Shown: in pieces, positions 1 through 64,000 of the stretch
How positions within the stretch are numbered: position 1 is the first letter of the stretch
How the letters are laid out: the number at the start of each line of letters is the position of its first letter
Source: Raja brachyura
Taxonomy: Eukaryota
Reading direction: 5' to 3'
Assembly (NCBI GenBank): GCA_963514005.1
Contig: OY740805.1
Span: 22,878,001 to 22,942,000, forward strand
Length of the DNA: 64,000 bases
Translations under genes and position numbers: made by a program
The notes under the pieces: model-generated
Told to the model about the DNA's origin: nothing
The model's input: only the letters and a program-made list of their open reading frames with translations
Databases searched by the model: none

Positions 1-228
1 GTTGAAACTCGTGAACATAAACTTGGAATATCGTGGAAAACCACGAGTTTCTTTTTTTCTTGAACTCTGGATAACTCGTGGATGGACTCGCACCATGCGA
101 CAGGGCTATAATAGGCAGCAACTCTACCGCTGTGCCACTGTGCCGCCCTTATTGGTAACTTTGTGTGATCTTATTTTGTTTGGATGCTAATTCTATGGGA
201 ACGCCTTCTCAAAAAGATACATAATGAT

Positions 229-510
229 GTAGAAACAACGAACTGCAGATGGTGGTTTGTACCAAAGTGTGTCACAAAATGCTGCAGTAACTCAACGGGT
301 CAGACAGCATCTCTGTAGAAAAAAGATGGGTGATGCTGGGTGAAGCTTCAGGTTTTGGACCCTTCATCAGATTGATGCGTTGGGTTTGGGAACCTTCTTC
401 AGACTAACCCTGCATGAGACTGAAGTAGGGTCCTGACACAAAGTGCTATCCAGCCTTTTTCTCCAGAGATGCTGTGGGCTTGCTGAGTTACTTTAGCACT
501 TAGTGTCTAA
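229..510. repeat. Inverted pair of Penelope-like element tail fragments
   Basis: gctgcagtaactcaacgggtcagacagcatctctgtaga (~281-319) is inversely matched by ctccagagatgctgtgggcttgctgagttactttagc (~461-497); the same tail follows the GIY-YIG ORF at 22.7 kb. Confidence 0.6.
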
Positions 511-839
511 GGGTGATAATGATTTGTTCAATCCTGATTTATTTGTGATGTTAATTTCTGCATGTTCACAGGGCAGACTGTGAGAGTTAACAGTTGAAAA
601 ACTAGTCAAACAGGAAACGTGTGGTATTTGAGGATGTGTGAATGTGGGGCCTCTCCAGTGAGATGATAGAGGAACTTCCTGACAAAGGGGGATGTGGTGA
701 ACTATCAGAAAGTCACCAGGAGGTCCTATCAAAACAGAAGTTAAATGTTACATTGATATTTTTAGAGTTTGCTCTTGATGTAGTGTCATGGTGCAATCCG
801 ATGTGGACAACTTACTGTCTATTTGCAGATCAAGATGAT

Positions 840-1105
840 AGAGAGATACAGCATGGGAACAGGCTCTTCAGCACACCAAGTCCATGCTGAACAGCGATCC
901 CCATACAATAGCAATATCCTATAGGCTTGCAACAATTTATAATCTTTACCAAAGCCTATTAAACTACAAACCCGTCTTTGGAGTGTGGGAGGAAACTTGA
1001 GCACCCAGGGAAAGCCCACAGGTAGAATGTAAAAACTCCATACAGACAGCACCCATGGTCAGGATTGAACCTGGCCGTCTATCGTGCTGTAAGGCAGTAA
1101 CTCTA
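840..1105 (-). mobile_element. tRNA-derived SINE with CR1-like 3' tail
   Basis: Reverse complement of the recurrent SINE seen at 6080, 18595, 20900 and 29454 (core gtttgtaggttaattggc, tail gaagggcctgtttcc); boundaries approximate. Confidence 0.7.
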
Positions 1106-1223
1106 CCGTTGTTCCACCGTCACCCTTTTGTGTGGAATCGTGACAGAAGCCTCCTCGTGGCGATCCCCGGAACCGACGACACGATGCACTCTGTGACGTG
1201 TCGGGCGACCAATTCTGTCAACA

Positions 1224-1488
1224 TCAGTCTTCCCGTGGATTTTGAAGCAACAGCAACAAAGAGAAGCAGGAGAAAGCACTGATTGGCTCTAGCCCAAGTG
1301 GGAGGAGAGTTCTCAGTGAGTCAGAGGGGGAGAGCAGTTAAAAAGGAGAGGCAAAGCACAGGCAGACTTCACTCAGTCTTCCCGTGGATTTTGAAGCAAC
1401 AGCAACAAAGAGAAGCAGGAGAAAGCACTGATTGGCTCTAGCCCAAGTGGGAGGAGAGTTCTCAGTGAGTCAGAGGGGGAAAGCAGTT
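1224..1488 (+). repeat. Tandem duplication (149-bp period) in CR1 5' UTR
   Basis: tcagtcttcccgtggattttgaagc...gagtcagaggggg starts at both 1224 and 1373, ~115 bp nearly identical. Confidence 0.9.
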
Positions 1489-1673
1489 CCTCAAAACTGA
1501 GGAATTTGGTTTGTAAATTAGGCAATTGAACAGTCAATATAAGCAAGGCAGCTCTTGGGGAGCGGCCTTGTGAGGGAAGTGCCCTGTGAGTAAAGTGTGA
1601 GTCTTTGGCTCGAGAGTCTTCGGCGAGGAGGCTGCGCAAAATACTGGATAGGGCGAGACTGAGGCAAAAGAAG

Positions 1674-2600
1674 ATGTCAAGCAAGCTGATGCAGTGTGAT
1701 GCTTGCAGTATGTGGGAGGTCAAGGACACTGCTGGTGCCTCTGGATGCTACAAATGTGAGAAGTGCATCCAGGTACAGCTCCTGAAGGACCGTGTTGGGG
1801 AACTGGAGAAACAAGTGGATGACCTCAGGTTCATTCGAGAAACTGAGTCGTTTCTCGACAAGTCCTTCAGTGAGATTGTTACACCCAAGGCACTAGAAGA
1901 GAGAAGGTGGGTGACGGTGAGAAAGGGAGGAAAACATGGGATGCAAAGGTCCCCGGGTGCTGTACCTCTTGTGAACAGGTTCACCCACGTGGAAGCTGCC
2001 GGGACAGAAGACGGTATCCCACTGAGCGGCGGACTGGCTTGCCAAACAAAAAGGGCTGATGAGCCAAACCCACAGAGGCCAAAGTCGGGCAACGCCATTG
2101 TAGTTGGAGACTCCATTGTGAGAGGTACGGACAGGGGTTTTTGCGGCAACAGACGGGATTCCAGGATGGTGTGCTGCCTTCCTGGTGCCAGGATCCAGGA
2201 TGTTACGGACAGAGTGCAGACAATCCTCAAGGGCGAAGGTGACCAGCCGGAAGTGGTCGTGCATGTTGGCACAAATGATGTTGGAAAGAAGGAGATTAAT
2301 TTTTTGCAGCGGGACTTCAGAGAGCTCGGAAAAATGCTGAAAAGCAGGACTTCCAGGGTTGTTATCTCCGGTTTGCTTCCAGTTCCTCGTGCTGGCGAGA
2401 GCAGGAACAGGGAGATATGGGACCTGAATGTGTGGCTGAGGAACTGGTGCAGGGGGCAGGGATTTAGATTCTTAGATCACTGGGATTTTTTTTATAGTAA
2501 GGGGGAACTGTACAAAAGGGACGGATTGCATCTTAACAGGTGGGGGACCAGCATTCTGGCCGGCAGGTTTGCCACTGCTACACGGATGGTTTTAAACTGA
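1674..2600 (+). CDS. CR1 ORF1 (CxxC-CxxC Zn finger, coiled coil, SGNH/GDSL esterase)
   Basis: MSSKLMQCDAC..CEKC, LEKQVDDL, VVGDS, HVGTND, DGLH; first ATG at 1674 within ORF 1605-2600. Confidence 0.92.
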   Translation: MSSKLMQCDACSMWEVKDTAGASGCYKCEKCIQVQLLKDRVGELEKQVDDLRFIRETESFLDKSFSEIVTPKALEERRWVTVRKGGKHGMQRSPGAVPLVNRFTHVEAAGTEDGIPLSGGLACQTKRADEPNPQRPKSGNAIVVGDSIVRGTDRGFCGNRRDSRMVCCLPGARIQDVTDRVQTILKGEGDQPEVVVHVGTNDVGKKEINFLQRDFRELGKMLKSRTSRVVISGLLPVPRAGESRNREIWDLNVWLRNWCRGQGFRFLDHWDFFYSKGELYKRDGLHLNRWGTSILAGRFATATRMVLN

Positions 2601-5600
2601 ATAAGGGGGGTGGGGTATCAAATGGGATAGTCGAGGACGGAGTTAGAGGGAAAGAGAGTAAAGCGATGGTTAATGACCCCAGAATTAACGGGGAAGAAAG
2701 CTCACAAAGGGATAGGAGAGTATGTCCAAGTGTAATAGGGATCGATGTGAAAGGGGCCACTTGTCAACATAATTGTATAAGGAGTAAGAGTGTTGTAAAA
2801 ACAAGCCTGAAGGCTTTGTGTCTCAATGCGAGGAGCATTCGTAATAAGGTGGATGAGTTGAAGGTGCAGATAGCGATTAATGACTATGCTATAGTTGGAA
2901 TCACGGAGACTTGGCTCCAGGATGACCAAGGCTGGGAGCTGAACATCCAGGGATATTCAATATTCAGGAGGGATAGACGAAAAGGAAAAGGAGGTGGGGT
3001 AGCGTTGCTGGTGAGAGAGGAGATTAATGCAATAGAAAGGAAGGACATTAGCGTGGAGGATGTGGAATCGATATGGGTAGAGCTGCGAAACTCTAAGGGG
3101 CAGAAAACGCTAGTGGGAACTGTGTACAGGCCACCTAACAGTAGTATTGGAGTTGGGGATGGCATCAAACAGGAAATTAGAAATGCGTGCAACAAGGGTA
3201 ACACGGTTATAATGGGTGACTTCAATCTGCATGTAGATTGGGTGAATCAAATTGGCAGGGGTGCTGAGGAAGAGGATTTCCTGGAATGTATGCGGGATAG
3301 TTTTCTCAACCAACATGTGGAGGAACCAACGAGAGAGCAGGCTATTCTAGACTGGGTATTGAGTAATGAGGAAGGGTTAGTTAGCAGTCTTGTTGTGCGT
3401 GGCCCCTTGGGCAAGAGTGACCATAATATGGTTGAGTTCTTCATTAGGATGGAGAGTGACAAAATTAAGTCAGAAACAAGGGTTCTGAACTTGAACAAAG
3501 GTAACTTTGAAGGTATGAGATGTGAATTGGCCAAGATAGACTGGCAGGTGATTCTTAAAGGGTTGACAGTGGATGTGCAATGGAAGGTATTTAAAGACTG
3601 CATGGATGAAGTACAAAAGTTGTTCATACCAGTTTGGCAAAAGAATAAATCGGGGAAGGTGGTGCATCCATGGATAACAAGGGAAATCAGGGATAGTATA
3701 AAAACAAAAGATGAGGCATACAAATTTGCCAGAAAAAGCAGCCTACCGGAGGACTGGGAGAAATTCAGAATCCAGCAGAGGAGGACAAAGGGCTTAATTA
3801 GGAAAGGGAAAATAGATTATGAAAGGAAACTGGCAGGGAACATAAAAACTGACTGCAAAAGTTTTTATAGATATGTAAAGAGAAAGAGACTAGTTAAAAC
3901 AAATGTTGGTCCCTTGCAGTCAGAAACAGGTGAATTGATCATGGGGAACAAGGACATGGCAGACCAATTGAATAACTACTTTGGTTCTGTCTTCACTAAG
4001 GAAGACATAAATAATCTGCTGGAAATAGCAGTGGAACGGGGGTCAAATAAGATGGAGGAACTGAGTGAAATCCAGGTTAGCCGGGAGGTGGTGTTGGGTA
4101 AATTGAACGGATTGAAGGCCGATAAATCCCCAGGGCCAGATAGTCTGCATCCCAGAGTACTCAAGGAGGTAGCCACAGAAATAGTGGATGCATTAGTGAT
4201 AATTTTTCAAAATTCCTTAGATTCTGGAGTAGTTCCTGAGGATTGGAGGGTAGCTAATGTAACCCCACTTTTTAAAAAAGGAGGGAGAGAGAAAGCGGGG
4301 AATTACAGACCAGTTAGTCTAACATCGGTAGTGGGGAAACTGCTGGAGTCAGTTATTAAAGATGGGATAGCAGCGCATTTGGAAAGTGGTGAAATCATTG
4401 GACAAAGTCAGCATGGATTTACGAAAGGTAAATCATGTCTGACAAATCTGATAGAATTTTTCGAGGATGTAACTAGTAGAGTGGATAAGGGAGAACCAGT
4501 GGATGTGTTATATCTAGACTTTCAGAAGGCTTTCGACAAGGTCCCGCATAAGAGATTAGCATACAAACTTAAAGCACACGGTATTGGGGGTTCAGTATTG
4601 ATGTGGATAGAGAACTGGCTAGCAGACAGGAGGCAAAGGGTAGGAGTAAACGGGTCCTTTTCAGAATGGCAGGCAGTGACTAGTGGGGTGCCGCAAGGCT
4701 CAGTGCTGGGACCCCAGCTATTTACAATATATATTAATGATTTGGACGAGGGAATTCAATGCAACATCTCCAAATTTGCAGATGATACCAAGCTGGGGGG
4801 TATAGTTAGGTGTGAGGAGGATGCTTGGAGGCTGCAGGGTGATTTGGATAGGCTGAGTGAATGGGCAGATGCATGGCAGATGCAGTACAATGTGGATAAA
4901 TGTGAGGTTATCCACTTTGGTGGCAAAAACATGAGGGTAGACTATTATCTGAATGGTGGCAGATTAGGTAAGGGGGAGATGCAACGAGACCTGGGTGTCA
5001 TGGTACACCAGTCATTGAAAGTAGGCATGCAGGTGCAGCAGGCAGTGAAGAAAGCAAATGGTATGTTAGCATTCATAGCGAAAGGATTTGAGTATAGGAG
5101 CAGGGAGGTTCTACTGCAGTTGTACAGGGTTTTGGTGAGACCACACCTGGAGTACTGCGTACAGTTTTGGTCTCCAAATCTGAGGAAAGACATCCTTGCC
5201 ATAGAGGGGGTACAGAGAAGATTCACCAGACTGATTCCTGGGATGTCAGGACTTTCATATGAGGAAAGATTGGATAGACTCGGTTTGTACTCGATGGAAT
5301 TTAGAAGATTGAGGGGGGATCTTATAGAAACCTACAAAATTCTTAAGGGGTTGGACAAGCTAGATGCTGGAAGATTGTTCCCGATGTTGGGGGAGTCCAG
5401 AACAAGGGGTCACAGTCTAAGGATAAGGGGGAATTCCTTTAGGACCGAAATGAGGAAAACATTCTTTACACAGAGAGTGGTGAGTCTCTGGAATTCTCTG
5501 CCACAGAAGGTAGTTGAGGCCAGTTCATTGGCTATATTTAAGAGGGCGTTAGATGTGGCACTTGTGGCTAAAGGGATCAGGGGGTATGGAGAGAAGGCAG

Positions 5601-5614
5601 GTACGGGATACTGA
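2540..5614 (+). CDS. CR1 ORF2 (apurinic endonuclease + reverse transcriptase)
   Basis: 1024-aa open frame with NARS, ETW, GDFN, SDH (APE) and PGPD, DFQKAFD, PQGSVLGP, FADD (RT); true start codon uncertain. Confidence 0.95.
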   Translation: MGDQHSGRQVCHCYTDGFKLNKGGGVSNGIVEDGVRGKESKAMVNDPRINGEESSQRDRRVCPSVIGIDVKGATCQHNCIRSKSVVKTSLKALCLNARSIRNKVDELKVQIAINDYAIVGITETWLQDDQGWELNIQGYSIFRRDRRKGKGGGVALLVREEINAIERKDISVEDVESIWVELRNSKGQKTLVGTVYRPPNSSIGVGDGIKQEIRNACNKGNTVIMGDFNLHVDWVNQIGRGAEEEDFLECMRDSFLNQHVEEPTREQAILDWVLSNEEGLVSSLVVRGPLGKSDHNMVEFFIRMESDKIKSETRVLNLNKGNFEGMRCELAKIDWQVILKGLTVDVQWKVFKDCMDEVQKLFIPVWQKNKSGKVVHPWITREIRDSIKTKDEAYKFARKSSLPEDWEKFRIQQRRTKGLIRKGKIDYERKLAGNIKTDCKSFYRYVKRKRLVKTNVGPLQSETGELIMGNKDMADQLNNYFGSVFTKEDINNLLEIAVERGSNKMEELSEIQVSREVVLGKLNGLKADKSPGPDSLHPRVLKEVATEIVDALVIIFQNSLDSGVVPEDWRVANVTPLFKKGGREKAGNYRPVSLTSVVGKLLESVIKDGIAAHLESGEIIGQSQHGFTKGKSCLTNLIEFFEDVTSRVDKGEPVDVLYLDFQKAFDKVPHKRLAYKLKAHGIGGSVLMWIENWLADRRQRVGVNGSFSEWQAVTSGVPQGSVLGPQLFTIYINDLDEGIQCNISKFADDTKLGGIVRCEEDAWRLQGDLDRLSEWADAWQMQYNVDKCEVIHFGGKNMRVDYYLNGGRLGKGEMQRDLGVMVHQSLKVGMQVQQAVKKANGMLAFIAKGFEYRSREVLLQLYRVLVRPHLEYCVQFWSPNLRKDILAIEGVQRRFTRLIPGMSGLSYEERLDRLGLYSMEFRRLRGDLIETYKILKGLDKLDAGRLFPMLGESRTRGHSLRIRGNSFRTEMRKTFFTQRVVSLWNSLPQKVVEASSLAIFKRALDVALVAKGIRGYGEKAGTGY

Positions 5615-6079
5615 GTTGGATGATCAGCCATGATCACATTGAATGGCGGTGCAGGCTCGAAGGGCCGAATGGCCTACTCCTGCACCTATTTTCTATGTTT
5701 CTATGTTTCTATGTAACATGTTGGATGACGACAGTAGCCAACAGCGAACTACATGTCGTCTGACACACAAGTGAATGAACCCTTGTTAGACTAATCAACT
5801 GCAGGTTACGACATAAATATGATGTGATGCAACTAATTGACAGTGCAGCATAGAGAGTGCAGCACAGAAACAAGCCCTTTGACCCACTAAGTCCATGCTA
5901 ACCTTTTTGGGACCTGATCTCTTTTTATCTTCCTGATATTTCCAATACCCACCCCTAGATTTTACTATTTAATGACACATGGAGTAATAAATGGTGGCCT
6001 GTGAACCAAATAACTGTCGTAACTCACCTTTGTGGGTGGAATATCTGAATATCATATCATTTCCAAATGTTGATCAGTA

Positions 6080-6370
6080 AGGGCGGCACAGTGGGGCTGT
6101 GATAGAGTTGCTGCCTTAAAGTGCCAGTGCCCCGGGTCCGATCCTGACTATGGGCGCTGCCTGTAGGGAGTTTGTACGTTCTCCCCATGACCAGTGTGGG
6201 TTTTCTCCAAGATCTTCAGTTTCCTCCCATACTCCAAAGACGTAAAGGTTTGTAGGTTAATTGGCTTGATATAAATGTAAATTGTCCTTCGTGTGTAGGA
6301 TAGTGTTAATGTGCGGACTCGTGCCGAAGGGCCTGTTTCCACACTGTATGTCTAAGCTAAACTAAAATAA
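6080..6370 (+). mobile_element. tRNA-derived SINE (HE1-like)
   Basis: gggcggcacagtgg A-box-like head, ccgggtccgatcc B-box-like motif, conserved core, tail gaagggcctgtttccacactgtat..ctaaactaaa. Confidence 0.75.
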
Positions 6371-6720
6371 TCTAAGTTACCTTGACATTTAGAATCATAT
6401 ACAGCATAGAAACAGGCCCTTCAGCCCACCTTATCTATGCCGGCCAAGATGCCCCCTCTAACCTTGACCCACCTACCCATATTTTAGCTTAATTTAATTT
6501 ATTATTAATGTCACGTGAAAATGTTTCGTGTGTGCTATCCAGTCAGTGAAAAAACTACATTACAATGAAGCCGTTCACAATATATAGATACAGGATAAAG
6601 GGTATCATGTTTAGTGCAAATTAAGTCCAATTGGTGTTTTGCTGGTTTCCCTCCAAACCTTTCCTATCCATAGAAATTTCTATTGCTTGACAATATTTGT
6701 ATTCTTTTATTGGTGTCTAG

Positions 6721-6981
6721 GGCCTCACACACTGATCTATTACTACACCCTGAACCACGGGAATACTAATCTACCAGAATATAGTTTCGTGGTTGTTCTG
6801 AATGGTTGTGAGATACAGTATTATGACAAAAACATGGCCATTACAGTTCCAAGACAGAAATGGATGGCAGCTGCATTTGACAGGAATTACTGGGTAACAA
6901 ATACGGTTTCCGAAACTGGTTTCCATGGAATCATCAAAGGGCAAGTCGACGAATGGATGCGGAGGCATAACGAAACAACAA
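6721..6981 (+). CDS. MHC class I alpha1 exon
   Basis: gtctag|GG acceptor, A|gttagt donor; GPHTLIYYYT..PEY..YYD..PRQKWM..YW..RHNET (N86 sequon). Confidence 0.93.
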
Positions 6982-7709
6982 GTTAGTTCATTCATTTGAA
7001 TAAAGTTGGATTGTGATCAATGTTAATAAAAAAATCTCTCAGAAATACCAGAGATCCAGGTTAGATCCTGACCTCAAACAAGTTGGCACGTTCTCCCTGT
7101 GACCACACATATTTCCTCCGGGTGCTCCAGTTTTGTCCTATATCGTGTAAACGTGCAGGTTTGTAGGTTAATTGGGCACTGCAAATTGCTCTTGTTGTGC
7201 AGAGATTGGGTGAGAGTGTGGATAACATACTGTAGATGTGTAGGAATGAACTGCAGATGCTGGTTTACAGCATAGACACAAATGCAGGAGTAACTCAGCG
7301 GGACAGGCAGCATCTCTGGATAGAAGACTCTGCATACCTTGGGTATTCATTATGAACACATATTCATCTATTCATGATTCATGATTAATTACTTTTTAAG
7401 ACATTGCTTTTTGTTACCTCTTTGGTTACACATTAAACAAATTATATTTAATCTTTAACTCTGGACAGGGTAAGGTGTGTACAATACATCAAAATATTAT
7501 GCACTGGGCATAATTTCTATCAATTTTCCATACCTTGCAATATTTATTATTATTTTCAAATTACGTGTGAATTAATGTGAATAAGACATTTATTGGATTA
7601 TCGTCAGATTCATTGAAACATGTTTATTGAATCATATTGCCTTCAAAAATAAGATGCTTTATTTGCATTAATCATGGTGCGCATATTATCTGCAACATTG
7701 TTATGTTTA

Positions 7710-8190
7710 TGAGATTTATGAGCATATTGCCGGGGCTCAAGGGTGTGAACAAGAGTGAGAGATTGGGCAAGCCAGGGCTTTATTTCATGGAGCACAGTAG
7801 GCTAAGGGGTGATCATATAGGGGTGCTTAAAACCATGAGGGGAATTGATAGAGTGTATGCGCGGAGCCTTTTACCCAGAGAAGGGGAATAAAATACCAGA
7901 GGACATGGGTTTCATGTGAGAGAGGGAAGATTTGATTGGAACCTGGGGGGCAATCTTTGTGCTCAGAGAGTGGTAAGTATATGGAATGAGCTGCCAGAGA
8001 ATGGATTTGAGGCAGGTACAATAACAATATTTAAAAGACACTTGGACAGGGACATGCATGGGAAAGGTTTCGAGTGATACAGTATCTACCCGTTGCAGGG
8101 TAAATGGGACTAACTTAGATGAGGTATCTAGATTAGCATGAACAAGTTGCGCCAAAGGGCTTGTTTCCATGCTGTGTGACTCTCCCTATG
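7710..8190 (+). mobile_element. Degraded CR1 3' fragment
   Basis: Encodes LGKPGLYFMEHSRLRGD..RGIDRV, similar to the CR1 ORF2 C-terminus, followed by the CR1 tail. Confidence 0.75.
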
Positions 8191-8276
8191 ACTGCTTTGT
8201 AGCAAAGAGCCCTGCTGCCTCACCGCTCCAGTGATCCGGGTTCAATCATCTCCAGTGCAGTCTGTGTGGAGTATAA

Positions 8277-8635
8277 AGGGCCTGTCCCACTTGCGTGTCC
8301 TTGGCAAGCAAATTACGCGACCTCGTCGTCGCGTTGAGGCACACGGGCATCCAATGGCCGCGGGTGTCCGGTCCCAATGAGAGGCGCGGAGGGGTTTGTA
8401 GTTGTGCGCGGTATTGTGCGGCGCTCCGAAATTTTGTAGCGAATGAAATCTTCGCGCGCCACCGGCCTGTCGCGTAACTGACGGCCAAAGTGGGACAGAC
8501 CCAAAACCCTGGCGCAACGCAACGTCTCCCCTCCAGCAGCAGCAGAAGCAGGCAAACGATCGCCGAGCTCAGTCTGGGGCTCACGGCCGTTGCGATCCGG
8601 ATCCGCCACCACTTCTACTCCCAGAGCGGGGCCAG
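8277..8635 (+). mobile_element. PIF/Harbinger-type MITE, apparently truncated by Tx1
   Basis: TAA|agggcctgtcccactt at 8277 and inverted aagtgggacagaccca ending 8503; same TIR as 21471-21796; right boundary uncertain. Confidence 0.65.
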
Positions 8636-9205
8636 GAGAGGAGCTGCTCTGCTGGCGGGGAGGATTTAATGAACTTTTTGGACGTTGGGGAGGATTGAAA
8701 GCATTCCGACTTTGCGTTCAGAGCTTTGTCGGACTGCAGAGACTTTCTTTGTTCAAGGATTCCTCTAATTGGTGAGGATTGTCTGTGTGTTTCTGGAAGG
8801 TCGTAGGAGCGGCAGTGGCTGGCGGAAGACCAAGATTCACTTGAACTGGTGGGAGCTGAGTCTGGAGCGGTGTTTGTGGTCAGTAACATCGGAAAGCTCC
8901 CTCCCACACCGACTTGCCCGGTCCAGGTGTGCTGGGTAAGAACGGCAACAGTGTCTTGGATTTCGTTGAAGCCGGGGAGGCGACGGAGACCTGGGGAAGA
9001 AGCCTCCGGAAGCTCCATTTTTGACGGCGGGAGGATTGACACAGACATTCCTACCTTATCAGGAGGAGACTGCTTCTGTTGCTTTGCCAAGAAAGCCTTC
9101 ACAAGATACTGAACTGCTGCAAGAGAGTGGAGGTGCAGCAACAGCAGAAAGACTGCTTTGATTTTAAAAGTACTGATACTTTGTGTGTTGTGCCACGCCC
9201 TAAAG

Positions 9206-11418
9206 ATGGCGACCCCTCAGAGTTTTGCAGCTGTCGCACGGTCGGCAGTCTCTGAGACTGAGGGCCATGAGTCGATGGGGCGCACACATGGGGTAAAAAT
9301 GTACGTGCAGAGCAACCTGCCCTTCAAGGTCTTTCTAGATGCCCTGGGTGAGACTGTTGGCAAGAAAGCCATAGTCTCGGGCGCGGTGGTCAGTGGGAAG
9401 GTTGTTGTTCTACTGAAGACTGAACAGGCGGTGGCTCTGGCTCTGGAAAGGGGGGTAACAGCAGGTGGGAATTTCGTGGCGGTGGACCCATGGGGGGGTC
9501 CCGTGTTGCCGGTCATTCTGTCCAATTTTCCCACTTTTGTTCCGGATGCGCTCCTGCTCCCACATGTAAGGAAGCTGGGGGAGGTGCGGTCGGGGCTCAC
9601 CAAACTGTTGTATAGGTTTGACGATCATGAGATGCGGCATATATATACGTTCAAGCGTCGCGTGTATATACAGATGGCACAGGGGATGGACACGGAGGGG
9701 AGTTTTGATGTGGAGGTGGATGATTTCTCCTATCGTGTGTTCTGGAATGCGGGCCAAGTGCGTTGTCATGCCTGCAAAAAGGTGGGGCATTTTCGCCGGA
9801 ATTGTCCCAGGACCCGGGATGCCAGTTCCACCACGGTGGCTCGGGAGTCCACTGCTGGCCCATCTGGGGCCGCTGGTTCTACCACCGTGGCCCTGGAAAA
9901 CACTGCTGGCCCATCTGGGGCTGCTGGTTCTATCACAGTGGCCTGGGGGAGCATTGCTGGCCCATCTGGGGCTGCTGGTTCTACCACGGTAGCCCGTGAA
10001 GGCTTTATTCCCCTATCCCCACCCCCCATTCTCCCACCACCCCCATGTCCCGTACCTGTGGAGGTGGACGCAGGTGAAGTGCGTGGGGTGGACAGGGAGG
10101 TTTGGGAGCGTCAGGGGGGGAGGAAAGTCAAGAAAAAGAAGAAAGGCGGCCCCTTGGGCCCAGGGAAGAATAAGGGCCCTAGGGTCCAACGGGGGGCTGG
10201 AAAGGTTAAACAGGTGGATGGTAGTGTGGAGGTCGAGGCTTCCGCAATGGAGCTCACCGTACCACCGAACGCCAGTGGTTGGAAGAGGAGGAGACATGGG
10301 TCCTCTGATACAGAGAAGGGCCCTGAAGTTCAGGAGCAACCTGAATGGGGGCCTTCCCCTCCTGTTGAGGTGGGGGATCTAGGGCACGCTTCCTCTGAGG
10401 GGGTGGATGTCTCTGTAGTGCAGGGACCACCTGAGAGTGGCGATACATTACCCTTGGGGGCTGGTCCCCCAGAGAGCACGTCTGCTGGCTTAGTGGATGA
10501 CCAGGGGCAGCCTGAAGGGGGGACTTGGGTGTAAGGGTGGGTCCCCAGCCTGAGCTCCTCGTCGAGGCTACAAGCCCAGTTGAGTGGTGTGATGCCCCAC
10601 TGGTTGAGGGAGCAAGGGAGACTCCAGTAACATCGGCTCCTGAGGGCCACAGCGAGGTGATTCACCTGGTGGAGGAGGACGGGGACTCTCTGGGTGACGG
10701 TGCTGGGGCGGGAAGCCTGGGTGTGGAGGAGGGCAAGGTCGATTCGGATCGTGTCCTTCGGTCGCACTCTAGACAGGCCCGCTTACAGCAAGGCCCGGAG
10801 ACTTGCTCCGACTTCACGGGTCCCAATCCGGATACAGAGGGCGGTGGAAGCGCACAGGAGACTGGCCAATTAGCAGATAGCTTGCTGCAGTCAGAGGCAC
10901 CGGTACCTGCCCCTGTCACTGATCCTGGGGGTGGGATGGTGACAGAGGAGGGACCGTGTGATGTGGCTGGAACGCCCACCTCACAGGGAGGGGTGTGCGA
11001 GGCAGCTGAAAGTAGCAACCTTCCGGACTTGGGCTCGGACATTGAGTGTGAGGAGGAGGGGTATGCGGAGTCCGTCGACAGTGAGTTGACGGAATGCCCC
11101 GCCCGTGGCCCCGTGTCTCGACTTGTCGAAGTCTGGGAACTTCGGAAGTTCTTAAGGGACACGAGAGGGAGTAGGAACAAGGTGGTTTTGGCTGTGGACC
11201 GCTGGTCGGACCTGAGGGTGCCCATGCGGTCTATTTATGCCATCCTTCAGAAGAAGGGAAAGCAGGCGGGGCTAGTAAGAAATGAGAGGCGCCAGTTCCA
11301 AGAGCTTTTTAAGTCCCTAAAGAGAGGGCAGCAGGCTATGGGCGGCTCCACTCCTTCACCGGGGGCTGGTAAAGATCTAGTGTACGCTCAAAATGAAGCT
11401 CACTATAGCCAGCCTTAA
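9206..11418 (+). pseudogene. Tx1 ORF1 (gag-like, CX2CX4HX4C) with one frameshift near 10520
   Basis: MATPQSFAAV.. CHACKKVGHFRRNC; frame changes between ORFs 9158-10534 and 10525-11418 near a G run. Confidence 0.85.
9826..10000 (+). repeat. 51-bp coding tandem repeat (17 aa, ~3.4 copies) in Tx1 ORF1
   Basis: gctggcccatctgggg at 9854, 9905 and 9956; STTVARESTAGPSGAAG-like units. Confidence 0.9.
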
Positions 11419-22944: not shown

Positions 22945-23380
22945 AGGATGATAATAATACTAATCGTTGATAACATTAGTGCCATGCTGGCTTCTGACGG
23001 GCACGATGACGGATGCAACACACATCTCTGTCCCCCATTCAGCTGGCAAGCTACATATGGGTCTTCCATAAACATCTTCAGCATCGTCTTGATTGGTTGT
23101 CCCGGGTCAAGTCTTCCATGGGTGGGTTCCCACAGCACAACTTTGTTTGCTGGCATTTCTGGGTGGCGGTGGCAGTGACCTGCGAGCCTCATCCTTCTCA
23201 ACGTGATCTTCTCGTTCGGAGGTGGAGTCTCCCCATGGAGCTTGGCATTGGTGATGTGGTTTTGAACTATTCTCAGCATTCGGGTGTAGGTACCATCGAG
23301 AGACGGACAGTGCTGGAGTGAGAGTCCATGCCTCACACCCATACAATAATATGGTCTCTACAGTTGCATGGAAGGCCAAA
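22945..23380 (-). mobile_element. RTE-type LINE 3' fragment
   Basis: ATVETILLYGCEAWTLT / LDGTYTRMLR..RRMRLAGHCHRH..VVLWEP on -, frameshifted. Confidence 0.75.
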
Positions 23381-23518
23381 TATTCAGGGTGTAGTTCAGT
23401 GACAAGTAGAGTTCTGCAGGGGTCTGTGCTGTGACCCTTGCTACTTGTGACATATTTAAATGACTTGGACCCTGGTGTCATAACAATTAATCAAATAATG
23501 ATTTTGTCTTTCTTTCAG

Positions 23519-23794
23519 ATTATCACTATATTCAAGGACAGTTTGGTTGCGAGGTGAACGATCACAGTCCCAATGTAGGGATATTGAAGTTGGCTTATGA
23601 TGGAAGATATGCATTTAGTTTTGATAAGAACACACTAAAGTGGACAGTGCATGATCCAATAGCTGAGCCCTTCAAAGCGAAATGGGACAAGAATGAAAAA
23701 ATGAACCGTTATTTCAAGAGCTTGTTAGAAAATGACTGTGTGGAACTATGGCACACATACTATGCAATTGGAAAGACATACCTGACCAGAGAAG
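23519..23794 (+). CDS. MHC class I alpha2 exon
   Basis: tttcag|AT acceptor, G|gtgagt donor; HYIQGQFGCE..AYDG..FDKNTLKW..KAKW..LENDCVE..YY..GK; C101-C164 pair present. Confidence 0.95.
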
Positions 23795-24114
23795 GTGAGT
23801 TCAGAACAAAGGATGTTGTTTTGTGATGGTCGGCGATGAGTAATATTTCACTCTGAGGCAATGAGTAATATTATCTCTGACCCAATCATGACAGAGGGAA
23901 AGGTAATTCGGCCTATTGAGTCTATGCTAGTTTTCAATGCAATGTCGACGAACTGTTCAACAGCTCTCTCTCACAACTTGCACTCAGCTCCCTCGGATTC
24001 TCCATTCATTCAGCTCCACTACAGATAATTTGCAATGTCCGACTAGCTCACTGGCACGTCCTTGGTACATGGGACAAAACTGGAGCACATGGAGGAAGCC
24101 AACTGATGCATAAG

Positions 24115-24590
24115 GTCATAAGTGATGGGCGAGGCATTAGAACATTCGGCCCATCAAGTCTACTCCGCCATTCAATCATGGCTGATCTATCTCTCCCTCC
24201 TAACTCCATTCTCCTGCCTTCTCCCCATAACCCCTTACATGCATAATAATCAAGAATCCATCTATGCCTTAAAAATATCCATTGACAGATTCCAAAGCCT
24301 TCTGTGGCAAATAATTCAGCAGAATCACCACCTTCTGACAAAATAAATTCCTCCTTATCTCTTTCCTAAAGGAATGTCCTTTAATATTGAGACAATGACC
24401 TCTAGTCGTAGACTCTCCCACCAGTGGAGACATCCTCTCCACATCCACTCTATCCAAGCCTTTCACTATTTGATATGATTCAATGAGGTCCCCCCTTATT
24501 CTTCTAAATTCCAGTGAGTACAGGTTCTCTGCCATCAAATGCTCATCATATTTTAACCCATTCATTCCTGGGATAATTCTTGTACACCTC
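24115..24590 (-). mobile_element. CR1 3' fragment
   Basis: LYSLEFRRIRGDLIESYQIVKGLDRVD on -. Confidence 0.8.
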
Positions 24591-24746
24591 TTTTAAACCA
24601 CGTGGTTGGTTGATGGTGACGAAAGAGGTAAATTGGGGCAGATGTGGACAGTAACTTGGTTGTTGTAGTAAACTGAAGAATATTTTGTGGTGGGTGACTG
24701 TGCAAGTTTTACTGAAGGTGAAAATAACCAACTTACTGTCTTGTAG

Positions 24747-25013
24747 TTTCCCCTGAGGTCACTCTCGCTGCCCGCCCTGATGATCATTCAGTCCTGTACT
24801 GCACTGTGTTTGGATTTTATCCACTGGCCATCAATGTCAGCTGGTTGCAGAATGGTCAACATGTCTCTGAGACCAAATCTTCTGGGGTCATACCCAATAA
24901 CGATGGAACATATCATCTAAAGTCTGTCCTTGAGTATGATCCGTATGATGGGAAACAGTATTCCTGTCATGTCGATCACAGCAGCCTGCCCGGTGGGAAG
25001 ACCATCATCTGGG
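24747..25013 (+). CDS. MHC class I alpha3 (Ig C1) exon
   Basis: ttgtag|TT acceptor, G|gtaaga donor; LYCTVFGFYP..VSW..PNNDGTY..YSCHVDHSSL..W. Confidence 0.96.
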
Positions 25014-25299
25014 GTAAGAACATTAAATATTATTTCATAGATCATCATTATCTTCTGTTGTTTCCATTTTAATCATTATGACTACATCACATATTCCAAG
25101 ATGCTTAAACTTTCTTTGTTTAGTGGTGTTGCTCTAAGTAATCACGTGGTCAGCACCCACTCTCCACATGAGCAGAAGACTTTGTCAACAGAAATTTTAT
25201 CAAACGTAAAAAACTAACCAATATACAAGGAAGGAGTATTTGGGATTCTCAGTGGTGGAACTGAAATCCCATAAATGTATGTTTAAATAAAAAAATGAA

Positions 25300-26045
25300 T
25301 CTTTCCTCATGATGTGATTAACAGCAAGGCACTGGGGGAGTACATGCCACAATCCGAATCAATGGTCCGAAGTGGAAATGATTGAGAGCTTCATGTTCCT
25401 TGACATGAATATATATAATAATCTGTCATGGACTGACCACATAGCCAAGGAGGCACACCGACACCTCTACTTCCTCAGGAGACTGAGAACATTCATAATG
25501 TCTCTGGCGACTCCAGCAAACATCTATAGAAGCCGCTAGAGAAAGCATGTTGTTGGGCTGCATCACATCTTGATTTGGGAACTGCACTGTCTAAGACAGC
25601 AAGAATATACAAAGAGTTAAAGATCATCACACAAGCCAGACTTCCCACTATTGAGTCAATCTACACCAGGTTGCCTTGGTCCACCCTGGTCATTCCTCCT
25701 TCATGCTCCCATCACACAATTGGTACAGGAAGTTGAAAATATGCACTGCCAGGCTCGGGAACACCCCCTTTCCATCTGTTATCAGGCTTCGGAAGGGTCC
25801 TCCCATAATGTAGGTTTAATGCCCGATTTACCTCAACCTCATTGCACATTGAGCATTGTCTATGGAACGGATGTGTTACAATGCTGAGAACTATATTCTG
25901 TACTCTGTATCCTCCTCTTTGCTCTATCTATTATTTTGTATTTGTATTTATGCATAGTCTTATCTAATTTCTTTGGATATATTATACAAACAACACCTTT
26001 TCACTGTGTCTTGAAACATCTGGCATTAATAAAACTAAACCTAAT
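25300..26045 (+). mobile_element. Degraded Rex1/Babar-like LINE 3' fragment
   Basis: gtggaaatgattgagagcttcatgttcct..ctctacttcctcaggagactgaga (VE.FKFLG / LYFLRRL-like) and AT-rich tail with aataaa; family recalled, not searched. Confidence 0.55.
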
Positions 26046-27164
26046 GAAGTAAGTTCCGTGACGCAAGTTACAGCTTCTGCAATGAACAATATAACTGCCT
26101 GACAAACAGCGATCATACCAGATGATTCAATGTATGCTGCACTAACCTACACAAATGCTCACTTTTGAAGATTCCCTCGAACAATGCACAATTAAGCAAT
26201 CTGATGTTTCACTCTGAAGACTGTTGACAAACTCCAAAACTTAATTTCCAACCTATCTATGTATCATCAGCAACCTAGGCTACAGCACCATCAGTCCCTT
26301 CATCTGCTCTTAATGCCAACGATAAGTAGTTCACTTTCTTGCATTGATGCCCAACTTGCAGATGCAGTTTCCCAACCTGAACACTGCTTTAGGACAACTC
26401 TCTGCTTGCTCTTAATTGTTTTTCCATTCATGCTAATTATTACCCCCAGTGTCATAAGCCATGTGCCTTTGCATCAATTGATCAGATATCTTATGAAAAT
26501 CCAGATATTCTGGCGACATCTGGTGGTCGGGCCACTTATTGCTAGAACCCTCGTCAGGGCAGCTGGGTCTATCACGTGACAGGGTTTTCGTGGGAGTTGG
26601 TGATGAGTTCATCGCCAGTTAACTGGTGTGCCTGATTGCAATGGCAGGAACTTTGCTCGTTCTTAAAAAAACGCACATGTGTGCAAAAACTGTATTTCTT
26701 TAAAAAACATTGATTTGTTCACGTTTGGATCTCTACAATATATTGTATTTCTTTTGTTTCCCATTCCAATGTTGTTACCTATTCTGCTTTTCCATCATTT
26801 TGTTTTAGAATTGTAGGCTTTGCACACCTGCAAACTACTGCTGCTCGAATATACATTGTCTACGGGTTCCTGTTGCATTTTCAAAGACTTCTAATCAATT
26901 TCTCAAACAAAGTTTGAAGAAGGGTCCCAAAACGAAACGTCCCCTGTCCATGTGTAAGGATCAACTGCAAGTGCTGGTTTACACTGAAGATGGACACAAA
27001 TTGCTGGAATAACTCAGCTGGTTAGGCAGCATCTCTGGAGAAAAGGAATAGGTGGCATTTCGGGTCGAGACCCTTCTTCATCCTGAAGTCTTCAGACAGT
27101 GCCAATCTACTTAGCTGCACAGCTTAACAATTGATTTGTAAAATTATGCAATCCTATTTTTCAG

Positions 27165-27272
27165 AAGGAAATAGGAAGAAAGACAGGCACATAGGCCTTA
27201 TTGCCGTGTGTGTGCTGATATTGCTGGCTATTGTCTTGGCAGTAATTGTTTGGTGGAGAAAAAAGAGGAGAG
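27165..27272 (+). CDS. MHC class I connecting peptide/transmembrane exon
   Basis: tttcag|AA acceptor, G|gtaag donor; EGNRKKDRHIGLIAVCVLILLAIVLAVIVWWRKKRR. Confidence 0.9.
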
Positions 27273-27665
27273 GTAAGATGGAAATGTGTGATGCACTGTT
27301 GCTAATAAAGGTATTGGGCTTGAATAAATGATTGATCTCAAGTAGGATAAGGCAGCAGCTACACCTGAAATGCCCCGACAGTCACCAATGTCAACTAGCC
27401 TTTGTGCTGTTGTTAAATGTTTCAGATAATCAGATATTTGAAAATTGTGAATTCAGAGTAAAATATATAGGTAAACATTATGGATTCATTGCACCAAATC
27501 CTAGAGATATCAATGAAAAGTACAGCATGCAAGCAGTCCTTTTGGCCCACTGAGGCCATGCCAACCACCTGTTCTCATGAATTCTATCTCATTGCACCTT
27601 CTCATCCAGTCACCCACCCACTAGGCGTAATTTACAGTGGCCAATTAAACTATAAACTGATACAT

Positions 27666-28024
27666 AGAAACATAGAAAATAGGTGCAGGAGTAGGCCATT
27701 CGGCCCTTCGAGCCTGCACCGCCATTCAATGTGATCATGGCTGATCATCCAACTCAGTATCCCGTACCTGCCTTCTCTCAATACCCCCTGATCCCTTTAG
27801 CCACAAGTGCCACATCTAACGCCCTCTTAAATATAGCCAATGAACTGGCCTCAACTACCTTCTGTGGCAGAGAATTCCAGAGACTCACCACTCTCTGTGT
27901 AAAGAATGTTTTCCTCATTTCGGTCCTAAAGGAATTCCCCCTTATCCTTAGACTGTGACCCCTTGTTCTGGACTCCCCCAACATCGGGAACAATCTTCCA
28001 GCATCTAGCTTGTCCAACCCCTTA
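27666..28024 (-). mobile_element. Young 5'-truncated CR1 copy, near-identical to the 3' end of 1225-5714
   Basis: Reverse-complement match to ~5343-5706 (one substitution seen); TSD ATACAT at 27660-27665 and 28025-28030; inserted in a SINE. Confidence 0.92.
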
Positions 28025-28259
28025 ATACATCTTAGGATGTGTGAGAAAACCGGAGCCCCTGGAGGGATCCAATGCGGTTACACGGAGAACGTGCAAACTC
28101 CGCATAGATGGCACTCAAGGTGAAAATTGAGCCCGGGTCTGTGTTGCTGTGAGGCAGCAGCTCTATGAGTTGTGACACTGTGCTGCTCTGTTGGGGCTCG
28201 CACTGCTCATAATCCAAGTCAGCTACGAGGCAGATTGGTTGCAGTTTAACATTTACTAG

Positions 28260-28545
28260 TTTTGTTTAGTTTAATTTAGAGAAACAGGCTCTTCGGCCCA
28301 CCGAGTCTGCGCTGACCAGCAATCCCCGCACATTAACACTATCCTACACACACGCACCAAGCCAATTAACCTACATACCTGTACGTCTTTGGAATGTGGG
28401 AGGAAACCTTAGATCTCGGAGTAAACCCACGCGGTCATGGGGGGGAACGTACAAACTCTGTACAGACAGCATATGTAGTCAGGATTGAACCTGGGTCTCC
28501 GGTGCTGCAAGCGCTGTAATGCAGCAACTCTACCGCTGCGCACAG
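28260..28545 (-). mobile_element. tRNA-derived SINE
   Basis: Reverse complement of the SINE consensus with tttagt tail. Confidence 0.75.
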
Positions 28546-29453
28546 TGGCCGCCTCCGTGGCCACGGTTACAGGAAGACTCAACATTGTGGGAATGTGAGT
28601 AGTGGTGGGAAAAATGGTTCAAGGTGGAAAGCCGATTGAATGAGGAACAACATGACAGGTAAATTACAATGTGAAACAGGGCAGCACGGAGTCAGGGACC
28701 TGAATTAAATACCGACATCGGCTGTTACATCTGTAGACTTTGCATGTTGTTCCTGTGACCATGTGGGTTTCCCCAGGTGCTCTGGTTTCTTCCCACATCC
28801 CCAAAACATGGTTTGGTTGGTTAGTTGTCCCCTAGATTGTGCATGATACAATTTGTGGAGAGCTGATGAGAATATGGGACAAATGTAGGATTAGTGTACA
28901 TGAATGGTTGGTGCCAACTCAATGGGACAAAGGCCATGTTGGTGTATTTCCATGCCTCTTTGTGGTGGAGAAAGATGCTGACTATTTTTGAATTATAAGA
29001 TTGGGAAAGACTGCGAGGGGCAGTAACTCTGAGTAACTCAGGAGGTCAGGCAACATCCCTGGAGACCATGGATAGGTGGTATTCTAGTTGGAGACTCTTC
29101 TGGCAAATTACAGTGGGTATTCCTCCAGTTAAGTCTGACCGTAGTGTGTAGATGCACCTCAACCACTGACTTGCTCAACAAGTGCCACAATTAGTTGAAT
29201 TAAAGTATGTTTGGAGTAACATGCAGCAGTCCTTAAAATCTACCATTTCCCAAATCCCAAGAGAGCTGGATGATCAAGGTTTTAGTGTAAATTCAGTCAT
29301 CTATATCACTCGTTTCTTGCCTGTGATCACACTGTTGTAAGAGATATTCTGGCGACGAATTGCAGTTCACTTTCCTCCTGTGTATAGGAGTTATTGTGTT
29401 GAATATAACAAGTGGAAGGGAAAGTCAATGTAGGATTTAGAGTTTGTACGTAA

Positions 29454-29755
29454 GGCAGCATGGTAGTTCAGCTGGTAGAACTGCTGCCTCACAACGCCAG
29501 AGACCCAGGTTCAATCTGGACCTCGGGTACTGTCTATGTGGAGTTTGCACGTTCTCCTAGTGACGAACTGGGCTTCCTCAGGGAGCTCTGGTTTCCTCCC
29601 ACATCCCAAAGATGAGCGGGGTTTGCATGTAAACATCCTCTGTAAATCACTCTGATAGTGTAGGGAGTGGATGGGAAATCTATTATGAATAGGCGATTGC
29701 TGGTGAGTATGGATTTTCTGGCACAAAGGGCCTGTTTACACACTGCATCACTGTT
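29454..29755 (+). mobile_element. tRNA-derived SINE
   Basis: ggcagcatggtagttcagctggtaga head, ggttcaatc B-box-like motif, aagggcctgttt tail. Confidence 0.7.
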
Positions 29756-32201
29756 TTCAAGATAGTTAGATTTAGCTTTTAGGGCTAAGGGAATCAAGGG
29801 ATATGGGGGAAAAGCCAGAACGGAGTACTGACTTTGGATGATCAGCCATGATTTTATTGAATGGCGGTGCTGGTTCGAAGGGCCGAATAGTCTATTACTG
29901 CACCCATTTTTTATGTTTCTATCTTTCTATTAAATAAACTAAATTGGAAGACAGAAGGTATTGACTGATGCATCTTCACGCCAGCTGTAAATGTCATAAA
30001 CTGTGTGAATTGATTGCAAATGTTATACAATATTATAAACAAAACTGGGTGATCAAAATGACAAGATGGATGAAGAGCAGAGTTTTCATTGAAATAACAG
30101 ACGTGCTGCTTTCTCGAGCACTTGGCCTTGTTTGTTTCATATTTCCTCTTCAAAATACAATGTTCCCTGGCATTGCTGGTCTGAGACACCTAGCAGCGTA
30201 TATTTCCTGAAACCAGGGTTCTACTTTCATGGTATCAAGATGTCTAGCAGTTCCAGCACCCAGATCAGAACCAAGCCATTTCTCACCTTAACCTCTCGCA
30301 AAAACTAAAATTGCAGCAACAATTTAGTCATTGAACATCAACAACATGCACATTTGAATTGAGGCAATGGTTAGCTTATTATCACTGTCAACGAGTCGTG
30401 GTCATGGCTTTCCCATTGTGGTCACTATACGTGAGGGTGATTAACTAACATTTAGCAATGAAACAGAAAGGAATTGGCTTTTCAAACCCACTGAGCCATA
30501 GAGTCATTCGGCATGGAAACAGGTCATTTGCCTCAACTTGGCCTTGCCAACCAAGGTGCCATGTTTAAACTAGACCGCTGTTCCTACAATTGACCCATAT
30601 CTCACTGAACCTTTCCTATCTACAGTATGTACCTGTCCAAGTGTGTTCTAAATGCTTTTTTAATATCTGCCTCAACTCCTTCCCCTGGAATGTTGTTCCA
30701 TATTTCCACTTCCTCTGGTTCCGAGTAACTCGTTTCCTTCTCACCTTAAACCTGAGTCCTCTGGTTCTTGATTACACAAGGCTGGTTAAAACATTCTGTG
30801 CATTCAATCTATCTATGCTCCTTCATTTTATAAAGCTCCATAAGATCACCCCTCAGCCTCTTGCGTGCCAAAGAATAAAGTCCAAGCATGCCCATCCTCT
30901 CCCTGAATCTCAGGCCCTGTTAATGACATCCTTCCGATAGTGGGGTGACAACAACTTAACACAATACTCCGTATGTGGCCTCACCAACATCTTGTACAAC
31001 TGTAGCAGAACATCCCAACTGTTTTATTCAGTACCATGACATGTTATTATGTTCACGATTATTCCGTTATTTGTGCCTGGCCATTTTGACTTTGTCACAT
31101 TTTACTTGTTTATGATATTGTACAAGATTTGCAATCACACTTCCCAATTGACTAAAATTATCCGAATTAACCAAATGCCTACTATGGCATTTAACTTATT
31201 GCATTATATTCAGCGCAGGGTACAAGCTGCAGTTTTTTTTAAAAGGGCAGGTTTTTATTACACACTATGTGGTGTGTGCCTGGAAAGGACTGCCAGGGAT
31301 GGTGGCGTCTGGGGTGCACCTTCGTGTGTGCATGGAGATGCAGGGGTTGGAGGGACATGAATCATTTGCAGGCAGATGATGCCTAACTGGTGTCTGTCCG
31401 ACTGATCTGGAGGCATTTCAATGGGATCTGATAGTCAGGCAGGGAATACTTCCAGTGACCCAATGGTGCTGAGTTCGCTGAATTTTACTGTGCATGGGAA
31501 TACCCCTCTAATAGAGGAACAGGTCCTTTGTCCAAGAACGTTTGTGCTGGACATGATGCAACCTGAGGCAGAATGTCGCAGCTGATAGAGCTGCTGCCTC
31601 AGAGCGTCAGAGACATCAGTTCAATCCTAACCTCGGTTGTCGGCCGTGTGAAGTTTGCATGTTTTCCCTATGACCGCATGGGTTTCCACTGTACTCCAGT
31701 TTCCACATACATACTAATGATGCCAGGGTTTATGGGTTAATTGGTCTGTGTAATTTGACCCTAGTGTGGAAGTGAAAGTTCGATAACATAGAAATTGTGT
31801 GAACAAAACTGTTTGAAGGAGTATTGAGTTTTTTCTTTAGTTTAGAGAGAGAGCATTGAAACAGACACTTCGTCCCACTGAGTCCACACCAACCAACAAT
31901 CACCCACATAATCTAGGGACACAAGTCAATTAACAAACAAACCTGCACGTCTGTCTTTGGAATGTGGGAGGAAACTGGAGCACCCGGAGAAAACCTATGC
32001 AGTCACGTGGATAAGGTACAAATTCCGTACAGACATCACCCTGTCAGGATCAAACCCGGGTGTCTGGCGCTGTGCCATTATATCTGGAAGGTAGATGTTA
32101 CATGCGATGAATCAACAGTTAAAGCGAATAAACAAGTTGCATTTTCTGAGTTCTATTCCCTGCCATTTATTAGTTGTCTAATATTTAATTTCCATCCTCA
32201 G

Positions 32202-32242
32202 ATTATCAAAATATTCAACCAAAGCTGAACGCGCATTGCTAA
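32202..32242 (+). CDS. Predicted MHC class I cytoplasmic exon (DYQNIQPKLNAHC*)
   Basis: tttccatcctcag|AT acceptor in phase 1 matches the TM exon donor; TAA at 32240-32242; ATTAAA at 32275 and AATAAA at 32294 downstream. Confidence 0.75.
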
Positions 32243-33216
32243 CCAATCGCTGAGTAGAAGATTTCATGGATGTGATTAAAATACAGGAACTGAAATAAAT
32301 GGAAATAGTTAAATTAAGTTCATCAAACATGACAGAAATTCTCAATAGACTGCCGTGGATTTGTACAAATTAGAGCTATCTAGCAATTTATGTTGATAAT
32401 AGCTGATATGACTGAGGCCTCAACTCCTTCACTGTGTTTATTCCACACAATTCCCTGTTCTTTTAGAATATACCCAGGCATTATCCACCAATTCACCACC
32501 CCATCATGCCTCTTTAATACATTCATACGGTTCACTCTGTTTCTTGTCATCTCCAAGGGACACAGACCAGTGATTTCAGCCATTCATGGTTAGGCAACAC
32601 TTGCTTATTCCAGAAATCTCTTCTGGGTGATATCCAATATTAATATATCCCTTTCTTAAATCTGAGGACCAAGCTGTGCACAGTGCTCCTGATATGTCCT
32701 GAGCAACATCATGTACCATAATTACAATAGTAACGTACATTTGAATGCCAATATGCTAATCACCTTCTGTGTTGTGTGCTGCACCTACATGCTGGTTTTA
32801 TTGCACTTTAAACACTTGAATCTCTTGTACTCCACTAATTTGCAATCTCCCTCCATTTAGATAATAGCTTCCTTTTAATTGCTCTTACCAGTGTGCGTGA
32901 GCACATATTTTCCATTATTAAACACAATTTGCCACGTTTATGTTAATCTAACAAAGAGTCATAGAGCCATATAGCACGGAAGCAGGTACTTCCACCTAAT
33001 GCTCAAAGCTGAACAAATGCTACATTTAGGTTAGTCACATTTGCCAGCGTTTGACCCACTTTCCTCTCAACATGTTCTATCCATGTACCTGTCCAAGTGT
33101 CTTTTCAATGTTGTTGTTCTACCTTCTCTGGCAGCTCATTCCAAACACCCAGTAACCTCTCAGTAGAAAAGGTTGCCTCTCAGGTTCCCACTAAATCTTC
33201 CTCCTCACCTTAAACC

Positions 33217-33857
33217 CAGGGGTTCAGTGCTGCCGGAGCTCACTGGAGCACCGATCCGGCACCACTGTTAATGAAAAAAATAAACAGCGTGGAATTTTAA
33301 CTAGCCTTTATGTGGTTGGGGTAACCTGATTAAAAGAGGGGTAAGGGGAAGAACCATCACTACTGAGGTTCCCTGTTGGAGGGGGAGCATTAGGACGCAG
33401 CAGAGTCAGACCATGTGATGTGTGCATTGTTTGTGGTTGTGGGCCTGGTGATGACCCTGGAACTCTGGTGGGTGGGTGTGTAGGTGAGTGAGGGTGAGTG
33501 TGTGTGAGTGTGTGAAGCCCCAGAGCTGCGGGATAGTCAGGGCAAATCGGTGTCTTGCCAGCACCTCTGTAGAACTACATGATAACCATATTTTTCTTTA
33601 CTTGTTTCTTAATTATACTTCATGATAATCAGTGAGTGCAACTGTGCAATATTTCGTCATTATTTAATTAAGTATTATATGTTTGAATGTACTATCTATA
33701 CACTGGGATGTAGTGATGGGCTATAATCTTGTTTGATGGGCTATAATCTTGTTTGACCCTCTAGGGAGACTAGCTTGCCCCCCCCCCCCCAAGCAAAATG
33801 TGAAATTACGACTCGGTTTGACAGCTCCGACACCTACAAAATGAGCATTGAACACTG
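33217..33857. mobile_element. hAT-type non-autonomous element (641 bp)
   Basis: Imperfect TIRs caggggttcagtgct / agcattgaacactg; 8-bp TSD cttaaacc / cttacacc; splits a CR1 3' fragment. Confidence 0.75.
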
Positions 33858-33959
33858 CTTACACCTGTTTTTGCTGGTTCTTGATTACCCTACCCCTAAA
33901 TGGTTTCAATTATAGATAGAGTAAGACTTTGTGGTTATTTCCAACAAGAATTTTAGACT

Positions 33960-34530
33960 AAAGAAAGGCCAGTGGAAGTACTTGGTCAAACAGCATCTGT
34001 GGAGGCAAGTGACATATACCAACATTTCAAGTCAAGGCCCTGCATTAGATTTGAAGGAGAGGATGGCCAGATTCTAACAGTTTGAAGGGGGAATGGGGCA
34101 GAGGCTGGTAAGTGGCAGGTGGAATCAGCTGGGAAGGGGATGATGGGCAGATGGAGCAAAGTTACTGTAGGGGTGGTTGTGGGAGAACAAATGAACACCA
34201 GTGGTATGGATAAGCTGAAATTTGAAAACTTTATATTCATACCATTGGCTTGTAAGGTACCCAGGTGGATTATCAAATACTTTACTTAAAACTTTCAGTG
34301 TCCAAGATTAATGATAAATGGGTCAGTGTGAGAGTGGGAAGAGGTGTTAAAATACCATACAACATCTCAGGATTCTCTTTACTTCAAAGGGTAGGTGCTC
34401 TACAAAATGGTTGACGTCTAAGCTAGTTTCTCCAATGTAGAGAAGACCACAGTGTGAGCAGTGAATGCAGTAGATACATTTTAAAGAGGTGCAAGTAAAC
34501 CTCTGTCTCACCTGAAAAGTTTATTCTCCT
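33960..34530 (-). mobile_element. Degraded Penelope-like GIY-YIG fragment
   Basis: On -: ttcaggtgagacagaggtttacttgcacc..ctctacattggagaaac and IIHLGTLQANGMNIKFSNF, homologous to 22255-22602. Confidence 0.7.
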
Positions 34531-37500
34531 GTGGTTCACCTCTTCTTCCTCCTCTCCTACCTGTTTCCATTTACCCATTATCCTCTCCCCACCTGGTTCT
34601 ACATTTTATGCACCAGCCTCTGTCCTATTCCTCCCTGCCATCCTCTTCCCTCACATGCCGGGTGCAGGTTCTTGACCCTATTTGTGATATCAACAATTTG
34701 TCCCAATAATTTTGCTTGAGCCATTGAATGTTTTCAGTCTTCTGTTTTTAGTTGGAGATTCTATTAGCTACAGTCATTATTGGATAGAATATATTTTGTT
34801 TTAACATTGCATTTAGTCTGAGACTCAGCACCAATAAATGTTGTTACACAATGCTTGATTATTTGATTATGTCAAAACGTCTTGATTGTTTGTACTTTGT
34901 ACATTTCTAATCTAATGCAAAGAATTTATCATCTATATGAATATAAAATTGCCCACAGTGATTGGTGGCACAGTAATCAAGTTAATTTTATGTGGCTGAT
35001 TTGGAACAAGTGCTGCTCTTGTGATTTCACCTAATAATAGTTGCTTGTAGAATGTGCTTGATGAATAGACCATTGAGCAAATGATTTTTGGAAATAGATG
35101 GGCATGAAATCCAAGTAAACACATTGGATTGCACCCTGTTTTATAGTGGCTTCATGTTGCAAAGTAAAGGCAAGATATAAGGAATGTGCAAGATATAATA
35201 TGAAAGATATAATATACAAGGCAAAAAAATAAATTGTTGTTAAGAAAATCTAATGCCTCCATTTATTTGCAACAGCACCAATCACAGTTATCTGACATCA
35301 ACGTTGATTTTGTATTTTTTAAACAAAGAATGGGAAAAAAGTTATGAAACATGAATTGGCAGCAAAGTAATACAAGGTTGTAGTGGAAACAAGTGTGTAG
35401 AAACAGGCCACTCTACCGATCCTGTCAATGCTGCTGCATATAGTCCACATGAGCCTCTTCCCACCTTATGCGATCTGCAAAATAGTTGGCTAGACTATGC
35501 TGGATTCTCCAATGTAGAACCGACTGTTCCTTTCTCTTTTGTGTTTGCCCAGCCTTCCCCTAAATGCAATTCATTGATCTGGACCCTCATTCTCACCAGT
35601 ATTGGGTGGGAGGGGAGAAGAGGGAGAATTATCTGTAGAATTCCCTGCTGTATTTTATGGTGGAAATGTTTTCACCAACGTGCTTCATTTAAAACCTTTA
35701 TGTATTTTAATATCACCCTTCAGCCACTTCTCAAAGAGGTGGAGGGCAGGGGGTGGAAGACTTACCCAGGGAGATTCGATGACCATGTTTTGTTTATTTC
35801 ATCCAAAAATATAGGTTAGTACATTTTCAGTGCAGTGCTTATTAACACAGTAGTATTTTTTTTTTTTGCATCTTGAGTAAACACATTGAAACGGCAATGG
35901 ATGGCGTGTTCAGAAAACTATTTCTGATTTGTCCTTGCTTTGTGAACACCAAACCAATGTATGCATCTGGCTTATCTGCAAAAAAGGCATAGGCACCAGG
36001 GTATCTTTTCCTTTTAAGTTATCATGCTCTTCAATGCAGAGGAAATGTGGCCAGGATAAATACAAAAATGTTGAAATGCAGCATATAAAATTAATAGGAA
36101 TTCAGGCATTTAAGCCTCAACTATTATTCCATGTGATAAATTGTGACCCACATTTATTACCTTGATCCTTTTATTTCTCCTCATCATCTGTGATCCTTTG
36201 ACCATACGAATAACATATAACTGCTTGAATAAATGTAATGATCTGTGTTCAACTGCTTCCAGTGGTATAACATTCCACACGTTCACCATTCTGTCGGAGA
36301 AGTAATCGCTCTTCATCTCAACTTTATGCCTGAGCTTGAGATTCTGACTACTGGGTTCTGAACTGACCTGATTTCCCTCTTGAATATATGTATACGTACA
36401 TATATACACATATATGTGTGTGTACCGGTGAGTGTGTGTGTGTGTATATATACGCACACTGATTTTTTTTCCTCGTTTTTCATATTGTTTACCATGTACT
36501 ATGTTTACATATTCCATGTGCTGCTGCGAGTAAGAATGTCACTGTACTATCTGGGACAAATGACAATAAAACACTCTTGGCTCTCTTGAATCTGTACAGA
36601 CCCTTAAGAATTTTGTAGTTGTTTTAGAATGGTCCTAATCTCAGATGTAAAACTAATCGCCCATATTGTCCATCATACATTATTCTTCCCATCCCTGAAA
36701 TCTGATGACCATTCAGAACACTTCCTCCATAACCAGAACATTCTTCCTAAGAGCAGGAGACAAAAACTGCAGATGCTGTGGTCTTGCCAAGTATATTTCT
36801 CAGAATAACATGATGTATCTTTAGAAAGGGTGGTGAATCGCAAATTAATTTCTTGGGGCTGTGGAAAATGATCAATCTTTGATGGGAAGAATGGATGGGG
36901 AGGCCGTTCATGTTGCTGGAGGGTTTGAGGGCTAGATGTCACAGGGAGAGGGGACAAGGAATTTTATGCCATGTGGGTTTGGAATTTCAAATGTATGGCA
37001 TGTAGATGTTGTGTAGTTGGGTCCATATGCCCTTAATGCATTGGAAAAGATAAACAGGGTTTTCACCCAAGATGAAATGGTCTGCTAACAGCACCGAATG
37101 GTAAGGAAGTAGGCTGGCTTTGGGAAACAATTAGATGCTTGAGAAAATGCCTGGGCTCGCTTAGAATAACTGGGAAATTATGGAGCAGCCTACAAGGATA
37201 TTTACAGTGTAATGAAAGGATAAGATAAACTTTTTTTTCTCAGAGACATGCAAGAATAGCTCGGTGCTTGATTTAATGCAGAACCTTTGAAATACAGTGG
37301 CTGGGCCCGCAAGATCTCCATACCAGCCGTCATCAATAGGAGTCTCCAACAGGCAGAAGAATGAGACTTGATGGTATTTGCCTCTGCTTCTATCATTTAA
37401 CACATTGAGCTGAAAGCTATGAGATTTGTTGCTTTTTTTTAATGCTTTGTCGTGTGATTTGATGCAATAAAGATAATAATTTGTACCCCTGACACTTTCT

Positions 37501-39786
37501 TTCTCCGTTCATTGATCCAAATCCTATTTATGTTTAATTACAAAGAGAGAATTGGATACAATTATTGTGAGCAGAAAAATGAAAAAGTACAGTTGAAGGG
37601 CTGGGGTTGAACAAGTGACTTTCTCCAGTAGAGAGGTGGCATTGGCCTGATAGGATGAATGGTCTCCATCAGCACAGTAAACATTTAAATGATCCATTGT
37701 TTTGTATTTATCATTGTTTATCAATTAAACTTAGGGATACGGATGGAGAAATATATTGGCCTGTTTATATGGTGCAAAATAACCCAACCCAGAACAATAA
37801 ATAGTTGTGAATTTACACTTAATATTATCTGTCACTGAAGCAGAGTGCAGAGGTTCTCAAAGTAATTGATGAAATGGTATTAAGGCGACTGTATAGAAAA
37901 TGGTGGGTCTTGCTTGGCAGCAAGATGTGAGCAGTATTGTAGTGGTAGTGATGAGGTGTTTTGGTGGCAATTATGATGATTTAGCATGATTAAAGTAGAA
38001 ATGTACACTAGGAACGCAGGTTCGCAGCTGAGGTGAAAACATCTCCAAGACTGCAACCTAATTTAACAGAAATGTGATACAAAATGTAATGAAATAGGGC
38101 AAATGAACGGTAACAGTTAACAGATTTCTTGCGATACTAGAAACTGCAGATGTTGGATCGTTGAGCAAAACCGTTGGAGGAACACAGTGGGTCAGGCAAT
38201 ATCTGTGGGATGGAAGGAACCAACGACTTTTCAGGCTGGAACTCTTGTTCAGACTGTTGACTTCAAAACGTTGTCGGTCGATTCCCACCACAGATGCTGC
38301 CCGACCCACTGAATTCTTCGTGTACTTTGTTTTTTAACACACCAGCTGAAAAGAGTCCAGAGAAGATTTACGAGGAGACTTGATAGTCGCATTTGACGTC
38401 TCTAGAAAGGCATAGATATGCAGGGAAAGGGGTGGATATGGAACATGTGTTGGTAGAGGAGATTATTTTAACTTGGCATCACGTTCGGAAGAGGAGGTGT
38501 GGACGCAAGGGCCTGTTCCTATGCTGAACTGTTCTGCATGTCAGCGAGTCTATGTTCAGGGAGGGTGAGGTTGAGAAGGCTCTGATTTCATTCCTTAGAG
38601 TGCAAAAGGATGGGATGATCTGAAAGAGGTTTGCAAAATTATGGGAGCAATCAATCAGGTAAATGCGCGGTGAGAGGGGGTGTGTGTGGAGATTTAATAG
38701 GAACAGTTTTACACAAAGAGTGGTGGGTATATGGAACGAGCTGCCAGAGGAGGAGGTTGAGGCAGGTACTATCATAACAATTAACAGGCAATTAGACAGG
38801 TACATGCATAGGATAGGTTTAGAGGGTTATGAGCCAAGCGTGGGGAGTTGGGACTAATATATATGGGGCATGCTGTGCCGAAAAGCCTGTTTCAACGCAG
38901 TGTGACTCGATGACTCAGTCCCACTTTGGCACCTTACACATCTTACTTGGGGCAATTAACGTGTAAACCTGCACGAGTTTGGAATGTGGGTGGAAACCAG
39001 CGCCCGGAGAAAACCCACGCAGCCAGTGTGAACGTACGACCTTCACTCAGACAGCATCCGTAGTTGGGATCAAACCCGGGTCTCTGACGCTGCGAGGCAT
39101 CCGTTCAACTGCTGCGAAGCTGCCCTTAATTCTTGTTTGTATTTTCTGATTTAAATCAAGGATTTGGGTATAGATATGAGTTCCATGTTTAGGAATGTGT
39201 GAATGACAGCAAAGTTGTTTGCAGGTGTTGTATTAGGCAAGATGTAAACTGCCTTACCATTCAATAACATTGCCAAGCTAACTCCCCCGCCATCAGCCTC
39301 TGTTGAAATAATAATTGAATCGACATCCTTTAGGCCAGACAGTGGAACTCACGCGAACTTGGAAGCTGCAAGTGCTGATGTCCAGGGAAGAAAATACTCA
39401 TTTGGACAGGTGTTACTTTTGGCCACTGAATGGAAGGTTATAATCATTTCCCTCTGGACGGTGGAATCAAGCGAGCAATTAGTGCTATTCTCCCTTAGAA
39501 ATCTACCGTGTTAAAATAGCACCTGCAGATCATGATCCAAATTGACCGTCAATCTGATTTGGAAATATGTCGCTGATCCTCAGTATTGCAAATGCCGAAA
39601 CGCTCCACGCGACAGAATATTGTACTAGAGCATGGAGATCTTCAGCGGTGTAAGAAAGGATGGCTCTTCACCACGTAGTCGAAGGCAAAAAGGAACATTT
39701 AATAAAACCTTGCTACCTGTTTAAAATAAGCACTAGGTGCTGCAATCGATAGATACAACGTATGGTTTATTAATGACGCGGGTAAC

Positions 39787-39979
39787 TGTAGATGTTTAGT
39801 GCATGTCCCTTTAATTGTAGGTTGTGTAGCCACTCCCCTTTCACCAAGTATATTACTGTCTCTCCATCCCTGGTACCTCCTCTAGTAAAACGTGCAGACC
39901 ATGTACAACTAGGGCATCGATATATGTGATTAATAAAGACTCGGTAAAGGAACACTGTGTACGTGTATACTTCTTTACA
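39787..39979 (+). repeat. 5' LTR
   Basis: tgtagatg...ctttaca, contains AATAAA. Confidence 0.95.
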
Positions 39980-40063
39980 TGGTGTCGGTCGTTTCGAATT
40001 GCGCGCCTCCTGTTTATCGGGTTTATTTTTTTTTTTGCCCCAGTTACCCTTCCCTGCCTGGTT

Positions 40064-43000
40064 ATGGCTTCCTCCTGCCGCAAGCCTGAGTCCCTTGTCT
40101 TTGACGACGACATCGCTCACCGGTGGAACGTGTTCCGCCGGGATTTTCGGCATTATGTGGCTATCGTGCACCCGGGAGTTTCCTCTGCCATTAAAGCGTC
40201 GCTGCTATTGAATCTAGCCGGCTCCGAGGCTCTGGAGCGCTCTGAATCGTTTGAGTACGGGCCGAATGAGGACCCTGAGGACCTTGACTGTCTACTGGGG
40301 AAGTTCAACGAGATGTGCGATGTGCCCACGAACTCTATTCTGGAGCGTTTTAAGTTTTTTGGACGTCGTCAGAAACCCGGTGAGTCTGTCGGCAACTTCT
40401 ACGCTGACCTACGGCACCTGGCTAGGCGATGCCAGCTGAATGACGCTACCCCAGAGACCCTGACCCGCGATGTCTTGGTGATTGGTCTACGAAATGAAAA
40501 GCTGCGGTCGGAGCTCCTGTGTAAGGCAGACTTGACTCTCCAGGCTGCCCTGCATGCTGCAAAGATGTCTGAGGCTGTTATCTCTGCTGCACCACCCCCT
40601 GATCATGAGGTTCGGGCAGCTACCGTCGCAACCCGCCGTCCTGCTCAGCAAACTCGCCGTGGGGCCAGCTATGGTTCAAGTTCCAAGCTGGAGAAGCGCT
40701 GCCCGAACTGTAACTTTGTGACTCATCGTTTCAACGTGTGCCCTGCGGTGGGAAAGATTTGTAACTTCTGCAACAAGCCTAACCACTTCTCGTCAGCATG
40801 CAGAGCTAGAAAAAATCCTGCCCAGCAACAGCGCAGGCACTCTAATTACATGGTACGGGATGGTACTGCGTCTGGTTCTTATCACCCTCCTGACAACCTC
40901 CCACTGTCTGATCCGGACTCTTCTCAGAGTGAGCTCAGCGTGTTTTCAGTTAGGAAGGCACCTGCTCGAATAACAGACCCTACTGTGCAAGTTACTGTCA
41001 ATGGTTCTACGTTCTCTGCCAAGGTCGATACTGGGGCCGCCACGAACGTTATGTCTACTAGCCTTTTCAAGAAGATAAGGAATAATGAGCGAGTCACCGT
41101 TGAGCGCTCTGTCCTTCGTGCTTATGGGGGAGGGTTGCTTTTCCCTGTGGGGAAGGCTACCCTGAACTGTGAAGTGCTAGAGACCGTTCGGCCCCTCTCC
41201 TTCTTCCTGGTTAACGAAAAATGTGTTACACTGCTCGGTGTTCGGGCATGCCAAGACCTCGGATTGGTCAATTTTCACCGGGAGATCCGTTTAGTTCAGC
41301 AACCTTTGGACCCGTTAGCCGAGTACCCCGATCGGTTTGACAATGCGCTGGGGATGCTCCCCTGCAGTTACGAGATCTCTCTAAATCCTGACGTGGATCC
41401 AGTTATACGCCCTCCACACCGGGTCTCCTTTGCGATGAAGGATAGGGTCGAGTCCACCCTTCGGGACATGGTGGCTACAGACATTCTGAAAGAGGTGAGC
41501 GAGCCCACTCAGTGGGTCTCCACCATGGTGGTTGCTGCCAAGAAGGACAAGAGTGAGCTACGGATCTGCATCAACCCCAAAGATTTGAACCTGGCTATCA
41601 AGCGCCCGCACTATCCCATGCGTACTGTCGAAGATGTTGCTGCACAGGTTGGCCCTGCCACTGTGTTTTCGGTGCTGGATGCTAAGAGCTCGTTCTGGCA
41701 GATACCGCTAGATGAACAATCGTCCTACCTGACGACCTTTGCCACTCCCTTTGGGAGGTTCCGATTCCTGCGCATGCCGTTCGGGATCAGCTCCGCCAGT
41801 GAAGTTTTCCAGAGGACGATGGAACAGCTGTTTGCGGGACTCCCGTGCGCTATCATTGTAGATGACATCTTGGTGTATGGTAAAGATGTGGAACAGCACG
41901 ACCACAACCTCCGACTAGTTTTGGATCGAGCTCGGGAGGTAAATCTGAAGCTCAACCCCAGTAAATGCCGGTTCCGTGTCCCGGAGGTCACCTATGTGGG
42001 ACACGTCTTCACAGCGTCCGGGCTGAAGCCCGACCCACAGAAGACCGCTGCTATCTCGGAGATGCCTGCTCCTGTGGATGTGCCGAGCCTCCAGCGTTTC
42101 CTTGGCATGGCTAATTATTTGGGAAAATTCATCCCCGATCTGAGCGAGTTGAGTGCCCCTTTAAGAGACTTGGTGGAGAAAGACACTGCATGGTCCTGGT
42201 TCCCGCAACACCAGGCTGCTTTCGATATGCTGCGTTCAAAGCTTGTCTGCACTCCGACGCTGCAATATTTCGATTTGAACCGTCCTATTGTCCTCACGTG
42301 CGATGCTTCAAAGTTCGGGCTGGGTGCTGCTTGTTTGCAAGTTCATGATGGGGTCCAGTTACCCGTGTCCTTCGCGTCCCGCACGATGACTCCAGCTGAG
42401 CAGTGCTATGCCCAGATCGAAAAGGAACTGCTGGCTGTTGTGTTTGCATGTTCAAAGTTTAAGGACTATATCCTGGGCACCGAATTCTCTATTGAGACCG
42501 ACCACCAGCCTCTGGTCACCATCCTCGGCAAGCCGATTCACGCTGCCTCCTCCAGGCTGCAGCGGATGATGCTGCAGCTGCAGCGTTTTACCTTCTCCGT
42601 AGTGTACCGTAGAGGCAAGGACATGTTTATTGCTGACACGCTGACTCGGGCTCCTCTGGCTTCGACCACCCGTCACCCTTACGAGGCTTCAGGTATGATT
42701 GTCCTGAACGTCAACTTTGTTCCTTCAAAACAACTACAGTCCTTAGTTAAACACACTGCTGCTGACGCCTCGCTCCAACAGCTAGCTGCGGTCATTCAAA
42801 GGGGTTGGCCCGAGCGACGTTCTTCCCTGCCCGCCGCGGCAGTGCCCTACTTCCTGGTCCGTGACGAGCTGGTGCTACGAGATGGAGTTATCGTTAAGGG
42901 TCACAAGGTTGTGGTACCTGAGGCTCTTCGCCAACAGTATTTCGACACCGCGCATCGGGGTCATCCTGGCGCCGAGGCCACTCTCTCTATCGCCCAAAGC

Positions 43001-44082
43001 CAGTTTTATTGGCCTGATATGGCTGTGTATTTTCGGGACCGGGTGTCATCTTGCCCTACCTGCAACAGTCTCGCCCCGCAGCAGCAGCGTTTGCCCCTTC
43101 TGCAGCAGCCCGCACCGGACCTGCCATGGTCGGCGCTGGCAACGGACATTTTTGAGTGGCACGGCAAGCACTTCTTGGTGCTTGTCGACTCTTACTCCAA
43201 CTGGTATGAGGTCGACCAACGGCAGCCAATTTACCAGTGCGGAGTTCAAGGACTTTGCTGACCGCTGGAACTTTCGGCATTACACTAGTAGCCCTGAGTA
43301 CCCTCAGAGCAATGGCCTGGCCGAGCGTGCTGTTCGCAGCGCTAAGGACTTGTTGAATCGCTGCCGCGCATCGAAGTCTGACATTTACCTCGCCCTCCTC
43401 AACCTGCGAAACATTTCCCGTGACAGTGTTCTGGGATCCCCGGCGCAGCGCCTCATGTCCCGGGTTTACTCGACCTCCCATTCCGGTGGCCCAGCAGACT
43501 CTTACCCCAGCTGTTGTAAAACCTGCCGTGGTCCGTGAGCGTATTGCTACCAAACAGTCCATTCAGAAGCGATCCCACGACAGGTCTTGCCGTGCCCTGC
43601 CTCCTCTGTCTCCTGGTCAGGTTGTCCGCATGCGTTCCACCTCCGGTCACCCTGGCCTTGCGGTTGTTGTTGGGACGGCTGGTTCACCTCGCTCCTATCT
43701 GGTGAACCTCGATGGTACTGTTTACCGTCGGTCCAGGCGGCACCTCCGCCTGGTGAACGAGCCTCCTCCTCCTCCTCCTGCTGACCCCCATGCTCCCCCT
43801 CTGTCCGCTCTCCCGCCTGTAGCGGTCACTAAACCTGTGCCTGCTCGCCCTGTCCCGGTTCTTCTCCCTGTGCCTGTTCCCGTGCCTCCAGCCGTCTCTT
43901 CCCCATCGCCAGGTCGCTCGCCTCCAATCCCTTTGTCACCACGCAAGTCCCCACATTTTAGTCCTCCTGTCGTGGGGTCTCCCCCGGTGCCCGTTCCTTT
44001 GGGGGGAGAGGGTGTGAGCGGGATTCGTACCCGCTCGGGGCGGATTGTAAGGGCGCCTGACCGTTATGGCGATTATATTTGA
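40064..44082 (+). pseudogene. Gypsy gag-pol (Zn knuckles, protease, RT, RNase H, integrase)
   Basis: Open from ATG 40064 through CxxC knuckles, VDTGA, IVDD, CDAS/ETDH and HHCC; deletion-frameshift at ~43217 and a second frameshift at ~43468 in integrase; ends RTRSGRIVRAPDRYGDYI. Confidence 0.92.
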
Positions 44083-44174
44083 TTGCTGCTATTTTGCTGT
44101 CTATCCTTTTCCAGTTGCTCTAGTGTATGAGACATGGTCGGCTGTTACGTTCCTTTCTTTTGTAAGAGGAAGGA

Positions 44175-44367
44175 TGTAGATGTTTAGTGCATGTCCCTTT
44201 AATTGTAGGTTGTGTAGCCACTCCCCTTTCACCAAGTATATTACTGTCTCTCCATCCCTGGTACCTCGTCTAGTAAAACGTGCAGACCATGTACAACTAG
44301 GGCATCGATATATGTGATTAATAAAGACTCGGTAAAGAAACACTGTGTACGTGTTAACTCCTTTACA
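44175..44367 (+). repeat. 3' LTR
   Basis: 188/193 identical to the 5' LTR by eye. Confidence 0.95.
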
Positions 44368-45461
44368 GTAACCAGATTCAGTGAAAAACCCTTTGCGTGG
44401 TATTCAGCCACATCATACTATGCATGCATACAATTAAGCCATACGTAAGTAGTGTAAAGATAAAACATATACCAGCGTGCAGAATATAGTGTTACAGCGT
44501 TCTGATAAATGGGCAAGTGTACATTGCCGAAAGTAGACGGGCTCGGCGATTTGCAATGGAGAATAAAAGGTCTCTATCAAAGATGATTTTCCGTGCGGTT
44601 GCATGAAGTTGATATAGGAATGCGATGCATGAATTCATAATGGGACTGAGAGAGGGAGCTGTGTGGTGAGAAGTTTCGTGCATTTTAGGCATTTTCTGTG
44701 CTACGTCAGGATGATAATATTTCGATTTTGTGATATCACAAATAAATTGACAATATTTAAAGCTGTTCCATGGAGACGTCGCATTGAACATGATGAATAG
44801 CATTTACAAGTTATAAACAAAAATATATCTATCGGAAGAACTCTGTGGATCAGGCAGCATATGTGGTGGGGAGGGACAGATGAAGTTTCGCGTTGTTTGG
44901 CTTCCTTCAGAAATGTGTTTTTTTGCTCAAGATTCAAGCTTCTGCAAACTCGTGCCTCCATGGGCAAGACATATTGAATAATGAAAGGCCTGGATAGAAT
45001 GGCCTGGATAGAATGTATGTCGAGGGAATGTTTCCACTATTGGGAAAGTCTAAAATTAGTGGCATGTAGAATTAGTTGCCACAGAAGGCTGTGGAGACCA
45101 ATTTGATGGCTGTTTTTTCAGGTGGAGATGGATAGATTCGTGATTAGTACGGGTGTCAGTGGTTAAGGGGAGAAGGCAGGAGAATGGGATGAAGAATGAT
45201 CGACAGATCTGCCATAATTGAACGGAAGAGTTGTCATGATGGGCAGAATGGCCTAATTGTGCTTTTGCAATTTGTCATTTTATGAACATATGAAGACTGG
45301 TTGTTTTACGTGCCTTGGCTTCTTCAGGTTAGTTGATAAATACTTCAGAGATGCTTTTGTGGAGTTGCTCATGTTCGAAACACAAACGGCATGCCATCTA
45401 TGCTCTTGTCAAACATTTTTTATTATGCGACAATAGGTAAATTGATTTAGATAATGGATTA

Positions 45462-46396
45462 TTAAAACACGCTACGTGATCTCTGGTCCGAGGTTGGAAC
45501 TAATTTATTCAAGAAAGTAAACGGATATTTCAGCGTATTCGTCAATGATTCTCTGAACTTTGCCTGAGCCACCGCATAAATAAATGTGTTTGTGCACGAA
45601 CTCAGGCGCTGCAGCATATACCCAGTGTGCTCCATAATGGCGAAAGGATCGTTGTAATCCGTGAGCATGAACTCAACGCCTGCAAATTGTGTGCATATGT
45701 AATGTACAAATGTTACCATCCATAGCAGTATGAAACAGCTTGAGATGGAGAGCAGTAAAATGATCGATTTTCTGCGGTTTACAATCTCCGGATCAGTGCA
45801 ATCCTCGCTTTTCCCGTCCCCCCGGAGTCCCCTCCTTATCCGACTAGCCTGTAAAATATGTCTGGTGGTCAGGGCATTAAGCAGCACAATCAAAAGGAAA
45901 GGTACAGACGGTGTTAAGGTAATGTCGAAGAAGAAGTATGCAACCCATATTGGTAAACTGGAGAGACTTGACTTCACTTTGCAGAACCATGGCACGTTGT
46001 CAATAATCAGCAGATGCTCGTTTTCAAAATAAATAGGGATATTCTGCACAAAGCTTAATCCAAACACAATCACTATTACAATAGCGGCAGTTCTTTCGGT
46101 GCAGTATTTTGCTCTCAGCTTCTGACAACAAATGGCGATGTATCGATCAAATGTGAAGGCAACGGTTAACCAGACCGAACAATCAATGGCTGCGAACACC
46201 AGGGCAATTATGAGGCTGCAGACGGGAGTATAATGCAAGAAGGAAAGCGGAAAATGCATGTCATTAATCTCGTATAATACTACATCAAATATTATCACCA
46301 GTAAGTCTGCAACAGCCATGGCGACAATGTAACGTGTGATGCATTTGGAAAGACCACAGTTCCCACGAGATAGAATCACAATCGCCATGAGATTAC
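45462..46396 (-). CDS. GPR139-like class A GPCR, exon 2
   Basis: ttcttgcag|GT acceptor; GNLMAIVIL, MAVADLL, FDRYIAIC, FILLW, CTNTFIY; open frame to TAA. Confidence 0.9.
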
Positions 46397-46908
46397 CTGC
46401 AAGAATAGAAATATGCGCAGTCACAGAGAATAACCGCTTTGGACAAAATGTTACGTGGAGATTAACTCCAAATATTTCATAAATAAAACACAACGCGTTG
46501 GAGTAACTCGGCAGATCAGGCGGCATCTGTGGAAGGAATGGATTTGCGACATTACCGGTCAGGAGCCTTCTTCAGACTTAAGAAGCGGCCCGACCGGTAA
46601 CGTTGCCTATGGAGTCAAGATTCAAGATTCAAGAGTGTTTTATTGTCGTATGTCCCTGTTAGAGCAATGAAATTGTTACTTGCAGCAGCAGAACTGAATA
46701 TGTAAACATAGGACATTCTAAACAATATAATTAACGAGAGAGACAAAGGTTAGTGTGTGTGTACATACACATATCCACCAATATATCGTCCGAAGAAGGT
46801 CTGGACCCGAAACGTCACCCATTCCTTCTCTCCATGATACCTGCCTCGCTCAATTACTCCAGCCTTTTTTGTCTATCTTCGTTTTAAGCCAGCACCTGCG
46901 AATCCTTC

Positions 46909-46910
<2 letters not shown>

Positions 46911-46956
<46 letters not shown>

Positions 46957-46957
46957 G
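46911..46957. repeat. (CA)n(TA)n microsatellite
   Basis: Directly visible next to the assembly gap. Confidence 0.9.
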
Positions 46958-46974
46958 TATAGACAGACAAACAG

Positions 46975-47160
46975 NNNNNNNNNNNNNNNNNNNNNNNNNN
47001 NNNNNNNNNNNNNNNNNNNNNNNNNNNNNNNNNNNNNNNNNNNNNNNNNNNNNNNNNNNNNNNNNNNNNNNNNNNNNNNNNNNNNNNNNNNNNNNNNNNN
47101 NNNNNNNNNNNNNNNNNNNNNNNNNNNNNNNNNNNNNNNNNNNNNNNNNNNNNNNNNNNN
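46975..47160. other. Assembly gap (186 N) in the GPCR intron
   Basis: Run of N. Confidence 1.
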
Positions 47161-47949
47161 TGGCTCATGTGGAGTGCATTTAGTGAAATTTGCACATGTG
47201 GCATATTTTCTACAGCTGACGATTTTTTCCTCTCTTGATTTCAATGCAAGTAATAAGAAAACATGGATAGATATTACATTGGGTTAATGACCTTAGAAGG
47301 GATGTGAAATTCATGCTTTGCATTTCCATTATCGTTAATTTGAGGGTTTTGTTTGTGTAAATGCTACATTATCTGTCAGGATTGTGATTGGGTTAGACGG
47401 TATTCGCTGTAAGTATTGTTAGCACAGACTTGGATTGTTTTCTGTGCATGGACATAGGTAGAGCGGAGGTCTGATACAAGTATATAACATATTGAGATGT
47501 ATAGATATGGTAGGCAGTCGAAAAGTTTTCCGTTCCCCAGTTGAAGGGAAAGGCGAAAGGGCTAAACTTTAAAACGAAAGGGGAAACGTTTGACAGTGAG
47601 GCCGATGATGCCTGGAATGCGCTGCCACATGTGGCGGTGGGCGGATGCAATAATGACGTTGAAGACGGTTTTAGATAGGCACGTGGGTATGCAGGGAATG
47701 GGTAATGTGCAGGCAAATTAGATTACTTTATCTTCGCATCATGTTCAGCACCGACATTGTTAGTTCATGTGCTGGACTGTTCCATGTTCTGTGCCTTCAA
47801 ATTATTCTCCGACATGAAAAATGCTCAGAAGAATCAGCAAGCATTTGAGATCGCGCAATGGTCTCATTAGCAAACGTAATAAACCGAAGAATTAACCATT
47901 TGTCGAAAAGATTTCGTGTTCTGCATGGATTCAATATAGAAACAAGCAA

Positions 47950-49460
47950 AAGGGCAATGCTATGGTGGTCATGGGAGATTTCAATAATTGGAAATTTCCA
48001 ATGATTGGAAAATGTCCAATATTACCCAGCTGCACGTGAAGGGATCAAAGCACAAACAGTGGGAACAAAAGGCTGGTTAGTCTGACTTCTGTGCTTGGTT
48101 AGATTGCAGAATCCATTATAAATGATGAGGTTGCGACATACTTTATGGCCAAGTTCACGATAAAATAGGCCGAAGTCAGCATGGCTTTGTGAAGAGGAGG
48201 TCTTGCTTCACAAATTTGCTGGAATTATTTGAAGATGTAAGTGGCAGGACGGCAAAGGAGAGTCAGTAGATGGTGTTAACTTACATTTTCAGAAAGCCTT
48301 GGATGAGGAGCCACACGTGAGGTTTCTCGGGAAGATGAGAGCTCACCGTATCAGCGGACAAATACTAGCATGTATTGCCTGGATGACAGAGGACAAAGAG
48401 TGGCAATAAAGGGGGGCATTTTCTGGTTTGCTACCAGTGACTAGCGGATTTCCGCAGCGGTCGATGCTAGGTCCACTACTCCTCATGTTGTATATTAATG
48501 ATTTGGATGAGTGGATTGAAGGCTTTGTGGCCAAGTTTGCGGATGATACGAAAATAAATGGAAGGGCAGGTCGTGTTGAGAAAAAAGGGACTCTACAGAA
48601 ATACTTGGACAGGTTGGGGGAGTGGGCAGAGAAGTAGCAGATGACATATAATGTGGCAAAATGTCGCTTCATGCTTTTCGGTAGTAGGAATAAAAACATA
48701 GACTATTGTCTGAAAGGGGAGATAATCCAGAAATCGGAAGTGCACAGGGACACGGGAGTGTTGGTGCAGGATTCCCAAAAGGTTAATCTGCAAGTCGAAT
48801 CGGTAGTAAAGAATACATGTTCAATGCTAGCATTTATTTCAAGAGGACTTGTACACACAAACAGGGGTGTCATGCTGAGGCTCTATAAGGCACTGATAAG
48901 GTCCCAATTGTAATATTGTGAGAAGTTTTGGGCACCATATTTGAGAAAGGATGTGCTGGCTCAGGAGTGGGTCCAGAGGAGGTTTATAAGAATGATCCTA
49001 GGAATGAGCAGGTTAACCAACGAGGAGCGTTTGTCGGCACTGGGCCTGAACTCGCTGGAGTTTAGAAGAATGAAGGGGACTTCATTGGAACACACATAAT
49101 AGAGAAATGCTTGGATATAGTGGATGTAGAGTGGATGTTTCCACGAGTGAGATACTCTGGAACTAGAGGTTATAGCCTCAGAATTAAAGGACGTTCTTTT
49201 AGGAAGATGATAAGAAATGTATTTTGTCAGAGGGTGGTAAATATGTGGAATCTGTGCCACAGAAGGATGACGAGGCCAAGTCAGTGGATATTTTTAAGGC
49301 AGAGATAGATAGATATTTGATTAGTACACGTGGCAGAGGTTATGGGGAGAAGGTTGGCGAATGGGGTAGGAGGGATAGATAGATCAGCCATAATTGAATG
49401 GCGGAGAGGATTGATAGGCCGACTGGACTACTTCTACGTCAATCATCCATAACCTTATGA
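47950..49460 (+). mobile_element. Degraded CR1 ORF2 and 3' end in the GPCR intron
   Basis: VTSGFPQRSMLGPLLLMLYINDLD..KFADDTK, multiple stops. Confidence 0.85.
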
Positions 49461-50014
49461 CTTAATGAATAAGAACAGCGTTCACCATGTGGTCACTTGT
49501 AGCTGATACGTTTTCAATTATCATGTCTGAATTGTATTCTAGTTTTCTGCTTTATCCTTATTTTCCTTAATAAATACCGATCGCCAATATGTGTATATCC
49601 GTTTTGCCTACATATCATCGTTCCAGTGCTGGAGCGATTTGATGAGAAGAGCATCGCAACATCTTATAAAACATGCTCATAGAGGTAATCACATTTCTTC
49701 TTCGTGCATACTTGAAACGTATTTTACAATGAAACTTCAAAGCTATCATAGACACAAGCTGGAGTAACTCAGCGAGTCAGGCAACATCTAACCCGCGGAA
49801 TAACACCAGCTTTTTGTGTGTATCTTCGGTTTAAACAACTGCAGTTCCTTCCTGCATTTCAAATCCATCATTCCAGGGTTTCAATCTCTCTGATTGTTTC
49901 ACTCGCATTGCAAACTACGCGAGTTTGTTAGTTCCTAGACGGTAAGTTCCTTGTTTCCGTTTGCATTTTCTTTGGTAAAAGCACGAAGTCAACGAATATC
50001 AGTTTCTAACTTAC

Positions 50015-50084
50015 CTGGAATGCCAATCAGTGCGAGAATGGGATAGTAAATTTCCTCAATCTGTGGAATTATAGGTAGCTCCAT
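50015..50084 (-). CDS. GPR139-like GPCR, exon 1 (MELPIIPQIEEIYYPILALIGIP)
   Basis: ATG at 50084, G|gtaagt donor in phase 1, joins exon 2 to give IGIPGNL in TM1; total 334 aa. Confidence 0.88.
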
Positions 50085-50146
50085 TTCGTTTACTGTTGAA
50101 CTTTACGATATGATGACATATGATGGGATCTTTGCAATGAACACAA

Positions 50147-50154
50147 TTTATATA
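50147..50154 (-). promoter_or_regulatory. Candidate TATA box (TATATAAA) of the GPCR gene
   Basis: ~63 bp upstream of the ATG on -; motif match only. Confidence 0.4.
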
Positions 50155-50895
50155 TTTGAGCACTTGTAAATGAGGTCAGAGCCATTTCATTAATTTGCTG
50201 CGGCAGGTGTTCAGAATTATACCTTCAGCACGCCTGCTTGAACACGTTATCGAAACATCTATTTTTATTCCATTCCTCAGAGGGACAAATAACCCTGTTT
50301 CGCACTTCTCATGTAGTCATAGTAACCGTTAAGTCTTTAATCTCACATTTTCTTTCCTCCATAAAGTGAAATTATTGAGTCGAGCAAAGATACAAATCTA
50401 ACTTTTACTTATTTTCGCAATAATAACTGTACACAAATTGACACAATATATGCATACTGATCAATCTTTAAGAAATAATGAAAGAGGTACTGAATAAGAT
50501 AAGGTTACTGGTATATGGACGGGTGTAGATGGGGCATGTTGGTTGGAGCGGGCTAGTTGGGCCGATGGGCCTTTTTCCACGCTGTATGACCTTGTGCCTC
50601 TTTGATTGAATTAGCTTAATTTATTTTCGGAGATACACAGCTATGAGTTTTACCAGGACATGAGCCTTTTTATCTCTGTGATATCTCTGTATCTCTGTGT
50701 TTGTAACAAGCTCTTGTCTGCTGGCTCAACTATTGTCTACTGATGGTGTTCTGAGATACCTTTTCTACTCTAACTCTCCTGGTGTCAATGAAGAACTTTT
50801 GGTGAATTTAAAAAGCAAGGTAAAACAACTTTAGCACTTTAGCATTAAAAACAACTAATTACTGGACTACCTTCTACCTGCTACAATTTTATTGA

Positions 50896-51642
50896 GTGGA
50901 AAAGACTACTGCTCTTACAATGGGCGAGCCAATTGCCCTCCAAAGTGTCTTGAATAACATGCAGCAAATGCAGCTCAACATGATATTACACATGGACAAC
51001 AAAATTTCTCGTATTGGAGCAAGTCTGACTAACATCGAAGGCTCACTTCGAACGCTTGTAGAGCAAGTAATGGAGCTTGAGCAAAGAGTTAGCTCCAACG
51101 AGGATAATATAATAGACATGGCTGGACGTGTAAAATCACTTGAAAAAGAAAACGCTGATCTGAAAATTTGGGCAGATGATGCTGAGAACAGAAACAGACG
51201 TTCCAACCTACGTTTCGCCGGTATACCCGAGAGGGTCGAGTCCAAAGATATCACCGGATTCGTGGGCTGTCTGACACCGCAGCTCCTCGGTGAAGCGAAT
51301 TTTCCCACTCCTCTTGTGATTGAGTGCTGTCACGGCACCGGTCGCAAGGATAACTCCAGAGCCAAGGGTCCGAGGCCGATCCTGGTGAAGTTCCATTATT
51401 TCCAGGATAAGCCGAGGATAGTGAAGCTCTCCCGGGAGAAAAATGTGCCCCTTGAGTACAACGGAGCTCGGATTTATATCTACCCGGACTTCAGCGCTGG
51501 TCTTGTCCAGAGACGTCGGGAGTATGATGTGGCTAACAAGAAGCTATGCCACCGTGACATCAAATATGCATTGCTCTTTCCCTGCACACTGCGAGTTGTC
51601 CACGCTGGCAAGACACAGTTCTTTTGCACTCCTGATGGTTGA
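50896..51642 (+). pseudogene. L1-type ORF1p (coiled coil + RRM + CTD, Transposase_22-like)
   Basis: LEQRVS..LEKEN..ENRNRRSNLRFAGIPE..PRPILVKF..IYPDFS..YALLFP. Confidence 0.8.
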
Positions 51643-53718
51643 GAGCACTGTTGAAGTTGAAGTAAGCTCTCCTCCACTAACCCCTCCATGGACTCTGATA
51701 TAACAGCCTAATGTTGGTGGCCAGTGGCTGGTGATAGCGTTAGCAATATAATGTTGTCTGCCGATGAACACTGTGTTTAGCTGTTTCTGTTGTATTTGTT
51801 CTATAATTTTCTTATTCAACTTTTGACTTCGATACAATGATGCCTGCTTTACTACTATCTGCCGTAAAAAGCGTCACAATGGACGTAAAACGTCGTAACA
51901 TTAAGAGTTGAGTTTTCTTTTTCCTTTCCTATACGAAAAGTAAAGGGTTGTTTCAATGGTAAAAGATTGGTCCCTATAAACAATTGGTTATATTCAATTA
52001 CCAATTATTTGAATATTGAAATTTGATAAATTGACAATTGAAGGCAAATGAAGTTTAATCTAGATTTTCTCTCTTTTTATTTTTATTTTTATTAACCATA
52101 TGCGATAGAATTTTGCTATTTTGGGCTTCATAATGCCCAATTAATTTAATTTAATTTAAACATAAATGGTCCAGGATATCATACTTTGATCTATTTGCAT
52201 AAATATGAGCTATGCAGACTGTGTGTATGCTCGCTTTTTTTTTTTTTCTTTCTCTCTCTCTCTCTCAATGACGCAGCCTGATCTTGTGTGCTTTGTCTGT
52301 CCTGTCTTCTATGTGTGTGTGTTTGTGTAAATCTGTGCATGTAGCTCTCTTGTCCCCTTCCTTATGCTATTCCCCTGACCCCAACATTATCTACACCCAA
52401 TTGATCCACAATTGATACAGCTAAAGGCCTAAAAATCATCCATTTGAACATTAGGAGCCTTCTTCCAAAGATTGATTTAATTAGAGTTTGGATTGCACAG
52501 AATAAACCTGACATAATAACATTTTCAGAAACATGGTTACGTAGTGAAATTTGTGACAATGATATTCATATTGATAATTTTGCATTATATAGAGCAGATA
52601 GGCCTACGAGAGCTGGAGGTGTGGCTTGTTATGTGTCAACTCGCTTTATATCTGAATCTGCCATTCCTAAAGTAACCTCATCTCTCTTTGAAAGCCTTTT
52701 CATTAGGTTAAAGCTTCATGAGAATAAACATCTAATCATCGGCACTATCTATCGATCCCCCCCCCCCCTGTTCATCCTAACTCAACAAAGTCCCTAATTT
52801 CCACTCTCACCTCTATTGAACACCCATGTGAATTAGTGCTTCTTGATGACTTCAATAAAAACTGGCTCGATTGCTCCTCTCCTAACGACAAAAACTTGCT
52901 TTAAAGTATAAACCTGACCCAGTTAATGAACGAACCTAACAGAGTTCATGGCAATTCTACATCACTATTAGATTGGATTATTGTTACCAATCCTGACCGA
53001 ATCTTAACATCTGGCGTTTTGTCAGATTGCTTTAGCGATCATTCTGCTATCTTCTGTGTGTGGAAGATTAAACCTTCCCATCTTCCTCCTAAACTTATTC
53101 GTGTCCGACAATTTAGAAAATTGAATTATGATAATTATATGCATGACCCGATTGCAATAAACTGGGACAGGTTTCAACTTATACCAACTGTTGAGGATGC
53201 CTGGAACTATTTGTACACTGAAGTCACAAGAGTTATCGATAAGCATGTCCCCTGGAGAGAAATAAAAGTCAAGGGATAACATTTACCATGGATTAGCGCT
53301 GATTTGATCAACCTTTTTAATGAGCGAGATAAAGTCTGGAAGACTTTCAGGGAAATTCAGGGCTGATTGGGAAAAATATAGGTCCTTAAGGAATCAGTGT
53401 GCGACAAGAACACGAAATGCTAAGTCAAGTCATTTTAAAAACATCTTTCTGTAGACATGCATAATCCAAAAAAGTTCTGGAAAAGACTAAATAATGTTCT
53501 TAATAAATCAAATCAAAATATCAGCACTCAGATTCGGGTCAATAATGATATAATTTAGGACCCTGCTGTTACATCCAATGCTTTCAACCATCACTTCTCC
53601 ACTGTATGTAGCTCTACTGTAACCATATAACCATATAACCATATAACCATATAACAATTACAGCACGGAAACAGGCCATCTCGGCCCTTCAAGTCCGTGC
53701 CGAACAACTTTTTTTCCC

Positions 53719-56640
53719 TTAGTCCCACCTGCCTGCACTCATACCATAACCCTCCATACCCTTCTCATCCATATGCCTATCCAATTTATTTTTAAATGAT
53801 ACCAACGAACCTGCCGCCACCACTTCCACTGGAAGCTCATTCCACACCGCTACCACCCTCTGAGTAAAGAAGTTCCCCCTCATGTTACCCCTAAACCTCT
53901 GCCCCTTAATTCTAAAGTCATGTCCTCGTGTTTGAATCTTCCCTATTCTCAAAGGGAAAAGCTTGTCCACATTAACTCTGTCTATCCCTCTCATCATTTT
54001 AAAGACCTCTATCAAGTCCCCCCTTAACCTTCTGCGCTCCAGAGAATAAAGACCTAACTTATTTAACCTATCTCTGTAACTTAGCTGTTGAAACCCAGGC
54101 AACATTCTAGTAAATCTCCTCTGTACCCTCTCTATTTTGTTGACATCCTTCCTATAATTGGGCGACCAAAATTGTACACCATACTCCAGATTTGGTCTCA
54201 CCAACGCCTTGTACAATTTTAACATTACATCCCAGCTTCTATACTCAATGCTCTGATTTATAAAGGCTAGCATACCAAAAGCTTTCTTTACCACCCTATC
54301 TATATGAGATTCCACCTTCGAGGAACTATGCACGGTTATTCCCAGATCCCTCTGTTCAACTGTATTCTTCAATTCCCTACCGTTTACCATGTACGTCCTA
54401 TTTTGATTTGTCCTGCCAAGGTGTAGCACCTCACATTTATCAGCATTAAACTCCATCTGCCATCTTTCAGCCCATTTTTCCAACTGGCCTAAATCACTCT
54501 GTAGACTTTGGAAATCCTCTTCATTATCCACAACACCCCCTATCTTGGTATCATCTGCATACTTACTAATCCAATTTACCACCCCTTCATCCAGATCATT
54601 GATGTACATGACAAACAACAAAGGACCCAACACAGATCCCTGAGGCACCCCACTAGTCACCTGCCTCCAACCCGACAAACAGCCATCCACCATTACTCTC
54701 TGGCTTCTCCCATTCAGCCACTGTTGAATCCATCTTGCTATTCCTGCATTTATACCCAACAGTTGAACCTTCTTAACCAACCTTCCATGAGGAACCTTGT
54801 CAAAGGCCTTACTGAAGTCCATATAGACAACATCCACAGCTTTACCCTCGTCAATTTCCCTAGTAACCTCTTCAAAAAATTCAAGAAGATTAGTCAAACA
54901 TGACCTTCCAGGCATAAATCCATGTTGACTGTTCCTGATTAGACCCTCTTTATACAGATACTTATATATATTATCTCTAAGTATCTTTTCCATTAATTTG
55001 CCCACCACTGAAGTCAAACTAACCGGTCTATAATTGCTAGGTTTACTTTTAGAACCCTTTTTAAACAATGGAACAACATGCGCAGTACGCCAATCCTCGG
55101 AGACTATTCCCGTATCTAATGACATTTGAAATATTTCTGTCATAGCCCCGGCTATTTCTACACTAACTTCCCTCAATGTCCTAGGGAATATCCTGTCAGG
55201 ACCTGGAGACTTATCCACTTTTATATTTTTCAAAAGTGCCAGTACTTATTTTACTTTGAAACTCATAGTATCCATAGCTACTCTACTAGTTTCCCTTACC
55301 GCACATAATTCAATATCCTTCTCCTTGGTGAATACCGAAGAAAAGAAATTGTTCAATATCTCCCCCATCTCTTTTGGCTCCGCAGATAGCTGTCCACTCG
55401 GTCTCTCCAATGGACCAATTTTATCCCTTGTTATCCTTTTGCTATTAATATAGCTGTAGAAACCCTTTGGATTTACTTTCACCTTACTTGCCAAAGCAAC
55501 CTCATATCTTCTTTTAGCTTTTCTAATTTCTTTCTTAAGATTCTTTTTACATTCCTTATACTCCTCAAGCACCTCATTTACTTCATGCTGCTTATAATTA
55601 TTGTAGATCTCCCTCTTTTTCGGAACAAGATGTCCAATTTCCCTTGAAAACCAGGGCTCTTTCCAATTTTTACTGGTTCCTTTCAACCGAACAGGAACAT
55701 AAAGATTTTGTACTCTTAAACTTTCCCCTTTAAATGTCCCCCATTTCTCCTCTACATCTTTCCCATAAAACAAAATGTCCCAGTTCACTCCTTTTAAATC
55801 ATCTCGCATCTCGTTAAAGTTAGCCTTTCTCCAATCAAAAATCTCAACCCTAGGCCCAGTTCTGTCCTTCTCCATAATTATATTGAAACTAATGGTATTG
55901 TGATCACTGGACCCGAAGTGCTCCCCTACGCATACCTCCGCCACCTGTCCCGTCTCATTTCCTAACAGGAGGTCCAGCACTGCCCCGCCTCTAGTAGGCA
56001 CCTCTATGTATTGCTGCAAAAAACTATCCTGCACACATTTTACAAACTCCAAACCATCCAGCCCATTTACAGAATGTGTTTCCCAGTCTATGTGTGGAAA
56101 GTTGAAATCTCCCACAATCGCTACCTTGTGCTTACTACTAATATCTGCTATCTCGTTACATATTTGCTCTTCCAATTCTCGTTCCCCATTTGGCGGTCTA
56201 TAATATACCCCTATAAGTGTTGCTACACCTTTCCCACTTCTAAGTTCCACCCAAATAGCCTCCCTAGATGAGCCCTCCAATCTATCCTGCCAAAGCACTG
56301 CTGTAATATCTTCCCTGACGAGCAATGCAACACCTCCACCTCTTGCCCCTCCAATTCTATCACACCTGAAGCAACGAAATCCTGGAATATTTAGTTTCCA
56401 ATCACAGCCCTCCTGCAACCATGTTTCACTGATCGCCACAACATCATACTTCCAGGTGTCTATCCAGACTCTAAGCTCATCCACCTTTTTGACAATGCTC
56501 CTAGCATTAAAATATGCACATGTAAGAAACCCCCCATCTCTTGTTCTCTGTTTATTTCCTTTTTTTTCTTTCTCCTCTTGTGTCCGAGTGCTTCCCTTTT
56601 CTGCTTCCTGCCTCCCATTCTGTCTACTAGCTTTTGCTAT
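53719..56640 (-). pseudogene. CR1 ORF2 (APE+RT) with one in-frame TAA at 55246-55248
   Basis: FNARS, SETW, GDFN, SDH; SPGPD, DFSKAFD, PQGSVLGP, YADD; ORFs 55246-56829 and 53719-55233 share a frame. Confidence 0.9.
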
Positions 56641-57546
56641 TTGCATCCCCGCCAGGATATTGGTCCCCCTCGGGTTCAAGTGCAACCCATCCTTTCTGTA
56701 CAGGTCCCACCTACCCCAAAAGAAGTCCCAATGATCCAGAAACTTGAATCCCTGCCTTCTGCACCAGTCTTTCAGCCAAGCATTTATCCTCCACCTTGCT
56801 CCATTTCTACTCTCACTGTCACGTGGCACAGGCAGTAATCCTGAGATTGTTACCTATTTGGTCCTTTTCCTCAACTCTCCTCCCAAGTCCTTAAATCCTC
56901 CCTTCAGGACCTCTTCCCTTTTTTACCTATGTCATTGATACCTATATGTACCACGACCTCAGGCTCCTCTCCCTCTGATTTGAGGATATCTTGGACACGT
57001 TTAGACACGTCCAAGACCTTGGCACCAGGGAGGCAGACCACCATCCTGGTCTCCCGACTGCGTCCACAGAATCGCCTATCCGACCCCCTAACAATAGAGT
57101 CCCCAATTACTATTGCCCTCCTCTTTTTTTCCCTACCTTTCGGAGCAACAGGGCCGGTCTCTGTGCTGAAGGCCCGTCCGCTGTCGCTACCCCCGGGTAG
57201 GCTGTCACCCCCATCCGTACTCAAACAGGAGTACTTATTTGCCAGGTGTACTGACATTGGAGTACTCACTCGTTCATGCCTCTGCCCCTTGCCCTTCCTT
57301 AGCGTGACCCACATGTCTCTCTCCTGTGGTTTTTGGAGTGACCACCTCCCTATAACTCTCCTCTATCACCTTTTCACTCTCCCTGACCAGGCAGAGGTCA
57401 TCGAGCTGCTGCTCCAGGATCCTAATACGGTCCCTTAGGAGCCCCATCTCTCTGCACCTGATGCAGATGTGGACGTCAAGAGGGCCATCCGACACCATGA
57501 CCTCCCACATCTGACATGCAGTACAGTACACTGCTCCGGCTGACAT
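56641..57546 (-). pseudogene. CR1 ORF1 (Zn finger, coiled coil, SGNH esterase), frameshifted
   Basis: MSAGAVYCTACQMWEV..CIRC, IGDS, HIGIND, DGLH across three ORF pieces. Confidence 0.85.
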
Positions 57547-57677
57547 TCTCTCGCCTTACCCTGGATCGCTATCAGTATAATATAATGGAAACTCCTGTGA
57601 GAAATCAGCAGGTATCTGACTCAAACAGCTGCTCCCTCTTGGCCCCTAACCTACACCTTTATTATACAAACCAAAAA

Positions 57678-57823
57678 CACTGTACCTTTACTAACCCCCT
57701 GTACCTTTACTAACCCACTGTACCTTTACTAACCCCCTGTACCTTTACTAACCCACTGTACCTTTACTAACCCACTGTACCTTTACTAACCCCCTGTACC
57801 TTTACTAACCCACTGTACCTTTA
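57678..57823. repeat. 19-bp tandem repeat (~7.5 copies) in CR1 5' UTR
   Basis: tgtacctttactaaccc(c/a)c units at 57681, 57700, 57719, 57738, 57757, 57776, 57795 and 57814. Confidence 0.92.
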
Positions 57824-57960
57824 ACCAGAAAGCAGAACTACTAACCAGAGGCTCCACCCAATCAGCTGCTTCCTCTAGTCTGCTTCCCCCAATCAGTGTC
57901 TTCCACCAGAAACCTCCCTATTCAGAATGGAATGTTCCGGATTTATGTAAAAACAAGCCC

Positions 57961-59275
57961 CTGACCCTCCTCCACTCGCACCAACGGTCACGGGCATCTG
58001 CCTGAACAAGCCCCGCGCTGGATTTATCTACTCACCGCCCCTGACCCTCCTCCACCCGCTCCAACGGTCCCGGGCCTCTGCCTGAACAAGCCCCGCGCTG
58101 GATTTATCTACTCACCGCCCCTCACCCTCCTCCACTCGCTCCAACGGTCCCGGGCCTCTGCCTGAACAAGCCCCGCGCTGGGTTTATGTACTCACCGCTC
58201 CTGACCCTCCTCCACTCGCACCAACGGTCCCGGGCCTCTGCCTGAACAAGCCCCGCGCTGGGTTTATGTACTCACCGCTCCTGACCCTCCTCCAATCGCA
58301 CCAACGGTCCCGGGCCTCTGCCTGAACCAGCCCCGCGCTGGGTTTATGTACTCACCGCTCCTGAACCTCCTCCACTCGCTCCAACGGTCCCGGGCCTCTG
58401 CCTGAACAAGCCCCGCGCTGGGTTTATGTACTCACCGCTCCTGACCCTCCTCCACTCGCACCAACGGTCACGGGCCTCTGCCTGAACAAGCCCCGCGCTG
58501 GATTTATCTACTCACCGCCCCTGACCCTCCTCCACTCGCTCCAACGGTCCCGGGCCTCTGCCTGAACAAGCCCCGCGCTGGATTTATCTACTCACCGCCC
58601 CTGACCCTCCTCCACTCGCTCCAACGGTCCCGGGCCTCTGCCTGAACAAGCCCCGCGCTGGGTTTATGTACTCACCGCTCCTGACCCTCCTCCACTCGCT
58701 CCAACGGTCCCGGGCCTCTGCCTGAACAAGCCCCGCGCTGGGTTTATGTACTCACCGCTCCTGACCCTCCTCCACTCGCACCAACGGTCCCGGGCCTCTG
58801 CCTGAACCAGCCCCGCGCTGGGTTTATGTACTCACCGCTCCTGACCCTCCTCCACTCGCTCCAACGGTCCCGGGCCTCTGCCTGAACAAGCCCCGCGCTG
58901 GGTTTATGTACTCACCGCTCCTGACCCTCCTCCACTCGCACCAACGGTCACGGGCCTCTGCCTGAACAAGCCCCGCGCTGGATTTATCTACTCACCGCCC
59001 CTGAGCCTCCTCCACTCGCTCCAACGGTCCCGGGCCTCTGCCTGAACAAGCCCCGCGCTGGATTTATCTACTCACCGCCCCTGACCCTCCTCCACTCGCT
59101 CCAACGGTCCCGGGCCTCTGCCTGAACAAGCCCCGCGCTGGGTTTATGTACTCACCGCTCCTGACCCTCCTCCACTCGCACCAACGGCCCCGGGCCTCTG
59201 CCTGAACAAGCCCCGCGCTGGGTTTATGTACTCACCGCTCCTGACCCTCCTCCACTCGCACCAACGGTCCCGGGC
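57961..59275. repeat. 80-bp tandem array (16.4 copies) with 6-monomer (480-bp) higher-order structure
   Basis: Units every 80 bp from 57961; diagnostic variants recur at units 1/7/13, 2/8/14 and 5/11. Confidence 0.95.
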
Positions 59276-60036
59276 CTGTATTTGACTCCTTTATTATATG
59301 TGACTTTCCAGCTAGCTCTACACGTAGAAGCTTTTTTTCTTTTCAAAAAATAGAACCTGTTGACGTTCAACATGCTATTAATGAATTAAAGGATGAATGT
59401 GGATCTGGACCAGTTGGTATTGAGACTAAATTAATTAAATTAGGAGCTAATATTCTAATGTACCCACTATGCGACCTGTTTAATTTGTCCTTCTCAACTT
59501 GTACCCTCCCTTCCGCATGGAAGTGTGCCAACGATTAACTAGAAAGTTAATAGGTCCCTTGAAATGTAAAATGATAATTTGGAGATAATATGTCCCTTTA
59601 TGTGAGAGCGACCTTAAGGTGGATAAGTCCCTGGGACTGACCAAGCGTATCCTAGCTGCCTATCCATTAAGCTGCCTTCACCGGGTTGGTTTACGATAGC
59701 ATATTCCCTCTCCATTTAGGTTCACCTTTTAGGCTAACTTTTCCCATGGTTTTGTGATTTGTGGAGATTCTCCTTCTTTTGAGGAAAATATTAAACAATC
59801 ACTAACTCAGTGACAAGTTCACAGAGACGGTTTCCCAAGGAGTTGGCAGGCAGTACTGAGATCGTGAATATTGTGCGGGAGGTCGGGTAGTTTGGGAGCA
59901 ACGGCAACACAGAGCTGGTGCAGGAGGAACATTTTCCCAGTTGTGAATAACTGGTAAATTGGACTTTTCTTTCGGAAATGTCACCCACCATTTCGTGTCC
60001 GCATTTGTACCGCCAAAATATAGTGTAACTGCTCAC

Positions 60037-60270
60037 CTTCAGAAATATCACACTGTCTTTATGATCCATCTGTTCCTGTAACTTTAATAGTTCCTCCTGA
60101 ATGGAATTGATATTCCCTTGAATCTCTTGAAGATTTTTCTCCATTGTATTCAGAATTAACTGCTCTTCTTCCCGGATATCTGCCAGTTCTCGCAGGTCTT
60201 TCTCACCGAGAATCTGGTGAATTTCAGCATACTGGGATGTGGTCTTGGACTGAATGTTGTGTGACTATTC
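60037..60270 (-). pseudogene. TRIM (RBCC-B30.2 type) coiled-coil exon with premature stop
   Basis: ttaacag|GAA acceptor, AAG|gtgagc donor, 234 bp phase 0-0; E*SHNIQSKTTSQYAEIHQILGEK..IREEEQLILNTMEKNLQEIQ..DSVIFLK. Confidence 0.75.
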
Positions 60271-60974
60271 CTGTTAAATGAAGGTGAAGATCATTATTTA
60301 ATGTAGTTGTACAGTAATTTCCTCGCGGCGTGGGAGGTGATGGTTAGCCAATCAACCGTGCGTCACGGAACACAAAAAAATATGCCTTTTGGCGGATCAT
60401 GCCCATGCTGGCCACTGTACTTATCTATACCAATCCAATTTCCCAGAATTTAGTCCGTATTTTTCATTGCCTCGGCAATTCAGGCGCGTTGAAATCTGAA
60501 AATAATTTACAACTTCTCCTTCCCTTTCTCCCAAGTCCAATTTCCTGCAGCCTATTCGATTTCACGTACCTATAAAAATCCCACCCTTTCGCCCACCACC
60601 TACATTCACTGGGATAATTTACAGCCGCCGATTCACCATCCAACAAGCGTACTGCAGGATGTGGACACAATCAGATGCGAGAGAACGAGCGACCGACCGA
60701 CATGGACAGCAACCGAGATCAGGATCGATTTGGGTCATTATGGATGAGCTGGGCTGAAGGACCTATTTCATATAAGGCCACAACAGCGCTACTTCCACTC
60801 ACAAAGTAGCAGTCAGCCAACGTCTTTATAGGATATTGGCCCTTCGGCCCAATTTATCCATGCCGACCATATTGTCTATCTACGCTAGTTCCCCCAGCCG
60901 GAATTTTGCCGTTATCCTTGTACACTTTCCAAATGTTTTCCATAAATATTCTTATCGTACCTAACTCAACTACC

Positions 60975-62985
60975 TGGAGGGGGACCGGCGTCCTGGCATG
61001 CAGATTTGCTGGGGCTACACGTATGGGTTTAAACTTAATAGTGTGGGGGAGGGATTGACAAATTGGGAGTATAAAGATGGAGGTGAAGGGAAAGTGAGTA
61101 CAGGAAAAGTTGCAAAAGACTCCCGAATTAATTGGAAGTAAGGTTCGGGAAGAGATAAGAGGGTAAGGTCAGTGTCAATTGCGAGCGGTGCGCGAGGGAA
61201 GGTTAATACCAAAGTCAAAGTGCTGCATATAAATGCGCGAATTATAAGAAATAAAATGGACGAGCTTGAGACGCAGTTAGAAATTGGCAAGTATGATGTC
61301 GTGGGTATTACTTAGACATGGCTGCAAGAGGGCCAGGGTTGGGAACTGAATATTCAAGGTTAAACCTTCTATCGAAAAGACAGGCAGGTGCGCAGAGGGG
61401 GGTGGGGTAGCTCTGTTGTTGAGGAATGAAATTCAATCCCTTGCAGGGGTGACATTGAACCAGGAGATGTGGAGTCAGTATGGATAGAACTAAGGAATTG
61501 TAAGGGTAAAAATACCCTAATGGGACTTATCTGCACCCCCACCCCCCCAAACAGTAGGCTGCATATAGGGTGCATGATGAATCATGAGTTACAATTGGCA
61601 TGTAGTAAAGGTAAATCTACGGTTGTTATGGGAGAATTTGAACATGCAGGTCGACTGGGAAATCCAGGTTGGTACTGCACCCGAAGAAAGGGAGTTTGTG
61701 GAGTTCCTCCGCGATGGATTCTTAGAGCACCTGGTATTGAAGCCTATCAGGGAGAAGGCAATTCTGGATTTAGTGTTATGTAGTTATCCGGATTTGATAA
61801 AGGACTTGAGGTTAAGGAGCCATTAGGAGGCGGTGACCATAACATGGTGAGGTATAATCTACAATTGGAGAGGGTGAAGGGTAGATTGGAGGTGTCAGTG
61901 TTTTAGTTGAATAAAGGGGAAGACGGAGCCATGAGGGAGCAGCTGGCCAAAGTTGACTGGAAAGATACCCAAGCAGGGATGACAGTGGTACAACAATGGC
62001 AAGTATTTCTGGGAATAATGTAGATGGTGCAAGATCAGAGGAAGAATGATTTCAAGGGCCGTAAGGGGCGACTGTTTAGTAGTGACCAGGGGATCTGCGG
62101 TGACGGAAAAACAAAAGGAAATCCACTTAAGGCAGGACATTGTGTTGGGTAGACTGATGGGACTGAAGGCTGATAAATCCCGGGCCCGATGGTCTGCATC
62201 CCAGGGTTCTTAAGGAAGTTGCTCTAGAAATCGTGGACTCATTGGTGATATTTGGTAGTTGAGTACAGGATCAAAGAGGTCCTTCTAAAGTTCTACATGG
62301 CCCTAGTGAGACGGCGCCTGGAGTATTCTGTGAAGTTTTGATCCCCTAATTTGAGGAAGGACAGTCTTGCTATTGAGCTTGCATCGCAGGTTTACAAGGT
62401 TAAATCCCGTGATGGGTGGACAGTCATATGCTGAGAGAATAGAGCGGCTGGGCTTGTATACTCTGGAATTTAGAAGGATGAGAGGAGATCTTATTGAAAC
62501 ATATAAGATTATTAAAGGTTTGGACACGGTAGAGGCAGGAAACATGTTCCCTATATTGGGGGAGTCCAGAAACAGGGGCCACTGTTTAAAAATAAGGGGA
62601 AAGCCATTTAGAACGGAGATGAGGAAACGCTTTTTAATACACAGTTGTGAGTCTGTGGAATTATTTGCCTGAGAGGGCGGTGGAGGCCGTTTTTTTGCAT
62701 ACTTTCAAGAGAGAGCTTGAAATTTGTGTTACAGCGTATTGTATATTGTACGTTATTTTTAAGTTTATCGCCGCTGGCAAATTAATTTCACTGCACCTTC
62801 GGGTGCATGTGACAAATAAAATTGGCTTTGATTTTGACTTTGAGATCGGGTTCTTAAAGATAGCGGTAATTGTGAGAAGGCAGGAAGACTGTACTTATTG
62901 GGGTGATCAGCCATGATCACATTGAATGGCGGTGTTGGCTCGAAGGGTCGATTGGCCTACTCCTGCGTCTATTGTCTATTGTCTA
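60975..62985 (+). mobile_element. Degraded, multiply deleted CR1 (ORF1 end, APE, RT pieces, 3' tail)
   Basis: NARIIRNKMDEL, ESVWIELRN, GLYTLEFRRMRGDLIETYK, tail ctattgtctattgtcta. Confidence 0.85.
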
Positions 62986-64000
62986 TAGCGCAGTATGATT
63001 TATACGGCACATCTGTAAAGGTTTTTAAATGTCTTTGGTGACGTGCAGAATTTCCTCAGTCTATTGAGGAAGTATAGACCTCTTGGCTGATCACTAACTG
63101 GCAGATGCATGGTCATATTTACGGCTAATAGCTGAACCTCTCAACCATTTTCACGTCAGCATCATTGATACTGATTAGTGCGTGCACTCTTTTCCGCTGA
63201 TAGATTCCATTGCGGAATTCTCAGTTAGTATCGGGTGAAAGTCGCGGTGGAAGAAACCATTCACCACTATCATACACTATGACACACCGTAACTGGTGGA
63301 CAAACGTTCTATTTTCTTCAGTAGGACAATGTCTAGGGGCTTATCAATGCTAACACAACTAAAGCCTCAGCATTACCATACATCTCCCACACAGAAACAC
63401 ACACGCACACAAACACGCCCAAGTGGTGACAGAAACAGAGAGAGCGATTTACTACTACATAATAATAATTGTGTCTAATACAGTCATTTTTCTCATTTCC
63501 ATATTTATTCTGGTCATGTGGACACAATGAAATAAAGATGCTGACTGCACGGAAGTATCAACGACGTGCTGGATTAACTCAGCCGGCCAGATAGCTTCCC
63601 TAGAAAACATGTATAGGCGAGTTTCGGGTCCGTATACATCTTGAGACGAAGAAAATCCCTCTGTACGTAATTGACCCTTGCCCGTAACTCTATTGTCTGC
63701 CCTCACATTCAAGGTCATAAATTGAATGAGCGCATGGAATTAGATCGGTCATTTATACAAAGGTTTGGTACAACTGCTGGATTGGAAGAAGTTACATACT
63801 TCAGCGTGTGATAACATGATTCTCAAAAGAGCTATCATTGGCTGTTACAGGCTGATTTAAGAACAACTTGTTCCTCGCAGTAATTAGATCCCGAACCAAT
63901 CATCATTCGCACGTCCCTTTCAAGGAGGTGTTGCTTAATACTCATAGTATTAGCTTTAGTTCACACGTTTTAATCCGTATTTACATTTTATTACTTCTGC

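What the first reader, a model, noticed from the sequence alone, without database searches (positions are those of the whole stretch)
27165..32242. Elasmobranch nonclassical MHC class I gene with a CD1b-like YQNI endosomal sorting tail
Seen: the TM exon ends in phase 1 (..WWRKKRR G|gtaag). A pyrimidine-rich acceptor 4.9 kb downstream (32201) continues in phase to DYQNIQPKLNAHC*, with poly(A) signals 30-55 bp later. The ORF track misses this exon. Established: human CD1b ends RRRSYQNIP, and its YxxPhi motif YQNI recruits AP-2/AP-3 for lysosomal trafficking and lipid loading; classical class I tails instead carry a YxxA-type tyrosine. Inference: this molecule may traffic like CD1 and sample non-peptide antigen in endosomes, by homology or convergence. 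This is the best candidate for an unusual immune system component in the window.
Basis: partly seen in the sequence, partly recalled or inferred. Interest (0 to 1): 0.85.

Follow-up and report, generated by a model that had tools for sequence, protein, structure and literature searches.

The report
Skate UGA class I gene, YQNI tail
This is the skate copy of UGA, a known shark and ray MHC class I-like gene said to bind lipids like CD1, and its short tail carries a tyrosine sorting motif conserved in most sharks and rays, which suggests but does not prove CD1-like traffic through endosomes.

Summary
The transmembrane exon (27165-27272) ends in phase 1. The exon at 32202 continues it to give the tail RKKRR-DYQNIQPKLNAHC-stop, with ATTAAA and AATAAA 33 and 52 bases after the stop. 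The same junction and tail occur in RefSeq orthologues of three other skates. They also occur in three 1.4-3.5 kb Logan contigs that each hold the whole 334-residue reading frame, so these must be spliced RNA.

The gene is not a new kind. Its alpha1 and alpha2 exons match PDB 9CH4, "shark nonclassical MHC class I, UGA" (E about 2e-35 each; next hits 1e-7 and 3e-14). A 2025 review calls UGA and UFA CD1-like lipid binders, citing a personal communication.

A Y-x-x-I/V motif sits 6-8 residues after the membrane in 11 other species as well as the window, both rays and galeomorph sharks. Only 1 of 50 other class I relatives has one. Models from two squalomorph sharks lack it.

By sequence the ectodomain is nearer MR1 and classical class I than CD1, so the likeness to the CD1b tail (RRRSYQNIP) may be convergent. 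Trafficking itself is inferred. No read evidence was possible for this window.

The parts
6721..6981 (+). alpha1 exon (261 bp, phase 1 in and out; donor A|gttagt)
   Evidence: 74-76% identical to the skate orthologues over the tblastn alignment, which also runs into the intron. Best PDB hit is 9CH4 (UGA), E 2.3e-35.
23519..23794 (+). alpha2 exon (276 bp, phase 1)
   Evidence: Pfam MHC_I, 9.7e-15. 86-88% identical to the skate orthologues in tblastn. Best PDB hit is 9CH4, E 1.9e-35.
24747..25013 (+). alpha3 exon (267 bp, Ig C1-set)
   Evidence: C1-set, 3.7e-19. 89-90% identical to the skate orthologues.
27165..27272 (+). connecting peptide, transmembrane segment and basic stop-transfer exon, ending ...VIVWWRKKRR plus G of a split codon; donor gtaag
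   Evidence: 97% identical to Amblyraja radiata and 89% to Leucoraja erinacea and Rhinoraja longicauda.
27273..32201 (+). last intron (4929 bp), with repeat-derived ORFs and no further coding exon
   Evidence: orthologous proteins pass directly from the TM exon to the tail exon.
32202..32242 (+). coding part of the last exon: (D)YQNIQPKLNAHC and stop TAA at 32240-32242
   Evidence: Orthologous tails are DYQNIPPNQNVPC, DYQNIQPNQNVPC and DYQTIQPNQNMRC.
32204..32215 (+). codons of the YQNI (Y-x-x-hydrophobic) motif; the Tyr is the 7th residue after the last hydrophobic TM residue
   Evidence: Conservation is shown.
32275..32299 (+). two poly(A) signals, ATTAAA at 32275 and AATAAA at 32294

Best explanation
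The window holds the skate orthologue of UGA, an old, conserved, nonclassical MHC class I lineage of sharks and rays. Five of its exons lie in the window: alpha1, alpha2, alpha3, TM, and tail plus 3'UTR. The leader exon lies outside it. The gene encodes a type I membrane protein with an 18-residue cytoplasmic tail, RKKRRDYQNIQPKLNAHC. Shown here: the exon structure, the TM-to-tail junction (through orthologous mRNA-sized contigs and RefSeq models), membership of the UGA lineage, and conservation of Y-x-x-I/V at a fixed short distance from the membrane. Inferred: the motif is a tyrosine-based sorting signal read by the mu subunits of clathrin adaptors, AP-2 at the cell surface and possibly AP-3 in endosomes. 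On this reading UGA is taken up from the surface and passes through late endosomes or lysosomes. There it would exchange its ligand and return to the surface, as CD1b, CD1c and CD1d do. The ligand is said to be lipid, according to a review that cites unpublished structural and mass-spectrometry work. The short distance from the membrane, and in sharks the position at the very C-terminus, are those of lysosome-directed signals such as the one in LAMP-1.
For: Gene and splice. Orthologues carry the same junction: Amblyraja radiata XP_032898133.1, Leucoraja erinacea XP_055521885.1, and three Logan contigs of 1435-3455 bases that each encode the full 334 residues. In the window the same exons span more than 25 kb, so those contigs must be spliced RNA.

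Lineage: the window's alpha1 and alpha2 exons hit 9CH4 at 2.3e-35 and 1.9e-35, against 1.4e-7 and 3.3e-14 for the next chains. The title of 9CH4 is 'Crystal structure of shark nonclassical MHC CLASS I, UGA'. The Stegostoma tigrinum member of the same alignment matches 9CH4 at 6.7e-170, about 89% identical by my count of the printed alignment, and ends in GYNVI.

Motif conservation: skates have YQNI or YQTI, the sawfish YENI, the manta YENI, the stingray YESI, and five galeomorph sharks end in YNAV, YNVI, YNTV or YNVV. That is all 14 UGA sequences with a complete tail, from 11 species, plus the window. Among other class I relatives with a TM segment and tail, 1 of 50 has such a motif and that one is an aberrant model; 9 of 50 have the classical YxxA. 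Tyr and the hydrophobic residue are fixed while the two middle residues vary, which is the pattern expected of a Yxx-hydrophobic signal.

Literature: CD1b, CD1c and CD1d tails carry YXXZ motifs that bind adaptor proteins and drive recycling to intermediate and late endosomes; human CD1b is RRRSYQNIP and pig CD1d RRRVYQNIQ (PMC5002277). UGA and UFA are described as CD1-like lipid binders (PMC12562908). LAMP-1 targeting to lysosomes depends on the spacing of its tyrosine motif from the membrane (PMC2199866; title and abstract).
Against: There are no trafficking, adaptor-binding or ligand data for any UGA tail in the papers I could reach, and the primary UGA paper is not in the library. No reads could be laid on this window, so expression and splicing in this species rest on orthologues. 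The available models from two squalomorph sharks lack the motif: Heptranchias perlo isoform X2 ends RRRRDAA, and one Pristiophorus japonicus model has AFQIY with Phe where the Tyr should be. Two Pristis pectinata paralogues also lack it. These may be real losses or mis-predictions of a very small last exon. The groove keeps six of the eight classical peptide-end anchors, so a peptide ligand is not excluded by sequence.
Confidence: 0.7

Rival explanations
1. The conserved tyrosine motif drives uptake, turnover or polarised (basolateral) sorting of UGA in general. It is not part of an antigen-sampling route through lysosomes.
For: Yxx-hydrophobic signals serve many routes (PMC2121048, listed). 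The sequence alone does not say which adaptor reads the motif. The groove keeps six of eight peptide anchors.
Against: The motif lies only 6-8 residues from the membrane, and in sharks at the very C-terminus. That is the layout of lysosome-directed signals such as LAMP-1 (PMC2199866) and of CD1b-d tails. UGA is reported to bind CD1d-type lipids.
Confidence: 0.15
2. The tyrosine is a phosphorylation or SH2-docking site, for example a pY-x-N Grb2-type site in YQNI and YENI, so the tail signals rather than sorts.
For: YQN and YEN fit pY-x-N in most rays. The motif definition is from my own knowledge.
Against: Asn at +2 is not conserved: there is YQTI in Rhinoraja, YESI in Hemitrygon, and YNAV, YNTV and YNVV in sharks. 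The residues that are conserved are Y and I/V at +3. There is no ITIM-type residue at -2, where R, K or Q is found.
Confidence: 0.07
3. This particular locus is a dead or silent copy. The leader exon is not in the window, and the intron between alpha1 and alpha2 is 16.5 kb and holds a full LINE.
For: No leader-like sequence was found in 1-6720. No RNA run could be laid.
Against: All five visible exons are open, in phase, and flanked by usable splice sites. They are 74-97% identical to expressed orthologues in tblastn. Every junction residue matches the orthologues (NETxN|YHY, TRx|VSPEV, IIW|EGN, RR|DYQ). The leader may simply lie upstream of the window start.
Confidence: 0.06

Closest known systems
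Shark UGA (PDB 9CH4, 'shark nonclassical MHC class I, UGA', released 2026-03-18)
   Same: Same lineage. The window's alpha1 and alpha2 exons hit it at about 2e-35 each, far above any other chain. The Amblyraja orthologue hits it at 8.6e-118, with 56% identity over 244 aligned residues in the structural alignment. The lineage-wide changes T143 to F/M/L and Y159 to L are shared.
   Different: The crystallised chain is the 268-residue ectodomain and has no tail. The window is a skate copy, whereas the crystallised protein is closest to an orectolobiform shark. Ray tails carry eight extra residues after the motif and end in a conserved Cys.
Human CD1b (tail RRRSYQNIP); also pig CD1d (RRRVYQNIQ) and horse CD1c (SYQNIQ...)
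   Same: Identical YQNI core directly after a run of basic residues. A short tail encoded by a small last exon together with the 3'UTR, in the six-exon layout shared by CD1 and MR1 (PMC5002277). Reported lipid binding.
   Different: By sequence the ectodomain is not CD1-type. Pfam assigns MHC_I (1.6e-20), with no MHC_I_3 hit for the Amblyraja orthologue. No CD1 chain appears among the listed PDB hits, while MR1 and bird and fish classical class I do. Homology of the tails is unproven.
LAMP-1 type lysosomal signal (GYQTI at the C-terminus)
   Same: A Yxx-hydrophobic motif 6-8 residues from the membrane, at the very C-terminus in shark UGA. Stegostoma has GYNVI.
   Different: An unrelated protein. 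Skate and ray UGA tails extend beyond the motif.
Atlantic cod MHC class I clade 1 (YQPL plus a dileucine-type motif; PMC3760826)
   Same: A fish class I molecule that has an endosomal sorting motif in its tail.
   Different: A recent change within classical-type teleost genes, proposed to stand in for the lost MHC II. The motif lies further from the membrane. It is not an old dedicated lineage.
MR1
   Same: The nearest solved relatives after UGA by sequence. RefSeq names several UGA orthologues 'MR1-like'. Same six-exon layout.
   Different: Only 25-28% identity in the structural alignment. The MR1-like protein in the control set has no Yxx-hydrophobic motif near the membrane (P0146; I identified it as MR1-like by eye).

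Membership tests
Elasmobranch UGA lineage | alpha1/alpha2 sequence closest to the named UGA reference, with a clear gap to other class I | tested here: met
   9CH4 at 2.3e-35 and 1.9e-35 against 1.4e-7 and 3.3e-14 for the next chains. The title of 9CH4 is given.
Elasmobranch UGA lineage | One chain of best-hit orthologues through rays and sharks that includes the crystallised protein's close relative | tested here: met
   55-94% identity across 12 species; 89%, 73% and 72%, then 44% or less; the Stegostoma member matches 9CH4 at 6.7e-170.
Elasmobranch UGA lineage | Shared groove substitutions (T143 to hydrophobic, Y159 to Leu) with Y7, Y59, K146, W147 and Y171 kept | tested here: met
   the window has F143 and L159. 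L159 is invariant in 15 of 15 relatives.
Elasmobranch UGA lineage | Linkage to the MHC class Ib cluster; single or low copy (PMC10751288, PMC12562908) | not testable with these tools
   The window holds no MHC marker gene, only repeats and a GPR139-like gene. Unchecked scan notes place other nonclassical class I genes 1.1 and 4.7 Mb away on the same piece.
Elasmobranch UGA lineage | Lipid ligand | not testable with these tools
   Known only from a personal communication cited in PMC12562908.
CD1 family | CD1-type alpha1-alpha2 domain by sequence (Pfam MHC_I_3) | tested here: not met
   MHC_I at 1.6e-20 and no MHC_I_3 hit at E 0.01 or better for the Amblyraja orthologue. Twelve of 16 lineage members give only weak MHC_I_3 hits (best 5.6e-7, against 1.2e-27 for MHC_I). 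That MHC_I_3 is the CD1-type domain is from my own knowledge.
CD1 family | CD1 among the nearest solved relatives | tested here: not met
   no CD1 chain is listed. MR1, ZAG and classical class I are.
CD1 family | Short tail with YXXZ after basic residues, on a small last exon | tested here: met
CD1 family | Deep hydrophobic lipid-binding groove | tested here: inconclusive
   The AlphaFold model was poor (mean pLDDT 62.7; the alpha1 helix region was below 50). Only T143F and Y159L point towards a more hydrophobic groove.
Tyrosine-based Yxx-hydrophobic sorting signals | Consensus Y-x-x-(I/L/M/F/V) on the cytosolic side, close to the membrane | tested here: met
   the Tyr is the 6th to 8th residue after the last hydrophobic TM residue in all 14 UGA sequences, and the 7th in the window.
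Tyrosine-based Yxx-hydrophobic sorting signals | Y and the hydrophobic residue constrained while the x positions drift | tested here: met
   the middle pairs are QN, QT, EN, ES, NA, NV and NT.
Tyrosine-based Yxx-hydrophobic sorting signals | Binding to AP mu subunits; Tyr-dependent internalisation | not testable with these tools
   Needs a bench test.

The most novel reading that the evidence does not exclude
The UGA tail exon and the CD1 tail exon are truly homologous. On that reading, a class I-like lipid presenter that is sent through endosomes by a membrane-proximal Yxx-hydrophobic tail already existed in the common ancestor of jawed vertebrates, and CD1 descends from a UGA/UFA-like gene rather than having gained its tail independently.
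Probability: 0.15. Interest if true: 0.75.

Novelty: new member of a known kind. Interest (0 to 1): 0.45.

Why it matters
CD1 was long thought to be limited to reptiles, birds and mammals. Recent work, still mostly cited as unpublished, says sharks and rays have CD1-like lipid binders, UFA and UGA. If UGA also carries the trafficking signal that sends CD1b, CD1c and CD1d into late endosomes, then two things would date back to early jawed vertebrates or have arisen twice: the binding groove, and the cell-biological route of lipid antigen sampling. The tail is 18 residues long and easy to test with reporter chimeras. On the practical side, the case shows that very small last exons of class I-like genes can be placed correctly from orthologous transcripts even when 5 kb of repeats lie in between.

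Tried and rejected
- **Reads.** There is therefore no read evidence. No letters of those positions were sent to any database search afterwards; only local scripts read the window file.
- **Leader exon.** It was not found in 1-6720 by tblastn or Smith-Waterman.
- **Primary literature.** Four searches for UGA, UFA or a shark CD1-like molecule found only a review and a 2023 paper that mention them in passing. The two J Immunol papers on other shark class Ib lineages are not held.
- **Structure.** The AlphaFold model built from a 16-sequence alignment was too weak for groove analysis. It served only to obtain the title of 9CH4.
- **Spliced model.** The window's exons were never joined. Each exon was searched by reference, and database orthologues stood in for the full-length protein.
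- **Alternative 3' ends rejected.** Read-through of the TM donor would give RRGKMEMCDALLLIKVLGLNK-stop. The other in-phase acceptors were also considered. None has support from orthologues.
Full report
**What is in the sequence.**
The finding's coordinates are exact. The TM exon begins after ...ttttcag at 27165. It encodes EGNRKKDRH, a 23-residue hydrophobic segment and RKKRR, and ends with a lone G before gtaag at 27272. After an intron of 4929 bases, an acceptor (...ttccatcctcag) precedes 32202. G plus AT gives Asp, followed by YQNIQPKLNAHC and TAA at 32240-32242. ATTAAA lies at 32275 and AATAAA at 32294. The sequence alone would not have been enough. Between 27300 and 33500 there are 15 other in-phase acceptors with pyrimidine-rich tracts, and four of them are followed by a Yxx-hydrophobic match.

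**The rest of the gene.**
- The alpha3 exon is 24747-25013 and the alpha2 exon is 23519-23794. Pfam gives C1-set at 3.7e-19 and MHC_I at 9.7e-15.
- The alpha1 exon lies much further upstream, at 6721-6981. A 16.5 kb intron holding a full LINE (ORFs at 9158-14434) separates it from alpha2.
- All exons are in phase 1, and every junction codon reproduces the orthologues' residues.
- No leader exon is present in 1-6720; it probably lies upstream of the window.
- No second class I gene is in the window.

**Support for the splice from relatives.**
- A search with the alpha2 exon against 1.84 billion representatives found three close hits (89%, 73% and 72% identity) and then nothing above 44%.
- The cluster of the best hit holds RefSeq proteins of Leucoraja erinacea and Amblyraja radiata. 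It also holds three Logan-derived proteins of 334 residues, from contigs of only 1435, 1992 and 3455 bases.
- All of these run ...WWRK(K/N)RR-DYQNI(Q/P)PNQNVPC. The same exons span more than 25 kb in the window, so contigs that short holding the whole reading frame must be spliced RNA.
- tblastn puts the orthologues' TM exon on 27164-27271 and their last 13 residues on 32201-32239, with nothing in between.

**Which lineage it is.**
- The Amblyraja orthologue (341 residues) finds PDB 9CH4 at 8.6e-118, and then MR1 and bird and fish classical class I at about 1e-48 to 1e-44.
- The window's own alpha1 and alpha2 exons, searched one at a time by reference, give 9CH4 at 2.3e-35 and 1.9e-35, against 1.4e-7 and 3.3e-14 for the next chains.
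- A structure search returned the entry's title: "Crystal structure of shark nonclassical MHC CLASS I, UGA", released 2026-03-18.
- The Stegostoma member of the same orthologue set matches 9CH4 at 6.7e-170, about 89% identical by my count.
- The window gene is therefore the skate UGA.
[quoted passage not shown] It adds that crystal structure and mass spectrometry suggest lipids like those of human CD1d, citing a personal communication (PMC12562908).
- A 2023 paper mentions UFA as CD1-like, also from unpublished data (PMC10751288).
- I found no primary paper on UGA in the library. I therefore cannot say whether its tail has already been described.

**The tail across the lineage.**
A search with the Amblyraja protein returned orthologues from 12 species. 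Their tails are:

| Group | Species | Tail after the basic run |
|---|---|---|
| Skate | This window | DYQNIQPKLNAHC |
| Skate | Amblyraja radiata | DYQNIPPNQNVPC |
| Skate | Leucoraja erinacea | DYQNIQPNQNVPC |
| Skate | Rhinoraja longicauda | DYQTIQPNQNMRC |
| Sawfish | Pristis pectinata | AYENIRANQNLRC |
| Manta | Mobula birostris | DYENIPAHRNVNC |
| Stingray | Hemitrygon akajei | DYESIRAHRRVNC |
| Galeomorph shark | Heterodontus francisci | AYNAV |
| Galeomorph shark | Stegostoma tigrinum | GYNVI |
| Galeomorph shark | Scyliorhinus torazame | DYNTV |
| Galeomorph shark | Cetorhinus maximus | DYNVV |
| Galeomorph shark | Mustelus asterias | EYNAV |

- In every one the Tyr is the 6th to 8th residue after the last hydrophobic TM residue, and the residue at +3 is Ile or Val. 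The two residues between them vary.
- In a control, all 14 UGA sequences have a Yxx-hydrophobic motif in the first 16 tail residues. Among other class I relatives with a recognisable TM segment and tail, 1 of 50 does, and that one is an obviously aberrant model. Nine of the 50 have the classical YxxA.
- There are exceptions. Heptranchias perlo isoform X2 ends RRRRDAA. The Pristiophorus japonicus models end differently, and one has AFQIY with Phe at the Tyr position. Two Pristis paralogues lack the motif. Both exceptional shark genera are squalomorphs. This could be a real loss, or a mis-prediction of an exon that codes only five residues.

**How it most likely works.**
The tail has the form of a tyrosine-based sorting signal. 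In mammals such YXXZ motifs in CD1b, CD1c and CD1d bind adaptor proteins and drive recycling from the surface to intermediate and late endosomes, where lipids are exchanged (PMC5002277). Human CD1b is RRRSYQNIP, pig CD1d is RRRVYQNIQ and horse CD1c begins SYQNIQ. The short spacing from the membrane, and the C-terminal position in sharks, resemble LAMP-1, whose lysosomal targeting depends on that spacing (PMC2199866). I therefore take the most likely mechanism to be adaptor-mediated uptake and passage through late endosomes or lysosomes, ligand exchange there, and return to the surface. The shown steps are the gene structure, the lineage and the conservation. The inferred steps are adaptor binding, the route and the ligand.

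**Is it CD1?**
By sequence it is not.
- Pfam assigns MHC_I (1.6e-20), with no CD1-type MHC_I_3 hit for the Amblyraja protein. Twelve of 16 lineage members give only weak MHC_I_3 hits.
- No CD1 chain appears among the listed PDB hits, whereas MR1, ZAG and classical class I do.
- The groove keeps Y7, Y59, K146, W147 and Y171, and a basic or polar residue at 84. It has Phe (or Met/Leu) for T143 and an invariant Leu for Y159.
- The exon layout, with one TM exon and one small exon for tail plus 3'UTR, is the six-exon plan that PMC5002277 describes for CD1 and MR1.
- The tail likeness to CD1b is real, but it may be convergent. Four residues after a basic stop-transfer run are a small target.

**Limits.**
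- The AlphaFold model of the orthologue was poor (mean pLDDT 62.7), so I make no claim about groove shape.
- No tree against CD1, PROCR or the named shark lineages was built, for want of tool-supplied named sequences.
- The window's exons were never joined into a spliced protein; each exon was searched by reference and database orthologues were used for full-length work.
- The N run at 46975-47160 was left alone.

**Verdict.**
The object is the skate member of a lineage that specialists already know and have crystallised, and RefSeq already carries this tail in related skates. What may be new is the lineage-wide conservation of a CD1b- or LAMP-like sorting motif. That makes a CD1-like endosomal route in cartilaginous fish directly testable. 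Interest is moderate.

Noticed in passing
window 45465-46571 (-) and 50013-50084 (-): A GPR139-like receptor gene lies on the minus strand downstream of UGA. Its large exon is 59% identical to a Leucoraja 'probable GPR139' protein, and a small first exon is 71% identical to a Leucoraja exon. In Leucoraja a GPR139-like gene sits beside UGA, and RefSeq isoforms X1-X4 fuse the two genes; X5 carries only that small exon after the TM exon. Here the orientation is opposite.
   Followed up: partly
window 25014-25072 (+): Read-through of the alpha3 donor gives GKNIKYYFIDHHYLLLFPF-stop. A Leucoraja RefSeq model (XP_055486429.1, 311 residues) ends in the near-identical GKNVKYSFIDNHYLLLFPF. This is either a conserved soluble isoform made by intron retention or a shared annotation artefact in slowly evolving intron sequence.
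   Followed up: no
Leucoraja protein P0034 (XP_055486430.1), not in the window: A second, UGA-like class I gene lies next to a UGA copy in Leucoraja; the accession numbers are consecutive and both are on the same 127 kb contig. Its best PDB hit is also 9CH4 (2.9e-60), and its predicted tail has no Yxx-hydrophobic motif. It may be UFA or another paralogue.
   Followed up: partly
window 32228-32239 and the orthologous tails: All ray UGA tails are exactly 13 residues on the last exon and end in N-x-x-Cys at the C-terminus. The shark tails stop right after the motif. The conserved terminal Cys could be a lipidation site, as discussed for CD1a and CD1c tails in PMC5002277, but this is untested.
   Followed up: no
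window 1-6720: No leader or signal-peptide exon of the UGA gene was found. The region is filled by a LINE (long ORF at 2537-5611) and a SINE-like element (about 6070-6330).
   Followed up: partly
window 9158-14434 (+), 39926-43261 (+), 53722-56853 (-): Large retroelement ORFs. A LINE with a 458-residue ORF1 and a 1013-residue endonuclease/reverse-transcriptase ORF sits inside the alpha1-alpha2 intron. There is also a gag-pol-like ORF of 1111 residues, and a further LINE on the minus strand.
   Followed up: no
Heptranchias perlo and Pristiophorus japonicus UGA models (P0168, P0002, P0003, P0173): The squalomorph shark models lack the tyrosine motif, and one has Phe in place of Tyr. This is either a lineage-specific loss or a missed mini-exon.
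   Followed up: no

Follow-up and report, generated by a model that had tools for sequence, protein, structure and literature searches.

A mostly phased 80-bp tandem 5' end in a young skate CR1 family, with units proposed as RNA polymerase II promoters

Does an 80-bp tandem array lying next to a CR1 retrotransposon belong to that element, and what might a row of such units do at its 5' end? The array in question lies in a stretch of 64,000 nucleotides from the skate Raja brachyura (assembly GCA_963514005.1, contig OY740805.1, positions 22,878,001 to 22,942,000 of the forward strand), which we call the window. An earlier note, made from the letters of the window, had described it as an 80-bp satellite with a 480-bp higher-order repeat that forms the 5' end of the CR1. 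We found that the array is indeed the 5' end of the CR1, whereas the 480-bp repeat is an accident of the window copy. Our main reading, to which we give a probability of roughly two in three (0.68), is that a young CR1 family has this array as its tandem 5' end and that most copies of the family begin in phase, likely since each unit contains an RNA polymerase II promoter.

The boundaries of the insertion decide whether the array is part of the element (Table 1). The pentamer CTGTA flanks the whole element and occurs only once in all five uninterrupted copies of the host LINE that were taken from the genome, the left and right flanks of which match those of the window, and the reading frame of the host LINE runs on across the insertion site. 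The array is therefore inside the insertion, as had been proposed from the duplicated CTGTA and from the host frame resuming after it. The duplication is partly junction microhomology, because its CT also matches the monomer and its TA also matches the CR1 tail. Contigs listed from four runs included none spanning the window junction. Read on the minus strand, the element has the order array, distal tether, 19-bp VNTR, proximal tether, ORF1, ORF2 and 8-bp tail, and the window copy begins at position 3 of the CAGAGG word. The repeats of the array, at C25:22,935,960-22,937,277 in genome coordinates, have 96% matches and zero indels according to TRF, and the monomer has 65% GC with 6 CpG per unit.

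Table 1. Coordinates of the features in the window and of two long arrays elsewhere in the genome
Feature	Coordinates	Strand	Remark
Copy of a second CR1 family with its own 149-bp 5' repeat	1220..5714 (start approximate)	+	
Left copy of the target-site duplication CTGTA	53617..53621	+	single in 5/5 empty host sites
3' tail of the CR1, 8-bp repeat x4.5	53620..53655	-	same on sister copies
ORF2, APE endonuclease and reverse transcriptase	53719..56853	-	PF03372, PF14529, PF00078
ORF1, Cys-rich N-terminus and SGNH esterase domain	56854..57546	-	ATG at 57546
Proximal tether (5' UTR beside ORF1)	57547..57677	-	
19-bp VNTR x7.7 within the tether	57678..57823	-	
Distal tether, 136 bases	57824..57959	-	continues into the array on sister copies
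Array of 16.5 x 80-bp monomers, six-unit higher-order repeat	57960..59277	-	
Right copy of the target-site duplication CTGTA	59276..59280	+	
Older interrupted LINE frame	left part ends 53621, resumes 59281..59531	+	
C10 array, 241 units, 19.3 kb	C10:45,896,856-45,916,191		before whole tether and body
C21 array, about 670 units, 58.3 kb	C21:47,417,299-47,475,611		joined to VNTR and whole body

Several features of the body point to its family. The 3' end consists of short tandem repeats rather than poly(A), and the 8-bp tail, which is seen on sister copies too, is typical of CR1. The nearest named proteins by identity come from a skate and rays (87%, 82% and 74%), in keeping with a skate as host, and bird and turtle reverse transcriptases are among the hits at 42-51%; these proteins are presumably CR1, although none is labelled so. 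The esterase domain of ORF1 matches PDB entry 4c1b (E 1.1e-5), and PF13472 matches the C-terminal piece of ORF1 below the curated cut-off. An ORF1 of the esterase type is a CR1 feature according to section 15 of PMC13343379. The window copy itself is dead because it has two frameshifts in ORF1 (near 57330 and near 56920), a deletion of 52-53 bases near 56650 that runs the end of ORF1 into the ORF2 frame, all three relative to ten of ten sisters, and a single stop in ORF2 at 55246-55248.

The CR1 family is young and large. Nearest copies are 0.2-2.2% apart over 75 bodies (four short bodies dropped), and an open frame of at least 950 codons is present in 8 of 64 copies. A first look with two 5' probes gave 1054 and 1352 candidates, which are not copy numbers. 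The tether measures 262 to 5016 bases among the copies, and about 12.6 kb in one. The 19-bp VNTR in the tether expands as well, with tethers of 5 kb and about 12.6 kb (L211 with L087, C9:703.7-716.4 kb; L085), and many of its units have the word GGTGAGTA in common with the 80-bp unit, a word that we take to be a match to the 5' splice-site consensus. An intron in the 5' UTR, with the donor-like word GGTGAGT in each unit and an acceptor-like word before ORF1, was considered and rejected; the predicted spliced join had 0 exact matches, and the RNA reads of a related organism contained no such joint. A structured RNA was also rejected (fold z -0.42), and no Rfam match was found in 53500-59400.

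The rest of the window contains other elements. A near-intact LINE of another clade, presumably L1/Tx1-like, lies at 9113-15064 with endonuclease, reverse transcriptase and zf-RVT domains; a 51-bp repeat at 9825-9996 was tried as a CR1 5' end and rejected, lying as it does inside the upstream open frame of this LINE. Frames of the LTR-retrotransposon type with protease, reverse transcriptase, RNase H and integrase occupy 39830-44082, and an intronless frame of a rhodopsin-family GPCR (PF00001, E 3e-21) is found on the minus strand at 45462-46571. About 0.5 kb beyond the array, 59791-60264 on the minus strand has a weak TRIM coiled-coil match below cut-off, and a decayed CR1-like copy with many breaks follows on the plus strand at about 60960-62900.

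The association between monomer and CR1 could be followed across the genome from either end. Among the copies anchored in ORF1, 30 of 39 have the array, 29 of them within 10 kb and the 30th behind the 12.6-kb tether, and the remaining nine end inside the tether. A monomer word has 1245 exact matches genome-wide; the 100 matches listed form 23 loci over 92 Mb of C1, and all 23 adjoin a CR1. These loci are our own grouping and comprise five previously identified CR1 copies and 18 fetched loci, 17 of which join the distal tether and one a body fragment. Both counts bear out the claim that the array is the CR1 5' end, and the genome-wide search for the monomer, which had been named as a check on that claim, came out in its favour among the matches listed. 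Ordinary copies contain 0.5 to 35.5 units (85 fetched copies), and contigs or reads of other organisms likewise place the unit beside the tether. We also observed two unusual arrangements. At one locus (L031, C38:8,717,459-8,718,579), an orphan 14-unit array is followed by unrelated sequence, with 7.4 kb fetched behind it that contain no CR1 body, and the array sits in a degenerate 10-bp G-rich tandem repeat. At another (L084, C612), an array of 11.7 units runs in the opposite direction to the whole copy beside it and borders on a body without its first kilobase, indicating an inversion or deletion.

The higher-order repeat calls for a different answer. Within the window array, the recurrence of variants every six monomers is real and follows the unit assignments first given: cggtca together with gatttatcta marks units 1/7/13, gatttatcta units 2/8/14, and gaaccag units 5/11. 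Units six apart differ on average by 0.9, versus 2.9-4.5 at the other lags from 1 to 11, and the period was reached by none of 20,000 shuffles of unit order. The comparison of the higher-order phase among copies, which had also been proposed, found it not to be common to the family. The order of variants differs in every long copy, and gaaccag is found twice in the window array and once elsewhere in the genome. A clear period exists in three of the 16 dispersed arrays with at least nine whole units, being 6 in the window, 10 in L153 and 8 in L154; the lags of 10 and 8, in two of the 15 other long dispersed arrays, were reached by 5 and 17 of 2000 shuffles. No clear period was found in the other 13 of the 16, and the weakest candidate, reached by 86 of 2000 shuffles, was left out. 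On these grounds, we rejected the higher-order repeat as a family feature.

How such repeats arise may be read from the divergence of the units. Units are more alike within loci than between them (2.5 vs 4.3 differences per unit, 55 loci). In the window array, six of the seven private changes are in one repeat block only, and the array has diverged by 0.62% and the body by 0.64%, so the six-unit duplication took place early in the life of the copy or in its parent. Steady growth of the array with age was rejected, as unit number and copy age have a Spearman correlation of 0.03 (58 copies); growth is therefore episodic, with no steady regrowth after insertion. Three small contigs (L035, C1617; L037, C120; L042, C1272) have in common a rearranged older copy, 92% identical to the window body, with arrays of 10-28 units and periods of seven or nine units, probably a duplicated segment.

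What function the units might have is suggested by where the copies begin. When units are numbered from the C of CAGAGG, 62 of 86 copies start at positions 0-5 of the 80, and 50 of 86 at positions 1-3 (binomial p 3.5e-50). This set includes the window copy, one segmental-duplicate pair and samples obtained with three kinds of anchor; when only the copies anchored in ORF1 are counted, 23 of 29 starts are phased. AGAGG is preceded by G in 14 of 23 copies, compared with a frequency of 0.19 in the flanks (p 1.5e-5, one monomer-like junction being left out of the count), and by the templated C in only four of the 23. In L1 and SVA, an untemplated 5' G is ascribed to the cap (PMC3287187). From the sequence, the phased end and the extra G together suggest a putative transcription start site. 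The G excess could come partly from microhomology at the junctions, because the automatic calls of target duplications on sister copies were mostly ambiguous and most copies gave no clear duplication. Of 19 copies with their start at position 2, 15 have a T in front of it, in many cases as TAT-GAGG. This sequence is similar to the tail repeat of the element itself and may point to targets chosen by microhomology.

A candidate for the signal that sets this start is found in every unit. CATAAA or GATAAA is located there, 29 bases upstream of the A in the CAGAGG of the following unit, and about -29 is the usual distance of a TATA box. The word is imperfect, with nine changes over positions 53-57 in 442 units, and is conserved no better than many other positions of the unit. 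The earlier note had thought of a renewable internal promoter. Since the TATA-like word is upstream of the common start, in the preceding unit, the putative promoter is probably not internal in the usual sense. No RNA data carrying the element were listed. In a related organism, raw poly(A) reads of both strands, mostly 90-99% alike, extend over ORF1 and, in thin coverage, over the tether and first units; at this low depth over the units, read starts do not accumulate where the start is predicted.

The second CR1 family of the window presents a comparable arrangement. Its ORF2 has about 58% protein identity, in the best block, to that of the array-bearing CR1, and its 149-bp unit is unrelated to the 80-bp unit. 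The window copy starts with 1.7 of these units, which TRF had missed, and the statement that both full-length CR1s of the window have tandem 5' ends is thus correct. The unit is present in 0.45-6.7 copies per locus, and 19 of 21 starts fall within about 5 bases, in a sample for which 20 of the 40 listed copies were fetched (L161-L180). Some 30-35 bases upstream of the start lies TTAAAAA, with a CCAAT-type word further up. The 149-bp unit (window 1220-1480) also contains the word TGAGTCA.

If our main reading is right, the 80-bp units would be RNA polymerase II promoters, each initiating transcription within the unit that follows it, with CATAAA or GATAAA at -29 acting as the TATA box. With the promoter upstream, the outermost part-unit would be unable to fire itself, and a daughter would therefore lack one or more of the units of its parent. 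Every round of copying would cost one unit or more, copies with half a unit would be dead ends, and occasional exchange at the DNA level would rebuild the row. Unequal exchange might have made the six-unit repeat of the window copy, either in the parent or when the copy was still new, and might occasionally carry an array on to a satellite, as in those of 19 and 58 kb. We consider the chances about even that these CR1s depend on disposable upstream TATA promoters and that the duplications which refill them also make higher-order satellites of tens of kb. The unit numbers of the ORF1-anchored set peak at 2.5-3.5, with 12 of 29 copies between 2.1 and 3.5 and four of 29 at 0.5.

Each unit might instead be a self-contained internal promoter, as in mouse L1, with its signals downstream of the start, for example in the GGAGGAGGG tract; the outermost unit could then fire itself, and nothing need be lost per round. 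We regard this as unlikely. The phasing and the extra G are explained equally well by such a promoter, and the ATAAA word has no special conservation, but a TATA-like word is found at about -30 in two unrelated monomer families of the same genome. The ends of mouse L1 cluster inside the monomer and match CAGE peaks (PMC6454616), which would suit an internal promoter here too; yet a promoter of this kind would need no tandem copies for its survival, and skate copies of 0.5-1.5 units arise commonly (6 of 29), both of which speak against it.

The array had also been suspected of seeding satellites around the genome, and two concrete cases, the 19.3-kb array on C10 and the 58.3-kb array on C21, now give substance to this idea. 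Both are attached to CR1 bodies and are not independent, and the window array is 1.3 kb inside a LINE. The head of the C10 array is phased and briefly duplicated; no target duplication is evident there, and the array has no excess of divergence over its body (0.45% vs 0.69%). The C21 array has a period of 33-34 units and contains, ten times over, a single 478-bp 3' piece that belongs to the second CR1 family and is 99.6% identical to the window copy of that family. All ten have 0-2 differences in 465 bases, four are at an exact spacing of 3206 bp, and the four inspected have the same junctions. One recent nested insertion has been multiplied in place, and amplification at the DNA level therefore took place in at least one array. 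The C21 array has neither the distal tether nor a phased head nor a target duplication, and there is a deletion at its join. Its private changes amount to 2.9% in the units against 1.1% in the body (2.7 times), evenly along the array, an excess that could be due to faster mutation in an expanding array or to an older array that was joined by a CR1.

The latter possibility leads to the idea that the satellite came first, so that an older satellite, such as that on C21, gave the CR1 its unit, or a CR1 joined an existing array. We consider this improbable for the family. It would account for the evenly spread excess of private changes at C21 and for a join with a deletion and no target duplication, but the main variants of C21 are found in dispersed CR1 copies that form an older branch and have whole tethers. 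Of seven fetched loci, five are of the C21 type throughout or mostly and two have one such unit. At C10, the array has not diverged further than its body and has kept its phased head, and no long array without a CR1 was found among those examined. The satellite can have come first at C21 alone, leaving the main reading untouched.

Also improbable is that the phased ends are stall or template-switch points of the reverse transcriptase in a long repeat RNA, in which case the array would be no more than a passenger minisatellite and the tether, or sequence outside, would contain the promoter. In favour of this are a G-rich sense strand, 4 of 86 ends at positions 43-46, immediately 3' of the G tract, and short duplicated heads (L062, L107, C10) that look like template jumping at the 5' junction, but there is no stable fold (z -0.42), the main end is 5' of the G tract, stalling in each unit predicts most copies at 0.5 units instead of the 2.5-3.5 seen, and the untemplated G is left unexplained.

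The common view is that LINEs retain their promoter owing to its internal position (PMC2881922, PMC1636488). A promoter that lies upstream of the start it sets would not survive copying unless it were stacked and refilled, and the refilling of monomers in mouse L1 is called unclear in PMC6454616. In the skate family there are hundreds of young copies phased to the single base, block duplications specific to one copy, and two arrays of satellite size that are still attached to a datable body, so that one set of loci bears both on the renewal of monomer promoters and on the speed at which higher-order satellites originate and mutate. If the proposal is true, this datable series, from 0.5 to about 670 units, would show the birth of a satellite from a retrotransposon promoter. 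What the present analysis adds is the extra G as a probable sign of a cap, a higher-order structure that is specific to single copies, and two satellites attached to their elements. Within the literature covered, with subscription papers, Repbase and Dfam outside its scope, we found none on CR1 5' monomer promoters or on satellites derived from them; a paper by Haas et al. (2001) is said to concern CR1 5' UTRs.

The closest known system is the mouse L1Md A, Gf and Tf families, which likewise have tandem GC- and CpG-rich units and a tether before ORF1 (PMC6454616, PMC9022269, PMC5381506); there, too, the unit number varies and the copies tend to begin at a single site of the unit. Unequal crossing-over has been proposed as the means of extension in mouse L1, and a 50-monomer array has been reported (same three papers). 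The skate element might be mouse-like in its working, but is not a member of that group because its body is CR1-like with an esterase ORF1. Its units are 80 bp rather than about 200, its start is much sharper and has a TATA-like word upstream, a term the main text of PMC9022269 does not contain as 'TATA', and its arrays reach about 240 and about 670 units with higher-order structure. Promoter activity has been demonstrated for mouse L1Md, whereas the skate CR1 unit is a putative promoter from its letters.

Within the CR1 group, tandem subunits near the 5' UTR of vertebrate elements are described by Stuart et al. (2026, PMC13343379). There they are described only for some elements without ORF1, as one to five subunits of 100-500 bp, and no function is given, the words 'promoter', 'tandem' and 'satellite' being absent from the main text; the skate CR1 differs from these in having ORF1 and 80-bp units, 0.5 to about 670 per array. 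HeT-A of Drosophila is similar in that an upstream repeat unit starts transcription and the unit behind is copied (PMC1636488). There the unit is a whole telomeric element, while here it is proposed to be an 80-bp unit within a dispersed LINE. Satellites derived from transposons include chicken HinfI from CR1, those of cetaceans from L1 and PisTR-A from Ogre (PMC9659126); as in the skate, the unit of the long array comes from a LINE or LTR element. The pieces amplified in the cases given there are from 3' UTRs or ORF2, whereas in the skate CR1 they are putative 5' promoters, and the arrays are still attached to the elements that carry them.
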